Of a stretch of 64,000 bases of DNA, positions 1 through 64,000 are shown piece after piece. Each line of letters begins with the position of its first letter. Positions within the stretch are counted from its first letter, which is position 1. The notes below the pieces were generated by a model. The model was given only the letters and a program-made list of their open reading frames with translations. It was not told where the DNA came from and did not search any database. The position numbers were made by a program, and so were the translations under genes. The stretch lies in IMG/VR virus record IMGVR_UViG_3300025000_000055. The stretch is one strand, 5' to 3'. Source of the DNA: a virus (Duplodnaviria > Caudoviricetes).

Positions 1-214
1 GATTGTATTTATATCAATCTTTGTTTCATAATTAACATTCATTAAATAACTTAAATATGATATAATACATTTAATATCTTTTTCTGTTCTATCTATTTTG
101 GTATTATATTTTAAATTATCGATTAAATTATCTCTTGAAAAAATTTCTAAATTATTTGTATTAACTAATTTTTTTAATTCTTCTTTAATACTCATTATTA
201 ATTTACAACTCCTT

Positions 215-643
215 TTAATGTAATATCACTATTGAACTATAGTCAATAAAGTTTACTTTAATTAAAAATTTAATATAATACTTTTTATTAATAAAACCTA
301 CTTCTATTTCTTCTATTATAGAATTACCCCCTTTATCTTTTAATATATTATTGATTATTTCAATAGTTGGATATTCATTATATAATATATAATCTCGTAT
401 TAATGTAATTGATCTATTTAATAAAATATTATTTACTATATTAGTTTCTTCACTAATTGGAAATAATATTTCTAAGCCTATTAAATAACCATCTGGTGTT
501 TGTATTATTTTTATATCCTCTTCTTTTGTTTTTCCTAGATTGATAAAGAAATTTTTAATCAAATTACTCTTAATATTATATATAATATTATTATATAAAG
601 AATTTATTAATAAATCATTGTTACTAGTATTTTTTATATTCAT
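215..643 (-). CDS. hypothetical protein (142 aa)
   Basis: ORF with GAGGAGG SD and a TATATTAT motif at 706-713 upstream; no recognisable domain. Confidence 0.7.
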   Translation of the reverse strand: MNIKNTSNNDLLINSLYNNIIYNIKSNLIKNFFINLGKTKEEDIKIIQTPDGYLIGLEILFPISEETNIVNNILLNRSITLIRDYILYNEYPTIEIINNILKDKGGNSIIEEIEVGFINKKYYIKFLIKVNFIDYSSIVILH

Positions 644-799
644 ATTATCCTCCTCTTATTTTAAGTTATTTATATATTTTTATATAATATATTGTAACTT
701 AATAAATAATATATAAATAAAATTTAGTATAAAGATATTATATCTTCTATTATGAAAATATAAGCTTTATACTAAATTTGAAATTATTTTTTTATATAA

Positions 800-1331
800 A
801 AAAATAGTGTAGGTCCCTCTCCGATGGGATATTCTCAAGGGAGCAATAGGGTGCTTCGTTATATATTAGTATAATTATTCTTCATTTATGAGATTTTGGA
901 GACAAACTAAATTTATAATTGTATTATTGTATGTTTGCATAAGAGTGTTTTTTTCATTTATATCTTTAATGTTATGCTTTATTTATATAACTTATTTATA
1001 TATAGTATATTTATTAATATTACTATTTAAAATTTATTTAAAATTAATGAACTTTATCTTCGTAATATTCTTACGTTTAATTCTTTGTTGTTAATTTTAA
1101 ATTAATCTTTTAGATTAATTGTTATTCTTTCCCTATTGCCCTTGAGCGATTTTCAATTATTACTTGTTCACACAAGTAATAATCTCAATCTTGGCCTACA
1201 ATTCACTCTCGTGAACGCCACCTTGATCCAAAATCGTCAATTTAAATTACGTAATGACATATCATTACAAATATAATTTATAATAACGATTTTGTGCACC
1301 CCTATATTAAATCAAACATAAAGATGCATTT
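800..1331 (-). ncRNA. candidate large structured non-coding RNA, class unknown
   Basis: GC-richer intergenic blocks; nested long-range pairings (834-851/1131-1146, 808-815/1193-1200, 1229-1237/1286-1294); two hairpins with GNRA loops on the minus strand; AACA-N6-TA upstream. Confidence 0.55.
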
Positions 1332-1342
1332 AATTATATGTT
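1331..1342 (-). promoter_or_regulatory. late-type promoter AACA-N6-TA
   Basis: AACATATAATTA on the minus strand, directly upstream of the structured region. Confidence 0.5.
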
Positions 1343-1372
1343 TATTTAAATTATTTTTTATTTGATAAAAAT

Positions 1373-2212
1373 TTAATAAAAAATAAAACCATTGTCATCA
1401 AATAATTTCATCATATTATTAATAAATTTTCTAGTCATTTTATCTTTTATTTCATAATTATTTTTAAAATATACAATGAAAATCATTGATAAATTTTTAC
1501 TATAATTATCTTGTAGTATTTCTCTAAAAGTTTTTCTCCTATTATTTTGAGATGTTTCATCCCAATTTTTTATTATTGAATATGAATATAAACCTAATTT
1601 TCTTTTACTTTTAGAAAAACCAGCTAAATGTCTAGAAAATATATAATTAGTATTAATATCACTATTCATTAATTTAAATTTATCAACTAGATTAATATAA
1701 CTATTTAAATAATAAGGTTTCTTTTTAATATTAACTATATTGAATGTAAAAAAGATTTCATTTAAATCTGATTGAGAAATAATTTTTTTATTTAAAATAA
1801 TACTATCTTCTATTATATATTTAGGATAGAAAAAACGTAAAACAGATAAGAAATTATCTAAAGATAAATCAATAATAGGTTCACCTATTTCTTTTGATTG
1901 TAAATTTATCTTAAATAATTTTTTATATTCATTGTCTTTAAATAAAGTAAAATAACGATTATTATTTAAATCCACATGACTAATCATATTATCATTTTTA
2001 TTTATTAAATATTTATCATTCATAAATAAATGAATAAATTCAATATCTCTTAATAAAGAATTAAATATAACATCTAAAGAAGGTAAACTATCTTTTAATG
2101 GCATTATAGTTATTTTATTATCTTTAATTGTATATCTCCACCATGTATAAGTTCTTCTAGTTAATCTTTTATAAGTAACAACTCTATCTAATATTGGATG
2201 TGTAAAATTCAT
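1373..2212 (-). CDS. hypothetical protein (279 aa)
   Basis: Long ORF, AGGAG SD, co-oriented with neighbours. Confidence 0.75.
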   Translation of the reverse strand: MNFTHPILDRVVTYKRLTRRTYTWWRYTIKDNKITIMPLKDSLPSLDVIFNSLLRDIEFIHLFMNDKYLINKNDNMISHVDLNNNRYFTLFKDNEYKKLFKINLQSKEIGEPIIDLSLDNFLSVLRFFYPKYIIEDSIILNKKIISQSDLNEIFFTFNIVNIKKKPYYLNSYINLVDKFKLMNSDINTNYIFSRHLAGFSKSKRKLGLYSYSIIKNWDETSQNNRRKTFREILQDNYSKNLSMIFIVYFKNNYEIKDKMTRKFINNMMKLFDDNGFIFY

Positions 2213-2233
2213 AATAAAACACTCCTATTAATT

Positions 2234-2671
2234 TTATAATAATATTTCCTTTGAATCTAATATATACATCATATGAATAAATTGAGATATTATCTCTCCA
2301 AGTAATTCACAATACATTTCCTCATCTTTCCAATAATAATTATTATTTACACAATTTAATGTATCTATTTTACTAATTTTTCTTATATATTGAAATATAG
2401 CATGACCACATTCATGTGTAATTATATTTATATTACATTTTTCTATAGGAATGAGCACTTCTCCAATTTTATTTAATGGGATATTACCTTTATATATCTC
2501 TAAGTCTCTACATATTGCGTTAAAATCACATTTTTCATATCCTCCCGTACTATTATAATAATTATACATTGAATCATGAGAATTAAATATAAATACTTCA
2601 TAATATTTATCAGTTTTTTTAATATGATGTGGATATATTCCAAATACTTTAATTAATCCATCAATAACCAT
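2234..2671 (-). CDS. HExxH zinc metallopeptidase-like protein
   Basis: ITHECGHAIF motif plus downstream acidic EEMYCE. Confidence 0.6.
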   Translation of the reverse strand: MVIDGLIKVFGIYPHHIKKTDKYYEVFIFNSHDSMYNYYNSTGGYEKCDFNAICRDLEIYKGNIPLNKIGEVLIPIEKCNINIITHECGHAIFQYIRKISKIDTLNCVNNNYYWKDEEMYCELLGEIISQFIHMMYILDSKEILL

Positions 2672-2697
2672 TTATAAACCACCCTATTATAAAAAAA

Positions 2698-2725
2698 ATA
2701 AAGAACTTATTAGAAAGTTCTTTAT
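2698..2725 (-). terminator. hairpin terminator
   Basis: ATAAAGAACTT/AGTTCTTTAT stem with a T-run on the minus strand. Confidence 0.55.
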
Positions 2726-2736
2726 AAACTAAAAAG

Positions 2737-3336
2737 TTAATATATATTATTCCATATATTTATAGCTCTCAATCGTAATTCCATTGAAATATTAAAGAAG
2801 TAGGAATCACTTAAATTTTCTTTAAATAAATTGAGGTATTTAATTAAACCATTTTTCATATTACACATAAGAACCCATTGGTCTGCTGTAATTTCTCTCT
2901 GTATTGAAGAACTAAAATTTTTAGATAATTTAACACTATCATCTAAAGATGGAATTTTCTTATTTATTTCCATCCATTCAACTAACTCAGGAATTGCTAA
3001 ACCTTCTACATTCATTTCAATATGGCCAATTTCATGGGCTATTATTACATAAGCAACTTCTAAATCACTAAAAAACTTTATTACATCATATACCAATATG
3101 ATATAATCATAATTTACTTTATTTGCTTCAAATATTGTAGTCAATACCCTACTATCGATAATGTCTGTATCAATATACTTGGTATCTTCGATTAAATGCT
3201 CAGCAATTAATCTTTCCTTATTTTCAACCAATAATAACCTTAAGGATGTTTTAAAGAAACTACTATTTAATATCATTCCATTATCAGGATTATTGGGTAA
3301 ATTAAGTTCTATTGCTAATTGTTGTAATTGATTCAT
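2737..3336 (-). CDS. HExxH zinc metallopeptidase (M48-like)
   Basis: IIAHEIGHIE and REITADQW (HExxH...ExxAD pattern). Confidence 0.65.
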   Translation of the reverse strand: MNQLQQLAIELNLPNNPDNGMILNSSFFKTSLRLLLVENKERLIAEHLIEDTKYIDTDIIDSRVLTTIFEANKVNYDYIILVYDVIKFFSDLEVAYVIIAHEIGHIEMNVEGLAIPELVEWMEINKKIPSLDDSVKLSKNFSSSIQREITADQWVLMCNMKNGLIKYLNLFKENLSDSYFFNISMELRLRAINIWNNIY

Positions 3337-3507
3337 ACTATTTCTCCCCCTAATTAATATATCATTATTTGATATATTATAATAAGTATATTTATTCCCC
3401 CTATTAGTGGAATAATATTTATTACTATATTAATAATATATACTTAATATTAATAGAAATACTAAAAAAATAAATACCTATATAATTGTAACATATACAT
3501 TTATTAT

Positions 3508-3669
3508 TTATTCAACTTCATTAAATTTAATATCTACTGCTATATAATCAGTTCCATTTTCAATAACTTTATAAACTGTACCAGAACATATGGTATATAG
3601 CTTTTTTACCACTTCTTTAAAGTATTCATCTCTATTTTTATAACTAAAAGCAGAATGATCTGAATACAA
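3508..3669 (-). CDS. small hypothetical protein (53 aa, TTG start)
   Basis: Read by hand; TAAGGA upstream of TTG; fills the gap between terminator and next gene; below the ORF-track cutoff. Confidence 0.35.
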   Translation of the reverse strand: MYSDHSAFSYKNRDEYFKEVVKKLYTICSGTVYKVIENGTDYIAVDIKFNEVE

Positions 3670-3723
3670 AACATCCTTATATGATAATCTTTTTATATTA
3701 ATATAACCTTTATAAAAAAAAAT

Positions 3724-3755
3724 ATAAAGGTTGTTAAATATTTAACAACCTTTAT
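3724..3755. terminator. 32-bp perfect palindrome, probable terminator
   Basis: ATAAAGGTTGTTAAAT|ATTTAACAACCTTTAT just after the stop of 3776-4204. Confidence 0.65.
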
Positions 3756-3775
3756 TAATAAATTATCATACACTA

Positions 3776-4204
3776 TTATTTATAGTTTAAATCACCTTCT
3801 TCCTGCTCTTCAATTGGAATAGGACAAGGTACAAAATAGCTCTCATTAAGAGTATGGATATTTAAACCCTTACATAAAAATTTACCACGTTGTCTAGCTG
3901 AAGGGATATTTACAAATTCAATAATTTTAAAACCGGAACGTAGAAGTTTCAATGCATAATTTATAGGAGCGACAATACCTATAACTTTACATTTTGTAAC
4001 CTCTTCTATCTGTTCAACAATATTATCATTAAAGATAATAGTGTGCTTTTCATGACTTGTAATACCCACACATTGCAAAGTGGCAATCTGCCCATTAGTT
4101 AATTCATGTTGACTAAACCAATGGAGTTTTTTCAAATTCATAGAGTCAATACAATTATTAAATGGTTTACTACAATCTTTTTGAAACTTACTACATATAA
4201 ACAT
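3776..4204 (-). CDS. hypothetical protein (142 aa)
   Basis: AAGGGGG SD, protein-like composition. Confidence 0.75.
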   Translation of the reverse strand: MFICSKFQKDCSKPFNNCIDSMNLKKLHWFSQHELTNGQIATLQCVGITSHEKHTIIFNDNIVEQIEEVTKCKVIGIVAPINYALKLLRSGFKIIEFVNIPSARQRGKFLCKGLNIHTLNESYFVPCPIPIEEQEEGDLNYK

Positions 4205-4223
4205 TTTTTATCCCCCTTATTTT

Positions 4224-4439
4224 TTATTTAGGTTTAATAGTTAAATAATTTTTATCTATTCTACATTTATTTATTTTGGTTGTTAAATTATATTTATCAC
4301 TATCACTACAACGATAAATATAATACACAACATTTTCTAAAGAGGCTCTTTTTTCAGCCTCTATTAAAACTTCACATAAATCAGTAGAAGAAACATTTTT
4401 CTTTCTTCTATAATTTTTACCTAATAAAGAGAACTTTAT
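4224..4439 (-). CDS. hypothetical protein (71 aa) with ATA start
   Basis: Open frame read by hand; GGGGTG SD 6 nt before ATA; TATATTAT at 4471-4478. Confidence 0.45.
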   Translation of the reverse strand: MKFSLLGKNYRRKKNVSSTDLCEVLIEAEKRASLENVVYYIYRCSDSDKYNLTTKINKCRIDKNYLTIKPK

Positions 4440-4505
4440 TTAAATCACCCCTATATTATTATATTACTTTATAATATATATTTATAAGGGTTAAATAAAC
4501 TAAAA

Positions 4506-4910
4506 TTAAAGTGATAAAATTTTTAAATAATTTTCAAAAGATTTATGATCTAATAATAAAGCTAAGTTATCAAAATTATTATTAATAATATCCGTTAATT
4601 TCCAATCATCTATACGAATATTATAAAAAGTTCTAGAATACAATACAAAATCAGCATAATCACCTTTTTTAAGACTATCTAAAGATATAATTTCTGTACT
4701 AAAATTATGAAAAGATAAACCGTTAATATTATCATTAATTTTACTCATAGATAAAGATGTAAATCTACTAAGTAAAATATTTGCAAGTTTACTACTACAT
4801 TCAGGTATATATTTTATTTCTCGTTTACTGAGTTTCATTTCTCCACTAATACATAATTGATTTTCATTACTAAAAACAACTTTAGTATTTCTAATATACA
4901 TTGAATTCAC
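4506..4910 (-). CDS. hypothetical protein (134 aa)
   Basis: AGGAG SD; TATATTAT at 4941-4948. Confidence 0.65.
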   Translation of the reverse strand: MNSMYIRNTKVVFSNENQLCISGEMKLSKREIKYIPECSSKLANILLSRFTSLSMSKINDNINGLSFHNFSTEIISLDSLKKGDYADFVLYSRTFYNIRIDDWKLTDIINNNFDNLALLLDHKSFENYLKILSL

Positions 4911-4960
4911 TCCTATTCCTCTATTTTATTTTTCATTATAATAATATATATTCTTATTCA

Positions 4961-5644
4961 TTAATATTTTTTTCTTCCTATGTACATTATTAGACCATAA
5001 TACCCACCTGTCATTCTTTTTGGTTCTTTTATATATAGATCATTTAATGCAATAATTTCAAAATCACTAAAATATTTTTTCATTTCATTTTTAGTAATAG
5101 GTATTTGTTTAAAATTTAAATAATTAATATCATTTTTTGATAATTCCTTATTTGATAACATTTTATTTTTTTGATTAATATTAAATATTGGATCATTTTC
5201 AGAAAGTGTATTAATAAGAACTATCCCATTATAAATTAAACCATTCTTAATATTATTTATAAGTTTTTCAATATTATTTTTTGATAAATAAGATATTGTC
5301 ATTGAGCATATAATTAATGAATATGTATTTATAGGTATATTAAAAGATGTTATATCCTCTGTTTTAAATACACATCTAGAATTACGATATTTGTTTTCAA
5401 GTTCCTTAATTATAACATTAGATATATCTATACCTTCAATTGAAAATCCATTTTTTAATAGAAAATCTACGTTTCTACCAATACCTATTCCTAATTCAAG
5501 TACTTTTCCTATAGGAATATATTTTAAATATTCTTGTAATAATATATCTGGAATAGGCTCAAAATAATGATTCCCAGTAGTATAAATATTGTTATAATGG
5601 TTTTTAATATTATTTATTTCATTTCCATCTGATAATGAAAACAT
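4961..5644 (-). CDS. class I SAM-dependent methyltransferase
   Basis: VLELGIGIGRN motif I, GIDIS acidic motif, YSLIICSMTISYL, NGIVLI. Confidence 0.85.
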   Translation of the reverse strand: MFSLSDGNEINNIKNHYNNIYTTGNHYFEPIPDILLQEYLKYIPIGKVLELGIGIGRNVDFLLKNGFSIEGIDISNVIIKELENKYRNSRCVFKTEDITSFNIPINTYSLIICSMTISYLSKNNIEKLINNIKNGLIYNGIVLINTLSENDPIFNINQKNKMLSNKELSKNDINYLNFKQIPITKNEMKKYFSDFEIIALNDLYIKEPKRMTGGYYGLIMYIGRKKY

Positions 5645-5695
5645 TGAAAACAGCTCCTTTTAAATTAAATTTTTTTCTCTAATTAAAAGTTGTTG

Positions 5696-5914
5696 AACAA
5701 ATAATTAATGACTAATTTTATTAAATTTTTCAGGAGGTTATTGATGACAAATGGTTGGACATCTGCTCAATAATAACAAACCTTTAACCTTACTTAATTC
5801 TAAGTTATTAATTTAGAATGTAAGGATTATTTTTTACCACACTCGTATGAGTAAAATACCTGTTCACCAACATCTTTATAATAAAAAATTATAAGGAAGG
5901 GTTGGTGAACAGGT
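5696..5914 (+). promoter_or_regulatory. structured 5' leader of the RNAP beta gene with two late-type promoters and a uORF
   Basis: AACA-N6-TA at 5696-5707 and 5869-5880; AGGAGG + MTNGWTSAQ* at 5744-5773; 13-bp inverted repeat 5858-5870/5902-5914 covering the SD region. Confidence 0.5.
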
Positions 5915-5915
5915 T

Positions 5916-8834
5916 TTGATTTTTATTTCAGATATACCTCATCTTAAGACTTATAAACAAAAAGTTTTACTACCTAAAGATGAAAAATACCCTAGTATTA
6001 ATAGTGTTGTTTTTATCAATAATAATACTATAGAATCTTCTATAGAGTTATTAAAACATGAATTTATTAAAAATAGTAGTATGTATCATTTTTATTTTAT
6101 GGACCAAATTTATAGTGGTAAATTATTTAATAGAACATTTAGGATTTTATACCGTAAAGAAAGAACTGATATTTATACTAATATAGAAAAACAAGTTAGA
6201 TTTATACAAACAGTTACAGATTTACCATCAGTAAATAAAAAAAATATATATGTTGATTTAATAAAACATAATACTTTATTTTTTGAATTAAGTAAGAAAG
6301 TTAATTTTGGAGTTAGAATTAAAAATTATATAAGTTATTTAGATAACTTAATTAATAATAGTCATTTTAATCAATACAAATATAAAACAATTTGTATTGA
6401 TATTAATAGTTGGATTAACGACGTGGGAACCCAAATAAAAGGTAAATTAAATTTTGATAATCCTATATTTATTATTTATTACTGTATGTATAAATATTTT
6501 GATAAATTTATAGAATTAGGAAATATTAATATTATCTTTTATACTAATGATAGTGTATTAAGATTAAATCCATCATTATGTGATAAAAATTCATATTCAT
6601 TATTTAAGAAAGAGATTATGAAATCATCTCCTAAAAGTTTATTGGATATGGATGAAGAAAATATTGAAAAAATATTAAAAAGAAAAGAAATTGCAGATAA
6701 AATGATAGGATATCTTAATGACCAACATAGATTTATTGGTGATAATAAAACTGAACAAGATGATGAATTTGAAAATAGTATTGAAGAAAAAGTTGATGAA
6801 ATAATTGATGCTAATAAATTAGATGATTCTAATAGTGAAGAAATATATAATAAAGTTTCATCTACTATTATTAATGATAATGAAATTATAAAAAAAATTC
6901 ATATGTTGAATCAGGAGAAAAAAGTTGGTAGAAGTACAGCTTCTATTAAAAGGGATGAAGAATTAAGAAATAAGCAGAAAGAAATAATAGAAGATAAAAT
7001 GGGAATATATATAGATAATATATATGAAACTACTAATAAAGAACAACTCGATATTCCTAAATTTGATGTTTCTGATAAAGTTAATACTACTAATAAAAAT
7101 ATAACTACTATAAGATATCCTCATTTTGAAAAGGCATATAATGAAGTTCTTCATGAAAAAGATTTACTTAATAATATAAAGTTTTTAAATGAAAAATCTA
7201 TTCCAGTTTACATCAGGAACATAGAACACATTGATTCTTCTGATGAATTAAATTTAAAAGAAACATATACCTTTGAATTAGAAGATGAAAATAGAGTTAG
7301 ACATAAATTAAAATTCGATGTACCTAAATTTATAGATGATAAATTTCTATATTTAGGTGGAAATAAAAAGATTATTATGAAGCAATTATTTATGAAACCT
7401 GTTGTTAAAACAGGTCCTGACGAAGTACAAATTTGTACTAATTATAATAAGATGTTTATTAGACGTTATGGTACTAAAATATCATCTAAAATAGAAAAAA
7501 TGAGAAAATTATTATATGAACAAAAAGAAGGTATTAAAGTTAAATATGGTAATAATTTATCTAGTAATAATAAATATAATACTACTATAGAATATGATGA
7601 ATTATCTAAAAGCTTTACTTATATTCGTATAGGTAAAACTGAATTTTATTTTAATCAAGATGATGTTATTAATATGATTACAGATAAAAAAATAAAACTT
7701 AATGAAAATGAATTATTAATAGGTTTTCATGATAATGGTAAAACACCAATACCTATTATAGTTGATATAAATACTCAAAGAATCGGTACATCTTTTGATA
7801 TAGTTGGTTATATACTTTCTATGTTGACTCAAGGTTTAGTACAAGATTTTGATGATATTAAAAGTGGTAAAAAATTCGTATATACTAGAGCTTATATAAT
7901 GCAAAAACATGTCCCTGTAATTTTATTAATTTCATTTCTAGAAGGTTTATCTACAGTAATAAAGAAAGCTAATATAAAACATTACTTTTCAGATAAGAGA
8001 CCTAAAGACATAACTAGTAATGAGGGAATAATTCAATTTAGTGATGGGTACTTAATTTATGATAAGTATCCATTTGAAAACTCTTTATTAATGAATGCAT
8101 TTGCCGATATTCCTACTAAAACTTTTGAATATAGTGAATTTGATTCAAAAGATGTTTATTTATCTTTATTTGATACTCTTTATAATAGTAGAATAATTGG
8201 TAATGCTTTTCTTAATTCATATGAATTTTTAATTGATCCTATTACAAGAGAAGTGTTACAAGATTTAAATTATCCAACTGATTATGTTTCTTTAGTTCTA
8301 TATGCAAATTCATTATTGGCAACTAATTCGTATATTAAAGAGAATAATATGAATCTTTATAGAATAAGATCAAATGAATTAGTTAATGCTTTAATATATA
8401 AAGAAGTTGCTAACGCTTATATTAAATATAGAACTACTTCTTTAAATAATAATCCGGTTAAAATATCTGTACCTCAAGATATCATTATTAAAAAATTACT
8501 GGTTGCACAGACCGTGGAAGACTACAGCACATTAAATCCTATTGTTGAAGTTGAGAAATCAAGAGTTATTACACCAAAAGGTCATTCAGGTATGAACTTG
8601 GATGAAGCCTATACACAAGATAAAAGGTCATATGATAAAACAATGTTAGGTATTTTAGCAATGTCAACTTCACCAGATTCTTCATGTGGTGTAACCAGAC
8701 AATTAACCTTAGAACCCAATATAAAAAATCCAAGAGGGTATATTGATATAAATGATGATAGACTTGATAAATTAAAAGATGTGAATTTATTTTCTCCAGC
8801 TGAATTATTGTCTCCTTTAGGAAATACACGGGAT
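5916..8834 (+). CDS. rpoB: phage multisubunit RNA polymerase beta-like subunit, exon 1 of 3 (spliced 5916-8834, 9614-9865, 10988-11932; 1371 aa; probably the virion RNAP)
   Basis: Beta motifs FLYLGGNKK and NPIVEVEKSR; splicing restores RD|DSIRTAM (DDANRALM-like); size and position next to the tape-measure gene resemble phiKZ gp178. Confidence 0.88.
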
Positions 8835-9613
8835 GAGTTGCTATTGTCCCACTATATAGAAATATATAGTTAAAAACTCTTCTAATTGTCGGGGACATCC
8901 TTATTGCTCTTATTACCAAATTATATTAGTAATAATATAATGGCTTAATCTAATCAATTAAGGTATGGTAACAAGATAAGAGATTGGGTAATCCGCAGCC
9001 AAGTCTCATAGTATAAAAAAATAAAAAGAGTTAAAAATTATAACTCTTTTAAATTAATTTTAACAATATTCTTTACCTTTTATTACATGACAAAGATAGT
9101 TATGGATATCACGAAGTTCTCTTCTAATATATAATTTATGTATTTCTCCAGTACCATCATATAATTCATCATATAATAAGAAGGTTTCTTCGATATAATA
9201 TCTAAAAAGTTCTAAATTTTTACGAGTAACAAATTCATCTGTTGCTCTTTCTTCGTTATTGTTATATTGCTTTAAGTCATTGGTGAATCTTTGTTCAAAG
9301 AACTTTTTAGTTATTTCTATAGATTCTTTGGAGATACAATCTGGATCTAATTCTTTGATACCATTCATTAAAATATCTTTGTAGGTAACTGACATAAAAA
9401 TCATTCCTTTCTTTTTTATATTATATAAATAATATATAAATGAAAAATAAAATTATACTATGAGAAAGGTTCAAAGACTATCGAAAGCATGTTTATTATT
9501 TAATAAACAGAAGTGAGTAGAGTAGGGGAAACCCCAAACGGAGAGCATCTAAACACGTAATGGTGAAGATGATGATATAGTCTGTCACTTATGGAAATCA
9601 TAGGTGGTTTCTG
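8835..9613 (+). mobile_element. group I intron 1 in the beta gene (779 nt)
   Basis: Exon ends in U and intron in G; P1 GGGAU/GUCCC with U-G wobble; AATTGTCGGGGA and ATCCGCAGC core elements; P7 GACTAT 9476-9481/ATAGTC 9577-9582. Confidence 0.92.
9060..9404 (-). CDS. antisense hypothetical protein inside intron 1 (probable start 9395, 111 aa)
   Basis: AAAGGA SD 9405-9410; TATATTAT 9429-9436; hairpin 9023-9051 with T-run downstream; no nuclease motif. Confidence 0.7.
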   Translation of the reverse strand: MIFMSVTYKDILMNGIKELDPDCISKESIEITKKFFEQRFTNDLKQYNNNEERATDEFVTRKNLELFRYYIEETFLLYDELYDGTGEIHKLYIRRELRDIHNYLCHVIKGKEYC

Positions 9614-9865
9614 GATAGCATAAGAACAGCGATGAGTGTAAAACAATCAAAACATATAGTTCCAGTAATAAAACAATCACCAGTTTTATTATCCAATGGA
9701 GTTGAACAAGTTATTCATTATCATTTGTCAGACGACTTTACAGTTGTAGCTAAAGATGATGGTGAAGTCGTTGAAATAAATAAAGAAACTGGTTTAGTTA
9801 TTATTAAATATAAAAATGGTGAAACGAAAGCAATTGATACAAGTCCAAGAGTAGTAAAAAATGGT
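9614..9865 (+). CDS. rpoB: RNAP beta-like subunit, exon 2 of 3
   Basis: DSIRTAMSVKQSKH...SPRVVKNG; in frame with both flanking exons. Confidence 0.9.
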
Positions 9866-10987
9866 AAACTAAATGCCCATTTATATGGTGACATATAAGT
9901 GAATCTTCTTTAATTGTCGGGGAAGCTCTTAGAGCCTAAAACTACTAAATTATTAGTAATAATGTTTTAGGATTGGGTGATCCGCAGCTAATAATTAATA
10001 TACGTTAACTATGATAAAACTATTAAAAGAAAGGAGGAAAAAATATGTTATATGTCTTTTGTGGTAATAAAGAGTTTTGGGTTGATTTAAATTATGATAT
10101 AATATTATCTATATATCAAATAAGTTTTTATGGTAATATTATTAATAAAGAAAATGGTAAAATATTAAAAGGTCATATTGATAAAAAAGGTTATGTTCAA
10201 GTTATGTTAAAAACAGTAGAAAAAAGAATTAAAAAATACAGAATACATGTTTTAGTAGCAAATACTTTTTTAAAATTTCAAAAAAGTGAAATTAATAATA
10301 CTGTAAATCATAAAAATGTAAAAAGTAAAAAAGATAAAATTAATAATAATGTTAATAATCTAAAGTGGGTTAGTAATGCAGCTAATAATAAACACGCAAA
10401 AGAAAATGGTTTAATTCATAAAGGTGAAGAATGTCATAATTCTATTTTCAGTAATAAAGAAATTCATAAAATATGTCAAATGCTTCAACACGAATATTCT
10501 TATTCTGAAATAATAAAAGAATTAAAATTAAACGATAATAAAAATATACGAGCTTCTTTATATAGAATAAGAAAAAGGATATCATGGGCACATATTAGTA
10601 AAAATTATTTTTGGAATGATTCTTATAGTTCGAATGGTAAAAGAAAATTAAAATCTTATAAAAAAATAAATGAAATGAAAGAATTAATATTAAGAAATTA
10701 TTCGTTTAATGATATATGTAGAATTTTATTAATTAGAAATAATTCTAATAATAGAGACATATATCGTAATATAAAAGATGGAAATGCGTATATTGATTAA
10801 AGTTCAACGACTATCCTTTAGCTTTGAAATAAGCAACAGGAGTAGGGCCTAAGTAGGTGGGTGAAAGTCCCTTAAATCGAAATAGGAAGTATCTTTATGA
10901 GATGAAGATATAGTCTAGTATCCTATAGAAATATAGGGAAGTTCATAAGAGAACTGCATAGATTAACGACCTATGTGAATTTTTACG
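9866..10987 (+). mobile_element. group I intron 2 in the beta gene (1122 nt) with HNH gene
   Basis: U|...G| boundaries give VVKNG|AGGFFLSN; conserved P/Q/R/S elements; P7 10809-10814/10910-10915. Confidence 0.92.
10045..10800 (+). CDS. HNH homing endonuclease
   Basis: GYVQVML, RIHVLVANTF, VNHKN...NNVNNLKWVS...NNKH; C-terminal HTH-like region; AAGGAGG SD. Confidence 0.9.
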   Translation: MLYVFCGNKEFWVDLNYDIILSIYQISFYGNIINKENGKILKGHIDKKGYVQVMLKTVEKRIKKYRIHVLVANTFLKFQKSEINNTVNHKNVKSKKDKINNNVNNLKWVSNAANNKHAKENGLIHKGEECHNSIFSNKEIHKICQMLQHEYSYSEIIKELKLNDNKNIRASLYRIRKRISWAHISKNYFWNDSYSSNGKRKLKSYKKINEMKELILRNYSFNDICRILLIRNNSNNRDIYRNIKDGNAYID

Positions 10988-11932
10988 GCCGGAGGTTTCT
11001 TTTTATCAAATAAGTTATCATGTGATTTGAAATTAGGGCAAAAAATAAAGAAAAAAGATATATTGGCTTATGATAGTAATTTTTTTAGTAATAATAAATT
11101 ATATGGTAATAGATTTAATATTGGTTCATTGCAGAAAATAGCCTGTATGTCCTCTTATTCAACATATGAAGATTCTACGTTTGTTAGTAAAAAATTAAGT
11201 GAAGATATGGCAACATATATTGTTATGGAAAAACCAGTTACTTTAGGTAAAAATGCTAATGTTGACTATATAGTTGAAATAGGTCAAAATGTTAGTGTTG
11301 GGGATGAGCTAATTAGATTTGAAATTTCATTTAAAGATGATTCATTAAATAAATTTCTTTCAAATGTTGGAGACGAGTTAAAAGAAGAGATTAAAGCAAT
11401 GGGTAAGACACCTATTAAAACTAAACACTCAGGTGTAATTGAAGATATTAAAGTATATTCAACTGTAGATATTGAAGAATTATCTCCTACATTAAAAAAG
11501 ATTGTTAACGATTATTATGACAGAATTAATAGGAAGAAAAAAGTTCTTAATAAATATGATAAAAGTGACTCTGTTTATAAATGTGGTATAATGGTAAATG
11601 AACCTGTTGGTAAGATTGAAAGTAAAGATGGTAAAGTTAAAGGTCATACTGTTAATTCAGGGGTTTTAATAATATTTTATATTAAATATAAAGATACAGT
11701 TGGTGTTGGAGATAAAATATGTTTCTTTACTGCATTAAAATCTATTTCCGGTGAAGTTATACCTGAGGGATATGAGCCATATTCTTTATTTAGACCGGAT
11801 GAAGAAGTATCTTCAGTAGTTGCCCCAGGAGCAGTAATGAATAGAATGACTCCATCTGTTATATTGTCAATGTTTGGTAATAAGGTATTAATAGAATTAA
11901 AAAGGAAATTAAAAGACGTCTATGAAGAATAA
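10988..11932 (+). CDS. rpoB: RNAP beta-like subunit, exon 3 of 3
   Basis: YEDS, VGVGDKI and NRMTPS correspond to beta conserved regions H/I. Confidence 0.9.
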   Translation, partial: AGGFFLSNKLSCDLKLGQKIKKKDILAYDSNFFSNNKLYGNRFNIGSLQKIACMSSYSTYEDSTFVSKKLSEDMATYIVMEKPVTLGKNANVDYIVEIGQNVSVGDELIRFEISFKDDSLNKFLSNVGDELKEEIKAMGKTPIKTKHSGVIEDIKVYSTVDIEELSPTLKKIVNDYYDRINRKKKVLNKYDKSDSVYKCGIMVNEPVGKIESKDGKVKGHTVNSGVLIIFYIKYKDTVGVGDKICFFTALKSISGEVIPEGYEPYSLFRPDEEVSSVVAPGAVMNRMTPSVILSMFGNKVLIELKRKLKDVYEE

Positions 11933-11950
11933 TAAAGGAATGTTAAAAAT

Positions 11951-12205
11951 ATGATAAGTGAACATAATTGTGCAAAATGTGTATGTACAATATGTAATAA
12001 TCTTCGTGGTAAAGAAGGCCATGTGACATGCCAATTAACCACATGTCAGAATTCTATATGTAATGTAAAAAAAGCAGAAGATTGTAGATATTTTACATCA
12101 TTACCTATAAAACAATTCAACATCTTTTTTAAAGTTAAAAATGTATTAAAAAAGATATGTGAATGGATAAATAAGAATTTATTAGAAAAAATACTAAAAA
12201 AATAA
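11951..12205 (+). CDS. small Cys-rich protein, possibly metal-binding (84 aa)
   Basis: CAKCVCTIC...CQLTTCQNSIC...C; AAAGGA SD. Confidence 0.7.
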   Translation: MISEHNCAKCVCTICNNLRGKEGHVTCQLTTCQNSICNVKKAEDCRYFTSLPIKQFNIFFKVKNVLKKICEWINKNLLEKILKK

Positions 12206-12210
12206 ATATA

Positions 12211-12247
12211 ATAAAATCAATAGAGAATAATTCTCTATTGATTTTAT
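12211..12247. terminator. 17-bp stem hairpin terminator
   Basis: ATAAAATCAATAGAGAA-TAA-TTCTCTATTGATTTTAT. Confidence 0.75.
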
Positions 12248-12277
12248 TTTTACATTATCATTTTTTCTTTATTAAAA

Positions 12278-12289
12278 AACATTAATTTA
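12278..12289 (+). promoter_or_regulatory. late-type promoter AACA-N6-TA
   Basis: AACATTAATTTA ahead of the tape-measure SD. Confidence 0.6.
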
Positions 12290-12325
12290 AACAATCAATT
12301 TTAATGAGAGGAGTTGTAAAATAAG

Positions 12326-15300
12326 ATGGCAATAAAAAATAGAACTAAGATTAAGACTAAATCACCTACAGCTTTAAGTTGGTTTAAAAATGTTGGAAAA
12401 TCTTTAGGTTATACTACAACTGAATTAATTGAAGAAATGATTCCAGCCCCAATAGATTTTATTAAAAGTAACACAGAAACATTTAAAAACTTTTATAATG
12501 ATTTAAGACAAAGTAAATCTTTAAGTAAAAAATTATCAGATCAGATAGTAAAGAATGAATATATTAATATAGGTCAAACAGCAATAAAAAATGCTTTAAA
12601 AGATATTAAATCGGGTAAAATTTATAATAAAGGTAGACAGGAAGAAATATTTAATGATGATATTGATTTTGAATTTGGTGATGATTTAAATATTGATAAT
12701 GATGATTATAAAGTATCATCAGAAACAATGTCTGATTCTAGTAGTTCACCTACTGTTAATAGAGTTGTAGTTTCTTCCAATATAAATAAAAATAATCCTA
12801 TGGTTAAAGCAGTAGAAAGACAAACCGAAGCTTTATATAATACAACTCAAGCTAGTGATAAAATATCTATATCCTTAGCTACTAATCATATGATGATAAA
12901 TAGAAAACTTGGAGAAGATTTAAATAGAGGTTTAAGTGCTATAAATGATAATCTAAGTCTACTTGTTAACTTCCAAAGTGAATCAATGACTAGATATATA
13001 AGCACTACTTTTAAATACTATGAAGAAAGTTTAAATCTATTTAATAATATTCATAGTGAAATGAAAAAAGGGGTTTCAGAAGAAAAGATTGTTAAAGAAA
13101 AAGTCGATCCCATGGATTCAGTCTTTTTATCTAAAGGTGGACTAAATATATCCGGTTATGCTAATTTAATTAAAAGACAATTTGGTGCAGCTGTAGATCA
13201 AGATATGATATTGTCTCAACTAAAATATATGTTATCAGATAAAGATCAATTAAAATTTTTAGCTGCTTCACCTATAAGTTTTCTATCCACTAAAATAGTA
13301 TCTGCATTTATTCCTTCTATGTTAAAACAAACTTTAACTAGTATGAATAAAAGTTTTGAGAATTTCTTTCCAGCTTTATTAATGAAAGCTAATAGAATGA
13401 TTGGTTCTCAAAACCCTATACTTAATTTTTTAGGTCAGGTTTTTGGTATAAATGTAAAACAAAAATCATCTGTTGATTTATCTCAATATGAAAAGGGTGC
13501 AGTTCCTTTTGATGGATATACAAAGAAATCTATTACAGAAGTTATACCAGGATATTTAAGAAAAATATTAGCTGCATTAAATGGTAAAGAAGAAGTTGCT
13601 TTTGATTATGATAATGGTGTTTTTAAATCTATGGATTCTATGCAAAAAGATTTTCAAAGCACTATGAATAGAAGTATTCTAAGTAGTTTTTCAGATGTTA
13701 TAAGTGAAATAAAAGATAAAGCTAATGCTTTTAATATTCAAAATGATGAGGAAAGAAAAAAATTTAATAAAGACCTAGAGACTTTTTTCTTAAAGTTACC
13801 AGGTTTAAATAAATTAATAAATCCAGTAAGAACTAAAGATAGAAATGGTGTTAATATAAATGAATTAAAAGATGTTCATGATTTTGGTAGTGAAGAAATG
13901 AATAATTTCTTCAGACAGTTAGTATTATCACTTGATAAAGGTGATATACAAAAAATGTTTGGTACTGATGTATTAAACGCTAGAAAAAATAAAGAAAAAA
14001 TATTTAATGAAGCTGAAACAAATCCACTAAGATATAATGCTGCTTTAGTTAATAATCAATTAAATTTTGATGACCATATTAAAAGAAATAAATATAATCG
14101 AGGTCAATTTGAAGTAAAGAAAGGTTTTGGTGTTTTATCCAAAACAGATCAATTCAATAAAATTGATTTAGATTATTTACGTGATATTAAAGAAATTCTA
14201 TTAAAGGGTATTAAAGTCTTTCCAATAACTCAATTAATTAATCCGGATGGAACAATAACCCAACCTAATTTTAACTATCATGAGAGACAATTAAGGAGGA
14301 TGGAAACTGAAAGAAGAGAAAGAGATAGAAAATTTAAAGTAAAAAAACAACAAGATACTGAAATTACACCTGAGTTGGAAAGAATAAATAGACAACAAGG
14401 AAGAAGAATTTTAAATAGATTATCAGATTCAGATATTTCTCCTGAAGAAATGAGAGACCAAATTAGAATATTTGATGAACAAAGAAGAAGTGATTCTGAA
14501 CGAGATAGACGACAACAAAGTGGTTGGTTAAGTAGTTTTATATCTGGTGATATGCAAACTAAATATAATTTATTAAGAGAAAAAGTAAGAGATATTTTTA
14601 ATACTCCAGCTAAATTACTTAATACTGTATTTAAAAAAATAGATGATAGTATGTTTAAAATAATTTTTGGTGATGAAGAAGGTGGTGGTACCACATCTTT
14701 TCTTAGTAGAACATGGGCATTGATGCAAAGTAAGTTTCAAACAATGTCTGAATGGTTTAAAGATAAAATATTTACACCTATTAGAGAATCTTTATTTGGT
14801 CCTAATGGGTTTATAACTAAATTAAAAGATTCTGATTTTTTTAAAGGGATTAAATCTAATTTTGGTAAATTAACAGATTTTTTATTTGGGTTAAAGGATT
14901 CTACTGGTAAAAGAAAAGGTGGGATATTTTCAGACACAGCAAATAATCTTTTAGATATTTTTGATGGTGCTAAATATTATTTTACTGGTAGAGCTTATAT
15001 AAATAGATCTGGTGTTTCTTTTCCTAGTAATAATAAAAGTGTATTTGGTGAATTAAAGTCAATGTTTGGTGGTTTTAAAGATACTATAAAATCTTATTTA
15101 TTTGGTAGAAGATCACAAGATGGTAATATACAAGAAACAGGAGTTCTTTCATCAGCTGTTAATAGTATAAAAGATGGTTTTCAAAATTTTTCAGATGCTA
15201 TTTTTGGTCCACGAAAAATTGGTGGAAAAGATAATAAAAACTATTTGATAGTTGGAGACTTATTTAAAAAGTTTAAAGAAAGATTACCTAAAGCATTGTC

Positions 15301-18300
15301 TTTTGGCATTCTCGGAGCCGGTAGTGGGTTGTTAATGGGTGGTAAGTTAGGTTTATTAGGTTCATTATTTTTACCCGGTGGTCCTATTGGTGGAGCTATT
15401 GTTGGTACCACAGTTGGTTTTCTATCACAATCGGATAGATTTAAAGATTGGTTATTTGGTCCTAAAGATATTAATAATAATCATATTGGTGGTTTTATTA
15501 ACAAGAAAACTCAAGAGTTCTTTAAAAAGAATAAGGTAGGTATTATTGGTGGTGCAAGTTTAGGAGCTCTTAAATCTATATTAGGATTTGGATTTTTACC
15601 ATCATTCTTTTTACCCGGTGGTCCTATTGGTGGTGCATTATTTGGTGCGAGTATATCAATGTTAGCTAGTTCAGAAAAATTTAAGAAATTTATGTTTGGT
15701 GATTTACAAGCAGACGGAAATAGACTTGGAGGTATAGCTCAAAAAATATTTGGTAAAGTTGATAAAACTAAAGCTAAAAAAATGTTTGGTAATGTTAGTG
15801 CTGGTATATTAGGTGGAGCTAGTATAGGGTTAATTACAAGCAAATTTGGTTTATTAGGTGCCGCTTTATTACCTGGTGGACCATTAGGTGGAGCTTTATT
15901 AGGAGCTGCTGCCGGTATAGCTTTATCATCTGAGAAATGGAAGAAAATGTTGTTTGGTGAATTTGATGATGAAACTCAATTGAGAAAAGGTGGTTTATTA
16001 GGTAAAGTTATTAATTGGACTAATTTAGAAGTAGTTCAACCTATTAAAATAAAATTACAAGAAATAAATCTAAATGTTAAAGAATGGTTTACAAGAAGTA
16101 TAGCTAATCCATTTCTTAATGCAATTGATCCAATTAAACATGAAATAAAATTAATGATAAGAAGTTTAAAAGATAATTTTGTAGAAGGTTGGACTAGTTT
16201 TAAAATTTTTATCGGTGATGTATTTGAAAAACATGTAGGTATGCCTTTTGGTAAATTTATGGAAGATAAGGTTATGAAACCATTAAGAGGTTTCATGTCA
16301 AAAATATTAGGTGGTATTGGTAGAATAGTTGGTAGTATTGTATCCGCTCCATTTAAAGGAATGGAGGGGCTATCAAGAGGTTTGACAAAAAAACATATGC
16401 AAGCTGGTTTAGATGCTTATGTTGAAGAAGGTTGGAACGATCTACTTGATTTTAAAGGTAGAAGACAACGTGGGGAAAAAATAGGTTTCTTTGGTGGATT
16501 AAAGAAATTTAAAGACATTTATTTTAATAGACAAGCTAGAGATAACGCTAGAAATAGTAGTCAAGGTGCTCCATATGCTAGACAATTGGAAATTGATAGA
16601 CAAAGAAGAGAAGATGAAGCTAATGTTGAATTTGGTGCTAAAAGAGAAGATATAAGAAAAATGTGGAGTGCGTGGAAAGATAGAAAAAGAGCCGGTATTA
16701 ATAATAATTATGATAATTTTAGTCCTGATGGAAAAGTTGTTAGAGAACAATATTTATCTCCAGAAGAACGAAGAGTTGAACAAATGACCTCAAATCCAAT
16801 TAATGATACTACTTATAATATAAATAGTAGAACTGGCAGAAGGAGAAGAGGTAGACCTAATCCTAAACCTGTAAATGACCAAAGTGTAATAATATTACCT
16901 GGTTCAGTTCAACAAGGTGATACAACAATTGTTGATGATGTTACTAATGTTATAAATAACAGAAATGGTAGTAGAAGAAGGGGTAAAAAATCAACAACAA
17001 CTTCATCTATAAATCAACCCATTATTAATCAACAACAAACTCAAGACACATCTATAATACAACCAACTATTAGTCAAAGTCAACAACCTACTAAAAAAAC
17101 ATCTACACGTAGAATTAAATCAAAAGATGAATTAATAATACAAATAGCAGGTGATGTAAGAACTATTGCTAAAGAAGTTAATGGTCAATTAGATGGTGTC
17201 GGTGGTAATGTTTATAAAATAAGAAAATTAATTCAGTCTCAACAGGGTATAAGTGACGAAGATTTAAGTGGAAGTTCAAATAGAGATAGAGTTGGATTCT
17301 TTGGTAAAGTAAGAAGAATGCTATATAAACCTATAGACACTATTAAAGAGAAAGTTATGGGATCTATTCAATTTGTAACTGATAAAATTACTTCTGTTGG
17401 TAAAAAAATATTTGATTTTAGTAAAACAATATTAGTTACTATACCTAAACAAATATTTTCAACTATGTATAATATAGGTTCTGAAATATTATCAATTGGT
17501 AAAGAAACGTTTCTTACTATAGTTAAATTACCAGGACAATTATTAAATTTATTTGCTCAAACTACAAAAATATTTGCTGAATCATTAAAAATGGTAGTAC
17601 CTGCTATTGGAGAAACTCTTAAAGGTGTAGCTAAATTATTCTCAGGTGCAATGGGAATGGTTAGCGAAGCAATGATAGGTGTTGGTAAAGGAATAGGTCA
17701 AGTTGCTTTTAGTATTGGTGAGGTTATTGGCTCAACTTTATCTGCTTTTACTAAAAGTATAATGAATATAGTTCCAGTTGTAGGAGACTTCTTATTAACT
17801 TCCAGTAAAATGATTATGGATTTTGGATTTGGTATAATTAAAAATGTTGGTAGTTTATTAACAAGTGTTACTAAATCTTTATTTAGTATAGCAACTTCAC
17901 CACTTAGATTTGCAGCGGATATGCTTGGTAGAGCTGTAGGTGTTAATAGATCGGAAATGTATATTACAGGTGGTATTATTGATGTGGTTAAGAAAATTGG
18001 AGATACCAGCTCTGATTTTACACAAAGTCCAAAAAGTAATAGAAATAATTTATTTAATAATTCAGATAATATAGTTATACCAGTTAGAGTAGATGGAATT
18101 ACTTCAGTTAGAATTGTTGGTTTAGATAAACCTGTTCCAGTTTATTTTAATATGAATACAAATCAAAATCAACGTAGAATTAGTTCATCAAATATTCCAG
18201 GTTTAAATAATATAGGGAATAATGGTAATTATTTAACATCATCTTTAATAAATGCACTTGATATATTTGATACACAAAATGATGAAGAAGAAAATAATAA

Positions 18301-21300
18301 ACAAGCTGAAAAAGATAGACAAAAAGAATTATATCAAAATCAATTACAAGTTTCTAGGAAAACATCAGGGTTTTTAATAGCTCAAAATACTTTAAGAAAT
18401 GAGAAAGAATTTACTAGAAATAATGAAATAAGACAAACCTCATTACTACAAAACATTGCTGATACATCTAAAGGTCATTATGACAGCTGGTTATCAATAT
18501 TTGGGGTTAAAGGTGCTTTAACAACAGCATTATTATTAGCATTACCTTTTTTGAAAGATATTATTCAATGGGTTAAAAATAATTTTCCTTTTGGTGGTTC
18601 CAATTCTGGAATTGTTGATAAGGCTTTAGGTTTAATAGAAAAAAATGATACTAGTCGAAATGATGTGGATGAAAATGGAGTAGCAACTAAAAAAATTATA
18701 AATGCTCAAGGTAGAGAAAGTTATATTAAAGGTTCTGGTATTTTAATTAGAAGAAATGGACCAAAAATTTTAGAGTCTTTAAGTAAAGGTAAAGATAAGT
18801 TTGTAAATTCTAGTATCGTAAAAAATATTAGTAAGTATAGCTCAGATTTAAAAAATAAATTCTTTTCATCAGGTAGAACTGGAGTAATTGATGCTTCTTT
18901 TAGAGTTATTGATGATACTGGTAGAATTGTTAGAGAAGTTACTGTCAATGATTCTAATAAAATTATTCAAGCTATTAAAAATACTTTTGAGAAATTCTTT
19001 AATAATGCATTTGTTAGAGAAAAATTGGGTTCATCTGCATCAAAAATAGCTAGTAAAATAATAGGGGTTGTTACTAAAGTATTTAATTATAAAACTATAA
19101 TTAATCATATGGGTAAATTATCAAAAGCTTTTTTAAGAACAGGTGCCATTGTATTTGCAGCTCCAGTAATAATAACATGGGATTTAGCTACAGGTGCATA
19201 TGAAGCATCTAGAATATTTAGAGTTAGAAATGAATCAGTTGATGAAAAAATGAGAATAGCCTCATCTATAACTAAATCATTAATAGGATTCTTTCCTGTA
19301 ATAGATATAATATCAGAAATATTTAATGAACAAACCGGTATGAGTTTAAAACAATATGTTGCTACAACAATTTATTCAACATTAGCTTCATCTGAAGAAT
19401 TAAATAAATTAGAATTAAATAAAAAGGTATTTGAAGATGATAAGAATAAATATAATGAAGAGAATGGTACTGAGTTATCTTTAAATGCTTATAACGATAG
19501 GCAAAATAAAACTTTCTTCCAGAAATTTATCAGTAATCCTTTGTCTAAAACTAAAGATTTTTTATCTAAAAATTGGGATGATAGTAAAAAACAATGGAAT
19601 GTAGGTAAAAATTTTGCTTTAAGAACAGGACATAACATTGGCACTAGTTTATCTAAGAATTGGGATAGTTTTAAAGGAGGTTTTAGTAGAGGTTTTAATA
19701 TGATGGGTAATGATATTTCTGGAGCATTTTTTAATACAAATGAACGGTTGAAAACAATTAAGAATAGTTTATCTAAAAATTGGGAAGATTTACAAGAAAA
19801 TAGTAATAAGCAGTGGGTTAATATGAAAGGTTTTGTTTCTAAATCTTTAACTGATACTAATAATACTTTAGGTAAATTATTTGGATATAAAGATGAAGAA
19901 GGAAATGACGTTAGTTTTACAGAAGGATTTAATATAGGTTTTAAGGGAATTATAAAAGGTATTAGAGATAGTTGGAAAGAAATTGCTGATGGTGCTAAAT
20001 TTTATTGGGATAACACAAAAGCATTTACTGAAAAGAAATGGAAAGAATTAACTGAGAAACTCCCAAAAGCATTTGAAAGTTTAGATAATTGGTTAGGTGA
20101 ATTACTAGGATTTAAAGATAAAGATGGTAATAATTTATCTCTATCTGACTATGCAAATAATAAAATTAGTGGTATTAAAAAATATTTTTCTAAAGATGGA
20201 TACAATGGTTCATCATCATTCTTTAGTGGAAGAGGTGGGAATGGAAATGGTGGTTTTGGTGAAGAGCCAAATAAGCTTAATAATTTCAAATATTACTCAC
20301 AGTATGATGACAGATGGGGTAATTCAACTTATGATTTAAGTTCAGGTCATTCAGTTCACCCAACAATATCTGCTAGAGGTTGTGGACCAACTTCTATGGC
20401 AATGGTTGTTAGTCAATTAACAGGTAAACAATACGAACCACCCCAAATGGCTAAATTAGCTCAAGAGGGTGGGTATAGTACAAATGACGGCACAACATGG
20501 GGTTATTTTGATAGGGTTGCTAGGGACTTTAGTTTAAATAAAGAAACAATCAACCCTTCAAATATGCTTAATTATATTAATAAAGGTATGCCAGTAATCC
20601 TATCAGGTAAAAGAGATACCTATTCATTAAATGAATCCCCATTTACACCTGGTGGGCACTTTGTTGTTGCCGTTGGAAGAGATGATAAAGGTAATGTTTT
20701 AATAAATGATCCTAGAGGTTCTAAATTTTCTAAACCATATGATTTTAATAAAATTACTAAAGAAGCTAGACAGGGGTGGGCTTTTAGTTATAATGGTGGA
20801 GTTTTACCCCCTAATATAGTTTCATCAACAAATAGTAATATTATTTCTGAACAAAAACAATTATCTGTAATGGATCTATTCACCAAAATGTCAGAGGCTT
20901 TTACAATATATAACGAAAATGTAATGCTTGGAACAAATAAAAAATTATCATGGGATGACATTGAAGGAACTAGTAATGATTTCAATGTTTCAATATCAAC
21001 ATCTGAATCAAGTAGTTTATCTAATTTTATTCCTAAGAATTTACAAGAAGTCATTTTAAAGAAAACCTTAGAATTATCTATAGGTTCAGAATCATCAGGT
21101 GATTATACTAGTTCTAATAATGATACTAATGCATCTACAGGACGAAGAATTTCTCCATCTGTAGGTATTTTACAGTGGAGAGGTAATAATGCCAAATCAT
21201 TAATGCAAAGAATGTATGAACAATTGCCTGGTAATAGTGAAGCTAATTATTTTGCTAATCAAGTTGATTGGGGTAATCAAAATCCCTGGAATGATAGCCA

Positions 21301-22198
21301 AAGAGCAAGATTGAAAAAATTTCTTGGTGATAATATGAGTATAAGTCAAAAAGTTCAAAATGAAATGGCTCTATCTCATATTAGAGATACGAACTTGGCT
21401 CCAGTATATAAATATGGTGTTGATACTAATAAGATAAAAGATCCAAGAACAATTGCATTTCTTGCTGATTTCGCTAATACCGGACCAGCTCTTATTAAAC
21501 CATTCTTAGAAAAATACAATCCAAATAACGGTGGAATGTCTGAATTTGAACATTTTTTAAATGAATTTAAAAATAAGAGTTATTGGGGTAATAAAGGAAT
21601 ATATGCTAATAGAATAAACAATACTTATTCTAAATTATCTGGATGGAAACCTGAATTTGGTGGTAATGGTGATTTTTGTTTATCATGTAATTCAAAATCA
21701 TTACCTGGGGGTTTTGGTGAAGATAATAGTATTATACTTAATAATAAAGTTAATTTAGAAAGATTTACTGGCGGACTAGGAGATTTAACAACATCTATCT
21801 CAAATAAATATAAAGGTGAAGCAATTAAGTATAACCGTAATATATTTGAAAGTGTAAATAGTGGAATGGGTGATTATATTAGTACTAGTAGTAATACACA
21901 AAGTTCAAATATATCAATGGATGAAATTGTTAATGTATTAAAGGAAATTGCAATAAATACCAATACAACGTCAAAAGGTATTTCTGAAATAGCTGCTAAA
22001 GAAATGACAGTTACTGTAAATAATAATCCCACTACAAGTGATACTGATCGAGTTAATAATATCAATGTAAATTCACAACAACATAAAAATACATTTGTTA
22101 GTCCATTCTTTCAATCTTTAAATGAAGGAAATGGTGTTGGTAATAATAAAGAACAACGTGATTATACTACAGCTAAAAAAATAGCTAGAGGTAGATGA
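12326..22198 (+). CDS. tape-measure-like virion protein (3290 aa) with C39-like peptidase and phage-tail-lysozyme-like domains
   Basis: Very long helical/Gly-rich protein with LPGGPIGGA repeats; YSQYDDRW..GCGPTSMAM..GGHFVV..INDP (C39-like); SVGILQWRG (lysozyme-like). Confidence 0.8.
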   Translation: MAIKNRTKIKTKSPTALSWFKNVGKSLGYTTTELIEEMIPAPIDFIKSNTETFKNFYNDLRQSKSLSKKLSDQIVKNEYINIGQTAIKNALKDIKSGKIYNKGRQEEIFNDDIDFEFGDDLNIDNDDYKVSSETMSDSSSSPTVNRVVVSSNINKNNPMVKAVERQTEALYNTTQASDKISISLATNHMMINRKLGEDLNRGLSAINDNLSLLVNFQSESMTRYISTTFKYYEESLNLFNNIHSEMKKGVSEEKIVKEKVDPMDSVFLSKGGLNISGYANLIKRQFGAAVDQDMILSQLKYMLSDKDQLKFLAASPISFLSTKIVSAFIPSMLKQTLTSMNKSFENFFPALLMKANRMIGSQNPILNFLGQVFGINVKQKSSVDLSQYEKGAVPFDGYTKKSITEVIPGYLRKILAALNGKEEVAFDYDNGVFKSMDSMQKDFQSTMNRSILSSFSDVISEIKDKANAFNIQNDEERKKFNKDLETFFLKLPGLNKLINPVRTKDRNGVNINELKDVHDFGSEEMNNFFRQLVLSLDKGDIQKMFGTDVLNARKNKEKIFNEAETNPLRYNAALVNNQLNFDDHIKRNKYNRGQFEVKKGFGVLSKTDQFNKIDLDYLRDIKEILLKGIKVFPITQLINPDGTITQPNFNYHERQLRRMETERRERDRKFKVKKQQDTEITPELERINRQQGRRILNRLSDSDISPEEMRDQIRIFDEQRRSDSERDRRQQSGWLSSFISGDMQTKYNLLREKVRDIFNTPAKLLNTVFKKIDDSMFKIIFGDEEGGGTTSFLSRTWALMQSKFQTMSEWFKDKIFTPIRESLFGPNGFITKLKDSDFFKGIKSNFGKLTDFLFGLKDSTGKRKGGIFSDTANNLLDIFDGAKYYFTGRAYINRSGVSFPSNNKSVFGELKSMFGGFKDTIKSYLFGRRSQDGNIQETGVLSSAVNSIKDGFQNFSDAIFGPRKIGGKDNKNYLIVGDLFKKFKERLPKALSFGILGAGSGLLMGGKLGLLGSLFLPGGPIGGAIVGTTVGFLSQSDRFKDWLFGPKDINNNHIGGFINKKTQEFFKKNKVGIIGGASLGALKSILGFGFLPSFFLPGGPIGGALFGASISMLASSEKFKKFMFGDLQADGNRLGGIAQKIFGKVDKTKAKKMFGNVSAGILGGASIGLITSKFGLLGAALLPGGPLGGALLGAAAGIALSSEKWKKMLFGEFDDETQLRKGGLLGKVINWTNLEVVQPIKIKLQEINLNVKEWFTRSIANPFLNAIDPIKHEIKLMIRSLKDNFVEGWTSFKIFIGDVFEKHVGMPFGKFMEDKVMKPLRGFMSKILGGIGRIVGSIVSAPFKGMEGLSRGLTKKHMQAGLDAYVEEGWNDLLDFKGRRQRGEKIGFFGGLKKFKDIYFNRQARDNARNSSQGAPYARQLEIDRQRREDEANVEFGAKREDIRKMWSAWKDRKRAGINNNYDNFSPDGKVVREQYLSPEERRVEQMTSNPINDTTYNINSRTGRRRRGRPNPKPVNDQSVIILPGSVQQGDTTIVDDVTNVINNRNGSRRRGKKSTTTSSINQPIINQQQTQDTSIIQPTISQSQQPTKKTSTRRIKSKDELIIQIAGDVRTIAKEVNGQLDGVGGNVYKIRKLIQSQQGISDEDLSGSSNRDRVGFFGKVRRMLYKPIDTIKEKVMGSIQFVTDKITSVGKKIFDFSKTILVTIPKQIFSTMYNIGSEILSIGKETFLTIVKLPGQLLNLFAQTTKIFAESLKMVVPAIGETLKGVAKLFSGAMGMVSEAMIGVGKGIGQVAFSIGEVIGSTLSAFTKSIMNIVPVVGDFLLTSSKMIMDFGFGIIKNVGSLLTSVTKSLFSIATSPLRFAADMLGRAVGVNRSEMYITGGIIDVVKKIGDTSSDFTQSPKSNRNNLFNNSDNIVIPVRVDGITSVRIVGLDKPVPVYFNMNTNQNQRRISSSNIPGLNNIGNNGNYLTSSLINALDIFDTQNDEEENNKQAEKDRQKELYQNQLQVSRKTSGFLIAQNTLRNEKEFTRNNEIRQTSLLQNIADTSKGHYDSWLSIFGVKGALTTALLLALPFLKDIIQWVKNNFPFGGSNSGIVDKALGLIEKNDTSRNDVDENGVATKKIINAQGRESYIKGSGILIRRNGPKILESLSKGKDKFVNSSIVKNISKYSSDLKNKFFSSGRTGVIDASFRVIDDTGRIVREVTVNDSNKIIQAIKNTFEKFFNNAFVREKLGSSASKIASKIIGVVTKVFNYKTIINHMGKLSKAFLRTGAIVFAAPVIITWDLATGAYEASRIFRVRNESVDEKMRIASSITKSLIGFFPVIDIISEIFNEQTGMSLKQYVATTIYSTLASSEELNKLELNKKVFEDDKNKYNEENGTELSLNAYNDRQNKTFFQKFISNPLSKTKDFLSKNWDDSKKQWNVGKNFALRTGHNIGTSLSKNWDSFKGGFSRGFNMMGNDISGAFFNTNERLKTIKNSLSKNWEDLQENSNKQWVNMKGFVSKSLTDTNNTLGKLFGYKDEEGNDVSFTEGFNIGFKGIIKGIRDSWKEIADGAKFYWDNTKAFTEKKWKELTEKLPKAFESLDNWLGELLGFKDKDGNNLSLSDYANNKISGIKKYFSKDGYNGSSSFFSGRGGNGNGGFGEEPNKLNNFKYYSQYDDRWGNSTYDLSSGHSVHPTISARGCGPTSMAMVVSQLTGKQYEPPQMAKLAQEGGYSTNDGTTWGYFDRVARDFSLNKETINPSNMLNYINKGMPVILSGKRDTYSLNESPFTPGGHFVVAVGRDDKGNVLINDPRGSKFSKPYDFNKITKEARQGWAFSYNGGVLPPNIVSSTNSNIISEQKQLSVMDLFTKMSEAFTIYNENVMLGTNKKLSWDDIEGTSNDFNVSISTSESSSLSNFIPKNLQEVILKKTLELSIGSESSGDYTSSNNDTNASTGRRISPSVGILQWRGNNAKSLMQRMYEQLPGNSEANYFANQVDWGNQNPWNDSQRARLKKFLGDNMSISQKVQNEMALSHIRDTNLAPVYKYGVDTNKIKDPRTIAFLADFANTGPALIKPFLEKYNPNNGGMSEFEHFLNEFKNKSYWGNKGIYANRINNTYSKLSGWKPEFGGNGDFCLSCNSKSLPGGFGEDNSIILNNKVNLERFTGGLGDLTTSISNKYKGEAIKYNRNIFESVNSGMGDYISTSSNTQSSNISMDEIVNVLKEIAINTNTTSKGISEIAAKEMTVTVNNNPTTSDTDRVNNINVNSQQHKNTFVSPFFQSLNEGNGVGNNKEQRDYTTAKKIARGR

Positions 22199-22224
22199 TT
22201 TAACAGTTAATTAAAATCAAAACC

Positions 22225-22275
22225 AAAAAAACATAATGGTAAGATATAAAATTTATATCTTCCATTATGTTTTTT
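22225..22275 (+). terminator. long hairpin terminator with a nested AACA-N6-TA promoter (22230-22241)
   Basis: AAAAAACATAATGG...CCATTATGTTTTTT stem. Confidence 0.65.
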
Positions 22276-22303
22276 ATTTATAAATATAGAGGGGGTTAAT
22301 ACT

Positions 22304-24055
22304 ATGAAGCAGGAAGTTAGAGTAGTTACTAAATCAAATTTAAATATACGTTCCGCAGCAGGAACAACAAATCCAGTAGTTGGTTCATTATCTCCGGGTT
22401 CAATAGTTATTGTGATAGGTATAGTTGATATTGGTAATCAAACATGGTATAAATTAGAAGATGGTAGGGGTTGGGTTTGTGGATATAACCCAGGTGGTGG
22501 AGGTAGTGGTATATATCTTGAATTAATTAGAGACTTAGAGGCACCAGTTCCTCAACCATCTCCAACTCCTACTGATTCATCTACTACAACTGATAGTACC
22601 AATGATACTGAAGATAGTTTGGGTTTAGATGAAACAATAATCACAATGTTATATAATCAGCAAGCAAATATCAGTAAAAAAATTTCAGCATCAACTAGAT
22701 TATTTGGTTGTCCTTTTCAATTTATTAAACAAACCGACTTTAGAATTAATGATAATGGTTTAGATTTAGGTAGAAAGTATTTAGAAAATATAATTGCTGA
22801 ATCCCCAATTGTTTTTTTTACACCAGGGAGACCTAATTATTTACCAAATGTTTCACAAACACAAAAAGATGCTTTAAATAGCTTTTTTACTAAGATGCAA
22901 ACTGATGAAAGTTCTAAAAGTTTGTTAAATGATATAACTAATAGTACTGATGTTCGTTATTTTGATTTTATTAATGATTTTGCTGAGTATATGAGATATG
23001 TTAATTTGTTATGTAGAATGTGTGCTATTTATTTAGGTATTGAAAATAAAAAAGCTTTTGGTACAAATACAACTTATAAATATTATGATTGGACCGATTA
23101 TAAATATAAAACAGGATATGTTTCTAAAAATAAAGAAGGTTCTAATAAATCTGTATTTTCTTTAGAAGTAACGGATGATGTCAAAGAGTTATTTTTCGGT
23201 AACTTTAACTATATACAATTCTATGTGGAACCAAATACTTCATTCAGTGAATCCATGGGGGCTAATACAACTAGTTCTAAATTACAATCAATGTTTGAAA
23301 CAGGGGAGGGTTTAATGAAAGAACTCTCATTTTTAACTAATACGGCAGCTTTATCAGGTGTTGATGAAGCAACTAAATCTTTTGGTGTTAATATGGAGGA
23401 AATAAGTAAAAAAATGATTAATAATAATGGTGAGGGTTTTTTTTCTAGATTATTAGGAATGTCTTCAGCTGTTCTTAAAGGTTCAAATATTTTATTTCCA
23501 GAACTTTGGCAGGACTCCCATTATAATAAATCGTATAATGTAACAATTAATTTAGTTTCACCATATGGTGATAAAGAAAGTTTATATTTAAATATTTTAG
23601 TACCATTAATGCATATTTTAACTTTAGGTTTACCACGTCAATCCACAGCTAATAGTTTTGCTCATCCATTTTTAGTTAAAGCTTTTAGTAAAGGTTGGTT
23701 TTCATGTGAAATGGGGATAATTGATTCTATTCAAATTGATAAAGGTGGTAGTGGAGATGCATGGACTGTTGATGGTTTACCATCTGAAATGAAAATTACT
23801 ATTGGGGTAAAAGACCTTTACTCTAATTTAATGATAACACCTACAACTAAACCAGCTTTATTTTTTGAAAACCAAGGAATGATAGATTTTTTAGCTGTAA
23901 TGTGCGGTATAGATTTAACTAAGCCAAACTTTTTAATTAAATTAGAATCTATGTTTTCAGTATTTTTTGGTAAAGTTGTAAATTTACCTAAAGAAGCTTT
24001 TAATGATGTTATTCAAAGTCTTAGAGAAAAGATTTTACCACTATTCCGTATTTAA
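22304..24055 (+). CDS. SH3b-domain virion/baseplate-type structural protein (583 aa)
   Basis: N-terminal LNIRSAAG..WYKLEDGRGWV (SH3b); C-terminal GIIDSIQIDKG..VDGLPSEMKITI resembles tail-tube/baseplate folds; gene context. Confidence 0.65.
   Translation: MKQEVRVVTKSNLNIRSAAGTTNPVVGSLSPGSIVIVIGIVDIGNQTWYKLEDGRGWVCGYNPGGGGSGIYLELIRDLEAPVPQPSPTPTDSSTTTDSTNDTEDSLGLDETIITMLYNQQANISKKISASTRLFGCPFQFIKQTDFRINDNGLDLGRKYLENIIAESPIVFFTPGRPNYLPNVSQTQKDALNSFFTKMQTDESSKSLLNDITNSTDVRYFDFINDFAEYMRYVNLLCRMCAIYLGIENKKAFGTNTTYKYYDWTDYKYKTGYVSKNKEGSNKSVFSLEVTDDVKELFFGNFNYIQFYVEPNTSFSESMGANTTSSKLQSMFETGEGLMKELSFLTNTAALSGVDEATKSFGVNMEEISKKMINNNGEGFFSRLLGMSSAVLKGSNILFPELWQDSHYNKSYNVTINLVSPYGDKESLYLNILVPLMHILTLGLPRQSTANSFAHPFLVKAFSKGWFSCEMGIIDSIQIDKGGSGDAWTVDGLPSEMKITIGVKDLYSNLMITPTTKPALFFENQGMIDFLAVMCGIDLTKPNFLIKLESMFSVFFGKVVNLPKEAFNDVIQSLREKILPLFRI
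22337..22522 (+). repeat. SH3b-coding repeat, copy A (inverted relative to 30262-30447)
   Basis: 186 bp; the segment 22418-22522 matches copy B at 104/105 nt. Confidence 0.9.
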
Positions 24056-24081
24056 TAATTTTAATTAGGAGATAATTAATA

Positions 24082-24738
24082 ATGAAAAAAAAGATAAAAG
24101 AATATTTAACTAAATATGGTTCAATACCAAAAGATTTTAATGAAAGATTTTTATATCTTATTAAAGAATTAAGAATATCAATAAATGATATAGAAACTAT
24201 AAAGAAGAAAATAGTTAAAATTATTAATGCTAAATGGAATTCAATAGATTTAATATTTTATTTTTACCCAAAAGCAACACCGAGAGCCAGATACACAAAT
24301 TTTACTAAAACTTTTTATGTTAAAGATGCCTTTAATTATAGTAATTTATTTAAAGAATTTATAGAACAAACAGAAGAATTAAAGGACTTAATATCAACAC
24401 CTTGTAGATTTTATTGTGATTTATTTTTACCTACACCATCTCAAATGACAAAAATAGAAAAGGTGTTATCTGAATTAAAATTATTATATGCAGTACCTAA
24501 ACCCGATTGGGATAATGCGGGTAAAACCTATTCAGATATGGTGCAGACACATCTAATAATAGAAGATTGTCTTATAGTTGATGGGCGAGTTAGAAAATTT
24601 TATTCATGTAAACCAAGAATAGAAATACATATAGAATATATGGATAAATATGACTGTTTATTTAATAAGAAAAAAATAGAAAAATGGAAAGTATATACTG
24701 ATAACAAAGAGAAAATAATAAAAAAAGATATTATTTAA
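24082..24738 (+). CDS. rusA: RusA-like Holliday junction resolvase
   Basis: PRAR...KPDWDNAGKTYSD...EDCLIV...K.YS.KPRIEI. Confidence 0.8.
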   Translation: MKKKIKEYLTKYGSIPKDFNERFLYLIKELRISINDIETIKKKIVKIINAKWNSIDLIFYFYPKATPRARYTNFTKTFYVKDAFNYSNLFKEFIEQTEELKDLISTPCRFYCDLFLPTPSQMTKIEKVLSELKLLYAVPKPDWDNAGKTYSDMVQTHLIIEDCLIVDGRVRKFYSCKPRIEIHIEYMDKYDCLFNKKKIEKWKVYTDNKEKIIKKDII

Positions 24739-24814
24739 TAAACCCTAAATAAAAATTAATTTTTTTATAAACAACCAATTAGATGAATAAATTAAGAAAA
24801 GGGGATGACAAAAA

Positions 24815-25153
24815 ATGAATATAACATCATTGGCCTTTATAGACGATGATAATGTAACAGGCCATATAAAATCAGAATTAAGAAAAATAAAACAAAATAA
24901 AAAAATTATTAACACAAATAATATTTTAGACAATTTATTTACTGTGTTAAATCAAAAGTATCAACAAAATATACAGAGAACTGAATATGGTATTTTAATA
25001 AAATTGAATAATATTATTAAAACTAATGATATTATTCAAGAAATAAGATACAATATTATATCTATTATTAAAATAGATATAAATATAGACCTTTTATTTA
25101 AATTTATAATTGAAAATAAAGTCATTAGAATTAAAATAAAACGAAATGTATAA
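24815..25153 (+). CDS. hypothetical protein (112 aa)
   Basis: AAGGGG SD, ORF. Confidence 0.65.
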   Translation: MNITSLAFIDDDNVTGHIKSELRKIKQNKKIINTNNILDNLFTVLNQKYQQNIQRTEYGILIKLNNIIKTNDIIQEIRYNIISIIKIDINIDLLFKFIIENKVIRIKIKRNV

Positions 25154-25184
25154 TAGATAGTATTAATACTATCTATTATACATT
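25145..25184. terminator. 40-bp perfect palindrome between convergent genes
   Basis: AATGTATAATAGATAGTATT|AATACTATCTATTATACATT. Confidence 0.75.
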
Positions 25185-25192
25185 CTTTTTTG

Positions 25193-26368
25193 TTAATGAA
25201 TTAATTTTTCAGAAATTTTACGAACTGTGTCATGTGAATATTGCTCAAGCTGGATTGTATATAATAATTCCATTAATGTATATTTAGTAATAGCTTCGGC
25301 TAAAACTAAATCCATATTAATATCATATTCTTCATCTTTTATAAATCCCTCATCGGGCTTAGTTTGATTAACCTCCTCATCAAGATTATACTCTCCATTA
25401 GAGACATCTTTAGAAGTAGTTCTAACTTTAAAATCATTATATCGCCGCTTATCTTCTCTCTCCTGTTCAGTGAATCCAGGTATTAAACTAGCAATTGACT
25501 CTAAGACCTCTTTATATGAATGTCGTAATAGAGCATTGAATAAAGTTGTTTCTTCAATGGGACTCTTATTTATTATAATTTTATTTAATGTTTCTTTAAC
25601 ATTATTATCATCTGGATTATCATTATCTCCAAGTTTATCACTAATATCATCTTCAATATCTTTAATTAAATTTTCCTCTTTTTCCTGTCGTGCTTTTTCA
25701 TCTTGTACAACAGTTAATACCTTGTTTTTAACTAAATCAGATAATTCATCAATACCTAATTTAGTTTTATTTAAATCAAATGTTTCTTTTTCATCATCAT
25801 TTAATTCAAAGTTTAAAATATTCAAATCGTTTTCTTTATCAACACTATTACCACATTCTTTAATCTTTCTTTTACATGTTCTTTTAGTTGTAGTTTCACA
25901 TAGAACCTGTATTGATTTTAATATAGGTGAATTAGTTCTATTAATTGAACTCTCAAGTAATTTATATCCACCATTATCATTAATATATTTATCAGTTACA
26001 TATTTAAGATTTTCGTAATTTTCCATAATAAAACTTTCATCTATATAAAGTGATTTTCTAAACATCTCAAATATGATATCTTTAAAAATTATATCTTTAC
26101 CAGTATGACTAATTGAATCAATTCTGTTTAGAATTTGTGACTCAAGAAGTTGTCTTTTAACAATAGGTTCATAGGATTTTTTTTTATTATACAATTCTTC
26201 TGATTTTTTAGCACTGTCATCAATAATATCACAATGCTCACGGATAATTCGATTTTCTAAAAAATTAAAAATACTTATACTATTAGCTTTTTTAGAAGCA
26301 TCAGAAATTTCCTTAATGCCAGTGGAAAAAGGTTCTATTTGTCTTTCAGTTTTATTAAAAATACTCAT
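25193..26368 (-). CDS. probable virion structural protein (391 aa)
   Basis: Late-type promoter at 26406-26417; MSIFN start like the head paralogs; LLES/VLES motifs. Confidence 0.6.
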   Translation of the reverse strand: MSIFNKTERQIEPFSTGIKEISDASKKANSISIFNFLENRIIREHCDIIDDSAKKSEELYNKKKSYEPIVKRQLLESQILNRIDSISHTGKDIIFKDIIFEMFRKSLYIDESFIMENYENLKYVTDKYINDNGGYKLLESSINRTNSPILKSIQVLCETTTKRTCKRKIKECGNSVDKENDLNILNFELNDDEKETFDLNKTKLGIDELSDLVKNKVLTVVQDEKARQEKEENLIKDIEDDISDKLGDNDNPDDNNVKETLNKIIINKSPIEETTLFNALLRHSYKEVLESIASLIPGFTEQEREDKRRYNDFKVRTTSKDVSNGEYNLDEEVNQTKPDEGFIKDEEYDINMDLVLAEAITKYTLMELLYTIQLEQYSHDTVRKISEKLIH

Positions 26369-26405
26369 AATTTCATTCTCCCTTCAAAAATACCCGTTGG
26401 TTTTT

Positions 26406-26417
26406 TATTATATTGTT
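26406..26417 (-). promoter_or_regulatory. late-type promoter AACA-N6-TA
   Basis: AACAATATAATA on the minus strand. Confidence 0.55.
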
Positions 26418-26425
26418 TTTAGTAT

Positions 26426-29068
26426 CTATATTATTTCTATAATTATATCATCAATATTAATGGTTAAATATTCAGGTATATAATTTTTTTGTTCTTCTTT
26501 AGTTAAAGTTGTTATATCAACTGCCCTATTCTCTATGACTTGTATTGATGAATCATAGTCATTTATTTTAACAAATTTAAGGTAATTAACTTCACTTATA
26601 TTTGTTTTAATTGCTGTAATTAAATTAGATACATAGAATGAATTATTTCCTTTAATATTTATATTTTCAATATAACTCTTAATATATAATTTTAATTTTT
26701 GTATTAAAGTTTCCTCATCATTATTAATAATTGGTTTTACTTTAAACCAAATTTTACAATTAACCTTATCTAATAATTCTTGTTCCTCTCCCACTATAAA
26801 GTTTTTAGAATATCCATATGTGTTATAAAATTTAATATCAATTGAATAATTATTGGTAACTAGATTAACCACATCTTCCATATTTTTATAATTCAAAAAT
26901 AATTTATTTATAAAATCATTATATTTGTCATTATTTTTCATTGTTTCTGCTTTTACAAAAGGAAAAAAATTTAAAAGTATATAATAATTTAATTCATCAA
27001 TTTGAACATATTTTATTTTACTTGTAATTAAATTTAATGGTTTTATAAAATCAATTTTTTCATCTATTGTAGAATACATATTTGTTAAGGTAAAGTTTTG
27101 TAAATCAGTAATATAATTAAATTTATGAGTGATATTACTATCAGAATATTTATAAAATACATAAATATTTATAATTGATTTACTCATAGGAATCAATTTT
27201 ATTCCCTGTTCACTAGTTAATATATCCTTAACATTAATAACTCTTATTTTTTCATCTAATGTTATATAATCATCTGTTTGTAATAACGAATCAAATGTAA
27301 ATAGATTTAATTCTTCGTCATAATTACTTAAATTAAAATCAATATAGCATGTTTCACTTCCATCCATAAAAACCCCTATTACTTTAATAACTAGAGAGGC
27401 TGCTGTAATAATATCAGTAAATTCATCGGTAACTATATTTAAATCAAAAGTTGGTGTTATATTAATAGATAATTTATAATAATCTTCTCCGATTAAAGCG
27501 TTTCTACTGATATTTAAATTACTACAAATAAATTGAACAATCGAATTACTATTAACATAACTAAAATCTAATTGTAACGTTTTTAATATAGAATTTAAAA
27601 AAAATCCTACTATAGCTGGGCTTTTTGTCATTGTTATTAAGAACGGATTAGTATAAATAAAATCATATTGTAAAAGTGTTAAATCACTATTAACCGTTAA
27701 TGATGGGATTATTTCTCCTGTATCTATACTATCATTAACATATTTAAATAAGTGACCGGGTTTTAATATAAACCTTCCGGATTGCTCATATTCTAAATCA
27801 AAATCAGATGGGTTTAATTTTAAATGTATAGAATTTGTACTGTATATATTTCCATCAGTTTCTTTACATAATATAAATGACCCAAATAATCTTTCTAACA
27901 TATCATTTCTTTTTTTAATAAATAACATTTGTGAATCATATTTATATTTTAAATTATCAAAATATATTTGTAGATCATTTTCATTACTATATGATTCTAC
28001 AGTAGAAAATTTTTCAACTGTCTTTGCCTGTAAATCATCTTTTGACAATGTATCTAAACCTAATTTACTTTCAGTTTGTGCAATAGCAAATAGGATTATA
28101 TTTTTATTATATTCATATATGTTAGAACTAGGTGTTATTAAAATATTATTACCTTCATATAAAGGAAAATTACCTTTACTCCCAATAGTATTATATACAT
28201 AAATTAATAATTCTGAATTAAATTTTGGTTGAAAATAATAATCTAATGGTGTGAATGATATATTAATTTGCCCATCATCTTTAAAAGAATAATAACAAAA
28301 AGGGTCTTTTAAAGGAGATGTATTAATTAATTTTTTTTGCATTTGAATATATTCACTAGAATCTGGAGCTTTATAAAATATTTCAAAATTTGCTAAATAA
28401 TCATTAAATTCTATTGGAATTGTTGGATAGTTTATTTTATCATTAGTTATAATATGCTCATTTTTAATAAATTTATTTATCTGTCTAACTTTAACTAATA
28501 AACCTAAATACTTACTATTATTATAATTAATTCTTTTTATTTTAATATAAGGATTATTAATATCACTGATTGTATTATTGAAATTTAAATTATAAGATGC
28601 TACATAAATATATTCACCAAGCTGTTTTGTAGCAGTAATTTTAATATCATAGTCTAACATAAATTGAATACCTTCAACATCTATAATCATATTTGAATCT
28701 AAGATAAATTCAATAAATGAACCCTTATTAGTTCCCAATCTAATAATATCATCTTCATTTACAAATATTATCAATCCCATTTGTGATGGTGTTGCAAAAA
28801 TATTATCTATTTGGAACATAGATGCGTAATTATATATTGATTCTGGTAGATTTGCTCTATTTGGGAATATTTCTGGTATAAGTGTAGTTATAGTATTAAA
28901 ACTATCTTCACCAATTGTACTTATCATTTCAGTAGTATAACCTAGTAACCCTATATTAAGTTGATTAACATCATCGGTATCAAAATATTTTTTAATTAGA
29001 CTAAGGGAAAAATCTTTTATTGAATAACTACTACTATAATCTCTGGTATTTTGAACCACTTTTATCAC
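26426..29068 (-). CDS. baseplate wedge protein (T4 gp6-like)
   Basis: N-terminal DFS..LIKKYF..LLGYTTEM..EIFPNRANLPESIYNYA; length 880 aa; context. Confidence 0.65.
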   Translation of the reverse strand: MIKVVQNTRDYSSSYSIKDFSLSLIKKYFDTDDVNQLNIGLLGYTTEMISTIGEDSFNTITTLIPEIFPNRANLPESIYNYASMFQIDNIFATPSQMGLIIFVNEDDIIRLGTNKGSFIEFILDSNMIIDVEGIQFMLDYDIKITATKQLGEYIYVASYNLNFNNTISDINNPYIKIKRINYNNSKYLGLLVKVRQINKFIKNEHIITNDKINYPTIPIEFNDYLANFEIFYKAPDSSEYIQMQKKLINTSPLKDPFCYYSFKDDGQINISFTPLDYYFQPKFNSELLIYVYNTIGSKGNFPLYEGNNILITPSSNIYEYNKNIILFAIAQTESKLGLDTLSKDDLQAKTVEKFSTVESYSNENDLQIYFDNLKYKYDSQMLFIKKRNDMLERLFGSFILCKETDGNIYSTNSIHLKLNPSDFDLEYEQSGRFILKPGHLFKYVNDSIDTGEIIPSLTVNSDLTLLQYDFIYTNPFLITMTKSPAIVGFFLNSILKTLQLDFSYVNSNSIVQFICSNLNISRNALIGEDYYKLSINITPTFDLNIVTDEFTDIITAASLVIKVIGVFMDGSETCYIDFNLSNYDEELNLFTFDSLLQTDDYITLDEKIRVINVKDILTSEQGIKLIPMSKSIINIYVFYKYSDSNITHKFNYITDLQNFTLTNMYSTIDEKIDFIKPLNLITSKIKYVQIDELNYYILLNFFPFVKAETMKNNDKYNDFINKLFLNYKNMEDVVNLVTNNYSIDIKFYNTYGYSKNFIVGEEQELLDKVNCKIWFKVKPIINNDEETLIQKLKLYIKSYIENINIKGNNSFYVSNLITAIKTNISEVNYLKFVKINDYDSSIQVIENRAVDITTLTKEEQKNYIPEYLTINIDDIIIEII

Positions 29069-30480
29069 TTCCTAAATCTTAATTTAAAAACATATTCTTG
29101 GTCAGAATCCGTAATAGACTCTATAAAAGGAGAACCTGAAAGTGTTTTTCCTGTAGACAATAAACTAGATTCATAAGTTTTTTTATAAACAAAATTACCA
29201 GAACTATTCATATTAAATTCAGCTAATGTTAATGGACTAAAATCTTCTTTAAATGCATATGCAAAATTAATAGAATATTCAGGTATTTTAAGTAAATTGT
29301 TTTTAGACCAACTAGATGTACTAGCCGGAATATTAGTTGGGAATATACCAAAATATTTAGACCAAAATAACAGTGTTTCATCATCAGGGCCACATAAAAA
29401 AAAATAAATACTACAAGCATAATCTAATATTTTTTTATAAATATACTCATCTTTTGTTACCAATTCCCCTCTATATACTTTTGAAATATAATCAACCCAT
29501 GCTTTAAGGGTTTTATATATAGAAAAATTATTATCATCTGTAAATGATATTGAAATATTACCAGCAGTTTTTGATTCAATATTACTTCGTCCATATTGAA
29601 CTTTATATCCTGTAAAGGTTTCCCCATGTTCCATAGTTTTAATATACTCATCTGATAATTCAAATGATTGTGCTGTATTTGATAAAAATGGATGAAAATC
29701 ATGATCTGCCGAAAAACTGGAAGTTAAAGATATTAATATATCAGGATTATTTTTAAAAAGATAATAAAATAATGCTTCATTTTGTAATTGTGAATGTAAA
29801 GAATAATTTCTATTACCATTATAATTAATTATATTAAGATCAGGCCTTGTGAAAAATATATGTGCAAATGTTTTTGATAAATGATAATCAGGAAAAGCAA
29901 CTTTAAATCTATTAAAATTATGAAATAATTGATAATTTAATTCTTGAACCCCCTTATATCCTATAAGATTTAAATTATTTCTTATTTTTTTTAAATTTTC
30001 TTCTACAAATGAATAATCTGTTAAATATGTGTATGTTTCAACATCATCATCTGTTGATGTTTTAGTTATTTTTTCCGCATCTGAAGTAGAAGTTGTATTA
30101 TTATTAAATTGTGATGAAAAAGACGATGAACTTGTATTATCATCACTATTAGTAGAGTCATTAGATGTTGTGGTATTATTATTGGTTGGTACTATTGGTG
30201 AATTTTCATCAACTTCTGGGGATTTTTGAGGTGGATCTGATTCTTCTAAATCTTGAACCATTTCAAGATATATACCACTACCTCCACCACCTGGGTTATA
30301 TCCACAAACCCAACCTCTACCATCTTCTAATTTATACCATGTTTGATTACCAATATCAACTATACCATTAACTATTATTATTTCACCTGTAGATAATGAA
30401 CCAACTATTCGATTAGATGTTCCTGCTGCGGAACGTATATTTAAATTAGGTTTAGCAGATACTCTAAGTTTTTGTCTCAT
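29065..30480 (-). CDS. SH3b-domain baseplate/tail-tube-like protein (probable start 30480)
   Basis: Same SH3b N-terminus as 22304-24055; HIFFTRPDL and YFGIFPTNIP tail-tube-like segments; GGTG SD. Confidence 0.65.
   Translation of the reverse strand: MRQKLRVSAKPNLNIRSAAGTSNRIVGSLSTGEIIIVNGIVDIGNQTWYKLEDGRGWVCGYNPGGGGSGIYLEMVQDLEESDPPQKSPEVDENSPIVPTNNNTTTSNDSTNSDDNTSSSSFSSQFNNNTTSTSDAEKITKTSTDDDVETYTYLTDYSFVEENLKKIRNNLNLIGYKGVQELNYQLFHNFNRFKVAFPDYHLSKTFAHIFFTRPDLNIINYNGNRNYSLHSQLQNEALFYYLFKNNPDILISLTSSFSADHDFHPFLSNTAQSFELSDEYIKTMEHGETFTGYKVQYGRSNIESKTAGNISISFTDDNNFSIYKTLKAWVDYISKVYRGELVTKDEYIYKKILDYACSIYFFLCGPDDETLLFWSKYFGIFPTNIPASTSSWSKNNLLKIPEYSINFAYAFKEDFSPLTLAEFNMNSSGNFVYKKTYESSLLSTGKTLSGSPFIESITDSDQEYVFKLRFRK
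30262..30447 (-). repeat. SH3b-coding repeat, copy B
   Basis: Reverse-complement match to 22337-22522. Confidence 0.9.
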
Positions 30481-30513
30481 TATATCACCAACTTCCATAT
30501 TATTAATTATTGT

Positions 30514-30525
30514 TAAATAAATGTT
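30514..30525 (-). promoter_or_regulatory. late-type promoter AACA-N6-TA
   Basis: AACATTTATTTA upstream of start 30480. Confidence 0.55.
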
Positions 30526-30702
30526 CAAGATAGAAAAAATAATGGTTTTTTTATTTATATATTATTTATTTAGAAAAATAAATAATCACTGACTAAATTA
30601 ACATATACTATTATAAAAATAACCTCCCGCAAAATTATATTACTTATATAAAAATATAGAGATATAAGTTATTTAAAAAAAATAAGGGAGAGTGTTATTT
30701 TT

Positions 30703-30870
30703 ATGCTAGAAGTGTTATTTACTATAGCATCTGCGATTAATACTATTAGTAAATTTGGTAATATTGAAGAAATAAGAGAAAAAAGAAAAAAGATAGAAAA
30801 AAAATATAATCAATTATCTGACAAGGAACAACACAAAGTTATTATGAGAAAATTTAATCTAAGCATGTAG
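30703..30870 (+). CDS. small hypothetical protein (55 aa)
   Basis: AAGGGAG SD; TATATTAC at 30636-30643; read by hand. Confidence 0.5.
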   Translation: MLEVLFTIASAINTISKFGNIEEIREKRKKIEKKYNQLSDKEQHKVIMRKFNLSM

Positions 30871-30914
30871 ATAAAAACATATACTAGTCAGATGATTATT
30901 TTTTTTGTTTATAA

Positions 30915-30926
30915 AACATATAAATA
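30915..30926 (+). promoter_or_regulatory. late-type promoter AACA-N6-TA
   Basis: AACATATAAATA upstream of 30961. Confidence 0.55.
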
Positions 30927-30960
30927 AAATAAGTAGTTATAGGAAGGAAGTGTAAATTTA

Positions 30961-32418
30961 ATGGGTGTTTTAAAAGATATATTAGATACGTTTAGAGATA
31001 TAGACATACATGGTAGTTTAGATGAGTATTTTAAAAAGAAAAAATACTCATCTATAGCTAAACATTCTCAGGAAGGGACTCTTCAATTTCCTGTTATAGT
31101 TTCTAGATCACTTGATATAGAAACTCTTCAAACTGTTACAAGAGCATTAGAAAGACAGTACAGTTCTTTTACCCAAATAGTTTTAACTATGAATCCAGTT
31201 CTTAATGTTGAAACAGAAAAGAATTTAGCAACATATTTAAAAAAATTTCATCAAAATTCAGATAGTAAGATAGATACGAATGATGTTTTTAATTTTTTTA
31301 TAGATGTTGATACAAAAAATTTAGAAGAAAATTATGTACTATTAACTGATGAACATGAAAATATTGCTGTATTAACTGGTACATTTGAAAGTTGTTGTTC
31401 AACAAAAAAAATTATTGATGCTAATAAAGAACAACTTAAAATTATTTTAGATTATCTACAGTTAGATTTATTAAATGATAAATTTATTCCAAATAATCAA
31501 GCTCTATATAAATTTACTAATGAAAATTTATCATCATTTTATAATAAAAATATTTTATTAGAAGCTTCTAATAACTCACCTCCAGGTGGTAACAAGAATA
31601 ATAATCAACGACCTTATAAACCATCTGCGCAAGTAATTAATAGTATTGGCACTTTAAATAATAATACAGTTATCAGTAGTACTAAAAGTAACGATAAAAT
31701 TTATAATGGTGAGAGTGGTAGTTCAAAACGTTCAAGTGAATTTAATCTACCCAATAAAGTATTACTTGATAATGATGTTAAAAAATCAAATGAATTAGTA
31801 CCAACCATGCTACATCTTCGTTTAAAATTAATAGATAAAAAAGGTAATAACCATGGAACACATGATTATTTAATTGGTATTAAAGCAGTTGTCCATCCAG
31901 TAAATTCAGATGAAATGGTAAACAATGTTGTTAATGCATGTAAAAATAACAATAAACTTTTTGATTTTATTAGATGGACTTCTGGTGAAATTAATTTCCT
32001 TCAAGATTTTATATTGAATATTAAAGAAATTAAAGGTGATGTTAATAGTAGGGGGAGTGGATCTTCCCCTTGGTGGATTACTTTAAAGAGAAGAAAAGCT
32101 TTATCTAAAGTAAAAAATACATTACTTTTAGGTAATCAGTTATTACCAAATACAACATTGGTTTTATCTATGCAAGAAGTAGATCTTATTAAGGCAACAT
32201 ATGGGTATGATTTAATGAATATAACTTTCGTTAATAAAATTATGGCAACGTATTTCTTATTAGGGTTTGTAGTTGTTGACACATCATCTCAATTAGCTCA
32301 TTTTTTATTTGATGGGCAAAATTCTTATCAAACTACTACATTTATTGGTTTAGAACGAGAAACTGGCTCAGATGAGAAGAAATTTAAAGAAATGCTTAAA
32401 TTAATCAATAGGGTCTAA
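30961..32418 (+). CDS. probable virion structural protein (485 aa)
   Basis: Late-type promoter; ILLEA motif before a low-complexity linker; structural operon. Confidence 0.6.
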   Translation: MGVLKDILDTFRDIDIHGSLDEYFKKKKYSSIAKHSQEGTLQFPVIVSRSLDIETLQTVTRALERQYSSFTQIVLTMNPVLNVETEKNLATYLKKFHQNSDSKIDTNDVFNFFIDVDTKNLEENYVLLTDEHENIAVLTGTFESCCSTKKIIDANKEQLKIILDYLQLDLLNDKFIPNNQALYKFTNENLSSFYNKNILLEASNNSPPGGNKNNNQRPYKPSAQVINSIGTLNNNTVISSTKSNDKIYNGESGSSKRSSEFNLPNKVLLDNDVKKSNELVPTMLHLRLKLIDKKGNNHGTHDYLIGIKAVVHPVNSDEMVNNVVNACKNNNKLFDFIRWTSGEINFLQDFILNIKEIKGDVNSRGSGSSPWWITLKRRKALSKVKNTLLLGNQLLPNTTLVLSMQEVDLIKATYGYDLMNITFVNKIMATYFLLGFVVVDTSSQLAHFLFDGQNSYQTTTFIGLERETGSDEKKFKEMLKLINRV

Positions 32419-32448
32419 TTTTTTATATAAAGGGGTTGAAAAAATATT

Positions 32449-33441
32449 ATGTTTAAAATGAATGACGCCTATAAAATATTAATTGAAAATGCCAGTACAT
32501 TTAAAGAAAAAAATAATATTTATTCTCTTAAAGAATCAGACCAAAATATTGTTAATAATACGATGATATCTAATTTATATAAATCGGCTATTGAAAAAGC
32601 TCATGTTGATTTTGATGATATCCCTAATAGTAAAGGTGATTTAAGTAAATTTTCAGGTATTAAATCCATGCTAGATACTATTGATTTATTATTTCAACTA
32701 TCTAATAAAACTAATACTAAAATTCCAGAATTGGATATTTTAGATAAAGCTATAAGTAATATTATTAACTTTAAAGAATCTTTTGAAAAAGGATTTAAGT
32801 TAGAAAAAGAATTTATTATTTTACAATACAATATTTTGGTTTGTGCATGTATAGAAGGCTTGAGTTCAATTATTTCATCTTATGTTGATTTTATAAAAAG
32901 ACCAGATAAAATAGAGTTTACTTTAATTAACTACCCTCAATTGTCTGGTCGAATCTGTATTATGAATCTTGAAAAATTTAATTCGTGTGTGCGTAGTGGT
33001 GAATTTAGTAAAGTTATTAAATCTGTTATTGAAAGTGGTAAAGAAGGATTTGTTGGAACTGAAACACTAATGATCGGAACTTTAATAGTTGGTGGGGTTT
33101 TAATTTTAGTTCCTTTGATGAGAGAATTAATTTTTTATTTTTATTACTCAAGACTAAAAATTTCAGATTATTTAAAAACTCAAGCTCTATTTTTAGAAAT
33201 TAATAAAAATAATGTTAATATGAATGCATCACTACAACCTAAAAATAAAAAACAAATCTTAGAAAGACAACAAACTGTTATTAAAAATCTACAGTCATTA
33301 TCTGAAAAAATTCGTGTTAATGATACAACTTCAAATTCTCATGTCTATAGAGAAATGAATAATGAGAATAAAGGTTGGACACTTGATAGTGTTAAAACTC
33401 AATCTGCATCTATTGATGGAAATGGGTTTAAGTTACTATAA
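32449..33441 (+). CDS. probable virion structural protein (330 aa) with one hydrophobic segment
   Basis: Operon with 30961; TLMIGTLIVGGVLILVPLM. Confidence 0.6.
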   Translation: MFKMNDAYKILIENASTFKEKNNIYSLKESDQNIVNNTMISNLYKSAIEKAHVDFDDIPNSKGDLSKFSGIKSMLDTIDLLFQLSNKTNTKIPELDILDKAISNIINFKESFEKGFKLEKEFIILQYNILVCACIEGLSSIISSYVDFIKRPDKIEFTLINYPQLSGRICIMNLEKFNSCVRSGEFSKVIKSVIESGKEGFVGTETLMIGTLIVGGVLILVPLMRELIFYFYYSRLKISDYLKTQALFLEINKNNVNMNASLQPKNKKQILERQQTVIKNLQSLSEKIRVNDTTSNSHVYREMNNENKGWTLDSVKTQSASIDGNGFKLL

Positions 33442-33470
33442 AAAAATAACTTTATTAAATTGACAATATA

Positions 33471-33482
33471 AACATATTTATA
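33471..33482 (+). promoter_or_regulatory. late-type promoter AACA-N6-TA
   Basis: AACATATTTATA. Confidence 0.55.
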
Positions 33483-33517
33483 AAAAATCCTAATACTGAA
33501 AGGTGGTAAATAAGAAT

Positions 33518-34579
33518 ATGGCTATTTTTAATAGAAGTGGAAACGGATTTAATATACCCTCATATAGTGGGTACGACTGTTTGGTAAATGGTGACTTGGT
33601 TGCAGCTCAGGAGGGTTTTGAGGATCAACTGGCCATTATCGAATCTATTCATACAATGGACATGGAAGAAATTAATATGGAAAATGATATTAAAGTTTTA
33701 CGTGAATCTGGTGGAGATGAAATTAAAATTGAAACTCGTATGCAAGAGTTTGTAACCGTAACTGAAGGTGCTATGAGTAGTGTTTGGGAAAAAATTAAAG
33801 CTTTTTTCAGTAAAATGTGGGGTAAATTGAAGCAATTCTTTGCTTCTGTCATTCGTTTTTTTGATGGGTTGTTTAAAAGTGGTAAAGAATTTGCTACTAA
33901 ATATGAAAAAGAACTTAGAAGATTAAGTCTTTCTGGATACAAACATAAAATGTTTAATTATACCGAATTAGATAGTAACAACCACGTATCTAATGGTATT
34001 GAAGTTGCAATGAATGTTGTTGACCAAACCGGAGCTTTGAAGAGTTTTTCTTCTGAAGCTGACGCTAAAAAATGTTTGGAAGATATGGAAGAAAACAAAG
34101 AAGAAATTATAAATAAGGTCCGTGGAACTTTTATAGGTGGTGGTTCCAAAGACAATGAAGATTATAAAAAAGGATTATTTTCACACTTTAGAAGTGGTGC
34201 TAAAGATAGTGAAGATATTGAAGAGCAATCTGTTAATATTGGGAATATTATCACCGCTTTGATGAGTGACAAGTTTTCTAAAATGGCGGCTGATTCTGAA
34301 AAATCTGCTGAAAAATCATTCACTACGGTTTTAAAAGAAATTACCGGGTATGAAAAGGAATTTGGAAAATCTGTTGATGACAAAAATAAATCAGAAGATA
34401 AGAGAAAGCTTGCTTCTGTTCAAATTTCTATTATGCAAAAATATTCAACATTGTTTAGTGAAGCTAAAAATATCGCTCTTGAATATTTTGGGGCATGGAA
34501 ACACGCTATTACTGAAAGAGAGTCAGTATATAAGCAAGTATGTGTAAGTGCATTTAGATACAAAGAAGATAAGAAATAA
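33518..34579 (+). CDS. inner-head-like protein, paralog 1 (probable start 33518)
   Basis: Acidic leader, VTVTE/G, then amphipathic WEKIKAFFSKMW helix; host-like codon bias suggests high expression. Confidence 0.65.
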   Translation: MAIFNRSGNGFNIPSYSGYDCLVNGDLVAAQEGFEDQLAIIESIHTMDMEEINMENDIKVLRESGGDEIKIETRMQEFVTVTEGAMSSVWEKIKAFFSKMWGKLKQFFASVIRFFDGLFKSGKEFATKYEKELRRLSLSGYKHKMFNYTELDSNNHVSNGIEVAMNVVDQTGALKSFSSEADAKKCLEDMEENKEEIINKVRGTFIGGGSKDNEDYKKGLFSHFRSGAKDSEDIEEQSVNIGNIITALMSDKFSKMAADSEKSAEKSFTTVLKEITGYEKEFGKSVDDKNKSEDKRKLASVQISIMQKYSTLFSEAKNIALEYFGAWKHAITERESVYKQVCVSAFRYKEDKK

Positions 34580-34645
34580 TCAATAATGAATTATCAATTG
34601 ATAAACTAAACTTGAGTTTAAAAAATCAAAGGAGGACACAGTAAA

Positions 34646-35728
34646 ATGGCTATTTTTGGAAATAAGAGAAGCTCTTTAAATGACGATTTTGATATTTCAA
34701 AATATGACCACATTCAACCTACCACAGAAGCACTGGAACAAATTATAACCGAATCTGCTAAAGATTCTTATAAACTTCGTGCCGGTATGTATGTATCAGA
34801 TGTCATGATGGAACAAGCTGTATTGTTTGAATCAGCTGACCCAGAAGTTCTTTTGGAAGCCTTTGGCAAAGGTTTTTTTGCCAAAGTAAAAGATATGTTC
34901 GTAAAAATGTGGAATGCTGTTAAAGCTTGGTTTGAAAAAATGAAAAAATCTCTTGTTATGTTTTTCTCTTCGGGTAAAACTTTTGTAGATAAGTTTGAAA
35001 ATGATCTACGGAAAAAGAATGTCAAAGGTTATAAATATAAGTCATTTAAATATACCGCAAGTAAAGGTGATGCCTTTGCCAGCAAAATACTAAGTACAAT
35101 TGATAGTACTGAGAATGAATACGAGAATAAACTTGGTGGTTTGGATGTAAGAAGTTCGTCCAAACATAAAGATGCAATGGATTCCAAAAAAGATAATATG
35201 AAAGAAGAATATGACACTAACGATGATAAAGAATCTTTATTTAAGAGTATGGGTGTTGATTCTATTTCTGAATTACAAGAAGAATCATACCAAGAATATA
35301 GAAATGGTTCTAAAGAAAAAGAAGAATTTGAAGATTTTGAAAATAATAGCAAAGATGATATGATGAAATTCATTAAGGATAGTAGTAAAAATTTAGCCGA
35401 TCTTGAAAGATATCAGAAAGATATGGATTCACATTTTAGTAAAATTGTTAAGGCTATTGAAACGGCTGGTAATAAATATAAGAATGAAGAATTTTCTAAA
35501 GTTTCACCATATGTCTCTCATAGTGTTGAAATGTTGAGATTTTGTATGTCAATTCGTTCAGCATTAAGTAAAATGCATGTTGAATATGTAAAAGAAGCTG
35601 CCAGTGAATTTGAATCTATTTTAAAAGGTTATTTAAGATTTAAACCGCTTAAAGAAAGTCTTGATGTTAGTCATGACGACAAAACTGATACTACAAATAT
35701 TTTTGAAGCGGCAATGCGTTTGGTTTAA
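34646..35728 (+). CDS. inner-head-like protein, paralog 2
   Basis: VLLE/A then FFAKVKDMFVKMW; KGYKYKSFKY matches paralog 1 SGYKHKMFNY. Confidence 0.65.
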   Translation: MAIFGNKRSSLNDDFDISKYDHIQPTTEALEQIITESAKDSYKLRAGMYVSDVMMEQAVLFESADPEVLLEAFGKGFFAKVKDMFVKMWNAVKAWFEKMKKSLVMFFSSGKTFVDKFENDLRKKNVKGYKYKSFKYTASKGDAFASKILSTIDSTENEYENKLGGLDVRSSSKHKDAMDSKKDNMKEEYDTNDDKESLFKSMGVDSISELQEESYQEYRNGSKEKEEFEDFENNSKDDMMKFIKDSSKNLADLERYQKDMDSHFSKIVKAIETAGNKYKNEEFSKVSPYVSHSVEMLRFCMSIRSALSKMHVEYVKEAASEFESILKGYLRFKPLKESLDVSHDDKTDTTNIFEAAMRLV

Positions 35729-35733
35729 TATAT

Positions 35734-35773
35734 TACATTAGATGAATAGTGAATAAACTATTCATCTAATGTA
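35734..35773 (+). terminator. 17-bp stem hairpin terminator
   Basis: TACATTAGATGAATAGT..ACTATTCATCTAATGTA. Confidence 0.7.
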
Positions 35774-35791
35774 TTTTATATTTTCTATGAA

Positions 35792-35803
35792 AACAAATAA
35801 ATA
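35792..35803 (+). promoter_or_regulatory. late-type promoter AACA-N6-TA
   Basis: AACAAATAAATA. Confidence 0.55.
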
Positions 35804-35831
35804 AGAAAAAAAAAGGAGCTGAATATTATCT

Positions 35832-36911
35832 ATGAATTTAAAGAATATTTTTAATAAAAATATTATATGTAATAAACCAACATCACTTTTATTAACCACT
35901 GATAATATTGATTTTGATACAAGTCAATCTTGTTTAGAATATTTTATATTATTAGAAGAAAAATATTTTAATATTAATAAAAATCATTTACAATCAGCCC
36001 ATATTGGTATTAAAGATAATAATATAGAAATATTACAAGAGGGGTTTGGTGATTTTATTAATTCGGTTATTTCATTCTTTAAAAATCTTTTAGATAAATT
36101 TAAAGAATTTATGAAAAGAATCTTTATGGTTATTTATGCATATCTTGGTGATTTTGAAAAGTTTTTAGATAAATATAAAGAAGAATTAAGAGGTTTAGAC
36201 CCTAAGTTTAGTATTAAGGGATTCAAATATACTTTTAAATCAAATATACCAAATTTAGAAATTATTGATAACATAATTAATTCTTATAATAGTGAATTGA
36301 ATGATATTGATAATATGACAAGAGATAAAATTATAGAACAAAGAGAAAAATTTATGTCAACTACTAATTTGAATAAAATTAGAGCTAATATTATTGGTGT
36401 AACAGGTGAAGTATCATCAGAAGATTACTTAAAAGATGTTAAAAAGATATTTAGGGATAATAATGATGAAAAAATAGATATTGATGTAAATAAATCATTC
36501 TTAACAACAATTATAGCAGATTACCCATTTTTAAAAAAAGAATATAGTGATTCTATTAAAGAAAGAGATAATATAATTGTAATTATAGAAAAAATTAAAT
36601 CTTTTTTTGAAAAAAGTGCATCAGTTTATTATAAGGGTACTGATAAAACCATTGGGGTTAAATTATTAAATAGAAATGGTAATAAGATTCAAATTAATGA
36701 CACTGTTGAAAAGAATCATAGTGAAAGTAAAATTAATTTAATTAACACCTTTTTTAGTTTCAAATTTACACAATCAAAAGAAATTGGTAGTATCTGTACA
36801 ATAGCTTGTATTGAAAAAGCTAATGCACTAAAAGAATGCCTATCTTTTTATAGAGAAACTATTAAAAGATGTGCATTTAAAGGACCTAAGAAATCAACAG
36901 AAGATGATTAA
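35832..36911 (+). CDS. inner-head-like protein, paralog 3
   Basis: ILQE/G then FINSVISFFKNLLDKFKEFMKRIF; KGFKYTF. Confidence 0.65.
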   Translation: MNLKNIFNKNIICNKPTSLLLTTDNIDFDTSQSCLEYFILLEEKYFNINKNHLQSAHIGIKDNNIEILQEGFGDFINSVISFFKNLLDKFKEFMKRIFMVIYAYLGDFEKFLDKYKEELRGLDPKFSIKGFKYTFKSNIPNLEIIDNIINSYNSELNDIDNMTRDKIIEQREKFMSTTNLNKIRANIIGVTGEVSSEDYLKDVKKIFRDNNDEKIDIDVNKSFLTTIIADYPFLKKEYSDSIKERDNIIVIIEKIKSFFEKSASVYYKGTDKTIGVKLLNRNGNKIQINDTVEKNHSESKINLINTFFSFKFTQSKEIGSICTIACIEKANALKECLSFYRETIKRCAFKGPKKSTEDD

Positions 36912-36933
36912 AAAAGATTATGAGGTGAATATA

Positions 36934-38025
36934 ATGGACTATTGTTTAGAAACAAGTATATTTCATTTAGAATATGATAAAGATTTCTTTTCTACATTAT
37001 TGGAAAGAATGGAAGAAGAATCCGAATTTATCAATAAATCACTAAATAATAATTATATTGTGTTGGAATCTGATACAACTAATAATCAAGGAATATGGGA
37101 AAAGATTAAAACTTTCTTTAAACGTATATTTGGTGTATTTTCAGAAAAAACTAAAACAATTTTTGATTCAAATAAAAAATGGATGGATGAGAATTTTAAT
37201 AAATTAGATAAAATTAATTATGACAAATTGAAGATAACAATGTGGCCATTCTGGTTAATGACTATTAATGATATCAAAGGTGTTCTCAGTACAATTCAAG
37301 GAATAGCTGATAATGAATTAAATAATCCTAAAAAGTTAGAAAAATATAAGAATGTAGATGATATGAAAAATACCTTATTTAAAGAATATTTCAATGAAGA
37401 CAATGATTTAACCTTAGGATTAAAGAATAAATTTAGAAGTAATAATCCTAAAGGACCTATTAAAACACAAGAGCTATCTGGAGGAGAGTTAAAGACTAAA
37501 GTTGGTGAATTCAGAGAGTATTGTTATAATTATGGTAAAGATATAACACCCATGGTCCAAGCTTGGATTAATAAGGCCGAACAATCATTAACTCGTATTG
37601 AAAAAGTTTTAAAAGAAAGTATTGGAATGGATTTTTGTTTAATTGAAAATATTATTTATTCTAATACTGATTTGATTTATTGTAGTAATTTTGAAGCTAT
37701 ATTTGAAGCGGATAATACTACACAAACTAATGATAAAAGAAAGGATGAAAAAAAACCTGGAGAATCAACTAAACCAACTGAAGTCTCAGTTGTTAATACA
37801 GATGATAAAAATAAAGTTGATGAACAAAATGAAAATAAAAAATATTCTGATGTAAGCAATTCTCAACTCACTATGTATAAGAATATAGCTCAAATTATTC
37901 AATTAGCTATAACTTCAGCAATGACGGTTTTAGAAGAAAGATTTAGTGCGTATCTAAATGCTTTAAAGAAGATTGTTGCTGAAGGTGGAAATAATATAAA
38001 TAATAATCCTGATGAAAAAAAATAA
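36934..38025 (+). CDS. inner-head-like protein, paralog 4 (probable start 36934)
   Basis: GAGGTG SD; IVLE/S then IWEKIKTFFKRIF. Confidence 0.65.
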   Translation: MDYCLETSIFHLEYDKDFFSTLLERMEEESEFINKSLNNNYIVLESDTTNNQGIWEKIKTFFKRIFGVFSEKTKTIFDSNKKWMDENFNKLDKINYDKLKITMWPFWLMTINDIKGVLSTIQGIADNELNNPKKLEKYKNVDDMKNTLFKEYFNEDNDLTLGLKNKFRSNNPKGPIKTQELSGGELKTKVGEFREYCYNYGKDITPMVQAWINKAEQSLTRIEKVLKESIGMDFCLIENIIYSNTDLIYCSNFEAIFEADNTTQTNDKRKDEKKPGESTKPTEVSVVNTDDKNKVDEQNENKKYSDVSNSQLTMYKNIAQIIQLAITSAMTVLEERFSAYLNALKKIVAEGGNNINNNPDEKK

Positions 38026-38067
38026 AAAAAATATAGGTAGAGAAATAATCTCTACCTATATTTTTTT
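38024..38067. terminator. bidirectional hairpin terminator
   Basis: A7-TATAGGTAGAGA/TCTCTACCTATA-T7 between convergent genes. Confidence 0.75.
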
Positions 38068-39303
38068 AAATTCACATATCCCACTCATAATAAATTCATT
38101 TCCTTCTGATTTAAATTGTATAATTCGTTTAGTTAATCTATACGAACCACTATATGTTGAATTAATTTTAGTATTATCAAATATAAAAATAAATTCTTTA
38201 TTTGGAGTTATAGCATCTATATTAAAATCCGATATATTTACATTTATAACAGTATTATTTTCAATTTTTCTAGTCTTCGCATCATTATTACTATATTCAT
38301 TTCCATAATTATTAACTAGTACTTGGTATGTTCCAACGCCTCGTTGAACAGTTTCGGGTTTGATATTTTCAACTGTTCCTTGTTTTGGATCTATTATAAT
38401 AAAATTGTTACCAATTATTTGATCAGCTACAACAGAATTACTATATATATTTATACTATCTGGGGTTATATTTATATGATTTTCCTTTTCTTTTTCTATT
38501 ATAAAACTACCAGGAGTGAAACTATTTGGGTTTGTCACTTCCTTAATATTAAATACAGTACGTGTATATTCTTCTTTTATAAATGCAGTACATTTTGAAT
38601 TAGACTCAATAATATACATACATAATAAATCAAAGAATATTAAAGCTCCCTTAGTATAAAATCCATATTGTTGATTTAAATAAAGTAAATTATTTAATAA
38701 TGTTAATGGTGGTAATAATATTTCTTTAAAAATACTTTTATTTTGTAATGGGCTCATTAATACATTTTTCATACCACAAGTTGACAATAAATATGTTATA
38801 GTATCAGTTAAGTTACTATTAGTTATAACATTATTTACTATTTTTTTAGAATTGTCTAAATCACTTTCTTTAAATAAATAAAAAGAATATACATTTGCTA
38901 AATCTCTAGGAGTTGTTCCAGTTCTTTCAACTAATTTACTTTCTTTATAACTTGTTTCATCAAAATATGGTGTATTTTCATCCATGAATACACAAAAAAC
39001 TGTATTAACAATATCTTTCTTGAATTGAAAATCTTTATTCCCATCATAAGCATATTTTTGCATTCTAAGTCTAAATCTTACTTTTAACTTATTTGATAAT
39101 ATTTTAAAATATATTTTTGGTTCTATAGAAACAGATAATTTAAATACAGGAAAATAATCATTATCAAAATCATGTTCTAATAAAATTCCTGTAATAAAAT
39201 TAGTATTTATTTTAGTTGGCTCAACCTCTTCTGGGAATAAAATATCCATTGAATCTACCGTGTATTTATATGTTCGTGTATTATTCGGTATATTATTAGC
39301 CAA
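38056..39303 (-). CDS. probable baseplate-hub-type structural protein (415 aa)
   Basis: Beta-strand-rich sequence; TACA-N6-TA variant promoter; context only. Confidence 0.45.
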   Translation of the reverse strand: MANNIPNNTRTYKYTVDSMDILFPEEVEPTKINTNFITGILLEHDFDNDYFPVFKLSVSIEPKIYFKILSNKLKVRFRLRMQKYAYDGNKDFQFKKDIVNTVFCVFMDENTPYFDETSYKESKLVERTGTTPRDLANVYSFYLFKESDLDNSKKIVNNVITNSNLTDTITYLLSTCGMKNVLMSPLQNKSIFKEILLPPLTLLNNLLYLNQQYGFYTKGALIFFDLLCMYIIESNSKCTAFIKEEYTRTVFNIKEVTNPNSFTPGSFIIEKEKENHINITPDSINIYSNSVVADQIIGNNFIIIDPKQGTVENIKPETVQRGVGTYQVLVNNYGNEYSNNDAKTRKIENNTVINVNISDFNIDAITPNKEFIFIFDNTKINSTYSGSYRLTKRIIQFKSEGNEFIMSGICEFKKI

Positions 39304-39389
39304 AAAAATCCCCCCTATAATAAATATTCTTTAATAATCTGTATTAAAAGAAAAAAATAAACTAGAGAAGTTAATCCCTAGTTTATTTA

Positions 39390-39950
39390 TTATGAGAAAA
39401 TAGTTCTAGTTTTATTATTTTTAATTCTTTCTCGCCAAAATTTACGGTCAAAACATTCTTCCATTAATAAATTTGCTATATTATTAGCAAATATTTCTTC
39501 AGGATCTGTCTCATGTACATCATCGGATGTTTTTAATTCAATATTTTCATAAAATTCTTGAAGAGTTAACTTAAATTTTTCTTTAACCCAGTTTTGTCTA
39601 GATAAATTAAAATACCAACAAAGTATTCTATTATTTAAGACAGCATGGTGGGCTAATTCATGTAATAATAACCACATTATACTGTTAGTATGTTCATGTT
39701 TATCAATGAATATAAATATTTCATTAGTAATTGGTTGATAAAAAGCTCGAAATGCATTATCACCAGGATATTTTCTATTTTTATAGTAGGGATCTCTTTC
39801 AAAAAAGAATTTCTTATATTTTGAATTTATAATAAAAACATTGACATCTATTTCTTCTCCCCAAAATTTATCTGAGTTAAGTTGATCAAATTCTTTTTTA
39901 ATACCATTGACATCTATACCAATGACATCAAAATCAACAAAGTTTATCAT
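39390..39950 (-). CDS. HExxH metallopeptidase-like (ImmA/IrrE-type), paralog A
   Basis: LLHELAHHAV...PEEIFANNIA. Confidence 0.65.
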   Translation of the reverse strand: MINFVDFDVIGIDVNGIKKEFDQLNSDKFWGEEIDVNVFIINSKYKKFFFERDPYYKNRKYPGDNAFRAFYQPITNEIFIFIDKHEHTNSIMWLLLHELAHHAVLNNRILCWYFNLSRQNWVKEKFKLTLQEFYENIELKTSDDVHETDPEEIFANNIANLLMEECFDRKFWRERIKNNKTRTIFS

Positions 39951-39993
39951 ATTATTTTACCCCCCCATTATTTATAATTAAAAAGGTACCTTA

Positions 39994-40638
39994 TTAAGTT
40001 AAATATTTTATTAGTGTATATTTCATCATAAATTTCTTAATATTCTCAATATAATAATTTATAAATTTTTTTATAATACCTTTTTTCTTATTCCATTCCA
40101 TCTCATAATTAAGATATTCTTTCATTAATAAATCGGCCACATCATTAGCAAATTTTTCTTCAGGGTTGTCTTCATGTATACCTTTAGCTGAACACATCTC
40201 ATTATTTTTATAATAATCAAAAAAATCTATATTAAACCTTTCTTTAATCCATTTAATTTGAAACAAAGTAAAATACATATGTAGTATTTTACTATTATCT
40301 ATAGCAAGATGTGTTAATTCATGAAATATTGTCCAAAGTATAATTTCTTTATTAAAATTTTCATTTATAAATAATACTATTTCCTCATGTGTTGGTACAC
40401 AAAAACCATTAACATGATCAACAACAGTATAGTTTCCTGTACTATAACATAAATGGTTATGAAATATCGTTTTATATTTTATATTTATTAAACAAATACG
40501 AGCATCTATTTCCTTACCAAATACTAAATCAGAATTTATATTATTAATTATTTCAATAATATATTCTAAATCATCATGGTTAACATCAAAATTAAAAAAT
40601 TCTATCATTTTATTTTTTCTCCTTTTTTTAAATCTCAT
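39994..40638 (-). CDS. HExxH metallopeptidase-like (ImmA/IrrE-type), paralog B
   Basis: IFHELTHLAI...PEEKFANDVA; alignable with paralog A. Confidence 0.65.
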   Translation of the reverse strand: MRFKKRRKNKMIEFFNFDVNHDDLEYIIEIINNINSDLVFGKEIDARICLINIKYKTIFHNHLCYSTGNYTVVDHVNGFCVPTHEEIVLFINENFNKEIILWTIFHELTHLAIDNSKILHMYFTLFQIKWIKERFNIDFFDYYKNNEMCSAKGIHEDNPEEKFANDVADLLMKEYLNYEMEWNKKKGIIKKFINYYIENIKKFMMKYTLIKYLT

Positions 40639-40806
40639 CTTGCAAATGTATATTCATTTGTTTTACAATCTCCATATTAGGATGCAACACTTCATCCAAT
40701 CTTTAATACTGATTTTTCTTAACTATCTTTTCTATTTATTATAATAAAGTTTAAAAGAAAATAAATAATAAATCAGAGATAATATTATCTCTGATTTATT
40801 ATATTC

Positions 40807-41124
40807 TTAATGTAATTCTTCAAACTTTTCGTCATAATATAAATTAAAATTTTTATCTCCACATTGTAAAGAATAACAAAAAGTTTCATCTATTATACCT
40901 TCAAACTTACAACTGTATAACTCGTTTTCATATATCATAGTAGCTTCTACAATAATATTATTATCAATTATAAGAGGTTCAAAATACCTTTTTGGTAATA
41001 AAATAGTAATATATTCCCTAGGTAAATCAACAAACTCAATTTCATAATCAACATCACTATGTGTATCAGATGAAGGATATTTACCTACTACGTTCTCAAC
41101 TGAAATAACTCTTAACTGTTTCAT
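40807..41124 (-). CDS. hypothetical protein (105 aa)
   Basis: GTGGGA SD, operon context. Confidence 0.7.
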   Translation of the reverse strand: MKQLRVISVENVVGKYPSSDTHSDVDYEIEFVDLPREYITILLPKRYFEPLIIDNNIIVEATMIYENELYSCKFEGIIDETFCYSLQCGDKNFNLYYDEKFEELH

Positions 41125-41149
41125 AATTCATCCCACTTTTATTTTTTTA

Positions 41150-41950
41150 TTAAAATGATGAGCAGCCTTTATAATATTTTTTAAATAAAAAGGTCTTATC
41201 AGGAAATAATTTATTAAGTTTTTCTAATAAAAGAGCGTTCTTGCATCTAAATCTATTTTTATATAAAGATGATAAATCATTATCAATAAAGTCATTCATT
41301 GATAGAAATATTATATTACAATTAGTTTTCTTAAGTTTTTCTTTAATTAACCATTCAATAGCTTCCTTTATGTTATTATCATCTTTCCAGTAATTTCTAG
41401 AAACAGATTTAAATTGCCACATTTTAAATCTCTCCGGATAAGCTTTATTTATAGCTTTAAATGGAGAACCACCAAATAAATCTAAAACTGTTGATACCTT
41501 ATTATTGTCAAACATATCTGAACTTATATTTACAATACAACCATCATTACTACATTTCAATTTTGTCTCAACCAACCATCTAATAGCCTTAATTATATTG
41601 TCATCATTGTCCCAATAATTATGTGGGACTGACTTAACTGAATCTATTTCCCATGGTTTAAATTTATCAGGATACGCACTATTAATAGTATTAAACACAG
41701 ATTGATTGTGAATAATTTTAAGAACTTGGTTAAGACCATACTCAATAAGTACATTTCTATTTATTTTCTTACACAATTCCTTATCATTCCATCCTAATAA
41801 ATCATCAATTAAAAATTTTACCAGAGTATTACCAATGATTATATTTTCCTCATCACTATTTACCCAAAAGCCTTTTGGGAATATTTTTCTATTTTTACCG
41901 GCTAAAACTTGCTTATAAATTTTAATTACTTCTGATTCATTCACTCCCAT
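41150..41950 (-). CDS. DUF4046-like repeat protein
   Basis: IYKQVLAG..FPKGFW; repeated AYP.KFK.W...VP.NYW...AI.WL.E units. Confidence 0.7.
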   Translation of the reverse strand: MGVNESEVIKIYKQVLAGKNRKIFPKGFWVNSDEENIIIGNTLVKFLIDDLLGWNDKELCKKINRNVLIEYGLNQVLKIIHNQSVFNTINSAYPDKFKPWEIDSVKSVPHNYWDNDDNIIKAIRWLVETKLKCSNDGCIVNISSDMFDNNKVSTVLDLFGGSPFKAINKAYPERFKMWQFKSVSRNYWKDDNNIKEAIEWLIKEKLKKTNCNIIFLSMNDFIDNDLSSLYKNRFRCKNALLLEKLNKLFPDKTFLFKKYYKGCSSF

Positions 41951-42007
41951 CTTTCCAACCCCTTTTATTATTATTCATTCTATATAATAATATATAAATA
42001 AATTTTA

Positions 42008-43084
42008 TTATTCTTTTTTCTTAGATAAATTGCCACCACTCGTTAATTCTAATAATTGGATTGGATATTGTGTAAAATATTTATCATTTAAATTTCTTAA
42101 AGATAGATTATCGAATTTGTCAATTATTTGTTCAGTTACACTATATATATCTTTCAATGTTAATGCTTTAAATTGACTACCTAAATTAGTTGTATAATAA
42201 TTATTTAATAAATGATTTTTAAATTCTTTTTTAATAATATTAGAAAGAATATTTATACTATTAGTGTTATTATTAATAACCCCTTGTTTAATAGCTTTAT
42301 CTAAAGTTTTTATAATAGTTAATAAACCTAAATTTTTAATTTTTTCTATGTTTCGATATTTATCACCTAATATAGATTTAATAAATGGATATAAACTTGA
42401 ATCTATTTCTATATTATTTATTATTTTATCTTCATATTTTATTATTTCAATAAGATTATCTTTACCTATTATATAACTGTCTTGTTTCTTGGGATGTATT
42501 ATATAAAAATTATTATTAACATATTGGTATTCATACTTATCATTGGACAGAATAAGATTTATTGAACTATCCTTAAAGTTTTTTGTTATTATATATGGTA
42601 TTAATGAACTTTCAATATTATTACTTTTAATAAAATAAACCCCTTCTATATAATCAGTAATAACTGATAATAAAGGAATTATAGTTGATAAAGTTTGAGA
42701 TAAAACAAATGTTTTAGGATTATTACCATATTTATCCTCATAATATTTTCTATAGTTTTCATTCATTGCTCTGTTTTTATATGTATTTTTTATTATTGGA
42801 TATGAAATGTATATATAAATCTTAGAGTATAATTTATTCTTTGAAAAAAATGATCTATAATGAGATGCTAAATTTAAGATATTACTCATCAATTCAATTG
42901 AACGCTCATCTTTTTTTACTTTTAAATAATCCTCTATATTAGCAGTTACTAATTTTTTTAAGATAGGTTCAAAGTTTATAAATAAATTTATTGTAGAATT
43001 TGGTGTTATTTCTTTACAATTATTTGTAAGTAGCTCATCTAATAATTTAAATCTTATTTTAAATAAGTTAAATATAATTTCCAT
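42008..43084 (-). CDS. 5'-3' exonuclease/flap-endonuclease-like protein (divergent)
   Basis: ILGDKYRNIEKIKNLGLLT H3TH-like motif; LILSND. Confidence 0.55.
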   Translation of the reverse strand: MEIIFNLFKIRFKLLDELLTNNCKEITPNSTINLFINFEPILKKLVTANIEDYLKVKKDERSIELMSNILNLASHYRSFFSKNKLYSKIYIYISYPIIKNTYKNRAMNENYRKYYEDKYGNNPKTFVLSQTLSTIIPLLSVITDYIEGVYFIKSNNIESSLIPYIITKNFKDSSINLILSNDKYEYQYVNNNFYIIHPKKQDSYIIGKDNLIEIIKYEDKIINNIEIDSSLYPFIKSILGDKYRNIEKIKNLGLLTIIKTLDKAIKQGVINNNTNSINILSNIIKKEFKNHLLNNYYTTNLGSQFKALTLKDIYSVTEQIIDKFDNLSLRNLNDKYFTQYPIQLLELTSGGNLSKKKE

Positions 43085-43091
43085 TAATTTA

Positions 43092-43451
43092 TCACACCTT
43101 TATATTAATTATTAATCTGCCTTTAAATTTTGAATTATCTGATATAGTAAATCTTTTTCTTTTTTTATCAATTGCTTTTTCTAATGCTTCCAATGTTCCA
43201 TAGTCACATTCTAATAAAATATCAATTAAACTATTAGCTTCATCATCAGATAAACTTATACCTTTACCAATACGATTATTACTCATATTTATATTACGAA
43301 CGTCTAATGTTGTAGGGTTACTATCCCATGTTATTTTAGCAATAGCTTTACACCAATCATGTTTACTACTTTCTTTAATAACCCCTAAAACTTCTTCTAT
43401 CGTGAATTTAAAATCTTCATTTGGTTTTTTTCTTTTTTTACTTTTAGTCAT
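43092..43451 (-). CDS. PC4/YdbC-like ssDNA-binding protein
   Basis: FTIEEVLGVI..W.K....ITW....TLDVR.....RIGKGISLSDDE. Confidence 0.75.
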   Translation of the reverse strand: MTKSKKRKKPNEDFKFTIEEVLGVIKESSKHDWCKAIAKITWDSNPTTLDVRNINMSNNRIGKGISLSDDEANSLIDILLECDYGTLEALEKAIDKKRKRFTISDNSKFKGRLIINIKV

Positions 43452-43493
43452 TTATTTTATATCCCCTTTTTTAAATATTAATAAAAAAATAAA

Positions 43494-43528
43494 ATATTGG
43501 AATACACTTTTTAGGTGTATTCCAATAT
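43494..43528 (-). terminator. hairpin terminator
   Basis: ATATTGGAATACAC..GTGTATTCCAATAT. Confidence 0.65.
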
Positions 43529-43530
43529 GA

Positions 43531-44112
43531 TTAATTGTCAATGTTATTTACGATACTGGAATATTTGTCATTCGCATCATCGTCTTTACTGAAAAATTTG
43601 TTGGTTTTAATAACTGTGAGAATTGATTTATTTTTCTTTAACTTAACTACCTCGGGAATGCTAATTGCATGTATCCTATTGTCAACTGCAAACATTAGTC
43701 CCAGCACTTTAAAAATATTACACTCCGAATAAACAATTCTTTCACGAACATCTGAACCAATTTTAAATTCTTTGGTAACAGAGTATAAAGCATTTTTTAA
43801 TTTATCACTAACTCTATAATTACCAGAATCCATTTTTCTTCTTAACTGTTCAGGAACATTCTTTAATTCGGAGTCAACATCAGCAGAATTCATATGGAAC
43901 ATAGCATAAACTTTCATTTCCGGTTTAGCTGAACCATCCCTTGTAGCAACTGCTCTAATTGCTGCAACACCATCAATCTTTCTTAGATCTCTAAAATAAT
44001 TAAATAAAAAGTTTTCAATATCTTCTGACATAACATTATAAATCACACCGATAGGTTCAACTTCCACCGACCTATCCAATAAACCAATTTTTTTTTGTTC
44101 TCCATTACTCAT
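43531..44112 (-). CDS. hypothetical protein (193 aa), probably highly expressed
   Basis: AGGAGG SD; both motifs upstream (AACA-N6-TA 44138-44149, TATATTAT 44183-44190). Confidence 0.75.
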   Translation of the reverse strand: MSNGEQKKIGLLDRSVEVEPIGVIYNVMSEDIENFLFNYFRDLRKIDGVAAIRAVATRDGSAKPEMKVYAMFHMNSADVDSELKNVPEQLRRKMDSGNYRVSDKLKNALYSVTKEFKIGSDVRERIVYSECNIFKVLGLMFAVDNRIHAISIPEVVKLKKNKSILTVIKTNKFFSKDDDANDKYSSIVNNIDN

Positions 44113-44201
44113 GTAATCTCTACCTCCTAAATTTATTTATTTTTTTGTTTAATTAGATATAAAAATCTATTTAGATATTTTAATAATATATAATTAAAAT
44201 A

Positions 44202-45086
44202 TCAATTTAATTTCTTCACTGTTTGATAATCATTTAACATGATTCTATAAATTTTATTAGACCATTTAACACTAGAAGAATATTTTGTATTTATTTGTTC
44301 AACGGTCTTTAAGTTTTTTCCTATATAATATTTTTTAATTAATTTTGCAAAACTATATACACTTTCAGATTTACTTTTAAAAGTAAATGCCTTATTATAA
44401 GGGTCGTTGTCTACAGCATTTAAACCAAATAAATTATTTTTATTTCTTGCAATTTGTGAATTACCATCACCACTTTCTAATCTAGCTACAGCTAATATAA
44501 AAAAGGCGTTTATTTCATATTGTTGCTCAGCCTTTAAAATAGCTTCTTCAATTCCTACTAATTTTGTTTTAGATAAAAGCTTTTTTAAATCTTCTATATG
44601 TAAATTAGATTTTGAATTTACTATACTTATAGGTCTTCTTATAAATAAACTACGAGAAACATTTTTTTGTTTTCTAATAAAATTATCTTCATTAACAATT
44701 TTTAAATAATTTTTATTAACGAATTCATTATCTTTCGTTTTATACCAATCATCAATTTTATCTATTATTTCTATAAAGTCATTTTTATATAACATACCAA
44801 TACATTCAGAATTTACATTATTTGATTTCCTTATATTTAATGTATTACTAGTAATAATATAATATTCCGATTCCTTTCGATTATTCCCTTCTGGTTTTTT
44901 AATATTATTTTCTTTATTTCGTTTGTACTGCTCTTCTTGAATTTGAATAGGTTTACTTGAGTTTCCTTTATTCTTTTTTTTAATTTCTTCTGTAGTTTGG
45001 TTAATAAGATGATTAAAAAATATTGTAGTTACTAATGCTGAAATAATAAATAAAAATAAATAAATAGTAATTTTGTTTTTTGACAT
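44202..45086 (-). CDS. glucosaminidase (GH73-like) with SH3b domain and N-terminal transmembrane segment; candidate endolysin
   Basis: AEQQYEINAFFILAVARLESG..NKNNLFGLNA; LNIRKSNN SH3b; hydrophobic residues 6-26; late-type promoter 45106-45117. Confidence 0.8.
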   Translation of the reverse strand: MSKNKITIYLFLFIISALVTTIFFNHLINQTTEEIKKKNKGNSSKPIQIQEEQYKRNKENNIKKPEGNNRKESEYYIITSNTLNIRKSNNVNSECIGMLYKNDFIEIIDKIDDWYKTKDNEFVNKNYLKIVNEDNFIRKQKNVSRSLFIRRPISIVNSKSNLHIEDLKKLLSKTKLVGIEEAILKAEQQYEINAFFILAVARLESGDGNSQIARNKNNLFGLNAVDNDPYNKAFTFKSKSESVYSFAKLIKKYYIGKNLKTVEQINTKYSSSVKWSNKIYRIMLNDYQTVKKLN

Positions 45087-45140
45087 ATTTTTTACCCCCT
45101 TAAATTATAATAATGTTTTATATATGATAAAAAGCTATTA

Positions 45141-45181
45141 ATTATGAGATAATCCTCTATAATAGAGGATTATCTCATAAT
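45141..45181 (-). terminator. 20-bp stem palindrome
   Basis: ATTATGAGATAATCCTCTAT-A-ATAGAGGATTATCTCATAAT. Confidence 0.7.
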
Positions 45182-45184
45182 ATT

Positions 45185-47104
45185 TTATGAAAACATAATT
45201 ATTTTAAATAGTTTCTTTACACCTAATATAGACTTTGTATCTATATTATAAACAAATTTATCATATCCACCATTTTCAAAGTATTTAGTAAAATCAAAAC
45301 TTTTTTCATTCTTTTGTACTTCTTTTAAATAAGTCTTAAAATCATTAATTGCAAACGCTCTAGCTTTTTGAGCATCTTTTAGTTTTTCATTATCAATATT
45401 TTTTTTCTTATATATCACATCTCTTTCTATAGAATTTATTAAAGCAAATAAATAAGCTAAATTATGTTTCATTGCTTCATAATTTTTAGATTTAAAGTTT
45501 TCAATTAATAACTTATGATTTTCTGAATAATCATCCATATAAGATTTCCTTGGTTTAAAATAAAATTTGATACCATCTTCATCTACAGAAATACCTTCAG
45601 TTAATATTTTATTTTTATATGAATTATCAAGACCTTGTTTATTCATATACACAATCGTCATATCCATAGGTTTTAAATCTTTAACAATACATGTTACTAG
45701 GGAATATATATTAATATCTACAGATGAATCATGTAATTTTATTAAAATAATCTCATTATTATCAATTTTATTTTTAGCTAATAAATATAAACGGTTTTCA
45801 CCTATACCATAATATATTATATCACCATTTATATCTATGGAATTATATATCCCTGTAAATATATCTTTTAATTTATTTATAAATAATAAATCCATACTAT
45901 CTAACTTTAGTGTATAATTTTTATCATAGTATTTAATAAATTTTGGATTTAAGGAACCTTCTAGATAACCTATTATAGATAAAATTTCTTTATTATGTCT
46001 TGGTATTTCTTGTAAGAAGAATTCTCTCATATCATTAAAAAAGTTAATACCTAATGAAAGATTAAATTTAGTTGCAGCAGACCGAGATAAATCTTTTAAT
46101 TCAACCGATTTTTTCCTAAGAAATTCTTCAGTATTTTTCATATTTAAATTTAAAAATTGCTCATAATCTATATCTCTATTATCACTAGAAACATAAAGAT
46201 TTTTATAAGCACATCTTAAATTTTTATCATCAATAAAATCTTTTAATAAAGAATTTAAAATTTCAATTTGATTTATTGAATTTTTTGACACATTATTAAC
46301 ACCAATTTCAATAATTACTTTTAATCCATCAATGTATAATAAATAAATACGTCTTATAACTAAAAAGAAATTATCTGAATTTTGTATTAACATATCTTTT
46401 AATAATGATAAATATTTCTCATTTTCTTCAATATTGTTTTCATTATCAATCATATAACAAAAATCATCAATCATACTTTTTTGTAATCTGATTGATTCAA
46501 TATGATTAAACCCTTTTCCTCCTATAAATAATATATATTCAAATCCTCTTTCATATAATATTTTTTCAATAAAATTATTTAAACTTTGTATAATATATAT
46601 CGCATCATCTTTTAATGAACTAACTATAATATCATTTATAAAAGGTTTATATAAATTTTCATAGAATTTTTTTTCAAAATCATAAAATTCATCTAATGAT
46701 GATGGTATAAATGTATTTAGTTCTTTTATCATTTGTTTAAAATAATTATTTGTTGAAGTATAATTTAAAAATTCCTCAGGTAACTCAATATCAGTTAATG
46801 AACATTCATCAGATGAGTAATTAACATATTCTTTTATTATACTTTTATCAGCTAATTTATAAAAAGGGTTCTTTTCACTAATATTTATTTTTAAACCGTA
46901 AGTTTTAGCTTTTTTATTTATATTATTAGCTAATAATAGTTTTTTAGATGCAGGACAATATCTAAAGAATCTAATAGCTTGAAGTATATGTTCCTCATCA
47001 ATTAATGGGAATTTTCTATCTTCAGGTAATCCAAAATCTTCCGAATATAGGTTTTTTCGGTCCTTAGATTTTAATTTAGTTTCTAACAATATATTAAAGT
47101 CCAA
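45185..47104 (-). CDS. probable head protein with a jumbo-phage FGLP..RKFPL..E.H...AIRFF domain (DUF6582-like)
   Basis: Motif recognised by eye; ILLE/T, IIKE/Y and ILTE/G linkers; late-type promoter 47134-47145. Confidence 0.55.
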   Translation of the reverse strand: MDFNILLETKLKSKDRKNLYSEDFGLPEDRKFPLIDEEHILQAIRFFRYCPASKKLLLANNINKKAKTYGLKINISEKNPFYKLADKSIIKEYVNYSSDECSLTDIELPEEFLNYTSTNNYFKQMIKELNTFIPSSLDEFYDFEKKFYENLYKPFINDIIVSSLKDDAIYIIQSLNNFIEKILYERGFEYILFIGGKGFNHIESIRLQKSMIDDFCYMIDNENNIEENEKYLSLLKDMLIQNSDNFFLVIRRIYLLYIDGLKVIIEIGVNNVSKNSINQIEILNSLLKDFIDDKNLRCAYKNLYVSSDNRDIDYEQFLNLNMKNTEEFLRKKSVELKDLSRSAATKFNLSLGINFFNDMREFFLQEIPRHNKEILSIIGYLEGSLNPKFIKYYDKNYTLKLDSMDLLFINKLKDIFTGIYNSIDINGDIIYYGIGENRLYLLAKNKIDNNEIILIKLHDSSVDINIYSLVTCIVKDLKPMDMTIVYMNKQGLDNSYKNKILTEGISVDEDGIKFYFKPRKSYMDDYSENHKLLIENFKSKNYEAMKHNLAYLFALINSIERDVIYKKKNIDNEKLKDAQKARAFAINDFKTYLKEVQKNEKSFDFTKYFENGGYDKFVYNIDTKSILGVKKLFKIIMFS

Positions 47105-47222
47105 TATATTTCACTCCTTTATATTTGTCACTTTAAATAATTGTTTTTATTTAATTAAAATTTCAAATATATATTATTAGAGTGAAAATAAATATTAATA
47201 AAATAGATGGGGGTAATTTAAA

Positions 47223-47519
47223 ATGAAAACTAGTAAACTTTGGACTAATGAAATAGGAGAAAAAATTAATAATGTGTTATCTTTAAAATTTAGAAGATAT
47301 ATAAAAAGAATTAGGGAAGATAACGGATATGTTATCGACCAATCTTTAAACTGTGTAGTGAGAATTTTTGGTATTGTTTTATGTAAGGATGGGAATTTTT
47401 ATCCAGTAATGAAGGATAATAAAATTTCTTTTAATAAATTATCTCGTAAAAATACTGTTATGTATATACTAAGTTTGAAGTGTGAACCATCTGAAGTTTT
47501 AGCAACTTATGAACTTTAG
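47223..47519 (+). CDS. hypothetical early-type protein (98 aa)
   Basis: GGGGG SD; TATATTAT 47170-47177. Confidence 0.7.
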   Translation: MKTSKLWTNEIGEKINNVLSLKFRRYIKRIREDNGYVIDQSLNCVVRIFGIVLCKDGNFYPVMKDNKISFNKLSRKNTVMYILSLKCEPSEVLATYEL

Positions 47520-47597
47520 TTTTAATGATTAAAGAGTTAGTTTTTAACTAACTCTTTAATTTTTTATAAAATAAATTATTTTAAGGAGGTTTTAAAT

Positions 47598-48521
47598 ATG
47601 AAAATTTTATTGGTTGACACTAGTAGTAAGTTTATTGAAATAAATGCTTATTTAGCTACAAAGACTAAATATGAGCAGTTAATATTTCATCAGATTGGTA
47701 ATTTAGGTTCTTTAAAAAGTATAAAGAACTTTAACACTAAAAACTTCTTTGTTGCTGTAACAGATAATGATTATAATGACGGTTCTGGAATACAAAATCA
47801 AAAATTCTTTCACGATGGTTTAATGAAAACTGAATGTGTTGCTTTATTTAAGGAAAATTATTTTCCTAAAGAACCATGTCTTATTCATATTTTTCCAAAT
47901 AATATGTTTTTTAGAAGTCCTGGGCAAGCATGTGGAATTTCAAAACATATTGCTGATGCAACAAAGGAATTTGCTGAATTAAAAGCACAACAAAATAAAC
48001 TTATTGTTGGAGGTGGTTTCGTAGATGAAAGTTATGTATATAGAGAATTTATACCTCAACATAGAGTAAGTCAACAATTTAGTATGAAATTTGTTTCAAA
48101 GGAATGTGACAGTAGATTATTTAATACCGAAAATGTTTTATGGTATGCAAGTAGTTGTTGTGACCGATTAAAATATGGTTATACAAAGAAGGATATTGTT
48201 GAATTTGATTTAAAATGGGTGAATCAAATGATAGACAAATTAATTACAATGAAAAATACTGATACTAGTATAGTTCCAACATTAGAAGGTGAGTGGGTCC
48301 CTGCTATTATATATCTTGGTAATGATGGTCATTATACAATAACTAATGTTGATGGTAAATTTCTTCCAATAAAAACATTCCATCATTTATTACGAAAATG
48401 GTTTGAAAAAGGTGGGGACTTACCAAATAAACATTTTTGGGAACAAGCATTACCTCAAATAATAAATAGTAAGCCAGTACGAGCTATATTTAATAAACAT
48501 TTACAAGGAACTGTTATTTAA
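47598..48521 (+). CDS. hypothetical protein (307 aa)
   Basis: AAGGAGG SD; flanked by hairpins; no motif recognised. Confidence 0.8.
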   Translation: MKILLVDTSSKFIEINAYLATKTKYEQLIFHQIGNLGSLKSIKNFNTKNFFVAVTDNDYNDGSGIQNQKFFHDGLMKTECVALFKENYFPKEPCLIHIFPNNMFFRSPGQACGISKHIADATKEFAELKAQQNKLIVGGGFVDESYVYREFIPQHRVSQQFSMKFVSKECDSRLFNTENVLWYASSCCDRLKYGYTKKDIVEFDLKWVNQMIDKLITMKNTDTSIVPTLEGEWVPAIIYLGNDGHYTITNVDGKFLPIKTFHHLLRKWFEKGGDLPNKHFWEQALPQIINSKPVRAIFNKHLQGTVI

Positions 48522-48710
48522 AAAAATATAAAATAAATAGAGATTTTTAGTCTCTATTTATTTTTTTATGTTCCTTTTATTTTTTAGTATAGTTAATACT
48601 ACTAAATATATATTATATTAGTAAGATAATCAGTAATTTTACCCACCGATTTAGGGTTATAATATAATCGGGATACATATAAAATTATGTATATAAGGAG
48701 GTGATAAAGA

Positions 48711-49040
48711 ATGAAACCACAGCGAGGATTTACAGAATTAGTTAAATGGGATTGTTATGAAGGGACTTTGGGATGTAGATACCTAATCGGATACCGACCC
48801 TTGATTGTAGAAACCGTTACCAATTACACATTTATTATTGGTCATAGCGAATTGACTTTCTTAATAAGTCGGTTTCGACCACATCAAATCCAACAGGGCG
48901 GTGAACACTTTTTGAACCAGTTATTCGAACCAGCTATTGAAAAAAGTCTCAATACAAGGAAAGGAGGCTTTCTAGGTCTGTTTTTCATAACATTCCTAAA
49001 AACTTTAATGAAACCTCAAGTGGTTTCATTTATAAAATAA
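48711..49040 (+). CDS. hypothetical protein (109 aa) within a highly structured, GC-richer transcript
   Basis: AAGGAGGTG SD and TATATTAT 48609-48616, but atypical codon use and many RNA stems. Confidence 0.45.
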   Translation: MKPQRGFTELVKWDCYEGTLGCRYLIGYRPLIVETVTNYTFIIGHSELTFLISRFRPHQIQQGGEHFLNQLFEPAIEKSLNTRKGGFLGLFFITFLKTLMKPQVVSFIK

Positions 49041-49159
49041 AAAAAATATTATTATGGGTTTTTTAAAAAATGGAGATGGGTTAACCCCCATTTCTATTTT
49101 TTTATAAATAAAAAAATATAATGTAATGGTATTTAATCCATTACATTATATTTTATAGA

Positions 49160-49708
49160 TTATTCATTTACTTTATGTTTTTTTCCTTTTGGACATCTGC
49201 TCTTTGCTTTTAATAGTTTATGAGCTTCTTTGCGAATACTGATTTTTTGCCCATCTTGAATGTTCGTATATTGACCAACAAATTCAGAAACATCCTTCAG
49301 AACAATTGAACCGTTGAAATCTTCTTTAGGAATAAAGTCAAACTTCCTACCGGCATCGACATATTTATAAATGAGTTCAGAGCATACTTCATACAAACCA
49401 TCAGTATTTCTGAATTCATACGACTCAACAATACGCTGAGCTTCCTGTTTATCAACACCGAAGTCAAGTAAAATTGTTTTAATCATATTACGGAACAGTT
49501 GTACTGGAAATACTTCTTTAGTTACAAGTTCATTACCTTTGGTTGAAACACTTTCAACCTTATAGTCGATTTCATTCAAAAATGCTTTGGTTAATTTGTC
49601 GAAGTCACCACGACTAAATGAAACAATAGGTTTACCCTTTTTAGATAAGGTAATACCATTTTTAATTTCTTCAAATACCTCTGTAAAACTTTTAGTCACT
49701 TTTGCCAT
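49160..49708 (-). CDS. abundant basic protein, possibly HU-like DNA-condensing
   Basis: GGAGG SD; biased codon use; basic C-terminal arm FDF..GSI.L..GQ..I.I....H..LKAKS loosely HU-like. Confidence 0.45.
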   Translation of the reverse strand: MAKVTKSFTEVFEEIKNGITLSKKGKPIVSFSRGDFDKLTKAFLNEIDYKVESVSTKGNELVTKEVFPVQLFRNMIKTILLDFGVDKQEAQRIVESYEFRNTDGLYEVCSELIYKYVDAGRKFDFIPKEDFNGSIVLKDVSEFVGQYTNIQDGQKISIRKEAHKLLKAKSRCPKGKKHKVNE

Positions 49709-49833
49709 TTGATTCTACCTCCATTAATAGTTTTATTTACTTTATTAGTTCTTTGTATTAATTTTTAATACACTTAAATAATATATACTTAAAATGTATT
49801 TCAAAGAAATGTTTAATTTATATTAATAAATAA

Positions 49834-49965
49834 TTATCTTATTTCTTTAGAAGATCTGTTTCCATCTTCATAACCTAATTTGTATCCAATACAAAAAGTA
49901 ATAAAACCAATTAATATTGACGCACTTATAACTGACAAATTATTTACAATTAAATTATTTTCCAT
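49834..49965 (-). CDS. small membrane peptide (43 aa)
   Basis: AAGGTGGTG SD; MENNLIVNNLSVISASILIGFITFCIGYKLGY...; read by hand. Confidence 0.55.
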   Translation of the reverse strand: MENNLIVNNLSVISASILIGFITFCIGYKLGYEDGNRSSKEIR

Positions 49966-49980
49966 TAATTTCACCACCTT

Positions 49981-50163
49981 TCAACTATAAAATAAATATA
50001 TAGTAAAAATATATACTGATAATATACATAAACCAATCACAAGTAAAGATAATAAACTATTCTTATTAATTTTTTTTTGAATACTATATATTATAAAACC
50101 CATAAAAATAAATATCTGTAATATCAACCCAATAAGAATAGATATCTTAGTTATAGTACTCAC
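49981..50163 (-). CDS. small two-TM membrane protein (60 aa)
   Basis: Two hydrophobic segments, operon context. Confidence 0.6.
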   Translation of the reverse strand: MSTITKISILIGLILQIFIFMGFIIYSIQKKINKNSLLSLLVIGLCILSVYIFTIYLFYS

Positions 50164-50178
50164 TTATTTCACAACCTT

Positions 50179-50622
50179 CTATTCTGCTTTCAGTTTATTT
50201 AATAAACTGAAAGCATCCTTTAATAACATAATTTGTTTCTTTACAAAATCGTCAACATTTTCTTTATCGAATTTATTAATAATATCATTCATATTCTCTT
50301 TAGTTATTTTTAAATCATTTTCTAATACAAATAGATTATTTGTATTAATAAATAAATCCAATGCAGCTAATAAATTATGATAAATTAAACTATATGCAAA
50401 CTCATCTTTAATTTGTTCATCATTTTCATTGAATGTTTCAACCTCATCGATAATACTTTGAAACATTGAGAAAAATATATTATCTCTAGCACCAGCAAAA
50501 TCACCATACACTTCACATAAATCACTATGATTCACACTAAACGCCTTTATTTTATTAAAATCCTTTTTTAATTTTTTTTCTTTTAGTTTTTTATTTAAAT
50601 CGATAATATTAATTATAAACAC
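50179..50622 (-). CDS. hypothetical protein, paralog of 51107-51592
   Basis: Shared DLN.KLKEK.L, RD..F and AF.Y.LIY.NLL motifs. Confidence 0.75.
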   Translation of the reverse strand: MFIINIIDLNKKLKEKKLKKDFNKIKAFSVNHSDLCEVYGDFAGARDNIFFSMFQSIIDEVETFNENDEQIKDEFAYSLIYHNLLAALDLFINTNNLFVLENDLKITKENMNDIINKFDKENVDDFVKKQIMLLKDAFSLLNKLKAE

Positions 50623-50875
50623 ATCCCATTCTTTTTATAAATTTAGTTAATAAAATGTAGAATTTAATATAATTTATTAAAAATACCATAATGAAATATC
50701 TATCATTTTAAACAACTCCAAAATAGTTCTTTACTTTTCTAAATAATACTCTAGCTGTTTGATATACAAAAACTGACACATAAAATAAAAATATTATTAA
50801 ACATATATATTGTATACATTTTAGTACATAAAATATTATTTTTGCTATAACTAATACATACAAAGCTTCAAACAT

Positions 50876-51049
50876 TTATTTTTTCACCACCAATTTCATA
50901 TTTTTTATTTTTATAAATAAGACTTTAATTGCTGGATATAAGATATCTAAAGTACAATATATTATTACTAATATTAATATATAATTTAAATACTCTAATA
51001 TATATGATAAAACTATTATTATAGTTAATAAAAATATTGATCCAAACAT
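50876..51049 (-). CDS. small membrane protein (57 aa)
   Basis: AAGGAG SD; MFGSIFLLTIIIVLSYILEYLNYILILVIIYC...; read by hand. Confidence 0.5.
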   Translation of the reverse strand: MFGSIFLLTIIIVLSYILEYLNYILILVIIYCTLDILYPAIKVLFIKIKNMKLVVKK

Positions 51050-51106
51050 TTATGTTCTCCTTCTTATTGTTGCACATATTGTTTCAATAAACATTTTTTA
51101 TATATC

Positions 51107-51592
51107 CTAACTAATATATTTTACCATATTATCATAAACTATCATAATATTTTTTAAATGTTTTACTTGCTCTAATAGAACTTTATTCTCTTCAATTTTT
51201 TCATCACTGATATTTTTTTCCAATATTTGTATATATTCATCTATATTATCTTTATTTAATTCAGAGTTTCTTAGAATACCATCGACACTCATATCAATAA
51301 AAAGTTTTATTGAACCTAATAAATTTCTATAAATTAATGCATAAATAAAGGCATCAGTAAGTAAAAGCTTATTCTCTTTATCTGAGAATTCCTCACACTC
51401 TTTTATAATATCAGGAAGAAACCCATAGAATGAGAAATCTCTAATATCGTTAATCATATTAAAACCTGGTAATAAAAATTCATTATTAATGAAAAATTCT
51501 TTTACTTTGTCACCTTTAGCTTCTAGTTCTTTTTCTTTTAATTTATTATTTAAATCTAATAATTTGCCAAATCTTTTATTCATCTTAAACAT
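51107..51592 (-). CDS. hypothetical early-type protein, paralog of 50179-50622
   Basis: AGGAGG SD; TATATTAT 51624-51631. Confidence 0.75.
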   Translation of the reverse strand: MFKMNKRFGKLLDLNNKLKEKELEAKGDKVKEFFINNEFLLPGFNMINDIRDFSFYGFLPDIIKECEEFSDKENKLLLTDAFIYALIYRNLLGSIKLFIDMSVDGILRNSELNKDNIDEYIQILEKNISDEKIEENKVLLEQVKHLKNIMIVYDNMVKYIS

Positions 51593-51641
51593 CCTCCTAA
51601 AATTTATTATAACTTTCTATTTAATAATATATATTTATAAA

Positions 51642-51682
51642 AATATTAAAGAATGGATAGATTTAATCCATTCTTTAATATT
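51642..51682 (-). terminator. 17-bp stem hairpin terminator
   Basis: AATATTAAAGAATGGAT..ATCCATTCTTTAATATT. Confidence 0.7.
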
Positions 51683-51686
51683 ATAT

Positions 51687-54600
51687 TTATTTTTTAATAT
51701 TTAGACAAAATAAAATATATGATTTTAAATCTACTTCATATCTAATTTCATTGGGTATAGTATTTGATATTAATATAGGATAATTTTTATTAGACTCCAT
51801 TTTAGAATGTATATCCTCAATATATTGTTTTAGATGTATTAAAGAATTAAATGGTCCGTGAATTCCTAGTTGTTCCCCCCAAACAGTTTCAATCCAATAA
51901 ACCTTTTCATTTTTAATATAATAACATAAAGTATGATTAAATCCACCAGTATTTTCTTTTTCATTGTATTCAATAAAAAATAAACAATTAGCTTTATATA
52001 TTTTATTGTTATTAAATAAATTACGAATAAATATTGCTTGTTCATGAGATGAACCATTTTGAGTTTCAAGAAGTTCATCATCATTTTTTAATAAATTAAA
52101 TTCAGAGCTCTTAATATTATTTCTCATAAAATTATATACATCTTCATCACCATTAAAATTAGGTAAATCAGTTATATATAGTTCTGTAACAATATTATTT
52201 TCTTGTTTATTCATTATTTTTAATACATTTTTATCAACTGTATCTTTATTATAGTTTTCTAACTTACCTCTGGTTACAAAATAAGTTTCTTTTTGTTTAG
52301 TAAAATCATATGGTTTATATAAACTAGGATGTTTATCAATCATACCATTATTAGAAGCTTTTAATATTTCAGCTACAAATTGACTACAAAAATATTCATT
52401 TTCCCTATCAGTTTCTTTACCAATACTTATATTAAATAAACCAATAAAACTAAAACTTAATTTATCTTTTTTCTTTTTAAATTCATTTAGTTTATTTTTC
52501 ATTAAGTCTCTTTGTTCTTTAGTAACAAATATTACATAAAGGGAATAACTAGTATCTTTAATAACATCTTTAAGCAAACCATCTTTAATATCTTCATTAA
52601 TAAATGTCATATCAGAATCTTTAAATTTTCTACCAAAACTATACATATCATTTAAACTACTATCAAATGAAATACTTACATGACTATATGGATCGCCAGT
52701 AACAAACTTAATAACTTTAGCCATATTAGTATTAGTGTAAGTTAATAAAATAAATACTGGGTAAAGATTATTATTTGATTTATAAGATTCTTTAACAAAA
52801 TCTCTTTCACCCTCAAAATCAAATTGCCTATAATCTATAGTTAATTCCTCACCTTTTTTAATTTTATTTTTAGATTTATAAAAGTAAACTTTTTTCCCAT
52901 TTCTATTAGCTTGAACTAATACTAAATTAGGATTATTTGAATGATTAACAAATTGACCAGCTTTAGTTCGTTCATAATCTTTATCTGGATTACCAGTTTC
53001 ATTAACTTTCTTTATAGCTAATAATTTAGTATTATAATCAATACCTTTATTTGCAAATATACCTTTACCAGATATTTTTGAATCCTTAACATTATAGTAT
53101 GTTTCAGAAATATATGAATCATCTATCTTCTTTAAAGTTATAACTTCTAATTTTCTAGCACCACCAATATCATTTTTCATTTTATCATTTAAATATTCTT
53201 TAAATTGATAATCATTAATACTCTTTATTTCAATAACACTGATAATTTGTACAGGAGCCCCCCATTCAGTTTGATAAATATTATTCTCTAAATATTTATG
53301 TCTTTCGGCATATACACGTATAGTATAAACAATTTTACCAGAATTAAGTCTTTTTTTTATACTAACCCATTCGTTCTTTGGAAAAGTTATAACTGGTATT
53401 TTAATTTTAGTATTTTTTAATTCATTGGCATTAAAAAAACCTTCGTTACAAGGTATATCCCATTTCTTTTTAGCTTCTTCCTCCATTTTAACTAATCTAG
53501 TATAATAATCGGGTATTTCATCTAAATGATCTTTAGCTATCATTCTAGCTTTATCTAAATTTTTAGTGTGTTCCTGTTCAATTTTTATCCCTATTTTTAA
53601 TTGTTCAGAATCATAATTAGAATCTGGTCGTATATCATAACTAAGGTCAATAGCTTTTTCATCTTTATTCTCTTCTATAAAAGATTCTTTAATAAATTCA
53701 TCAAGAGATCTAATAAACCTTATATGTGTTTTATTAACCATGTCGCTTTTTTGTTCTTTAAACCCATATTTTTTAGCTAATTTGATAGATATATTATTAG
53801 TTTTTTTTATATTTAAAACAATTGATGTTATATCTCTTTTAGAACGATGACAGAATTGAATACCCTCATTCATTAAAACATGAGAAATACCTTTTCCACG
53901 AAACTCTTCTTTAATAAATATATTAAAGAAAGCATATTCTCTTTTAACCTTTACTTCAATAAATCCAGCATTTCTATTACCAACTTTATAAATGTATCTA
54001 AAAGATACTTTATTATAAAACTCCCTTGGTCCTAATTTTTCTTTATCTTTATTATCTCCTAATATTCTTAATGCACGTTGATATTCAGCTTCCATTATAA
54101 TATCAGTATTAATAATTTCATTATAAGATTCCATTAAAACAAATATAGGTCTGTTATCTTCACCATTAGATTCAATATATCTATCTTTAGCTTGTTTTAA
54201 AAATTCAAATATAGAATCATATTTTTTATCAATAACTTTGATATAACTAAAAGTTGTTTGACTCATTAATACTCTGTCTTTTAATTTTTCTTTTACTTTA
54301 TCAACTGCTATGATTTTATGATGGTTATTAGGATTTTCCCCACCTTGTTTGACTTCTATCTCTAATGCTAAAGAAACTATAAATACATCAGGAATATAAA
54401 ACTTTTCTTCACCTTCATATACATAATAATAAACATGAGGTGATGGTGTCATTACATCATCTGAATCAAATTGTAAAAATATATCTAAAAATTTTAATAA
54501 ATCTAATTCATATGAACCAGTATATGTTTTTTTATTACCATCAGACCATTCATACTCACCTGATATTTTTCTATTAGCTAACATTTTCTTTTGTTGTTCA

Positions 54601-54914
54601 GGACTACTTAATAAATGTATCTTACCATATTTACCAATCATCCTTTGTTTAAATATTTCTCTATATCTATCTTTACATTCAGGTCTTTCACAAAATCTTA
54701 AATATTTATTAGTAGTTTCATTCCATTTAGTGGGTCTTTTACATATAATACATCTTCCTTTATCTTTACCCGTTTTTACAAAATAAAAATATTGTGCTGG
54801 AGTAAAAGTTTTAGGAATCATACCCTCATGTTCTTGTTCAAGGTGTTCGTATAAATCTTCAATATGATTAAATTTATCTTCACATATATTACACTTAATC
54901 AAATTAAAACACAT
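51687..54914 (-). CDS. polyvalent multidomain protein: Zn-finger + TnsA-like nuclease, GNAT, DUF5661-like, unknown domain, SET, permuted papain-like amidase, transglutaminase-like
   Basis: C2H2 CNIC..H...H; YIPDVF..LEIEVK; EEFRGKGI..KYGF; GIKIEQEH..DHL.EIPDYY; GKGIFA..NHS..PN..GEELTIDY; YSHVSI..YFCSQFVA; NHTLCYY..WIE. Confidence 0.8.
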   Translation of the reverse strand: MCFNLIKCNICEDKFNHIEDLYEHLEQEHEGMIPKTFTPAQYFYFVKTGKDKGRCIICKRPTKWNETTNKYLRFCERPECKDRYREIFKQRMIGKYGKIHLLSSPEQQKKMLANRKISGEYEWSDGNKKTYTGSYELDLLKFLDIFLQFDSDDVMTPSPHVYYYVYEGEEKFYIPDVFIVSLALEIEVKQGGENPNNHHKIIAVDKVKEKLKDRVLMSQTTFSYIKVIDKKYDSIFEFLKQAKDRYIESNGEDNRPIFVLMESYNEIINTDIIMEAEYQRALRILGDNKDKEKLGPREFYNKVSFRYIYKVGNRNAGFIEVKVKREYAFFNIFIKEEFRGKGISHVLMNEGIQFCHRSKRDITSIVLNIKKTNNISIKLAKKYGFKEQKSDMVNKTHIRFIRSLDEFIKESFIEENKDEKAIDLSYDIRPDSNYDSEQLKIGIKIEQEHTKNLDKARMIAKDHLDEIPDYYTRLVKMEEEAKKKWDIPCNEGFFNANELKNTKIKIPVITFPKNEWVSIKKRLNSGKIVYTIRVYAERHKYLENNIYQTEWGAPVQIISVIEIKSINDYQFKEYLNDKMKNDIGGARKLEVITLKKIDDSYISETYYNVKDSKISGKGIFANKGIDYNTKLLAIKKVNETGNPDKDYERTKAGQFVNHSNNPNLVLVQANRNGKKVYFYKSKNKIKKGEELTIDYRQFDFEGERDFVKESYKSNNNLYPVFILLTYTNTNMAKVIKFVTGDPYSHVSISFDSSLNDMYSFGRKFKDSDMTFINEDIKDGLLKDVIKDTSYSLYVIFVTKEQRDLMKNKLNEFKKKKDKLSFSFIGLFNISIGKETDRENEYFCSQFVAEILKASNNGMIDKHPSLYKPYDFTKQKETYFVTRGKLENYNKDTVDKNVLKIMNKQENNIVTELYITDLPNFNGDEDVYNFMRNNIKSSEFNLLKNDDELLETQNGSSHEQAIFIRNLFNNNKIYKANCLFFIEYNEKENTGGFNHTLCYYIKNEKVYWIETVWGEQLGIHGPFNSLIHLKQYIEDIHSKMESNKNYPILISNTIPNEIRYEVDLKSYILFCLNIKK

Positions 54915-54931
54915 CCTTTCTTTTAAGCTAT

Positions 54932-54943
54932 TATGTAAATGTT
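54932..54943 (-). promoter_or_regulatory. late-type promoter AACA-N6-TA
   Basis: AACATTTACATA upstream of the polyvalent gene. Confidence 0.6.
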
Positions 54944-54973
54944 TTTTATATGTGCAAAATATAAATAAATAAA

Positions 54974-55008
54974 AAAAATCAGGTAGATATTTTATCTACC
55001 TGATTTTT
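54974..55008 (-). terminator. 16-bp stem hairpin terminator
   Basis: AAAAATCAGGTAGATA-TTT-TATCTACCTGATTTTT. Confidence 0.7.
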
Positions 55009-55403
55009 AATTTTTTTTCCTTTATGAATTCCATTAACATCATCTCAATTGTTTTAGTTATATAACCTATTATATATGTTTCAGTATAATAGTATTCTAA
55101 ACTTTTCATGAAGGGCTTATTAAATGACATTACAACCTTATGAACTAATTCACTTAAATCTTTTTCAAAATCATAGATCATTCTTATATCTTTTAATTCA
55201 TATTCCAATTTGTATTTTTCTAAAAATACTCTTTTTATAGTATCTTCTATAATACCCATTAAAATATCTAAGTCTTGAATATTATTTGTAGTAGGAGTAT
55301 TTTTCTTATTTTTTATATGATTAATTATACTAATTAAAAAACAGAAAATAGTAAAATAAGTAATAGATATTACACCTAATAATTTTATTAAATCAATATT
55401 CAT
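54996..55403 (-). CDS. membrane-anchored protein (135 aa), possibly lysis-related
   Basis: Single N-terminal TM segment; late-type promoter 55431-55442. Confidence 0.6.
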   Translation of the reverse strand: MNIDLIKLLGVISITYFTIFCFLISIINHIKNKKNTPTTNNIQDLDILMGIIEDTIKRVFLEKYKLEYELKDIRMIYDFEKDLSELVHKVVMSFNKPFMKSLEYYYTETYIIGYITKTIEMMLMEFIKEKKLKIR

Positions 55404-55522
55404 ATTAATTTAACCCCCTTAAATATATTCTAAATTATTGTTTTATGTATATTATTAATTTACTTATAATACATTTTAGTAATATTTGTTTATTATTTTA
55501 AGGTGGTGTTGTATAATATATT

Positions 55523-55942
55523 ATGGAAAACTTTAAAAAAGAAATCGATTTTGGAGTTGATAATTTTCAAAAACAAAAAGTTCTTAATAGTAATCAATCT
55601 ATTGCTCAAATTATAGTTAATTTATTTTTTATGAGACCTGGTAATATACCTAGTTTACCACATATAGGAATCAATATACACCAATATTTATATAGTATTG
55701 ATGATCAAGTTAATATTGATGGTCTTAAAGAAAATATATATAGACAATGCCCAGCTTTAATACCATATCTGAATATGGGTGAAGTAAAAGTATTTGTCGC
55801 TGAATATAAAGGACAAGGAATTTTAATGGTTGCTATCCCAGTATTAACAGATAACACTACAATTTTACTTGGTTTTACTAAAAACAATTCTGGGGATATA
55901 CTCTTCAATTATTCTATTGAAGAAAGTATAACTAATATTTAA
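55523..55942 (+). CDS. baseplate wedge protein (T4 gp25-like)
   Basis: IIVNLFFMRPGNIPSLPHIGINIHQYLY resembles the gp25 L.T..GER...P.FG..L..YLF pattern. Confidence 0.7.
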   Translation: MENFKKEIDFGVDNFQKQKVLNSNQSIAQIIVNLFFMRPGNIPSLPHIGINIHQYLYSIDDQVNIDGLKENIYRQCPALIPYLNMGEVKVFVAEYKGQGILMVAIPVLTDNTTILLGFTKNNSGDILFNYSIEESITNI

Positions 55943-55960
55943 AAGGATGGTGTTCTAGTA

Positions 55961-57460
55961 ATGAGTGATATTAAATTTGATCAAGGCATTGATTTACAGG
56001 CAATTATTAAAGAAAGTGAGTTAAATACTTTAAAAGAAGAAATTAATGATAATGAATTAACTCCAGTTATTGGAAACAATTGGATGAATAAGATATGCTC
56101 TGAAGAATTGGGACCTACTTTACCCAAAGATTCTATTAATTTATCTGATGTTCAAACAGAAAGTAAATATGAGGGTTTAGGTATTATAATAGAAAAATCA
56201 GAACAAGAGAAACCAACCACAATGAGAGAACAACCTGGTTTATCAAAAGAAACTATGAATAGTTTAGATGAATATATGAAAGATTTTGATGAAACTATTA
56301 GTGTTGTTAAAGAAAAAGTTGAAGAAATTAAATCTAAACAAGATGATGATGATGATGAAAAAGATGCAGCTGATGAAAAAATGACTAAAGATGAATTTGA
56401 TAGAGTTTATTCTGAAGCTGTTGTTGTTATTGATAAAACTGGTATGGGTACTATTATTAATTTTACCAATGAAGAAAGAGAAAAATTAGAAAAAGTGAAA
56501 AAAATTAAATTAGAGGAAGTAGAAACTATCAATCTGCAAGTCCTTAAAACTAAAAAGAAAAAAGGTAAAGTTGACACTATTCTTAAAAAGTTTGTTAATA
56601 TTCATACGACACCTATTGTTGCAGTAAATTCTGGTTATACTGCTATGATGAAAGGGTGTTCTGCATATGAATTAATGTCTATAATGGCAGATACTAAGAA
56701 TCCACTTATAGATGCCCAAACAAAATGGTCATTAATTCATAGTAAAATTGAGTCAACCAGTATTGGTATATTAACATATGAGGATTTTCTAATTAAATCA
56801 GCTGCACTAGATTACAATATGTATATTTATGGTATTCTTTGTGCAACATATCCTAATGATGATACAATTCCATTAAAATGTGAAAAATGTGGTAAAGATT
56901 TTGAACATAAATATTCAATTAAATCTCTAATTAGAGCTGAAAAGATGAGTGATAAACTTAAGCAAGAAGTTGGTTCTATTATAGATGCTTCGGTTAGTTT
57001 AGAAACAGCTAAATTTAAGCATAAAAATAGTTCTTTTTCTCAAGTCAAAGCTATTAGATTACCGGATAGTGGATTTATTGTTGAAATGTATATTCAATCA
57101 GTATACGATTATATTAATAAATCTATTAAAGAATTATCTGATAATAAAGATAGCAAGTACAATCAAGCATCTGTATTATCATCAGTTGTTAATAAAGTTT
57201 ATATTCCTGATGAAAAAGAACTAGATGAATACTTTGAATTCGATTCTGTTACGGATATAACTAAAATAATTTATTCTTTAAGTGATACAGATATTTTAAT
57301 ATTAAGTAAACAAGCCGATATACTTATGGATGGATTTGAATTCGGTTTAATGAATATTACTTGTCCAAATTGTAAACATCATAACAATACAGTTAATATG
57401 GAATTGGAGGAAATCCTTTTTCTCAAGTATCAGCAGGCAATGACTACCAAAATCGAATAG
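55961..57460 (+). CDS. baseplate hub/tail assembly chaperone (T4 gp26-like), acidic N-terminus, two CxxC
   Basis: LKCEKCG and ITCPNCK zinc motifs; follows the gp25-like gene. Confidence 0.6.
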   Translation: MSDIKFDQGIDLQAIIKESELNTLKEEINDNELTPVIGNNWMNKICSEELGPTLPKDSINLSDVQTESKYEGLGIIIEKSEQEKPTTMREQPGLSKETMNSLDEYMKDFDETISVVKEKVEEIKSKQDDDDDEKDAADEKMTKDEFDRVYSEAVVVIDKTGMGTIINFTNEEREKLEKVKKIKLEEVETINLQVLKTKKKKGKVDTILKKFVNIHTTPIVAVNSGYTAMMKGCSAYELMSIMADTKNPLIDAQTKWSLIHSKIESTSIGILTYEDFLIKSAALDYNMYIYGILCATYPNDDTIPLKCEKCGKDFEHKYSIKSLIRAEKMSDKLKQEVGSIIDASVSLETAKFKHKNSSFSQVKAIRLPDSGFIVEMYIQSVYDYINKSIKELSDNKDSKYNQASVLSSVVNKVYIPDEKELDEYFEFDSVTDITKIIYSLSDTDILILSKQADILMDGFEFGLMNITCPNCKHHNNTVNMELEEILFLKYQQAMTTKIE

Positions 57461-57471
57461 AACAATTCTAT

Positions 57472-57681
57472 GTGTTTCTTGATGAGATGTTAGAATTATT
57501 TAAAGGGCAACTTGATATTGATTATATTAAATATGGTATGTCATATAAAGAGGCTCTTTTATTAAGAGACACAAGAGTTGAAAGATTAAAAAAAGAAAGA
57601 GAAGAAATTGAGAAGGATAGAGAAATAGAATCGGCTAAAATAAAACAACAACAATTTCAAAAATCTTTCTTAAAAAAATAA
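57472..57681 (+). CDS. short tail-assembly-chaperone-like ORF (gp51/gpT-like); possibly the -1 frameshift extension of the upstream gene
   Basis: No SD at the GTG; frame open from 57397 and overlapping the upstream stop; MSYKEALLLRD motif. Confidence 0.55.
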   Translation: MFLDEMLELFKGQLDIDYIKYGMSYKEALLLRDTRVERLKKEREEIEKDREIESAKIKQQQFQKSFLKK

Positions 57682-57727
57682 CCCCATCCTGTTGATACAG
57701 TTTGTGTGAAAGGGGTTTAACAAACCT

Positions 57728-58108
57728 ATGCTAAATGATATTATTTCTGTATTCAATCAGCTTACTCGTAGTGAGTTGGCTGATTGTTCATTATTTGAAA
57801 ATATTATTAATAGACACTATGAAAAATTTAAATATTTTTATTCTATTATAGATAATATCAATTTAAAGAGTATAATAGATATTGACTGTCAAGAAGAATC
57901 AACAAAGTTAAATATTTATATTTCATTTAAAACAAAAAAAGAAAGAGATACATTTTTTAATATATTTATTAATAAAATTAATAATAGATGTAGTTTTAAA
58001 TATAAAGATTATTTTATTTTCAATGTTATGAGAGATACTAAATGTATTAATATAACAATAGAAAATAATGATATTATAATGGAAGAGGTGATTTATGGAT
58101 GCAAATAG
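57728..58108 (+). CDS. hypothetical protein (126 aa)
   Basis: AGGGG SD; overlaps the beta-prime start. Confidence 0.65.
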   Translation: MLNDIISVFNQLTRSELADCSLFENIINRHYEKFKYFYSIIDNINLKSIIDIDCQEESTKLNIYISFKTKKERDTFFNIFINKINNRCSFKYKDYFIFNVMRDTKCINITIENNDIIMEEVIYGCK

Positions 58109-58814
58109 AATTATATGACACTAAGAAATTTATTGAGGTTAATAATTTAAGAGAAATAACAAACTTAATTTTATTTGAGAAAGGGAATATTCCAACTGTT
58201 GATGGTTTATTATCAACAGATATTTTTGGAGTTTCGGCTAGAGAAAGAAAAGAAACATATGCTTATATCGATTTACACGGGCATTTCTTACACCCATTTA
58301 TATTTAAAACATTAAAACGAATGAATAAGAAATTTGAATCTGCTATATATGGTAATGTAAATTTTATAATTAAAGATGGTGAATTAATTGAAGATGAAAA
58401 TGGAGAAAGTGGGATAGAATTTTTATATAAAAACTGGGAGAAATTTGATTTTAAAAGAAATAATAGTATGATGAGAAATGAAAGAATTTCTGTTTTAGAA
58501 TCATATAAAAAAGATGTTCTATTTACTAAATATTGGATTGTTATGCCAGCTTTCTTTAGAGATGTAAATTTACAATTTGCAGCTGAAGGAAGAGTGTCAC
58601 ATCATGAGATCAATGATAAATATTCTAAATTAATTAGGTTCGCTTCTATAATTAATAATAATAATTTTGACTTTGTTTTAAATACAACTAAAGCAAAAAT
58701 TCAAGAAATGCTTGTTGAAATATATGATTTACTTAAAGGTAAAATAGAGAAAAAACAAGGGCTGATCCGTAAGTCTCTATTAGGTAAATCTATTGATTTT
58801 GGCGTTAGGAGTGT
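58099..58814 (+). CDS. rpoC: phage RNAP beta-prime-like subunit (N-terminal/catalytic half), exon 1 of 3 (spliced 58099-58814, 60039-60735, 61851-62012; 524 aa)
   Basis: YAYIDL, VMPAFFRD, GLIRKSLLGKSIDFGVRSV (LLGKRVDYSGRSV-like). Confidence 0.9.
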
Positions 58815-60038
58815 AAATTTACAATGCACGTGATTCTTTAATTGTCGGGGAAGCCTTTTAAATATCTTACTACCAAACTATATTAGTAATAATATAGTGG
58901 CGAAGGGTAATGCCTTAGGTATGGTAACAAGGTAAGAAATTAGGTAATCCGCAGCTAAGTCTCTTTATTTGTTGTGTTAAAATAAGTTTTTAATAATAAA
59001 TAAACTTTTTATTAAAGGAGGTGATAAGATTGTTTTTTATAAATATAATAACAGAAAAGGAACAATGGAAAAAAATTTATATTAAAAATAAAATAACAAA
59101 ATATAGTATTAGTTCATATGGTAATATTAAAAATGAAGAAACTAATTATATATTACATCCTGCTAAGGATTCAGATGGGTATTTGATAGTTTCACTATAT
59201 CTTAATTCAAAGCGGTATATTAGGAAAATGCATAGATTAGTGGGAATAGCTTTTATACCTAATCCTGAAAATAAACCTACAGTTAATCATAAAGATGGTG
59301 TTAAATCTAATAATTATGTTTATAATTTAGAATGGGCTACTTATTCTGAACAAATGGTTCATGCATTTGAATTAGGTTTAGTTGAAGGTGGAAAAGGTGA
59401 AAAAAATTCCATGTGTAAATATTCAGAAAAAATAATTCATAATATATGTGAATTATTAGAAAATGGATATAATCGTTCAAAAATATCTAAAAAATTAGAA
59501 GTACCAAAAGATTTAATACAAAGAATTGTATTAGGAAGAAGTTGGACATATATATCATCATTATATAATATAGATCCTAAAAAAAGTAAAACTCCATATT
59601 CAAAAGGACAAGAACACTATCATGCATCTTGTAATGAAGAGATGATACATTCAGTTTGTAAATTATTAGAAGAAGGAAAATTATCAATTAAGGAAATATC
59701 TAAAAAATTAAATATTTCTAAATATATAATAAAACATATTTTATACAATAATACTTGGAAACAAATATCATCTCAATATAACGTGGATAATTTTAAAAAA
59801 TATAGACATAATACAACAACAAATAAAGAGAAAAGTTCAACGACTATCGAAAACAATATGTTTATCATTAATATAAAAATTGGTAAACATAGGGTAAGTA
59901 GGTAAACTCACAAGTCAATTAATGGTGGGTTGAAATGGGAAACCATCAAAAAGATGAAGATATAGTCTAGTATCCTAGTGAAAACTAGGGACGTTCATTA
60001 GAGAACTGCATAGTCTGACGAACTATGTGAATACAACG
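58815..60038 (+). mobile_element. group I intron 3 in the beta-prime gene (1224 nt) with HNH gene
   Basis: U|...G| boundaries give RSV|ISAPVFK; P1 GUGUA/UGCAC; P7 59842-59847/59962-59967; core nearly identical to intron 2. Confidence 0.92.
59021..59905 (+). CDS. NUMOD4-HNH homing endonuclease (probable TTG start 59030)
   Basis: WKKI..YSISSYGNI, GYLIVSL, MHRLVGIAFIPNPENKPTVNHKDGVKSNN..NLEW; two HTH-like repeats. Confidence 0.92.
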   Translation: MIRLFFINIITEKEQWKKIYIKNKITKYSISSYGNIKNEETNYILHPAKDSDGYLIVSLYLNSKRYIRKMHRLVGIAFIPNPENKPTVNHKDGVKSNNYVYNLEWATYSEQMVHAFELGLVEGGKGEKNSMCKYSEKIIHNICELLENGYNRSKISKKLEVPKDLIQRIVLGRSWTYISSLYNIDPKKSKTPYSKGQEHYHASCNEEMIHSVCKLLEEGKLSIKEISKKLNISKYIIKHILYNNTWKQISSQYNVDNFKKYRHNTTTNKEKSSTTIENNMFIINIKIGKHRVSR

Positions 60039-60735
60039 AATTTCTGCACCTGTATTTAAAGCAAATAGACCAGAAGAAATGAAGGTTGACTTTTATAATT
60101 GTGGTATTCCATTGTCACAATGCTGTTCATTATGTACACCGTTTATGATAACATGGGTAAAAAGATTTTTTCAAAGAGAATTAGAAAGATTATATAATAA
60201 ATATCCAGTTAGATTAAAAACAGAAGAAATTATTTATGTTAAATTAAAATCTCCGGAATTATATTTTAATGATGAATATATTGAAAAGCAAATTAATAAA
60301 TTTATTTCTAGTTATGGTGATAGATTTGAAAAAATTAAATTACCTGTAGATGATCCAAAATATGATAAAAATATTTATTTAAGTTTCATCGGCAGAGAAT
60401 ATATTAAAGGAGTTCCAGAAACAGAATCACCCTTAATACAAAGGCCTGCTACATGGTGTGATATTTTATATCAAGCAGCAGTTGAAATTACCTCTGACAA
60501 ACATGTATATGTAACACGGTATCCTGTTTTAGATTATTTTGGTACTTTTCCTAATAAAATTCATGTGTTATCAACACATGAAACTATTCCAATGTTTGTT
60601 GGTTTTAGGGTATATGAGCACTACCCTAAAATAGATATTAAAATGCCTAAAGATAAAGTTTCTGTTGCCTTTGCTGATACAGTAACAATGTCAAACCTGT
60701 ATTTAACAGGTCTCGGTGGGGATTACGACGGCGAT
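60039..60735 (+). CDS. rpoC: RNAP beta-prime-like subunit, exon 2 of 3 (contains catalytic DYDGD)
   Basis: VTRYPVL and GLGGDYDGD (NADFDGD equivalent). Confidence 0.92.
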
Positions 60736-61850
60736 TTTACGTTCGAAGAACTTTGGTCGCTCAGCAGTAGTAATATTGCTGATAGCATTCTGTGAACGCT
60801 TAACGAGCGGTGTGTGGGTTATTAAGAATAAAGTTGGAAAGATAACCTATGCTAACGGTAGAAGCGGAAATAAGTGGTATTTGACAGCCGACGAATATGC
60901 TTCGTAAGAGAACCTAAGGACCTGAAATATGGTTAGCTTGGTAATACCGTGTTTTTATGAATTAACTTTTCCCAAAAAATAAAAAAGTATTAAATGCTCA
61001 ACAATTCAATGAGGTGAGTAATTTGTTTAAAATTTCAGAAGAGGAATCTAAAGAATGTAAGAAATATTTTGGTGTTATTTATATGATTATTGATAAAACA
61101 AATAATAAAATATATGTTGGACAAACAAGAGACATTTTAAACCGTCTACGCCAATATAGATATGAAAGTAAAAAATTAACTAAACGTAATATTAATAGGG
61201 ATATTGGTATTGCTCTTTATGAAAAAGGAGAAAAGAATTTTGAATGTGTTATATTGGAGAAATGTAATTCATTGGTTGATTTAAATATGAAAGAGATTAA
61301 ATGGATAGAAAAACTTGACTCAAAAAATGTAGAAAAAGGATATAATATGGGTATTGGTGGAGAAGCGTATGAAAATAAAAGAGGGATTAAATTAACATGG
61401 GAAGAAAGATTAAAAAAATCAATACCAATAGTTGTATATGAAGATGGGCAATTTAAATATTATGAGGGTTCTAAACTCTTTGCTTCAATTATAGGAGTTG
61501 ACAGAACACATATAACAAGAGCAATAAAAAAGGAATTAAAGTTAAAAAGTATCTTATTTTTTATTATGAGAAAGATCTCTGTTACAACACTATTACTGAA
61601 ATTGAAAGAAATTTATATAATAGAAAAAAGATTTTAAAAGAAAAAGTTAAATACATTGAATTGGGGAAAGATTTAATTCATAGGAATGTAGAGATCATTC
61701 GAAATTTTAATATTTATATTAAATATTAAAATAGTAGAAGTACTAGCCAGTTTGAGGGCTGGTTGGGAAGCGCAGAACTCCTTTATATTTCTTATTCTTT
61801 ATAAAGGATGAAGAGATGATCCGTGCCATATGAAAATATGGATTATCATG
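60736..61850 (+). mobile_element. group I intron 4 in the beta-prime gene (1115 nt) with GIY-YIG gene
   Basis: U|...G| boundaries give DYDGD|QVSLKVLFSQEANLEA; P1 GCGAU/GUCGC; P7 GATCAT 61693-61698/ATGATC 61816-61821. Confidence 0.88.
61014..61637 (+). CDS. GIY-YIG homing endonuclease (C-terminus probably continues in the -1 frame to 61729)
   Basis: GVIYMI..NNKIYVGQT...R; E..WI..L....KGYN; NUMOD1-like HTH near the end. Confidence 0.88.
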   Translation: MSNLFKISEEESKECKKYFGVIYMIIDKTNNKIYVGQTRDILNRLRQYRYESKKLTKRNINRDIGIALYEKGEKNFECVILEKCNSLVDLNMKEIKWIEKLDSKNVEKGYNMGIGGEAYENKRGIKLTWEERLKKSIPIVVYEDGQFKYYEGSKLFASIIGVDRTHITRAIKKELKLKSILFFIMRKISVTTLLLKLKEIYIIEKRF

Positions 61851-62012
61851 CAAGTATCATTAAAGGTATTATTTTCACAAGAAGCTAATCTTGAGGCAGA
61901 AAGAATTATGAAATCAAAGGGTCATATTCTTAATATCTATGGACAAAATATGAGAAAGACAACAAATGAAGGTGCTCATACTTTATTTATGTTAACAAAG
62001 TTTAATAAATAA
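61851..62012 (+). CDS. rpoC: RNAP beta-prime-like subunit, exon 3 of 3
   Basis: QVSLKVLFSQEANLEAERIM matches the segment after NADFDGD. Confidence 0.88.
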   Translation, partial: QVSLKVLFSQEANLEAERIMKSKGHILNIYGQNMRKTTNEGAHTLFMLTKFNK

Positions 62013-62013
62013 A

Positions 62014-62055
62014 TATAAGATATAGATAGAAACTAATATTCTATCTATATCTTAT
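62014..62055 (+). terminator. 17-bp stem hairpin terminator
   Basis: ATAAGATATAGATAGAA..TTCTATCTATATCTTAT. Confidence 0.7.
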
Positions 62056-62058
62056 TTA

Positions 62059-62520
62059 TATATTATACCTATGGGGTAGATAATAAGAGTAAAAAATAAC
62101 TAAAGAAAAAATTGAACACATAATTAATAAAAAAAATAAAGAATATTGATGAAGATTGGATGAAATAACTGTTTTAAATGATTTTATTATTAAATTTAAT
62201 AATAAACCATATATACCAGCATATATGAAAATAATAAATCACTGTATTTACACCGGCAAACATTTCTCATATAGACGTAATGGAAGAGTTAAAATGTTTT
62301 AGATAAATATTAAAATTTATGTGATTTATTCACATATTTTTTTTCGTATAATTAACAATAATAGATATATATTATTTTAGTAATAATAAATAAAAAAAAT
62401 ATATTTTTAAGGGGGATTTATAATGATATATTGTTATGGTATTGGGTAAAATTAATAAGACTACCGAAGTATTATCTAGTGAAGATAAAATCTAAGAATC
62501 TTTTACTAACTGTTATATTA
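62059..62520 (+). pseudogene. decayed small early-type ORFs
   Basis: Two TATATTAT motifs and GGGG(G) SDs followed only by broken frames (e.g. MIYCYGIG*). Confidence 0.35.
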
Positions 62521-62603
62521 ATAAAGTTTATTAAAAAAATAAAGGTGTAATAATTCGCCTTTATTTTTTGTATGAACCTTAATCGCTATTATACCTTTTA
62601 AAG

Positions 62604-62990
62604 ACCCGTTTCCTAATAATAAAAAGAAATGGGGTGATCAGAAAATTGATATTATAAGATTTACAAACATAAATCATATTTATCAACGATACCGATAATA
62701 TTTTTTAAACCAAATAATTTATATCTTCTATCAGTAAAATAACATATAGAAGGGAGGGATGCCTATATACACATAAAGATGTATATGGGATAACCTCTAA
62801 TTATTTGCGAGTTTAAAAAATATTATTTTTATATAGCTTTATTTAAAATTCGCCCATAAATTCCCCATAGACACATGTGTATGTAGGCAATCTATGATGG
62901 ATGGGGACACTATCGGTTTAGAATACGATGAAGACTAGTTGCTGCCTATTTGTTACAATATATTTAGATAGTGTGAAAATATCTACTATT
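62604..62990 (+). ncRNA. candidate structured RNA or DNA element, class unknown
   Basis: ORF-free, GC-richer; nested stems and alternative pairings; strand uncertain. Confidence 0.45.
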
Positions 62991-63051
62991 TTATAATTAA
63001 ATATGTTACTGTTTAAATAGTGATAAAATGGTGAATTTACTTTCATAAAAT

Positions 63052-63093
63052 AAAAATAAAGCTCTGTGTAATAATCCACAGAGCTTTATTTTT
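63052..63093 (-). terminator. 17-bp stem hairpin terminator
   Basis: AAAAATAAAGCTCTGTG..CACAGAGCTTTATTTTT. Confidence 0.7.
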
Positions 63094-63462
63094 TTATTTT
63101 TTTTCAATAACATCCGGTATGATTTTCTTCTTTACAGACATAGTTGTAAATTCTTCAACCACACTGTCAACTACAATTGGTTCTTGTTTAGGAATTTCAA
63201 CAGGAATAGGTTCGGGTATAGTATTTACGGGTTCTTGATAAAGAATAATCTCTTCTTTATTATTTTCTTTATCAAAATTAATAGCCGTTAACTTTAATTC
63301 AGTACCATCTTTAAGTACCTCAACAACTTTAAGCCCCTGTGTAATCATAGAAAAAATAATATTAGTCTTTTCGGTATATGGTGTTAAAATTGGACCATAC
63401 ACACCACCTTTTGCTGCAATAGGTGTTATACTGAGAATTTTAATAATTTTAGTTTGCACCAT
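63094..63462 (-). CDS. hypothetical late-type protein (122 aa), Pro/Glu-rich tail
   Basis: AAGGGGGG SD; operon under promoter 63753-63764. Confidence 0.75.
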   Translation of the reverse strand: MVQTKIIKILSITPIAAKGGVYGPILTPYTEKTNIIFSMITQGLKVVEVLKDGTELKLTAINFDKENNKEEIILYQEPVNTIPEPIPVEIPKQEPIVVDSVVEEFTTMSVKKKIIPDVIEKK

Positions 63463-63476
63463 TTTAATAACCCCCC

Positions 63477-63728
63477 TTAATAATTAGTTTCCGGAATAAA
63501 ACTTTCTTTAATATGTTTTAATTTCTCTTCCATGTCTTTTTCTTCATCAAACTCTGGAATATCCTCGGCAAGTTTCTTAATTTCAATATCCTCGTCATCA
63601 ATTAATATACCAGTATCATCTAAAATTGCATCACGAATATCATCGTTATCCCCATTTGTACTCATGGCTTCAAATACAAATGTTTCTTGTTCACTTTTAC
63701 GAATAGTCTTTTTTAGACCAGATAACAT
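63477..63728 (-). CDS. small acidic late-type protein (83 aa), possibly head-associated
   Basis: GGAGG SD; FVFE/A and HIKE/S motifs; AACA-N6-TA 63753-63764. Confidence 0.65.
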   Translation of the reverse strand: MLSGLKKTIRKSEQETFVFEAMSTNGDNDDIRDAILDDTGILIDDEDIEIKKLAEDIPEFDEEKDMEEKLKHIKESFIPETNY

Positions 63729-63774
63729 AATATATCAAACCTCCAATCTTTTTATTAAATTGTTTAGATGAAAA

Positions 63775-64000
63775 TTAGTTATTAGAAACAAATTTATTAT
63801 AATAATATCGAAGAATAAATAATAATATAGGAATTTTAATATATGAATTAAATGTATATTCTATAAATTCATATTCTTCTAATTGTTCTAAATTTATATT
63901 ATATACAGAATTAATATGTTTATTAAAATAATCCACCATTAAATTTTCAATAATAAATTCATCATTTAATTTAATATCTGTTAATATAGCAGATAACACA
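63775..64000 (-). CDS. 3' end of a hypothetical gene, truncated by the window edge
   Basis: Frame runs off the window. Confidence 0.55.
   Translation of the reverse strand, partial: VLSAILTDIKLNDEFIIENLMVDYFNKHINSVYNINLEQLEEYEFIEYTFNSYIKIPILLFILRYYYNKFVSNN

What the first reader, a model, noticed from the sequence alone, without database searches (positions are those of the whole stretch)
800..1342. About 530-nt structured RNA candidate with a GNRA-looped scaffold enclosing a ~280-nt AU-rich loop
Seen (minus strand): AACA-N6-TA at 1342-1331; 9-bp stem 1294-1286/1237-1229 with an inner hairpin; TTCAC-GAGA-GTGAA (1215-1202); 12-bp stem with GTGA loop (1183-1156); 16-bp long-range helix 1146-1131/851-834 with a 2-nt bulge; closing helix 1200-1193/815-808; then a T-run. 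Both tetraloops are GNRA only on the minus strand. The enclosed 860-1125 region is AU-rich with no credible ORF. I could not match tmRNA, RNase P, SRP, group I or group II motifs. Inference: a late phage ncRNA, perhaps a protein sponge, guide scaffold or virion RNA.
Basis: partly seen in the sequence, partly recalled or inferred. Interest (0 to 1): 0.72.

Follow-up and report, generated by a model that had tools for sequence, protein, structure and literature searches.

The report
Structured late RNA in groundwater jumbo phage
An uncultured groundwater jumbo phage carries a gene-free stretch of about 540-620 bases that is conserved as a folded RNA, apparently a new non-coding RNA family made late in infection, whose function is unknown.

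Summary
The 729-nt gap between two minus-strand genes (644-1372) folds far better than shuffles (z -7.8).

Only three lineages carry the element, all groundwater jumbo phages with AR9-like RNA polymerases. Across them the helices keep pairing while the sequence changes. In the 5' domain 93% of cells are paired. Ten pairs changed on both sides, against 0-4 in slid controls.

G-U pairs and folding energy place the RNA on the minus strand. No reading frame is conserved on either strand. An AR9-type late promoter (AACA-N6-TA, start at A1331) is kept in all three. A covarying terminator hairpin and an early-type promoter for the next gene follow the element.

Rfam, ARAGORN and group I core motifs give no match. 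The "closing helix" is not supported by the relatives. One of the two GNRA loops is lost in one relative. The AU-rich insert is variable, tolerates a 49-nt indel and matches nothing else in a complete relative genome.

Best reading: a stand-alone late structured ncRNA of a new family, comparable in kind to ROOL/GOLLD. The main rival is a cis-acting late leader. The sponge, guide and virion-RNA ideas have no support. This scan noted the stretch before only on this same genome.

The parts
1331..1342 (-). AR9-type late promoter AACA-N6-TA; predicted transcription start at A1331
   Evidence: The sequence is. The motif is kept in all three homologues although its distance to upstream sequence shifts by 2 nt. 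The same motif lies 25-50 nt upstream of structural genes in the window. The AR9 consensus, with the last base as the start site, is in PMC5312081. The motif also follows the ORF279 homologue in the distant relatives L039, L041 and L044.
1295..1328 (-). H1: 5'-terminal hairpin (14 bp in the window, 13 and 16 bp in the relatives)
   Evidence: Each homologue forms it when folded alone. Several U-G to U-A changes on the 3' arm keep pairing only on the minus strand.
1229..1294 (-). H2: 66-nt long imperfect hairpin (loop UAUG / UUCG / AGAG in the three lineages)
   Evidence: Three pairs of the inner stem changed on both sides. By my reading of the alignment, two more compensated changes appear in the outer stem once L004 is shifted by one base.
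1216..1228 (-). Conserved junction GAUCAAGGUGGCG
   Evidence: Nearly invariant in the three homologues. No supported pairing partner was found.
1202..1215 (-). H3: small hairpin UUCAC-GAGA-GUGAA
   Evidence: Kept as GCGA-looped in L001. In L004 it is GUCCC-AAA-GGGAC, with the stem sequence replaced but pairing kept.
1148..1190 (-). H4: 13-bp hairpin with a GNRA loop (GUGA/GAGA/GUGA) on a 4-bp base (GAUU/AAUC), with a conserved GA/GAA internal loop
   Evidence: Three adjacent pairs changed on both sides in L001 (A-U to G-C, C-G to U-A, U-A to C-G) and 100% of cells are paired.
1131..1146 (-). H5 5' strand of the long-range helix
   Evidence: Pairs with 851-834. There is one compensatory A-U to G-C change in L001, and the bulge is variable.
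1100..1120 (-). Conserved 9-bp hairpin at the 5' edge of the insert
   Evidence: One U-A to A-U double change and 100% of cells paired.
852..1099 (-). AU-rich variable insert enclosed by H5
   Evidence: 53-56% identity to the relatives, against 72-87% for the scaffold. L001 and L004 carry a 49-nt palindrome-bearing segment that the window lacks. No conserved ORF. No match elsewhere in the window or, for the L001 copy of the insert, in the complete relative genome G001.
834..851 (-). H5 3' strand of the long-range helix (with a CU bulge)
798..828 (-). 3' segment: small hairpin CCC-AUCGGAGA-GGG, the invariant UACACUA, then a U-run
   Evidence: Conserved sequence. Its pairing with 1200-1193 is not supported: L004 has two uncompensated changes, and CC is replaced by GU in L001 (my reading).
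720..779 (-). Long AU-rich hairpin followed by a U-rich tract: the probable intrinsic terminator
   Evidence: Formed in all three homologues, with a compensatory A-U to G-C change and matched insertions on both arms.
705..721 (-). Early-type promoter motif for the downstream gene 215-643 (a boundary marker, not part of the RNA)
   Evidence: TTTATTTATATATTATT occurs 10 times in the window against 2.9 expected. It is invariant in the three homologues. It resembles the AR9 early consensus AAATATATATTAT-(6N)-G.

Best explanation
The stretch 1331 down to about 798 or about 715 on the minus strand is a gene for a stand-alone structured non-coding RNA of roughly 535-615 nt. It belongs to a family not yet described. 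The phage's non-virion RNA polymerase would transcribe it late in infection from an AR9-type AACA-N6-TA promoter. Transcription would end at a hairpin/U-tract before the next gene's own early promoter. The conserved part is a scaffold of five helices and their junction sequences. H1 is a 5' hairpin, H2 a long hairpin, H3 a small hairpin, H4 a GNRA-capped 13-bp hairpin and H5 a 16-bp long-range helix. H5 encloses an AU-rich insert that is free to vary and behaves like an expansion segment or linker. I infer that the function lies in the folded scaffold: a protein-binding or self-associating structural RNA of the kind represented by the phage-borne ROOL and GOLLD RNAs. It would not lie in base-pairing of the insert to a target. 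Shown: structure conservation, strand, absence of coding, conserved promoter-like and terminator-like signals. Inferred: actual transcription, its timing, the 3' end, action in trans and any partner.
For: Fold z is -7.8. The three lineages are the window, L001 and L004. Their flanking coding DNA shows 91% mean column identity, yet the 5' scaffold of the RNA is only 67-82% identical. Despite that, 93% of cells stay paired. Ten pairs changed on both sides, against 0-4 in slid controls, and 0 of 500 shuffles reached this. There are further compensatory changes in H5 and in the terminator hairpin. Strand: the 5' domain folds at -71.5/-79.4/-68.1 kcal/mol on the minus strand against -45.3/-48.4/-49.7 on the plus strand, and there are 37 G-U cells against 5 A-C cells. 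No conserved ORF. The AACA-N6-TA motif is kept while the surrounding sequence shifts, is used upstream of structural genes in the same window, and matches the published AR9 late consensus. A terminator hairpin and then a separate early-type promoter precede the next gene. There is a single copy per genome. The insert is variable and matches nothing elsewhere. ROOL and GOLLD are phage-borne, ornate RNAs with a poorly conserved linker, and GOLLD rises late in infection (PMC12286853).
Against: There are no expression data. Only three closely related sequences exist, so formal covariation statistics are weak, and tertiary contacts and the 3' end cannot be fixed. The helix that would close the scaffold is not conserved. 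The GNRA loop of H3 is lost in L044's clade-mate L004. In distant relatives (L039, L041) the structured region and its hairpin run straight into the ribosome-binding site of the next gene, with no promoter in between. That arrangement fits a leader as well as a stand-alone gene. No partner protein is indicated: the upstream 279-aa protein has a confident model but no recognisable fold.
Confidence: 0.55

Rival explanations
1. It is a cis-acting late leader. The late promoter exists to re-express the downstream genes late in infection. The structured region would then be a long 5' untranslated leader that controls read-through of the hairpin/U-tract (attenuation or antitermination, in the manner of lambda pR'-6S/tR' or HK022 put RNA). 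Alternatively it could stabilise or process the transcript.
For: A late promoter directly after the ORF279 homologue is present across the wider family, including L044, where only about 110 nt separate it from the next gene. In L039 and L041 a structured RNA plus hairpin/U-run is followed at once by the next gene's ribosome-binding site, with no intervening promoter. [quoted passage not shown]
Against: In the window clade a strong, covarying terminator hairpin and a separate early-type promoter lie between the RNA and the gene. About 250 nt of conserved multi-helix scaffold is much more than known attenuators need. No alternative antiterminator pairing with covariation was found. The downstream genes are not homologous between the clades.
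Confidence: 0.25
2. It is a relic or selfish structured element, for example a degenerate ORF-less group I intron or another mobile RNA that landed in this intergenic slot. The AU-rich insert would be a decayed cargo gene.
For: The genome is rich in group I introns that carry cargo in peripheral loops (earlier notes; intron sequences). Related phages hold different structured inserts at the same slot. The long-range helix around a variable insert resembles an intron loop with an ORF.
Against: The conserved Q, R and S core elements, plainly visible in this window's own introns, are absent from the element. The helix order does not fit the P3-P9 topology, and there is no P7/P3 pseudoknot with support. 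There is no Rfam intron hit even at E of 10 or less. It interrupts no gene. There is no second copy in the window or in a complete relative genome. Sustained compensatory evolution argues for present function.
Confidence: 0.1
3. It is a DNA-level element: a replication origin, packaging site or recombination site made of inverted repeats around an AT-rich unwinding region.
For: A 16-bp inverted repeat flanks about 280 bp of AT-rich DNA, and both strands fold better than shuffles (z -7.8 and -6.7).
Against: The strand asymmetry is strong. There are 37 G-U cells against 5 A-C cells, and the 5' domain is 20-30 kcal/mol more stable on the minus strand. Several substitutions keep pairing only through G-U on the minus strand. 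A GNRA loop is kept on the minus strand only.
Confidence: 0.05

Closest known systems
ROOL and GOLLD RNAs (large ornate RNAs of phages and prophages; Rfam; PMC12286853)
   Same: Phage-borne, several hundred nucleotides, with many conserved helices and no coding capacity. A conserved scaffold encloses or flanks a poorly conserved linker. GOLLD rises late in infection, and this RNA has a late-type promoter. Function is unknown in both cases.
   Different: No sequence or structure homology: no Rfam hit even at E of 10 or less. It is not next to tRNA genes, since none was found in 64 kb. No conserved pseudoknots or kissing-loop candidates were found. It is known from only three closely related phage lineages. 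Oligomerisation is untested.
Lambda pR' 6S leader RNA with tR', and HK022 put RNA (late or leader transcripts that govern read-through)
   Same: A late promoter, then a structured non-coding transcript, then a hairpin/U-tract, all ahead of further genes.
   Different: Those leaders are about 70-200 nt and act on host RNA polymerase. This one is three to eight times longer. It would be read by an AR9-like phage polymerase, and in this clade a separate promoter follows it. The comparison rests on my own knowledge of lambda and HK022 and was not tested here.
Group I introns with looped-out cargo (several in this same genome)
   Same: GC-enriched structured RNA in an AT-rich phage genome, with a long helix enclosing a variable AU-rich insert.
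   Different: It lacks the conserved core elements seen in the window's own introns. It sits between genes, and its helix order does not fit the group I topology.
phi29 pRNA (packaging RNA)
   Same: A phage-encoded structured RNA with a structural role.
   Different: pRNA is 174 nt, transcribed early, and belongs to small podoviruses. The Rfam pRNA model does not match. No loop-loop complementarity was found here.

Membership tests
Any Rfam 15 family (4227 models, including ROOL, GOLLD, OLE, raiA, HEARO, 6S, RNase P, SRP, tmRNA, group I and II introns, pRNA, self-cleaving ribozymes) | Covariance-model score at or above the family's gathering threshold | tested here: not met
   There were no hits in the whole window at gathering thresholds. 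With permissive filters on 600-1500 there were only two chance-level hits (SdsR on the plus strand at E 2.1; a miRNA at E 2.7).
tRNA / tmRNA | Cloverleaf or tRNA-like domain with a tag reading frame | tested here: not met
   ARAGORN found none in 64 kb.
Group I intron | Conserved core: P4/Q (AAUCCGCAGC-like), R (GUUCA..GACUA) and S (AAGAUAUAGUC) elements forming P4-P6 and the P3-P7 pseudoknot | tested here: not met
   These elements are obvious in the window's own RNAP-gene introns and absent from 800-1342. A search for conserved crossing helices found none with support.
Group I intron | Interrupts a gene, with exons that join into one frame | tested here: not met
   The upstream ORF ends at its own stop codon (1373). 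The downstream ORF has its own ribosome-binding site and promoter. Both are complete proteins in the relatives.
Group II intron | Domain V: a 34-nt hairpin with an AGC triad and a 2-nt bulge; six-domain wheel | tested here: not met
   The only GNRA-capped long hairpin (H4) is an unbroken 13-bp stem without a bulge or triad. There is no Rfam hit.
AR9-type late transcription unit | AACA-(6N)-TA/G promoter with the last base as the start site | tested here: met
   The motif is at 1342-1331 and is kept in all three homologues and in distant relatives. It is used upstream of structural genes here. The consensus is from PMC5312081. Actual initiation was not tested.
Conserved structured RNA (general criterion) | Base pairs maintained through compensatory changes beyond controls | tested here: met
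   93% of cells are paired. Ten pairs have double changes, against 0-4 in slid controls, and 0 of 500 shuffles reached this. Only three sequences are available, so this is a count and not an R-scape test.
ROOL/GOLLD-like self-assembling RNA (works-like claim) | Homo-oligomeric cage held by conserved kissing loops and A-minor bridges | not testable with these tools
   No self-complementary conserved loops were seen, but this is weak evidence. It needs SEC-MALS or cryo-EM.
Protein-sponge RNA (CsrB/RsmZ-like) | Many repeated short binding motifs (for example GGA in hairpin loops) | tested here: not met
   GGA occurs only in UUGGAUCAAGG and CGGAGAGGGA. There is no repeated motif or tandem repeat in the element (reading; no direct repeats beyond AT-rich low complexity).

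The most novel reading that the evidence does not exclude
This is the founding member of a new class of large, ornate phage RNA with an activity of its own (self-assembly, catalysis or capture of a host machine). The slot behind the ORF279-family gene and its late promoter would then be a conserved 'structured-RNA locus'. Across this family of groundwater jumbo phages its occupants would have diverged beyond recognition. The 190-300-nt structured RNAs at the same place in L039, L041 and L045 would be the other occupants.
Probability: 0.2. Interest if true: 0.8.

Novelty: new variant of a known kind. Interest (0 to 1): 0.55.

Why it matters
Large structured RNAs without a known job are rare. 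Several of the best examples (ROOL, GOLLD) are phage-borne and turned out to build RNA-only cages. A further, unrelated example would widen that category to phages that carry their own transcription apparatus. This one sits in a jumbo phage with its own multisubunit RNA polymerases and apparently under a late promoter. It offers a compact, well-delimited construct for probing, cryo-EM and pull-downs: about 250 nt of scaffold once the variable insert is removed. Its limits are real. There are three closely related sequences, an uncultured host and no expression data. For now it is a good candidate rather than a discovery.

Tried and rejected
Rfam at gathering and permissive thresholds gave nothing.

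ARAGORN gave nothing.

blastn ('distant' mode) of the element against 50,697 phage records gave only a chance AT-rich match to a Mycoplasma phage.

Exact-pattern scans were run in three collections. In IMG/VR one 25-mer found nothing and a 20-mer found one relative. In JGI metagenomes an 18-mer gave 31 hits, all either the three known lineages or random GC-rich matches. In species-representative genomes a 20-mer gave 3 random hits.

Protein-guided locus searches with the three neighbouring ORFs and RNAP beta in IMG/VR returned no new lineage.

The covariance model R1 of the 5' domain found no second copy in the window or in the complete relative genome G001. It also found no hit in the loci of distant relatives. 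The contigs behind L039, L042 and L045 are not held, so they could not be searched whole.

nhmmer and MAFFT plus RNAalifold could not align the window element with the structured RNAs of L039, L041 and L045. Homology is therefore neither shown nor excluded.

A pseudoknot search across the three-sequence alignment found no supported crossing helix. A GGGUGC/GCACCC pairing and a GGUGG/CUAC pairing that I considered are each lost in at least one relative.

Expression: no RNA holder was listed. The three small SOLiD metatranscriptomes of the same study hold next to none of the words.

Partner protein: ORF279 has no Pfam, PHROG or Atlas lead and no homologue in cultured phages. Its AF2 model (pLDDT 82) has no convincing fold match in PDB or AFDB (best Z 4.4). 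No binding claim is made and complex prediction was not used.

The supplement of the 'ten thousand candidate structured RNAs in viruses' paper is not held, so prior listing could not be checked.

Full report
**Setting.** The window is about 20% G+C. It encodes a phage multisubunit RNA polymerase beta subunit whose nearest cultured relatives, at about 33% identity, are the AR9/PBS1, Listeria LPJP1 and Staphylococcus jumbo phages. It also encodes virion proteins and a 3290-aa giant protein. The DNA is held only by groundwater metagenome runs of one study. The finding lies in the 729-nt gap between two minus-strand genes: ORF 1373-2212 (279 aa) and ORF 215-643 (142 aa).

- The 556-nt stretch folds at -124.2 kcal/mol, against -81.1 +/- 5.5 for dinucleotide-preserving shuffles (z -7.8).
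- The plus strand also folds well (z -6.7), as complementary strands do.
- The conserved 5' domain is 20-30 kcal/mol more stable on the minus strand in all three homologues.
- Among all non-coding gaps of 250 nt or more in the window, this is the most structured and has the highest local G+C outside one other gap.

**Relatives.** Homologues of the upstream protein led to two further lineages.
- L001 is identical to L002, L003, L021, L030 and L036 over the element. It includes the complete 249,853-bp IMG/VR genome G001. Its flanking protein is 86% identical to the window's.
- L004 is the same as L026. Its flanking protein is 76% identical.

An 18-mer scan of JGI metagenomes, a 20-mer scan of IMG/VR and a 20-mer scan of species genomes found only these lineages plus random matches. 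Three distinct sequences are therefore all that public data offer.

**Comparative evidence for an RNA.** The flanking coding DNA shows 91% mean column identity across the three. The 5' scaffold of the element is only 67-82% identical, yet the helices persist.
- On the model-guided alignment of the 5' domain, 93% of cells form standard pairs.
- Ten pairs changed on both sides, against 0-4 when the 3' partners are slid by 1-3 columns. None of 500 column shuffles reached the observed values.
- H4 has three adjacent pairs replaced in L001.
- The inner stem of H2 has three pairs replaced in L004.
- By my reading of the alignment, the outer stem of H2 has two more replaced pairs once L004 is shifted by one base.
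- H3 is rebuilt from UUCAC/GUGAA to GUCCC/GGGAC in L004.
- H5 has one A-U to G-C change.
- The hairpin at the edge of the insert has one U-A to A-U change.
- The downstream terminator hairpin has a compensated change and matched insertions on both arms.
- G-U pairs outnumber A-C cells 37 to 5. In H1 several substitutions switch U-G to U-A, which preserves pairing only in a minus-strand RNA.
- No ORF of 18 or more codons is shared by the three on either strand.

I conclude with about 90% confidence that this is a minus-strand RNA structure under selection.

**What is not supported.**
In L001 the CC is replaced by GU on the 3' strand.
- Alternative partners that I tried are lost in at least one lineage. 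A systematic search for conserved crossing helices found none.
- H3's GNRA loop becomes an AAA triloop in L004. Only H4 keeps GNRA throughout.
- The AU-rich insert (1099-852) is 53-56% identical to the relatives. It lacks a 49-nt palindrome-bearing segment that both relatives have.
- The insert matches nothing else in the window. The L001 copy of it matches nothing else in G001.

The insert therefore behaves as a tolerated expansion, not as a guide.

**Transcription signals.** AACA-N6-TA at 1342-1331 matches the published AR9 late promoter, in which the last base is the start site (PMC5312081).
- The motif is kept in all three homologues, although its distance to the conserved upstream block shifts by two bases.
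- It lies 25-50 nt upstream of many structural genes in this window, but not upstream of the neighbouring small genes.
- Downstream there is a U-run at 804-798, an A/U hairpin, and then a long hairpin (779-720) with a U-rich tail.
- Next comes TTTATTTATATATTATT at 721-705. It recurs ten times in the window against 2.9 expected and resembles the AR9 early consensus. I read it as the early promoter of gene 215-643.

The layout is thus late promoter, structured RNA, terminator, then a separate promoter and gene. This is the main argument for a stand-alone RNA gene. All of it is inference from sequence, and no RNA run holding the stretch was listed.

**Wider family.** A library-wide HMMER search found ORF279 homologues at 28-37% identity. 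Their contigs show the same late-promoter motif directly after the gene.
- In L039, L041 and L045 it is followed by 190-300 nt of G+C-enriched, significantly structured non-coding sequence (z -4.1, -3.1 and -6.4). A hairpin/U-run comes next.
- In L039 and L041 this runs straight into the next gene's ribosome-binding site.
- In L044 only about 110 nt intervene.
- These RNAs cannot be aligned with the window's element by CM, nhmmer or MAFFT/RNAalifold.
- The downstream genes are not homologous between the clades.

Either the slot holds one fast-evolving RNA family, or unrelated structured leaders arose there. This observation keeps the cis-leader model alive, at about 25%.

**Comparison with known families.**
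- No Rfam family matches and no tRNA or tmRNA was found.
- The genome is intron-rich (earlier notes). Its own group I introns show textbook Q, R and S elements, which the element lacks. The element's helix order and intergenic position do not fit group I or group II.
- The closest known kind is the phage-borne ornate RNAs ROOL and GOLLD. They share large size, many helices, a poorly conserved linker, unknown function and, for GOLLD, a rise late in infection (PMC12286853).
- This is a resemblance of kind, not of family.

**Partner search.** The upstream 279-aa protein has a confident AlphaFold model (pLDDT 82, pTM 0.85). It has no convincing fold or family match. I make no binding claim.

**Verdict.** This is a genuine, lineage-restricted structured RNA element of a new family.
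- Most likely it is a stand-alone late ncRNA whose scaffold is the functional part (0.55).
- A cis-acting late leader is the main rival (0.25).
- An intron-like relic (0.10) and a DNA-level element (0.05) are minor rivals.

Interest is moderate. It is a clean candidate with a clear experimental path, but it rests on three sequences, an uncultured host and no expression data. This scan had noted the stretch before only on this same genome.

Noticed in passing
window 705-721(-), 9428-9444(-), 30550-30566(+), 41986-42002(-), 44182-44198(-) and others: TTTATTTATATATTATT recurs in intergenic DNA (10 matches with up to 2 mismatches, against 2.9 expected). It resembles the AR9 early (virion RNAP) promoter consensus AAATATATATTAT-(6N)-G. 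One copy sits in front of the antisense gene inside the RNAP-beta intron.
   Followed up: partly
window, 25-50 nt upstream of ORFs starting at 12326, 26368(-), 30961, 33503, 35832, 44112(-), 45086(-), 47104(-), 54914(-): AACA-N6-TA, usually preceded by A-rich sequence, marks the structural and late genes. The small minus-strand genes 215-5644 lack it. This phage therefore seems to keep AR9's two promoter classes.
   Followed up: partly
L039:5841-6130, L041:5829-6022, L045:5877-6110: Distant relatives (ORF279 homologue 28-37% identical) carry different-looking, significantly structured, G+C-enriched non-coding RNAs at the same slot behind a late promoter. Each has a small 5' hairpin, a long hairpin, purine-rich linkers and a small GC hairpin. 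Homology to the window element could not be shown.
   Followed up: partly
L001:5231-5279 and L004 equivalent; L039:6150-6195: The 49-nt segment present in the insert of L001 and L004, but absent from the window, holds a perfect palindrome (UAUUGGGCAUAUCAAUUGAUAUGCCCAAUA). It resembles the terminator palindrome that follows the structured RNA in L039 (UAUUGGUGAUCAAUUGAUCACCAAUA).
   Followed up: no
window 1373-2212(-): The ORF279 family has eight members in the 1.8-billion-protein library, all apparently from related jumbo phages. The AlphaFold model is confident (pLDDT 82, pTM 0.85) and built of repeated beta-beta-beta-alpha units. It has no convincing match in PDB or AFDB, so it may be a new fold.
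   Followed up: partly
L041:5833-5845 and 5932-5944: The 12-mer GGGGGACCGTAC occurs twice within the 190-nt structured RNA of L041, once at the 5' end and once after the long hairpin.
   Followed up: no
window 61638-63093: A 1.46-kb stretch without an ORF of 80 or more aa, with a local G+C peak of 0.43. Rfam gave only chance-level hits. It may hold small genes, an intron or another RNA.
   Followed up: partly
window 938-949(-): An AACA-N6-TG motif inside the AU-rich insert coincides with the AUG of a 21-codon ORF. Neither is conserved in the relatives, so it is probably chance.
   Followed up: yes

Follow-up and report, generated by a model that had tools for sequence, protein, structure and literature searches.

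A minus-strand gene without nuclease signature, preceded by a candidate early promoter, in the P6 loop of a group I intron of a giant-phage RNA polymerase gene

Phage morons are autonomous promoter–ORF–terminator units that lie between phage genes, and their accessory products are expressed out of phase with the neighbouring genes. The ORFs of phage group I introns, for their part, are treated as homing endonucleases almost by definition. A 2014 review of bacterial group I introns makes no mention of ORFs that are antisense or whose function is unknown, and the one kind of cargo other than endonucleases found there is that of IStrons. Phage introns and the ORFs within them have separate histories, and such ORFs are served by promoters of their own inside the host transcription unit (PMC2988022). 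In AR9, g190, an HNH gene with a mapped early promoter of its own, lies inside the intron of the late gene g189 (PMC5312081).

We analysed 64,000 nt (hereafter the window; 24.7% G+C) of the IMG/VR record IMGVR_UViG_3300025000_000055, which derives from an uncultured giant phage (Caudoviricetes). Exon 1 of a virion-type RNA polymerase beta gene (5916–8834, plus strand; 973 codons, ending ...NTRD) encodes a product that shares 34–43% identity (tblastn) with the beta subunits of Staphylococcus, Listeria and Bacillus PBS1-like jumbo phages. Judging from its sequence, the gene split by intron 1 is a homologue of the AR9 virion RNA polymerase beta gene (g189). Indeed, the intron 1 core finds a match inside g189 (76% over 135 nt), which is annotated as a virion RNA polymerase subunit (KU878088), and this ribozyme core is also related to introns of SPO1-like and Twort-like phages. 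The last codon of exon 1 is complete (GAT, up to 8834), and exon 2, which starts DSIRTAMSVKQSKH... (9614–9887, plus strand, end approximate) and is followed by intron 2, is in frame with the ORF 9632–9898. Removal of intron 1 restores an uninterrupted reading frame, in which ...GNTRD is joined to DSIRTAMSVKQSKH....

The 779 nt at 8835–9613 (plus strand) form a genuine group I intron, as the initial annotation had proposed, with splicing itself predicted from the features that follow. The exon end GGGAU (8830–8834) pairs with the internal guide GUCCC (8846–8850) to place a U·G pair at the 5′ splice site, the last intron base (9613) is a G, and both the P1 U·G pair and the terminal G are conserved in orthologues. 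When the window copy was compared with the Rfam model RF00028, no match was obtained at the gathering score, with only a partial 24 bits at 9407–9605, and the E-value mode across 14 kb of the window returned chance matches only. Such a low score is expected of a copy whose P6 carries an insert of 442 nt. In the sister phages L007 and L017, the orthologues that occupy this exon site without an ORF indeed matched over their full length, with 63.7 bits (E 4e-15) and 61 bits, respectively, against the RF00028 threshold of 50. The Q element (the 3′ strand of P4; 8989–8999, plus strand) was located by an exact match, by its position directly before P6 in the Rfam alignment of the orthologue and by a shift in identities described below, and the R element (the 5′ strand of P7 with the 3′ strand of P3; 9468–9482, plus strand) by an exact match and by the same identities. 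Between them, the 5′ strand of the P6 stem (9004–9013, plus strand) closes the cargo loop as a 10-bp complement of the 3′ strand (9456–9465, plus strand). The same P6 stem flanks the unit in L001, L007 and L017, and in L023 it shows a compensatory double change (C to T and G to A).

In place of a short P6 hairpin stands a 442-bp minus-strand unit, with an early promoter-like core, a ribosome-binding site, a 111-aa ORF and a terminator, and the complete transcription unit that had been claimed for the loop between Q and R is thus present in all of its parts. The gene lies at 9060–9395 (minus strand), within a full ORF (9060–9404) that would yield 114 aa if translation began at a further in-frame ATG upstream, at 9404. 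Of the two, the ATG at 9395 is the likelier start; it was chosen by gene callers, and L001, L007 and L017 have an ATG equally distant from the same ribosome-binding site. This site, GAAAGGAA (9404–9411, minus strand), which includes the previously recognised SD (9405–9410), lies 9 nt before the ATG at 9395 and is invariant in the four aligned copies. At the other end of the gene, a predicted intrinsic terminator (9014–9050, minus strand) consists of a 10-bp hairpin (9024–9050; −8.9 kcal/mol, z −2.7) and a subsequent U-run (plus strand 9014–9023), in accordance with the hairpin and T-run earlier placed at 9023–9051. Its stem is weak and A-U rich. L017 and L023 have different hairpins with a T-run at the corresponding place.

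Upstream of the gene, we found an AR9-type early (virion RNA polymerase) promoter-like 17-mer (9425–9441, minus strand), and the early-type TATATTAT that had been noticed at 9429–9436 proved to be part of the enriched 10-mer TATATATTAT within it (9429–9438). The window holds 20 copies of TATATATTAT, while 5.5 are expected (3.6-fold), and none of 100 shuffles reached 20. An SD and an ORF follow within 150 nt in 11 of the 20 copies, compared with 1.8 for random positions, and the motif is placed 30–96 nt ahead of SD-led ORFs. The exact 17-mer recurs at 702–718 (minus strand) and 30553–30569 (plus strand), and TATATATTAT stands upstream of every copy of the cassette, L023 having its own. The AR9 early promoter consensus is AAATATATATTAT-N6-G(+1), and the AR9 virion polymerase tolerates few deviations from it (PMC5312081). 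The intron 1 site reads ATTTATATATTAT, followed by 6 nt and A. It matches the consensus in 11 of 13 positions, including the whole 10-nt core, and lacks the G of the expected start. The deviations are ATT, where the consensus has AAA ahead of the core, and the A that takes the place of G(+1). The ATT variant also precedes other genes in the window, and in the promoter-like sites of L007, L001 and L017 a G stands one position ahead of the expected start. A sigma-70 scan was no better than shuffles. The region of about 75 nt that contains the promoter-like site, the SD and the stem is invariant or nearly so in the four copies, though the L017 ORF is only 45% identical. From these signals, we infer that the unit would be transcribed early, from the minus strand.

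We then compared the copies of the ORF. Third codon positions hold 26–32 of the 47–59 ORF differences, the indels are codon-sized, and dN/dS is 0.16–0.23; by these measures, the minus-strand ORF is a real gene under purifying selection. Homologues fall into 30 clusters at E<1e-3. Neither the 111-aa protein nor any of 32 family members matched Pfam, PHROG or PDB sequence profiles, tblastn with five members against 50,697 cultured-phage records detected no relative, and an alignment-subset search of 185,579 species genomes detected no copy. The family is one of fast-evolving small phage proteins and, by these searches, an orphan. The protein has a pI of 5.2 (5.2–5.8 in the family, whose members are 105–142 aa long), and its AF2 model (pLDDT 90) is an all-helical four-helix bundle with no strand, in line with the acidic, helical product of 111–114 aa that had been described; AF2 with three sequences only gave a poor model (pLDDT 60). 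Among the polar residues, D53 is invariant in the family, and R36, K42, Y44, N45, E69, E70 and R95 are nearly so.

The initial annotation had also stated that the ORF lacks a nuclease motif, and motif, profile and fold searches revealed no nuclease. HNH, GIY-YIG, LAGLIDADG, His-Cys and EDxHD motifs are absent from the 111-aa protein, which shows no similarity to the three endonuclease ORFs of the window on either strand. The structure search that had been proposed for the protein returned generic helical bundles only, with no nuclease among the fold matches. Thus, PDB Foldseek with the protein model gave E>3, and an exhaustive VIA fold search reached a best Z of 8.2, with helical bundles such as bromodomain and YqeY, and stayed below the meaningful level for this class of fold. 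AFDB and Atlas yielded weak core-binding-domain and DUF5856 matches, BFVD a single unnamed viral protein (TM 0.61), and an Atlas feature search a score of 0.75, which serves as a lead only. Two candidate activities were rejected: a PD-(D/E)xK nuclease, since the fold is all-helical and the one loose PD..D.K pattern lies in a helix with residues that are not conserved, and a HEPN-like Rx4-6H motif, whose His is not conserved across the family. Sequence and model together indicate that the 111-aa protein is not a nuclease. Four family members (L020, L026, L031 and L033) are free-standing with no intron nearby, several distant relatives sit in co-directional arrays of small phage genes, and one free-standing relative directly adjoins a TnpB gene. 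We think that the protein is an early accessory protein, involved in host take-over, anti-defence or inter-phage competition, and acting via a bound partner.

The same unit was found in other introns of related phages. The intron at a second site of the RNA polymerase beta gene (site D) carries it in L007, in L017 and also in L023, a distant phage with only 68% protein identity in the host exon, and in L001 it resides in a DNA polymerase B intron at motif A. Its occurrence in these other introns of sister phages, at the second RNA polymerase beta site and at DNA polymerase motif A, is new here. Altogether, intron-borne family members occupy at least three intron sites in five phage types, always in P6, within a narrow sampling in which every intron-borne copy comes from one aquifer study. 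Since sister phages carry the unit in other introns, the intron loop appears to work as a swappable cargo slot. The association of the family with P6 loops persists at 45% identity, which is more than a random passenger predicts, and this hints at a function tied to the intron.

The comparison with orthologous introns that the initial annotation had suggested showed that L007 and L017 lack the unit at the intron 1 site. When intron 1 was aligned with both the ORF-less orthologue of L007 and the cassette-bearing intron D of the same phage, its 5′ flank was 97% identical to the former vs 78% to the latter, and its 3′ flank 94% vs 87%. In contrast, the P6 module was 88.5% identical over 462 nt to the L007 intron D cassette, where the orthologue has a P6 of 32 nt. 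By these alignments, intron 1 is a mosaic whose left breakpoint falls at Q and whose right one falls at R, both conserved elements. The dN of the minus-strand ORF is about 25 times that of the host gene. In Logan contigs, joints skip 441–448 nt (from 9003–9014 to 9447–9459) and ORF-less P6 forms thus co-occur in the same samples, but placement at 85% likeness mixes sibling introns and sister phages, so that these joints are not specific to the intron 1 locus.

The other introns of the window carry sense ORFs of the endonuclease type, as had been reported for all three, namely NUMOD4 (10045–10800), NUMOD4 with HNH_3 (59021–59905) and GIY-YIG (61014–61637). The first of these is a plus-strand ORF in the P6 loop of intron 2 (Pfam NUMOD4, 6e-7, and alignments with sister phages). 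Intron 2 occupies the same site as the cassette-bearing intron of L007 and L017 and has a near-identical core. At this one beta site, the cargo thus alternates between a sense NUMOD4 ORF in the window and the antisense unit in the sister phages, which gives substance to the earlier wording that the unit stands in place of a homing endonuclease.

We consider that these data are best read as a passenger, an early accessory gene that rides in an exchangeable cargo slot in P6, with a probability of roughly 0.6. The dispensable P6 hairpin has been replaced by an autonomous minus-strand expression unit, whose promoter the virion RNA polymerase, once injected, would fire early, ahead of transcription of the late beta gene. 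Its terminator would halt the minus-strand RNA within the loop, so that this RNA would never cover the ribozyme core, and the reverse orientation would keep ribosomes on the beta pre-mRNA out of the cargo ORF. The P6 module would be exchanged among the many near-identical introns of the phage clade, most likely by homologous recombination or gene conversion via the conserved Q and R elements, and the unit would hitchhike when HNH or GIY-YIG enzymes of sibling introns copy introns into intron-less alleles. The earlier proposal of a neutral harbour for an early gene is therefore retained in part: the promoter motif and the AR9 g190 precedent fit an early gene, while the harbour is not simply neutral, since the unit moves as a P6 module and its ORF diverges so much faster than the host gene. 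A bolder reading, which we regard as unlikely, is that the protein is a new, non-canonical intron-linked effector, which aids copying of its intron into rivals or protects against rival endonucleases, with the P6 loops of the jumbo-phage clade serving as an integron-like slot for the exchange of mobility or competition genes.

Other explanations tie the protein to the intron itself. The protein could be a new intron mobility factor, either as a nuclease that has escaped recognition or as a subunit that binds DNA and targets or assists endonucleases supplied in trans. In this role, it would be functionally equivalent to the homing endonuclease whose place it takes. It occupies the exact slot of HNH-family ORFs, and at one site it and such an ORF are alternatives, it recurs in P6 at no fewer than three sites in the five phage types, it conserves polar residues such as the invariant D53, one free-standing relative abuts the TnpB gene, and its model shows a weak, repeated fold likeness to the DNA-binding core-binding domain of tyrosine recombinases (TM 0.4–0.53). 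However, these fold matches remain below the meaningful level for helical bundles, the fold is all-alpha with a pI of 5.2–5.8, no known nuclease motif or fold is seen, the 105–142 aa include no separate DNA-binding domain, and several relatives lie in small-gene arrays with no intron or obvious target gene nearby, and we regard such a factor as unlikely. Less probable again is a maturase-like splicing helper, made early for the folding of late-gene introns. Several introns of one family interrupt genes of the window, and the link between the protein and these introns extends over divergent phages, but ORF-less introns are common in genomes that encode a version of the protein with only 45% identity, the known maturases of group I introns are of LAGLIDADG origin, no intron was found near the free-standing relatives, and an acidic protein would be an unusual RNA binder.

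The unit might instead act mainly as an early antisense RNA, which pairs with the intron of the late beta pre-mRNA, delays splicing or triggers cleavage, and thereby times the virion polymerase. This improbable mechanism, which ranks between the two just discussed, has in its favour an early-type promoter that is convergent within a late gene and conserved more strongly than the ORF. The span from promoter to terminator (about 9016–9422), however, lies only in the peripheral insert and misses the P6 stem, Q and R, so that the earlier suggestion of an antisense RNA delaying splicing or expression of beta found no support. Furthermore, purifying selection clearly acts on the ORF at the protein level, its relatives include ordinary free-standing genes, and the unit is also present in an intron of the DNA polymerase gene. 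In sister phages, the orthologous beta intron does without the unit, and beta expression thus does not need it. Finally, at 24.7% G+C, AT-rich motifs and weak hairpins are easily found, and this, with the sigma-70 result, would be compatible with a chance or decaying frame, or a degenerate endonuclease remnant, accompanied by AT-rich noise. We consider this very improbable in view of the dN/dS of 0.16–0.23 with codon-sized indels, the 30 homologous clusters, the confident fold, the enriched and well-positioned motif, and the lack of similarity to the local endonucleases on either strand; the same observations contradict the notion of a degenerate nuclease fragment, which the initial annotation had named as an outcome that would overturn its view.

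Under the preferred reading of a passenger gene, the intron 1 loop carries an ordinary-looking accessory gene with its own putative expression signals, and this loop appears to be exchanged among introns as a module, with an endonuclease ORF as its alternative. Should this hold more widely, self-splicing introns in essential phage genes would be a protected place for accessory genes, because imprecise deletion would destroy the essential gene, as well as a vehicle that spreads such genes between co-infecting phages alongside intron homing, and they would allow early gene expression from within a late gene cluster. The orphan family of about 30 clusters is thereby flagged for candidate functions in host take-over, anti-defence or inter-phage competition.

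Among the known systems, AR9 g190/g189 shares with intron 1 a homologous host gene, related intron cores and an early-type TATATATTAT core just upstream of an intron-borne ORF in a late gene. However, g190 is a sense-strand HNH/AP2 endonuclease gene, whereas the intron 1 ORF is antisense, with its own terminator and no recognisable nuclease. The T4 td, nrdB and nrdD introns (I-TevI, I-TevIII and I-TevII, respectively) and the SPO1/Bastille DNA polymerase introns likewise hold their ORFs in a peripheral loop; these classical ORFs are sense GIY-YIG or HNH homing nucleases, in contrast to the antisense, acidic, all-helical cargo of intron 1, which has no nuclease signature. Antisense homing endonuclease genes of the nuclear rDNA L2066 introns resemble intron 1 in that the gene is peripheral and opposite to the ribozyme, but they encode His-Cys box proteins in eukaryotic rDNA with Pol II-type signals, whereas intron 1 brings a non-nuclease cargo into a protein-coding phage gene (PMC9548176). 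The PhiPA3 gp210 intron also splits a jumbo-phage RNA polymerase beta at the conserved double-aspartate region, inserting after both Asp residues where intron 1 lies between ...RD and DS..., and it encodes an HNH nuclease that is a weapon against co-infecting phage, an activity for which the 111-aa protein offers no basis (PMC11620839). IStrons such as C. difficile CdISt1 (a group I intron with an IS605-family element) also carry a cargo other than a classical homing endonuclease, but theirs is a transposase pair at the intron 3′ end, while intron 1 has no IS ends or transposase (PMC3984707). A search within intron 1 for a transposase domain or a further ORF returned neither. The unit is also moron-like, since it comprises a promoter (with inferred activity), an ORF and a terminator, and is present or absent among close relatives (absent from the L007 and L017 orthologue). 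It differs in its location: whereas morons lie between genes, this unit resides inside the ribozyme loop of an essential gene and appears to move as a sub-module of the intron.

We analyzed intron 1 (window 8835-9613), for which the initial annotation had proposed a group I intron carrying a complete antisense, non-nuclease transcription unit, and this proposal was borne out by the splice sites, the Rfam scores of orthologous introns, the anatomy of the unit and the absence of a nuclease signature. The ORF at 5916-8873 has 985 codons and extends 13 codons beyond the position at which the frame can be resumed downstream. Exon 1 ends on the plus strand at 8834 with the complete codon GAT, exon 2 starts on the same strand at 9614, in the frame of the 9632-9898 ORF, and removal of the intron restores the reading frame, the joined protein running from ...GNTRD directly into DSIRTAMSVKQSKH... 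across the junction. The insertion point falls in the double-aspartate region of RNA polymerase beta, near the position of the PhiPA3 gp210 intron (PMC11620839). In the P1 helix, the exon end GGGAU (8830-8834) pairs with GUCCC (8846-8850), yielding a U.G pair, and the terminal base of the intron (9613) is G. The host gene is a homologue of g189 of the jumbo phage AR9, whose annotation describes a virion RNAP beta subunit assembled from six segments and places the HNH gene g190 inside one intron; the protein of the host gene shows 34-43% identity/similarity to those of Staphylococcus, Listeria and Bacillus jumbo phages. A match to the AR9 late-promoter consensus AACA-N6-TA lies at 5695-5706, about 210 nt 5' of the beta gene start, a placement consistent with late expression. 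Immediately downstream of the beta gene, a 3290-aa ORF (12326-22198) with a Peptidase_C39_2 match in precomputed tables is kept in all sister contigs.

The Rfam search gave no match at the gathering score for intron 1 of the window, and the intron stretch searched alone afforded a partial Intron_gpI match (24 bits, 9407-9605), a weak score attributable to the long insert in P6. Two sister phages from the same aquifer carry an intron at the identical exon position without the P6 insert, and these ORF-less orthologues in the related loci L007 (7095-7439; 63.7 bits, E 4e-15) and L017 (5172-5517; 61 bits) match across the whole model. Compared with the L007 orthologue, intron 1 shows 97% identity over the part between the 5' splice site and Q, and 94% over the part between R and the 3' splice site. 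Blastn also relates both core halves to intron positions already known in AR9/PBS1, SPO1-like, Twort-like and Serratia jumbo phages. In L007 (7087-7066, minus strand) and L017 (about 5164-5145), the orthologue is followed by a 20-nt exon (gatagcataagaacWgcgat) and then by a second full group I intron (Rfam 84 and 60 bits), which the window does not have; the two ribozymes of these loci thus appear to be separated by a 20-nt micro-exon.

The 10-bp P6 stem of intron 1 (9004-9013 with 9456-9465) encloses 442 bp, which hold, all on the minus strand, a promoter-like 17-mer (9441-9425) with the core TATATATTAT, a ribosome-binding site (9411-9404, GAAAGGAA), a 111-codon ORF from the ATG at 9395 to its end at 9060, and a terminator made of a 10-bp hairpin (9050-9024; -8.9 kcal/mol, z -2.7) followed by UAUUUUUUU. 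The core agrees with the experimentally defined AR9 early promoter AAATATATATTAT-N6-G (PMC5312081), from which the unit departs at two points, with ATT rather than AAA before the core and A rather than G at the expected start. Gene callers placed the start at 9395, and in the other copies, too, an ATG follows this ribosome-binding site at equal distance; an in-frame ATG further upstream, at 9404, overlaps the site and is an unlikely start. The window contains 20 copies of the promoter-core 10-mer where 5.5 would be expected, and this count was reached in none of 100 shuffles. For 11 of these copies, an ORF of at least 50 aa preceded by a Shine-Dalgarno site begins on the same strand no more than 150 nt downstream, compared with a mean of 1.8 and a maximum of 6 for random positions. 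The promoter-to-gene spacing of the unit, 33 nt, lies within the observed range of 30-137 nt, and the exact 17-mer recurs at 702-718 (minus strand) and 30553-30569 (plus strand). An antisense copy of the core in exon 1 of the beta gene (7015-7024, minus strand), with no ORF downstream, may be due to chance or may be a source of antisense RNA.

We then looked up the sites encoding homologues, which fell into five arrangements. In L007 and L017, which share 91-93% protein identity with the window in RNAP beta exon 3, the P6 of the intron 1 orthologue is only a 32-nt hairpin, and the antisense unit resides in another intron of the beta gene (intron D), after ...VVKNGKLNAH.YGDI. At this site the unit alternates with an endonuclease-family ORF, as the window carries intron 2 there, whose ribozyme core is near-identical and whose P6 holds a sense NUMOD4 ORF (10045-10800). 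The intron 2 ORF matches NUMOD4 alone in Pfam, with no HNH domain, unlike the ORF at 59021-59905, and may be a degenerate or divergent endonuclease. The same beta site in a more distant phage (L023; exon 3 68% identical) holds a family member with 44% identity, which has a TATATATTAT and a terminator of its own; the P6 stem there carries a compensatory C>T/G>A change. In L001, the unit lies in the second of two introns of a family B DNA polymerase gene (7065-6770 and 6500-5735, minus strand; same intron family, about 270 nt apart), inside motif A between ...DMD and FSSMYPSII.

The P6 module of the window is 88.5% identical to that of intron D over 462 nt, the flanks of intron 1 match the ORF-less orthologue, and identity switches within the Q (8989-8999) and R (9468-9482) elements common to all these introns. 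Intron 1 is therefore a mosaic, with the pattern that would be expected from homologous exchange between paralogous introns via their conserved cores. Four copies agree completely or almost completely over a segment of about 75 nt that contains the promoter, ribosome-binding site and stem, and the cassette ORFs of L007 and L017 share 45% protein identity (dN 0.52, dS 1.05), against dN 0.02 and dS 0.41 for RNAP beta exon 3 of the same pair. The regulatory segment is thus retained, and the cargo behind it is exchanged or changes very rapidly, as befits accessory or conflict genes.

Among 1.84 billion cluster representatives scanned exhaustively with HMMER, 30 clusters matched at E<1e-3, nearly all encoding proteins of 105-142 aa (two are longer), in which D53 is invariant and R36, K42, Y44, N45, E69, E70 and R95 are nearly so. 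The 32 aligned family members gave no convincing match in Pfam or PHROGs, and the family profile matched no PDB sequence. AlphaFold2 with this 32-sequence alignment (pLDDT 90, pTM 0.82) predicted four long helices and one short one without strands, and the fold searches returned generic helical bundles only: PDB by Foldseek, best E>3; PDB representatives by exhaustive VIA, bromodomain and YqeY-like bundles at Z up to 8.2; AFDB clusters and ESM Atlas, weak repeated rows of tyrosine-recombinase core-binding domains (TM 0.40-0.53); and BFVD, a single unnamed viral protein (TM 0.61). The cassette protein is mildly acidic (pI 5.2; 22 Asp+Glu, 17 Lys+Arg).

Relatives in L020, L026 and two 180-kb viral contigs (L031, L033) lie within co-directional small-gene arrays, and their searched flanks gave no Intron_gpI match. 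Judging from these free-standing members, the family is therefore probably a general small phage protein family, with intron residence only in this aquifer jumbo-phage clade; no copies were found in 185,579 species-representative genomes or 50,697 cultured-phage records. In L020 (4001-5565; also in L021), the member P0007 (109 aa) ends 9 nt before a TnpB gene, an adjacency that may be fortuitous or may tie the family a second time to a mobile element. The surroundings of this TnpB (408 aa, OrfB_IS605 with a Cas12f-like domain) are a prophage-like array that also contains YorE, ArsC and an integrase.

On the model of AR9 g190, whose early transcription inside the g189 intron has been mapped (PMC5312081), the injected virion polymerase would transcribe the unit early. 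The terminator would keep the RNA within about 9422-9016, outside both the P6 stem and the core, and with the antisense orientation the cargo would never be translated by ribosomes on the beta pre-mRNA and ribozyme folding would be undisturbed. The unit would spread through the exchange of P6 modules and as a passenger when sibling HNH and GIY-YIG enzymes drive the copying of introns, and its location in the ribozyme of an essential gene would protect it from deletion. Within this explanation, we give roughly even odds that the protein is an early accessory binder acting in host take-over, anti-defence or inter-phage competition.

Among the three close ORF copies, indels are codon-sized, pairwise dN/dS is 0.16-0.23 and differences fall mostly at third codon positions, which points to purifying selection; that the ORF and its signals are noise is scarcely credible. 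HNH, GIY-YIG, LAGLIDADG and His-Cys patterns were looked for in the cassette protein and none was found, and neither strand of the insert resembles the three endonuclease ORFs of the window, so that the degenerate nuclease fragment that would have refuted the initial annotation was not encountered. These results indicate a real gene that encodes no recognizable nuclease; a role of its product as a new mobility factor is unlikely. Action of the unit as an RNA-level regulator seems improbable, and assistance of splicing by the protein would be quite surprising. The interpretation in the initial annotation, an intron serving as harbour for an early gene, is partly supported: the antisense gene unit in P6 and its promoter motif fit it, and early transcription enters as a predicted step. 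The beta-prime-like gene of the window is also split by two introns, at 58830-60035 and 60740-61830, which contain a NUMOD4+HNH_3+HTH ORF (59021-59905) and a GIY-YIG ORF (61014-61637), respectively, the latter intron being of a different, G+C-richer type inserted straight after the catalytic ...GDYDGD motif.

The open-access literature searched, which includes few subscription papers, gave no account of a phage group I intron with a non-nuclease gene that is antisense and bounded by a terminator, nor of exchangeable cargo slots formed by P6 loops. Antisense ORFs have been described in nuclear rDNA group I introns, but they encode His-Cys nucleases (PMC9548176), and the non-endonuclease cargo described in IStrons consists of transposases (PMC3984707). 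For AR9, the literature reports a gene under an early promoter within an intron of the late virion RNAP beta gene, but that gene is a sense-strand HNH nuclease.

What the first reader, a model, noticed from the sequence alone, without database searches (positions are those of the whole stretch)
51687..54914. Polyvalent effector protein whose domains are each bounded by a putative prohead-protease site: a packaged, pre-cut enzyme cassette
Seen: seven modules in one late-promoter-driven ORF: Zn-finger/PD-(D/E)XK nuclease (aa ~1-250), GNAT (~277-402), DUF5661-like (~430-485), an unknown domain (~493-598), SET (~606-700), permuted papain-like amidase with H745/C843 (~711-900), and a transglutaminase-like domain with the expected Cys apparently replaced (GSSHEQ). 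Every junction carries hydrophobic-hydrophobic-x-E plus a small residue: VLME/S (259-263), IIME/A (272-276), FIKE/S (407-411), PCNE/G (488-492, the weakest), YISE/T (601-605), FVKE/S (706-710), IVTE/L (908-912). The same motif precedes the mature helix of the four inner-head paralogs here. Established: T4 gp21 and phiKZ gp175 prohead proteases cut after Glu; polyvalent proteins are known in phages and plasmids. Inference: the polyprotein is packaged, cut into separate enzymes during head maturation and ejected with the DNA, as a modular effector or anti-defence payload.
Basis: partly seen in the sequence, partly recalled or inferred. Interest (0 to 1): 0.9.

Follow-up and report, generated by a model that had tools for sequence, protein, structure and literature searches.

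The report
Phage effector polyprotein with protease-site linkers
A giant phage encodes one long protein made of about seven different enzymes, and each enzyme is separated from the next by a short motif matching the site where the phage's capsid-maturation protease most likely cuts, so the chain is probably loaded into the capsid, cut apart and injected with the DNA.

Summary
Window 51687-54914 (-) encodes a 1075-aa (more likely 1071-aa) protein of an AR9/PBS1-like jumbo phage. Its modules are a Zn-finger PD-(D/E)XK nuclease, GNAT, DUF5661, a weak ASCH-like module, SET, a YiiX/C92-like papain fold (H745, C843 invariant) and a transglutaminase-like protease fold with Cys replaced by Ser.

All seven h-h-x-E|small sites lie between independently defined domain envelopes. 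In close relatives, whole modules are inserted or replaced exactly at these sites. Standalone orthologues of the nuclease end two residues before the first site.

h-x-E-[SAGT] is about twice as frequent as expected in these polyvalent proteins, but at expectation in the rest of a relative's proteome. The same h-h-x-E|S sits in one conserved column of the major capsid protein of six related phages.

A syntenic relative encodes a T4 gp21 / phiKZ gp175-type prohead protease. A complex prediction with controls places the first linker's Glu-Ser bond against that protease's conserved His and Ser.

Cleavage, packaging and ejection remain inferred. I judge this a new variant of two known themes, polyvalent proteins and Glu-specific prohead proteases. 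The scan holds another first-reader note on this same stretch but no independent finding.

The parts
51687..54914 (-). Whole polyvalent ORF (1075 aa from the ATG; probably 1071 aa from the TTG at 54902)
54129..54914 (-). Module 1, aa 1-262: C2H2 Zn finger, second Cys cluster and PD-(D/E)XK nuclease (DUF7487 / phrog_15137). Ends in PIFVLME|S.
   Evidence: Standalone orthologues end at ..PIFMV.
54090..54128 (-). 13-aa spacer between the two tandem sites VLME|S and IIME|A. The double site is conserved across the family.
53685..54089 (-). Module 2, aa 276-410: GNAT acetyltransferase. Ends in FIKE|S.
   Evidence: Matches the P0004 module end to end, 135 of 135 aa.
53442..53684 (-). Module 3, aa 411-491: DUF5661. 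Ends in PCNE|G, which is IISKE|S and DVLKE|S in relatives.
53103..53441 (-). Module 4, aa 492-604: unassigned, weakly ASCH-like. Ends in YISE|T.
   Evidence: Replaced by an unrelated module in P0004.
52788..53102 (-). Module 5, aa 605-709: SET-domain methyltransferase. Ends in FVKE|S.
52182..52787 (-). Module 6, aa 710-911: permuted papain-like YiiX/C92-type fold with invariant H745 and C843. Ends in IVTE|L.
51690..52181 (-). Module 7, aa 912-1075: transglutaminase-like cysteine-protease fold (DUF553-like) with the nucleophile Cys replaced by Ser (GSSHEQ).
54932..54943 (-). AR9-type late-promoter-like element AACA-N6-TA, 18 nt upstream of the ATG
   Evidence: consensus from PMC5312081
54971..55004 (-). 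Terminator-like hairpin plus T run, ending the upstream gene and isolating the ORF as its own unit
   Evidence: read directly
33503..38025 (+). Four tandem paralogs (likely inner-head proteins). Each has one to four h-x-E-[SAG] sites in the N-terminal 45-90 aa, the last just before a shared amphipathic helix.
   Evidence: One G001 paralog and the G001 polyvalent protein are the two ORFs most enriched for the motif among 276.

Best explanation
The ORF is a capsid-delivered polyvalent effector built as a 'cargo train'.

The carrier is a conserved Zn-finger PD-(D/E)XK nuclease. In most related jumbo phages this nuclease is a standalone protein of about 250-260 aa. Here it carries a variable string of enzyme modules at its C-terminus: GNAT, DUF5661, an ASCH-like module, SET, a YiiX/C92-like papain fold and a transglutaminase-like fold.

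Every module boundary is a short linker of the form hydrophobic-[I/L/V]-x-Glu | Ser/Ala/Gly/Thr. This is the T4 gp21-type (L/I-x-E) recognition site, and it is also the site found at the propeptide boundary of the major capsid protein in this phage group.

Proposed course of events:
1. The gene is transcribed late from an AR9-type nvRNAP promoter.
2. The polyprotein is incorporated into the prohead.
3. The S77/S80-family prohead protease cuts after each linker Glu. This releases seven free domains and one 13-aa spacer peptide.
4. The pieces leave the capsid with the DNA and act before any phage gene is expressed.

Shown here: the domain identities, the site pattern, its coincidence with module edges and with the natural C-terminus of standalone nucleases, its family-wide enrichment, the protease family, the matching capsid-protein site, and a predicted protease-linker complex.

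Inferred: incorporation into the head, actual cleavage, ejection, and the targets of the enzymes.
For: 1. Cutting P0001, P0003 and P0004 at the motif gives modules that match end to end, for example GNAT 135/135, SET 105/105 and the C-terminal module 164/164. Extra modules, including a Peptidase_M23 in P0003, sit exactly between two sites.

2. Across 119 homologues, the nuclease is followed by a conserved double site, PIF-h-h-x-E-[SN] and then h-x-E-[SAG] about 10 aa later.

3. Of 76 complete IMG/VR orthologues, 47 are standalone nucleases ending ..PIFMV or ..KIFMP. That is two residues before the P1 Glu of the polyvalent forms.

4. A phmmer search of aa 710-1075 against 1.8 billion proteins gave 2139 hits. 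The envelope edges (query 4-196 and 206-363) equal the motif-bounded modules.

5. In representatives clustered at 50% identity, h-x-E-[SAGT] lies within 7 aa of the internal N-edge of the C92-like module in 80 of 143 cases. The rate is 5.7% at random positions and 2-6% for the D and K decoys.

6. Observed/expected for h-x-E-[SAGT] is 2.07 in the variable part of the family and 1.78 in nuclease-less polyvalent proteins. It is 1.01 in the rest of the G001 proteome, and decoys are about 1.

7. The syntenic relative G001 (about 80% aa identity) encodes a protease that scores above the Pfam cut-offs for both Peptidase_S77 (T4 gp21) and S80 (phiKZ gp175). All 5 other complete relatives tested have it too.

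8. The capsid proteins of six phages carry LIKE|SS, IVRE|SS, IVKE|SS, FVRE|ST, FVKE|ST and ILQE|SV in one aligned column. This column lies between a poorly conserved N-terminus and the conserved core.

9. Complex prediction of G001 protease 1-205 with P0004 236-285 scored 0.68, best control 0.00. That mark was reached by 51 of 78 solved complexes and 2 of 108 mismatched pairs. Runs agree in at least 68% of contacts, and the partner's pLDDT is at least 44. The interface covers substrate residues 251-261 (RPIFVLME|SFN). H83 (GEAGHP) and S143 (AFSLR) touch residues 257-259.

10. The phiR1-37 homologue g237 is annotated 'phage structural protein'. The AR9 record notes that g078 is proteolysed so that only its RNAP domain is found in virions.

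11. There is a late-promoter-like element upstream, and synteny with a baseplate wedge gene matches AR9, BpSp and DC4.

12. gp21 cuts after L/I-x-E. Short CTS fusions load foreign proteins into T4 heads, which are then delivered (PMC9026906).
Against: - There is no proteomic or biochemical datum for this protein or for any polyvalent relative. All cultured-phage hits are standalone nucleases.
- AR9 g233 is not labelled 'virion protein', although other AR9 genes are. The DC4 virion proteome did not list the homologue, but it identified only 15 proteins.
- No N-terminal targeting propeptide is visible; the Zn finger starts at residue about 3-8.
- Known gp21, gp175 and gp245 substrates mostly lose N-terminal propeptides rather than being cut between folded enzymes (PMC10052503, PMC9026906).
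- The motif is short. In the general proteome it is neither avoided nor enriched, so a site alone does not prove cutting.
- The window itself does not contain the protease. It was found in a relative with about 80% aa identity.
- The complex model was folded without alignments, the substrate's own pLDDT is under 50, and a pass may reflect likeness to solved protease-peptide complexes.
- IVTE|L has Leu at P1', and PCNE|G lacks a hydrophobic P3.
Confidence: 0.62

Rival explanations
1. The linkers are conserved flexible joints, a structural or modular-evolution feature, and are not cleaved. The protein works as one multi-enzyme chain, either in the cytoplasm late in infection or packaged whole as N4 vRNAP is.
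For: - No cleavage data exist.
- Some polyvalent proteins are transferred unprocessed (PMC5512222).
- The motif occurs at expectation in ordinary proteins, so it is not intrinsically a cut signal.
- Aromatic P2' residues could simply be the first buried residue of each domain.
Against: - A passive linker has no reason to need an invariant Glu with a hydrophobic P3 and a small P1'. The D, K, Q and N decoys are not enriched.
- The junctions share no nucleotide identity beyond chance: the maximum is 12 nt, equal to the control 95th percentile. They are therefore not recombination joints conserved at DNA level.
- The same pattern sits at the capsid-protein propeptide boundary and in the N-termini of the inner-head paralogs.
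- Standalone nucleases end at the site.
- The linker is predicted to dock in the protease active site.
Confidence: 0.17
2. The polyprotein is cut at the Glu sites by one of its own modules, acting in cis or in trans. The candidates are the YiiX/C92-like papain fold and the transglutaminase-like protease fold. This would parallel the MPTase proposed for other polyvalent proteins.
For: - Both modules have peptidase-type folds.
- H745 and C843 are invariant.
- Vasohibins, which are structural neighbours of module 7, cut a Glu-Tyr bond (established knowledge).
- Iyer et al. predict cis processing of polyvalent proteins (PMC5512222).
Against: - 66 of 119 nuclease-family members lack the C92-like module yet keep the double Glu site.
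- 4 of 5 genomes whose polyvalent protein lacks it show no C92 module anywhere, although those four are only 80-85% complete.
In this clade the module has lost its Cys, while the sites remain intact.
- The capsid protein and the inner-head paralogs carry the same sites without any such module.
Confidence: 0.07
3. The prohead protease does cut the chain inside the head, but the pieces are not injected effectors. They might serve in the head (DNA condensation, scaffold-like filling, modification of phage proteins), or be degraded and expelled like T4 core fragments.
For: - T4 core proteins are cut into many pieces and leave the head (PMC9026906).
- SET and GNAT could modify phage head-internal or DNA-binding proteins.
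- The function of the nuclease in virions is unknown.
Against: - Catalytic residues are conserved in the modules.
- The module repertoire across the family is NUDIX, metallophosphatases, P-loop kinases, M23 peptidoglycan peptidase and GNAT. It resembles host-directed and anti-defence payloads, and M23 has no substrate inside a capsid.
- Rapid module turnover between close relatives is typical of conflict genes.
Confidence: 0.1

Closest known systems
Polyvalent proteins of phages and conjugative elements (Iyer, Burroughs, Anand, de Souza, Aravind 2017, PMC5512222)
   Same: Many unrelated catalytic domains in one polypeptide. Phage-encoded, next to virion genes, with rapid domain shuffling. GNAT and nucleotide-directed enzymes are in the repertoire. 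Proposed delivery with the DNA and processing into separate units.
   Different: The proposed processing enzymes there are built-in zincin-like MPTases or C-terminal assemblin-like peptidases. Here no MPTase or assemblin domain was detected in the chain. Instead, every linker carries the recognition site of the separate, trans-acting prohead protease. The constant N-terminal Zn-finger nuclease carrier and the SET, C92-like and DUF553-like modules did not turn up in term searches of that paper.
T4 internal proteins IPI-III and Alt, with their capsid targeting sequences cleaved by gp21
   Same: A Glu-specific S77 protease. An L/I-x-E site followed by a small residue. Enzymes such as the Alt ADP-ribosyltransferase are packaged, trimmed and ejected. 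Fusion to a packaged carrier loads foreign proteins into heads (PMC9026906).
   Different: In T4 each cargo is a separate gene with a 7-20-aa N-terminal propeptide. Here up to seven or more cargos are strung in one chain behind a folded carrier domain, with internal sites between folded domains and no recognisable N-terminal CTS.
phiKZ, 201phi2-1 and SPN3US head proteins processed by gp175 / gp245
   Same: Jumbo phages with virion RNAP, a related S80 protease and cleavage after Glu. Paralogous inner-head or ejection proteins have multi-site propeptides, and SPN3US prefers Ser at P1' (PMC5694885, PMC10052503).
   Different: P3 there is Ser/Ala (S/A-x-E, A-x-E); here it is Ile/Leu/Val, as in T4. 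The reported cleavages remove propeptides. Release of several independent enzymes from one precursor was not found in the papers searched and read here.
AR9 g233, PBS1 gp124 and phiR1-37 g237: 'endonuclease fused to N-terminal Zn finger domain'
   Same: 38-48% identical to aa 5-245. Same position beside a baseplate wedge gene.
   Different: They are standalone proteins of about 236-243 aa that stop where the first linker begins.
Viral polyproteins such as those of picornaviruses and retroviruses
   Same: One translation product is cut at short conserved sites between functional domains by a virus protease.
   Different: Those are replication or structural precursors of RNA viruses cut by a protease embedded in the chain. 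Here it is an accessory payload of a dsDNA phage, and the protease is a separate capsid-maturation enzyme.

Membership tests
Polyvalent proteins (Iyer et al. 2017) | Two to fifteen distinct, mostly catalytic domains in one polypeptide of a phage or conjugative element | tested here: met
   Seven modules. Five have family-level or fold-level assignments above threshold.
Polyvalent proteins (Iyer et al. 2017) | Presence of a hub processing peptidase in the chain (zincin-like MPTase or assemblin-like) | tested here: not met
   No such Pfam hit at E up to 1. The feature is frequent but not obligatory: about 36% of the proteins in that study have an MPTase.
Polyvalent proteins (Iyer et al. 2017) | Delivered into the recipient cell with the DNA | not testable with these tools
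   Only indirect evidence: the phiR1-37 homologue is annotated as a structural protein.
Substrates of S77/S80 prohead proteases (T4 gp21, phiKZ gp175) | Short site ending in Glu, L/I-x-E or S/A-x-E, often with a small P1' residue | tested here: met
   Seven sites. They are conserved in homologues and enriched at module edges.
Substrates of S77/S80 prohead proteases (T4 gp21, phiKZ gp175) | An S77/S80 protease is encoded by the same phage | tested here: inconclusive
   The protease is not in the 64-kb window, and no whole genome is held. It is present in the syntenic relative G001 (S77 34.1 bits against cut-off 27; S80 25.8 against 23.4) and in 5 of 5 other relatives.
Substrates of S77/S80 prohead proteases (T4 gp21, phiKZ gp175) | Located in the prohead and actually cleaved there | not testable with these tools
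   The complex prediction supports docking of the site but is not a measurement.
PD-(D/E)XK nucleases | Conserved PD ... (D/E)-x-K catalytic motif | tested here: met
   P175, D176, E185, E187 and K189 are invariant in 22 diverse homologues. phrog_15137 'endonuclease', E 3e-65.
GNAT (PF00583 / PF13673), SET (PF00856), DUF5661 (PF18905) | Score above the Pfam gathering threshold | tested here: met
   36.1 against 23.6; 32.2 against 22.4; 50.8 against 27.
ASCH (PF04266) | Score above the Pfam gathering threshold | tested here: not met
   17.3 bits against cut-off 21.2. No atlas hit. This is only a lead.
Peptidase_C92 (YiiX/YaeF permuted papain-like) | Permuted order His then Cys, on a papain-like fold | tested here: met
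   Pfam is below cut-off (17.7 against 27). However, H745 and C843 are invariant, and the best folds are 3kw0 (E 4e-4) and YiiX 2if6. TM is only about 0.46, so this is a divergent member or sister family.
Transglutaminase-like cysteine peptidases (DUF553 / C93-like) | Cys-His-Asp/Glu triad with Cys in a G-x-C-H-D-Q-type motif | tested here: not met
   The fold matches and His and Glu are invariant, but Cys is Ser in this clade; the 16 other homologues keep Cys. This is the same fold, probably altered or inactive chemistry.

The most novel reading that the evidence does not exclude
The linker rule may be a general loading-and-release system, not a peculiarity of one gene. In AR9-like jumbo phages, any enzyme could be sent into the host by fusing it behind a packaged carrier domain with a gp21-type h-x-E|S site. 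The carrier here is the Zn-finger nuclease. In a second large class, with proteins up to about 2900 aa, it is an N-terminal metallophosphoesterase.

If so, thousands of uncharacterised polyvalent proteins would be protease-released effector libraries. The packaged, injected proteome could then be read from sequence alone, and the protease specificity would co-evolve with the linkers.
Probability: 0.4. Interest if true: 0.85.

Novelty: new variant of a known kind. Interest (0 to 1): 0.72.

Why it matters
If true, this explains how a phage delivers many different enzymes at the moment of infection while keeping them free to reach different targets. The capsid-maturation protease doubles as the release enzyme, so no built-in peptidase is needed.

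It gives a simple sequence rule for three things:
- marking domain boundaries in thousands of metagenomic polyvalent proteins;
- predicting which phage proteins are packaged;
- finding new anti-defence or host-takeover modules, which are flanked by sites and swapped between close relatives.

It also suggests a natural design for loading chosen proteins into jumbo-phage capsids, as the T4 CTS does.

The proposal is directly testable by virion mass spectrometry or by a two-protein digestion assay.

Tried and rejected
- The genome search with PF03420 on the relative's record found nothing. hmmscan of the protease ORF itself later passed both the S77 and S80 cut-offs. The first result was a sensitivity limit, not absence.
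- A joint alignment of modules 6 and 7 (A1) misplaced the transglutaminase-like segments. It was discarded, and the modules were folded separately.
- The search for related loci with the C92 alignment failed for lack of a conserved stretch.
- The atlas search for aa 492-604 gave no usable hit.
- The context of one distant polyvalent protein, P0204, was uninformative.
- Virion evidence: the DC4 proteome is too shallow, at 15 proteins. The phiR1-37 proteome paper is not held. No paper was found for PDB 7x30, a solved capsid protein related to AR9's.
- I looked for an HD-RNAP fusion like AR9 g078 in the window's vRNAP subunit. No HD domain was found.
- Recombination-joint idea: junctions share no nucleotide identity beyond chance.
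- Cis-protease idea: rejected as the general mechanism.
- The HSP-break test across the family is positive (16% against 4-6% for decoys). It is noisy and its sequences are related, so I weight it lightly.


Full report
**What is there**

Window 51687-54914 (-) is a single open frame of 1075 codons. An identical database protein has 1071 residues and close relatives start MIKC. The TTG 12 nt downstream of the ATG, which has better spacing from the GAAAGGA Shine-Dalgarno, is therefore the likelier start.

The window has about 24% G+C. It encodes a multisubunit-RNAP beta-like subunit, many 'virion structural' PHROG families and a 3290-aa ORF. No cultured phage matches at DNA level. An IMG/VR contig of 249,853 bp (G001) is collinear with the whole window at about 80% protein identity. 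The phage belongs to the AR9/PBS1/phiR1-37-like jumbo phages.

**Domains**

- **Nuclease (aa 5-242).** Matches phrog_15137 'endonuclease' at 3e-65. It is 38-48% identical to the AR9, PBS1, Staphylococcus jumbo-phage and phiR1-37 'endonuclease fused to N-terminal Zn finger domain'. In 22 diverse homologues, C8/C11/H24/H29, a second Cys cluster and P175-D176...E185-x-E187-x-K189 are invariant.
- **GNAT, DUF5661 and SET.** All pass Pfam cut-offs.
- **aa 492-604.** Only a sub-threshold ASCH hit.
- **aa 710-911.** Sub-threshold for Peptidase_C92, but H745 and C843 are invariant in 60 homologues. The module folds with pLDDT 93. Its best solved neighbours are a B. cereus cysteine peptidase (3kw0) and YiiX.
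- **aa 912-1075.** Folds with pLDDT 93. It resembles the transglutaminase-like cysteine proteases CPR-C4, vasohibins and LapG. Sixteen homologues have GSCHDQ, but this clade has GSSHEQ, so the nucleophile is Ser.

**The sites**

All seven quoted motifs are at the stated residues.
- Two deviate from the stated rule: PCNE|G, and IVTE|L with Leu at P1'.
- Of nine matches to the loose pattern, seven fall in the roughly 17% of the chain that lies between HMM envelopes. Each of the six gaps has at least one.

Because the pattern was defined after looking at the data, I relied on tests in other sequences.

**Test 1: do modules swap at the sites?**

Yes. I cut P0001, P0003 (1469 aa) and P0004 (1511 aa) at the motif and compared the pieces. 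This gave end-to-end matches of whole modules.
- P0004 has a 282-aa extra module inserted between VLME|S and LISE|S.
- P0004 has an unrelated module in place of the ASCH-like one, bounded by VLKE|S and YYFE|S.
- P0003 has a Peptidase_M23 module between IVKE|S and IITE|L.
- The weakest junction, PCNE|G, reads IISKE|S and DVLKE|S in the relatives.

**Test 2: is the Glu kept in distant homologues?**

Yes. In 119 homologues found with the whole protein, only the nuclease is constant. It is followed almost everywhere by a double site: PIF-h-h-x-E, then h-x-E-[SAG] about ten residues later.

An IMG/VR scan found 235 relatives of the nuclease, and the long contigs among them are all 200-280 kb. Of 76 complete ORFs, 47 are standalone nucleases that end ..PIFMV or ..KIFMP, two residues before the P1 Glu of the 27 polyvalent forms. 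Cutting at the first site would therefore regenerate the natural standalone protein.

**Test 3: is the motif enriched at edges in unrelated proteins?**

Yes. A phmmer search of aa 710-1075 against 1.8 billion representatives gave 2139 hits, and the envelope edges coincide with the motif-bounded modules.
- Among representatives at 50% identity, 56% of internal N-edges of the C92-like module have h-x-E-[SAGT] within 7 residues. Random positions give 5.7%, and the Asp or Lys decoys give 2-6%.
- Typical flanks are ..ESTYIE|ATKDD...
- Observed over expected for the motif is 2.07 in the variable part of the nuclease family and 1.78 in polyvalent proteins that lack the nuclease. Many of the latter start with a metallophosphoesterase.
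- The ratio is 1.01 in the rest of the G001 proteome, with decoys near 1.
- The excess is roughly one site per 170-250 residues, about one per module.

**Which protease?**

[quoted passage not shown] Its G001 orthologue passes the Pfam cut-offs of both Peptidase_S77 (T4 gp21) and S80 (phiKZ gp175). Five of five further complete relatives have it.

These enzymes cut after Glu. T4 cuts at L/I-x-E, phiKZ at S/A-x-E, and SPN3US at A-x-E with a preference for Ser at P1' (PMC9026906, PMC5694885, PMC10052503).

Other head proteins carry the same site.
- The major capsid proteins of six phages of the group (27-71% identical) carry LIKE|SS, IVRE|SS, IVKE|SS, FVRE|ST, FVKE|ST and ILQE|SV in one aligned column. 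This column is the border between a poorly conserved N-terminus and the conserved core. That is the signature of a maturation site, and the residues are the same as in the polyprotein's linkers.
- The four tandem paralogs at 33503-38025 have one to four such sites in their N-terminal 45-90 residues, ending just before a shared helix.
- In G001, one of these paralogs and the polyvalent protein are the two ORFs most enriched for the motif among 276.

**Complex prediction**

G001 protease 1-205 with P0004 236-285 scored 0.68, with best control 0.00. That mark was reached by 51 of 78 solved complexes and 2 of 108 mismatched pairs. The runs agree in at least 68% of contacts, and the partner's pLDDT is at least 44.

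The confident interface is substrate 251-261, i.e. RPIFVLME|SFN. Residues 253-256 lie along protease 145-150. H83 and S143 touch 257-259. H83 and S143 sit in the GEAGHP and AFSLR motifs shared with AR9 g114. They are the expected catalytic His and Ser of this protease class (Ser/His mechanism, PMC7411985).

This is a model's confidence, not a measurement, and it may partly reflect likeness to solved protease-peptide complexes.

**Expression and location**

A terminator-like hairpin ends the upstream gene. AACATTTACATA then lies 18 nt before the ATG. It fits the AR9 late consensus AACA-N6-TA/G (PMC5312081). That consensus is found within 70 nt upstream of 15 of 58 window ORFs, against 5.5% of random windows and 4 of 58 reverse-complement controls.

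The gene sits beside a baseplate-wedge-like gene, as in AR9, BpSp and DC4.

The phiR1-37 homologue is annotated 'phage structural protein'. AR9 g233 is not so labelled, and the DC4 proteome is too shallow to tell. The AR9 record notes that g078 is proteolysed so that only its RNAP domain is found in virions. That is a precedent for domain removal in this group.

**Rivals**

- **A built-in protease is unlikely as the general mechanism.** 66 of 119 family members lack the C92-like module but keep the sites. Four of five genomes whose polyvalent protein lacks it show none elsewhere, although those four are only 80-85% complete.
- **Conserved recombination joints are not supported.** The junctions share at most 12 nt, equal to the control 95th percentile.
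- **An uncleaved multi-enzyme chain cannot be excluded without experiments.** However, it does not explain a Glu-specific pattern shared with the capsid protein.

**Comparison with what is known**

Polyvalent proteins are established. They are predicted to be processed by built-in MPTase or assemblin-like peptidases (PMC5512222). Searching that paper, the 2021 jumbo-phage survey and the library, I found no mention of linkers that are sites for the separate prohead protease.

Prohead proteases of T4 and phiKZ-like phages are known to trim packaged proteins after Glu, but mostly by removing terminal propeptides.

This finding joins the two themes: a carrier nuclease with a train of swappable enzymes, each released by the capsid protease. 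I rate it a new variant of a known kind. The sequence evidence is strong, and there is no experimental evidence.

Noticed in passing
proteins P0122, P0128, P0129, P0134, P0214 and others: There is a second large class of polyvalent proteins, 900 to about 2900 aa. They start with a calcineurin/Mre11-like metallophosphoesterase (MN.IW..TDWHLW ... GDLCDP) instead of the nuclease. They carry one or two C92-like modules flanked by the same ..h-x-E|A/S sites.
   Followed up: partly
L020:38502-39653 (AR9 g114): The intron in the AR9 prohead protease gene splits the codons of the conserved GEAG|HP motif, directly at the presumed catalytic His.
   Followed up: no
window, 15 sites including 5869, 12278, 24770, 30915, 33471, 35792, 44138(-), 45106(-), 47134(-), 55431(-): An AR9-like late-promoter motif, (A)AACA-N6-T(A/G), often extended to ..TAA, lies 14-49 nt (mostly 24-49 nt) upstream of 15 of 58 ORFs. 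Most of these are structural genes. Random windows show it in 5.5% of cases.
   Followed up: partly
window 12326-22198 (+): A giant 3290-aa ORF whose only family hit is phrog_26249 over its first 578 residues. It is conserved at 80% identity in the relative G001.
   Followed up: no
window 22304-24055 (+) and 29065-30528 (-): Two virion-structural-family proteins each begin with a bacterial SH3_3 domain and a short match to an amidase PHROG. The second also matches a putative tail-tube family. They may be cell-wall-binding virion proteins.
   Followed up: no
Fusobacterium phages JD-Fnp1/4/6/7 (hits H22-H25): The nuclease core (aa 50-227, without the first Zn finger) matches inside genes annotated 'DNA gyrase subunit A'. 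This suggests an intron- or intein-borne relative of the same nuclease.
   Followed up: no
P0004 (relative), aa 765-960 and 1061-1146: The relative's polyprotein carries a second weak DUF553-like module and a second short SET-like piece. Modules are therefore also duplicated within one chain.
   Followed up: no
window 39390-39950 (-) and 39994-40638 (-): Adjacent paralogous ORFs, about 40% identical. The relative G001 has a single copy.
   Followed up: no
PDB 7x30: A solved 534-aa 'Major structural protein ORF12' is a clear homologue of the AR9 capsid protein (E 2e-119).
   Followed up: partly
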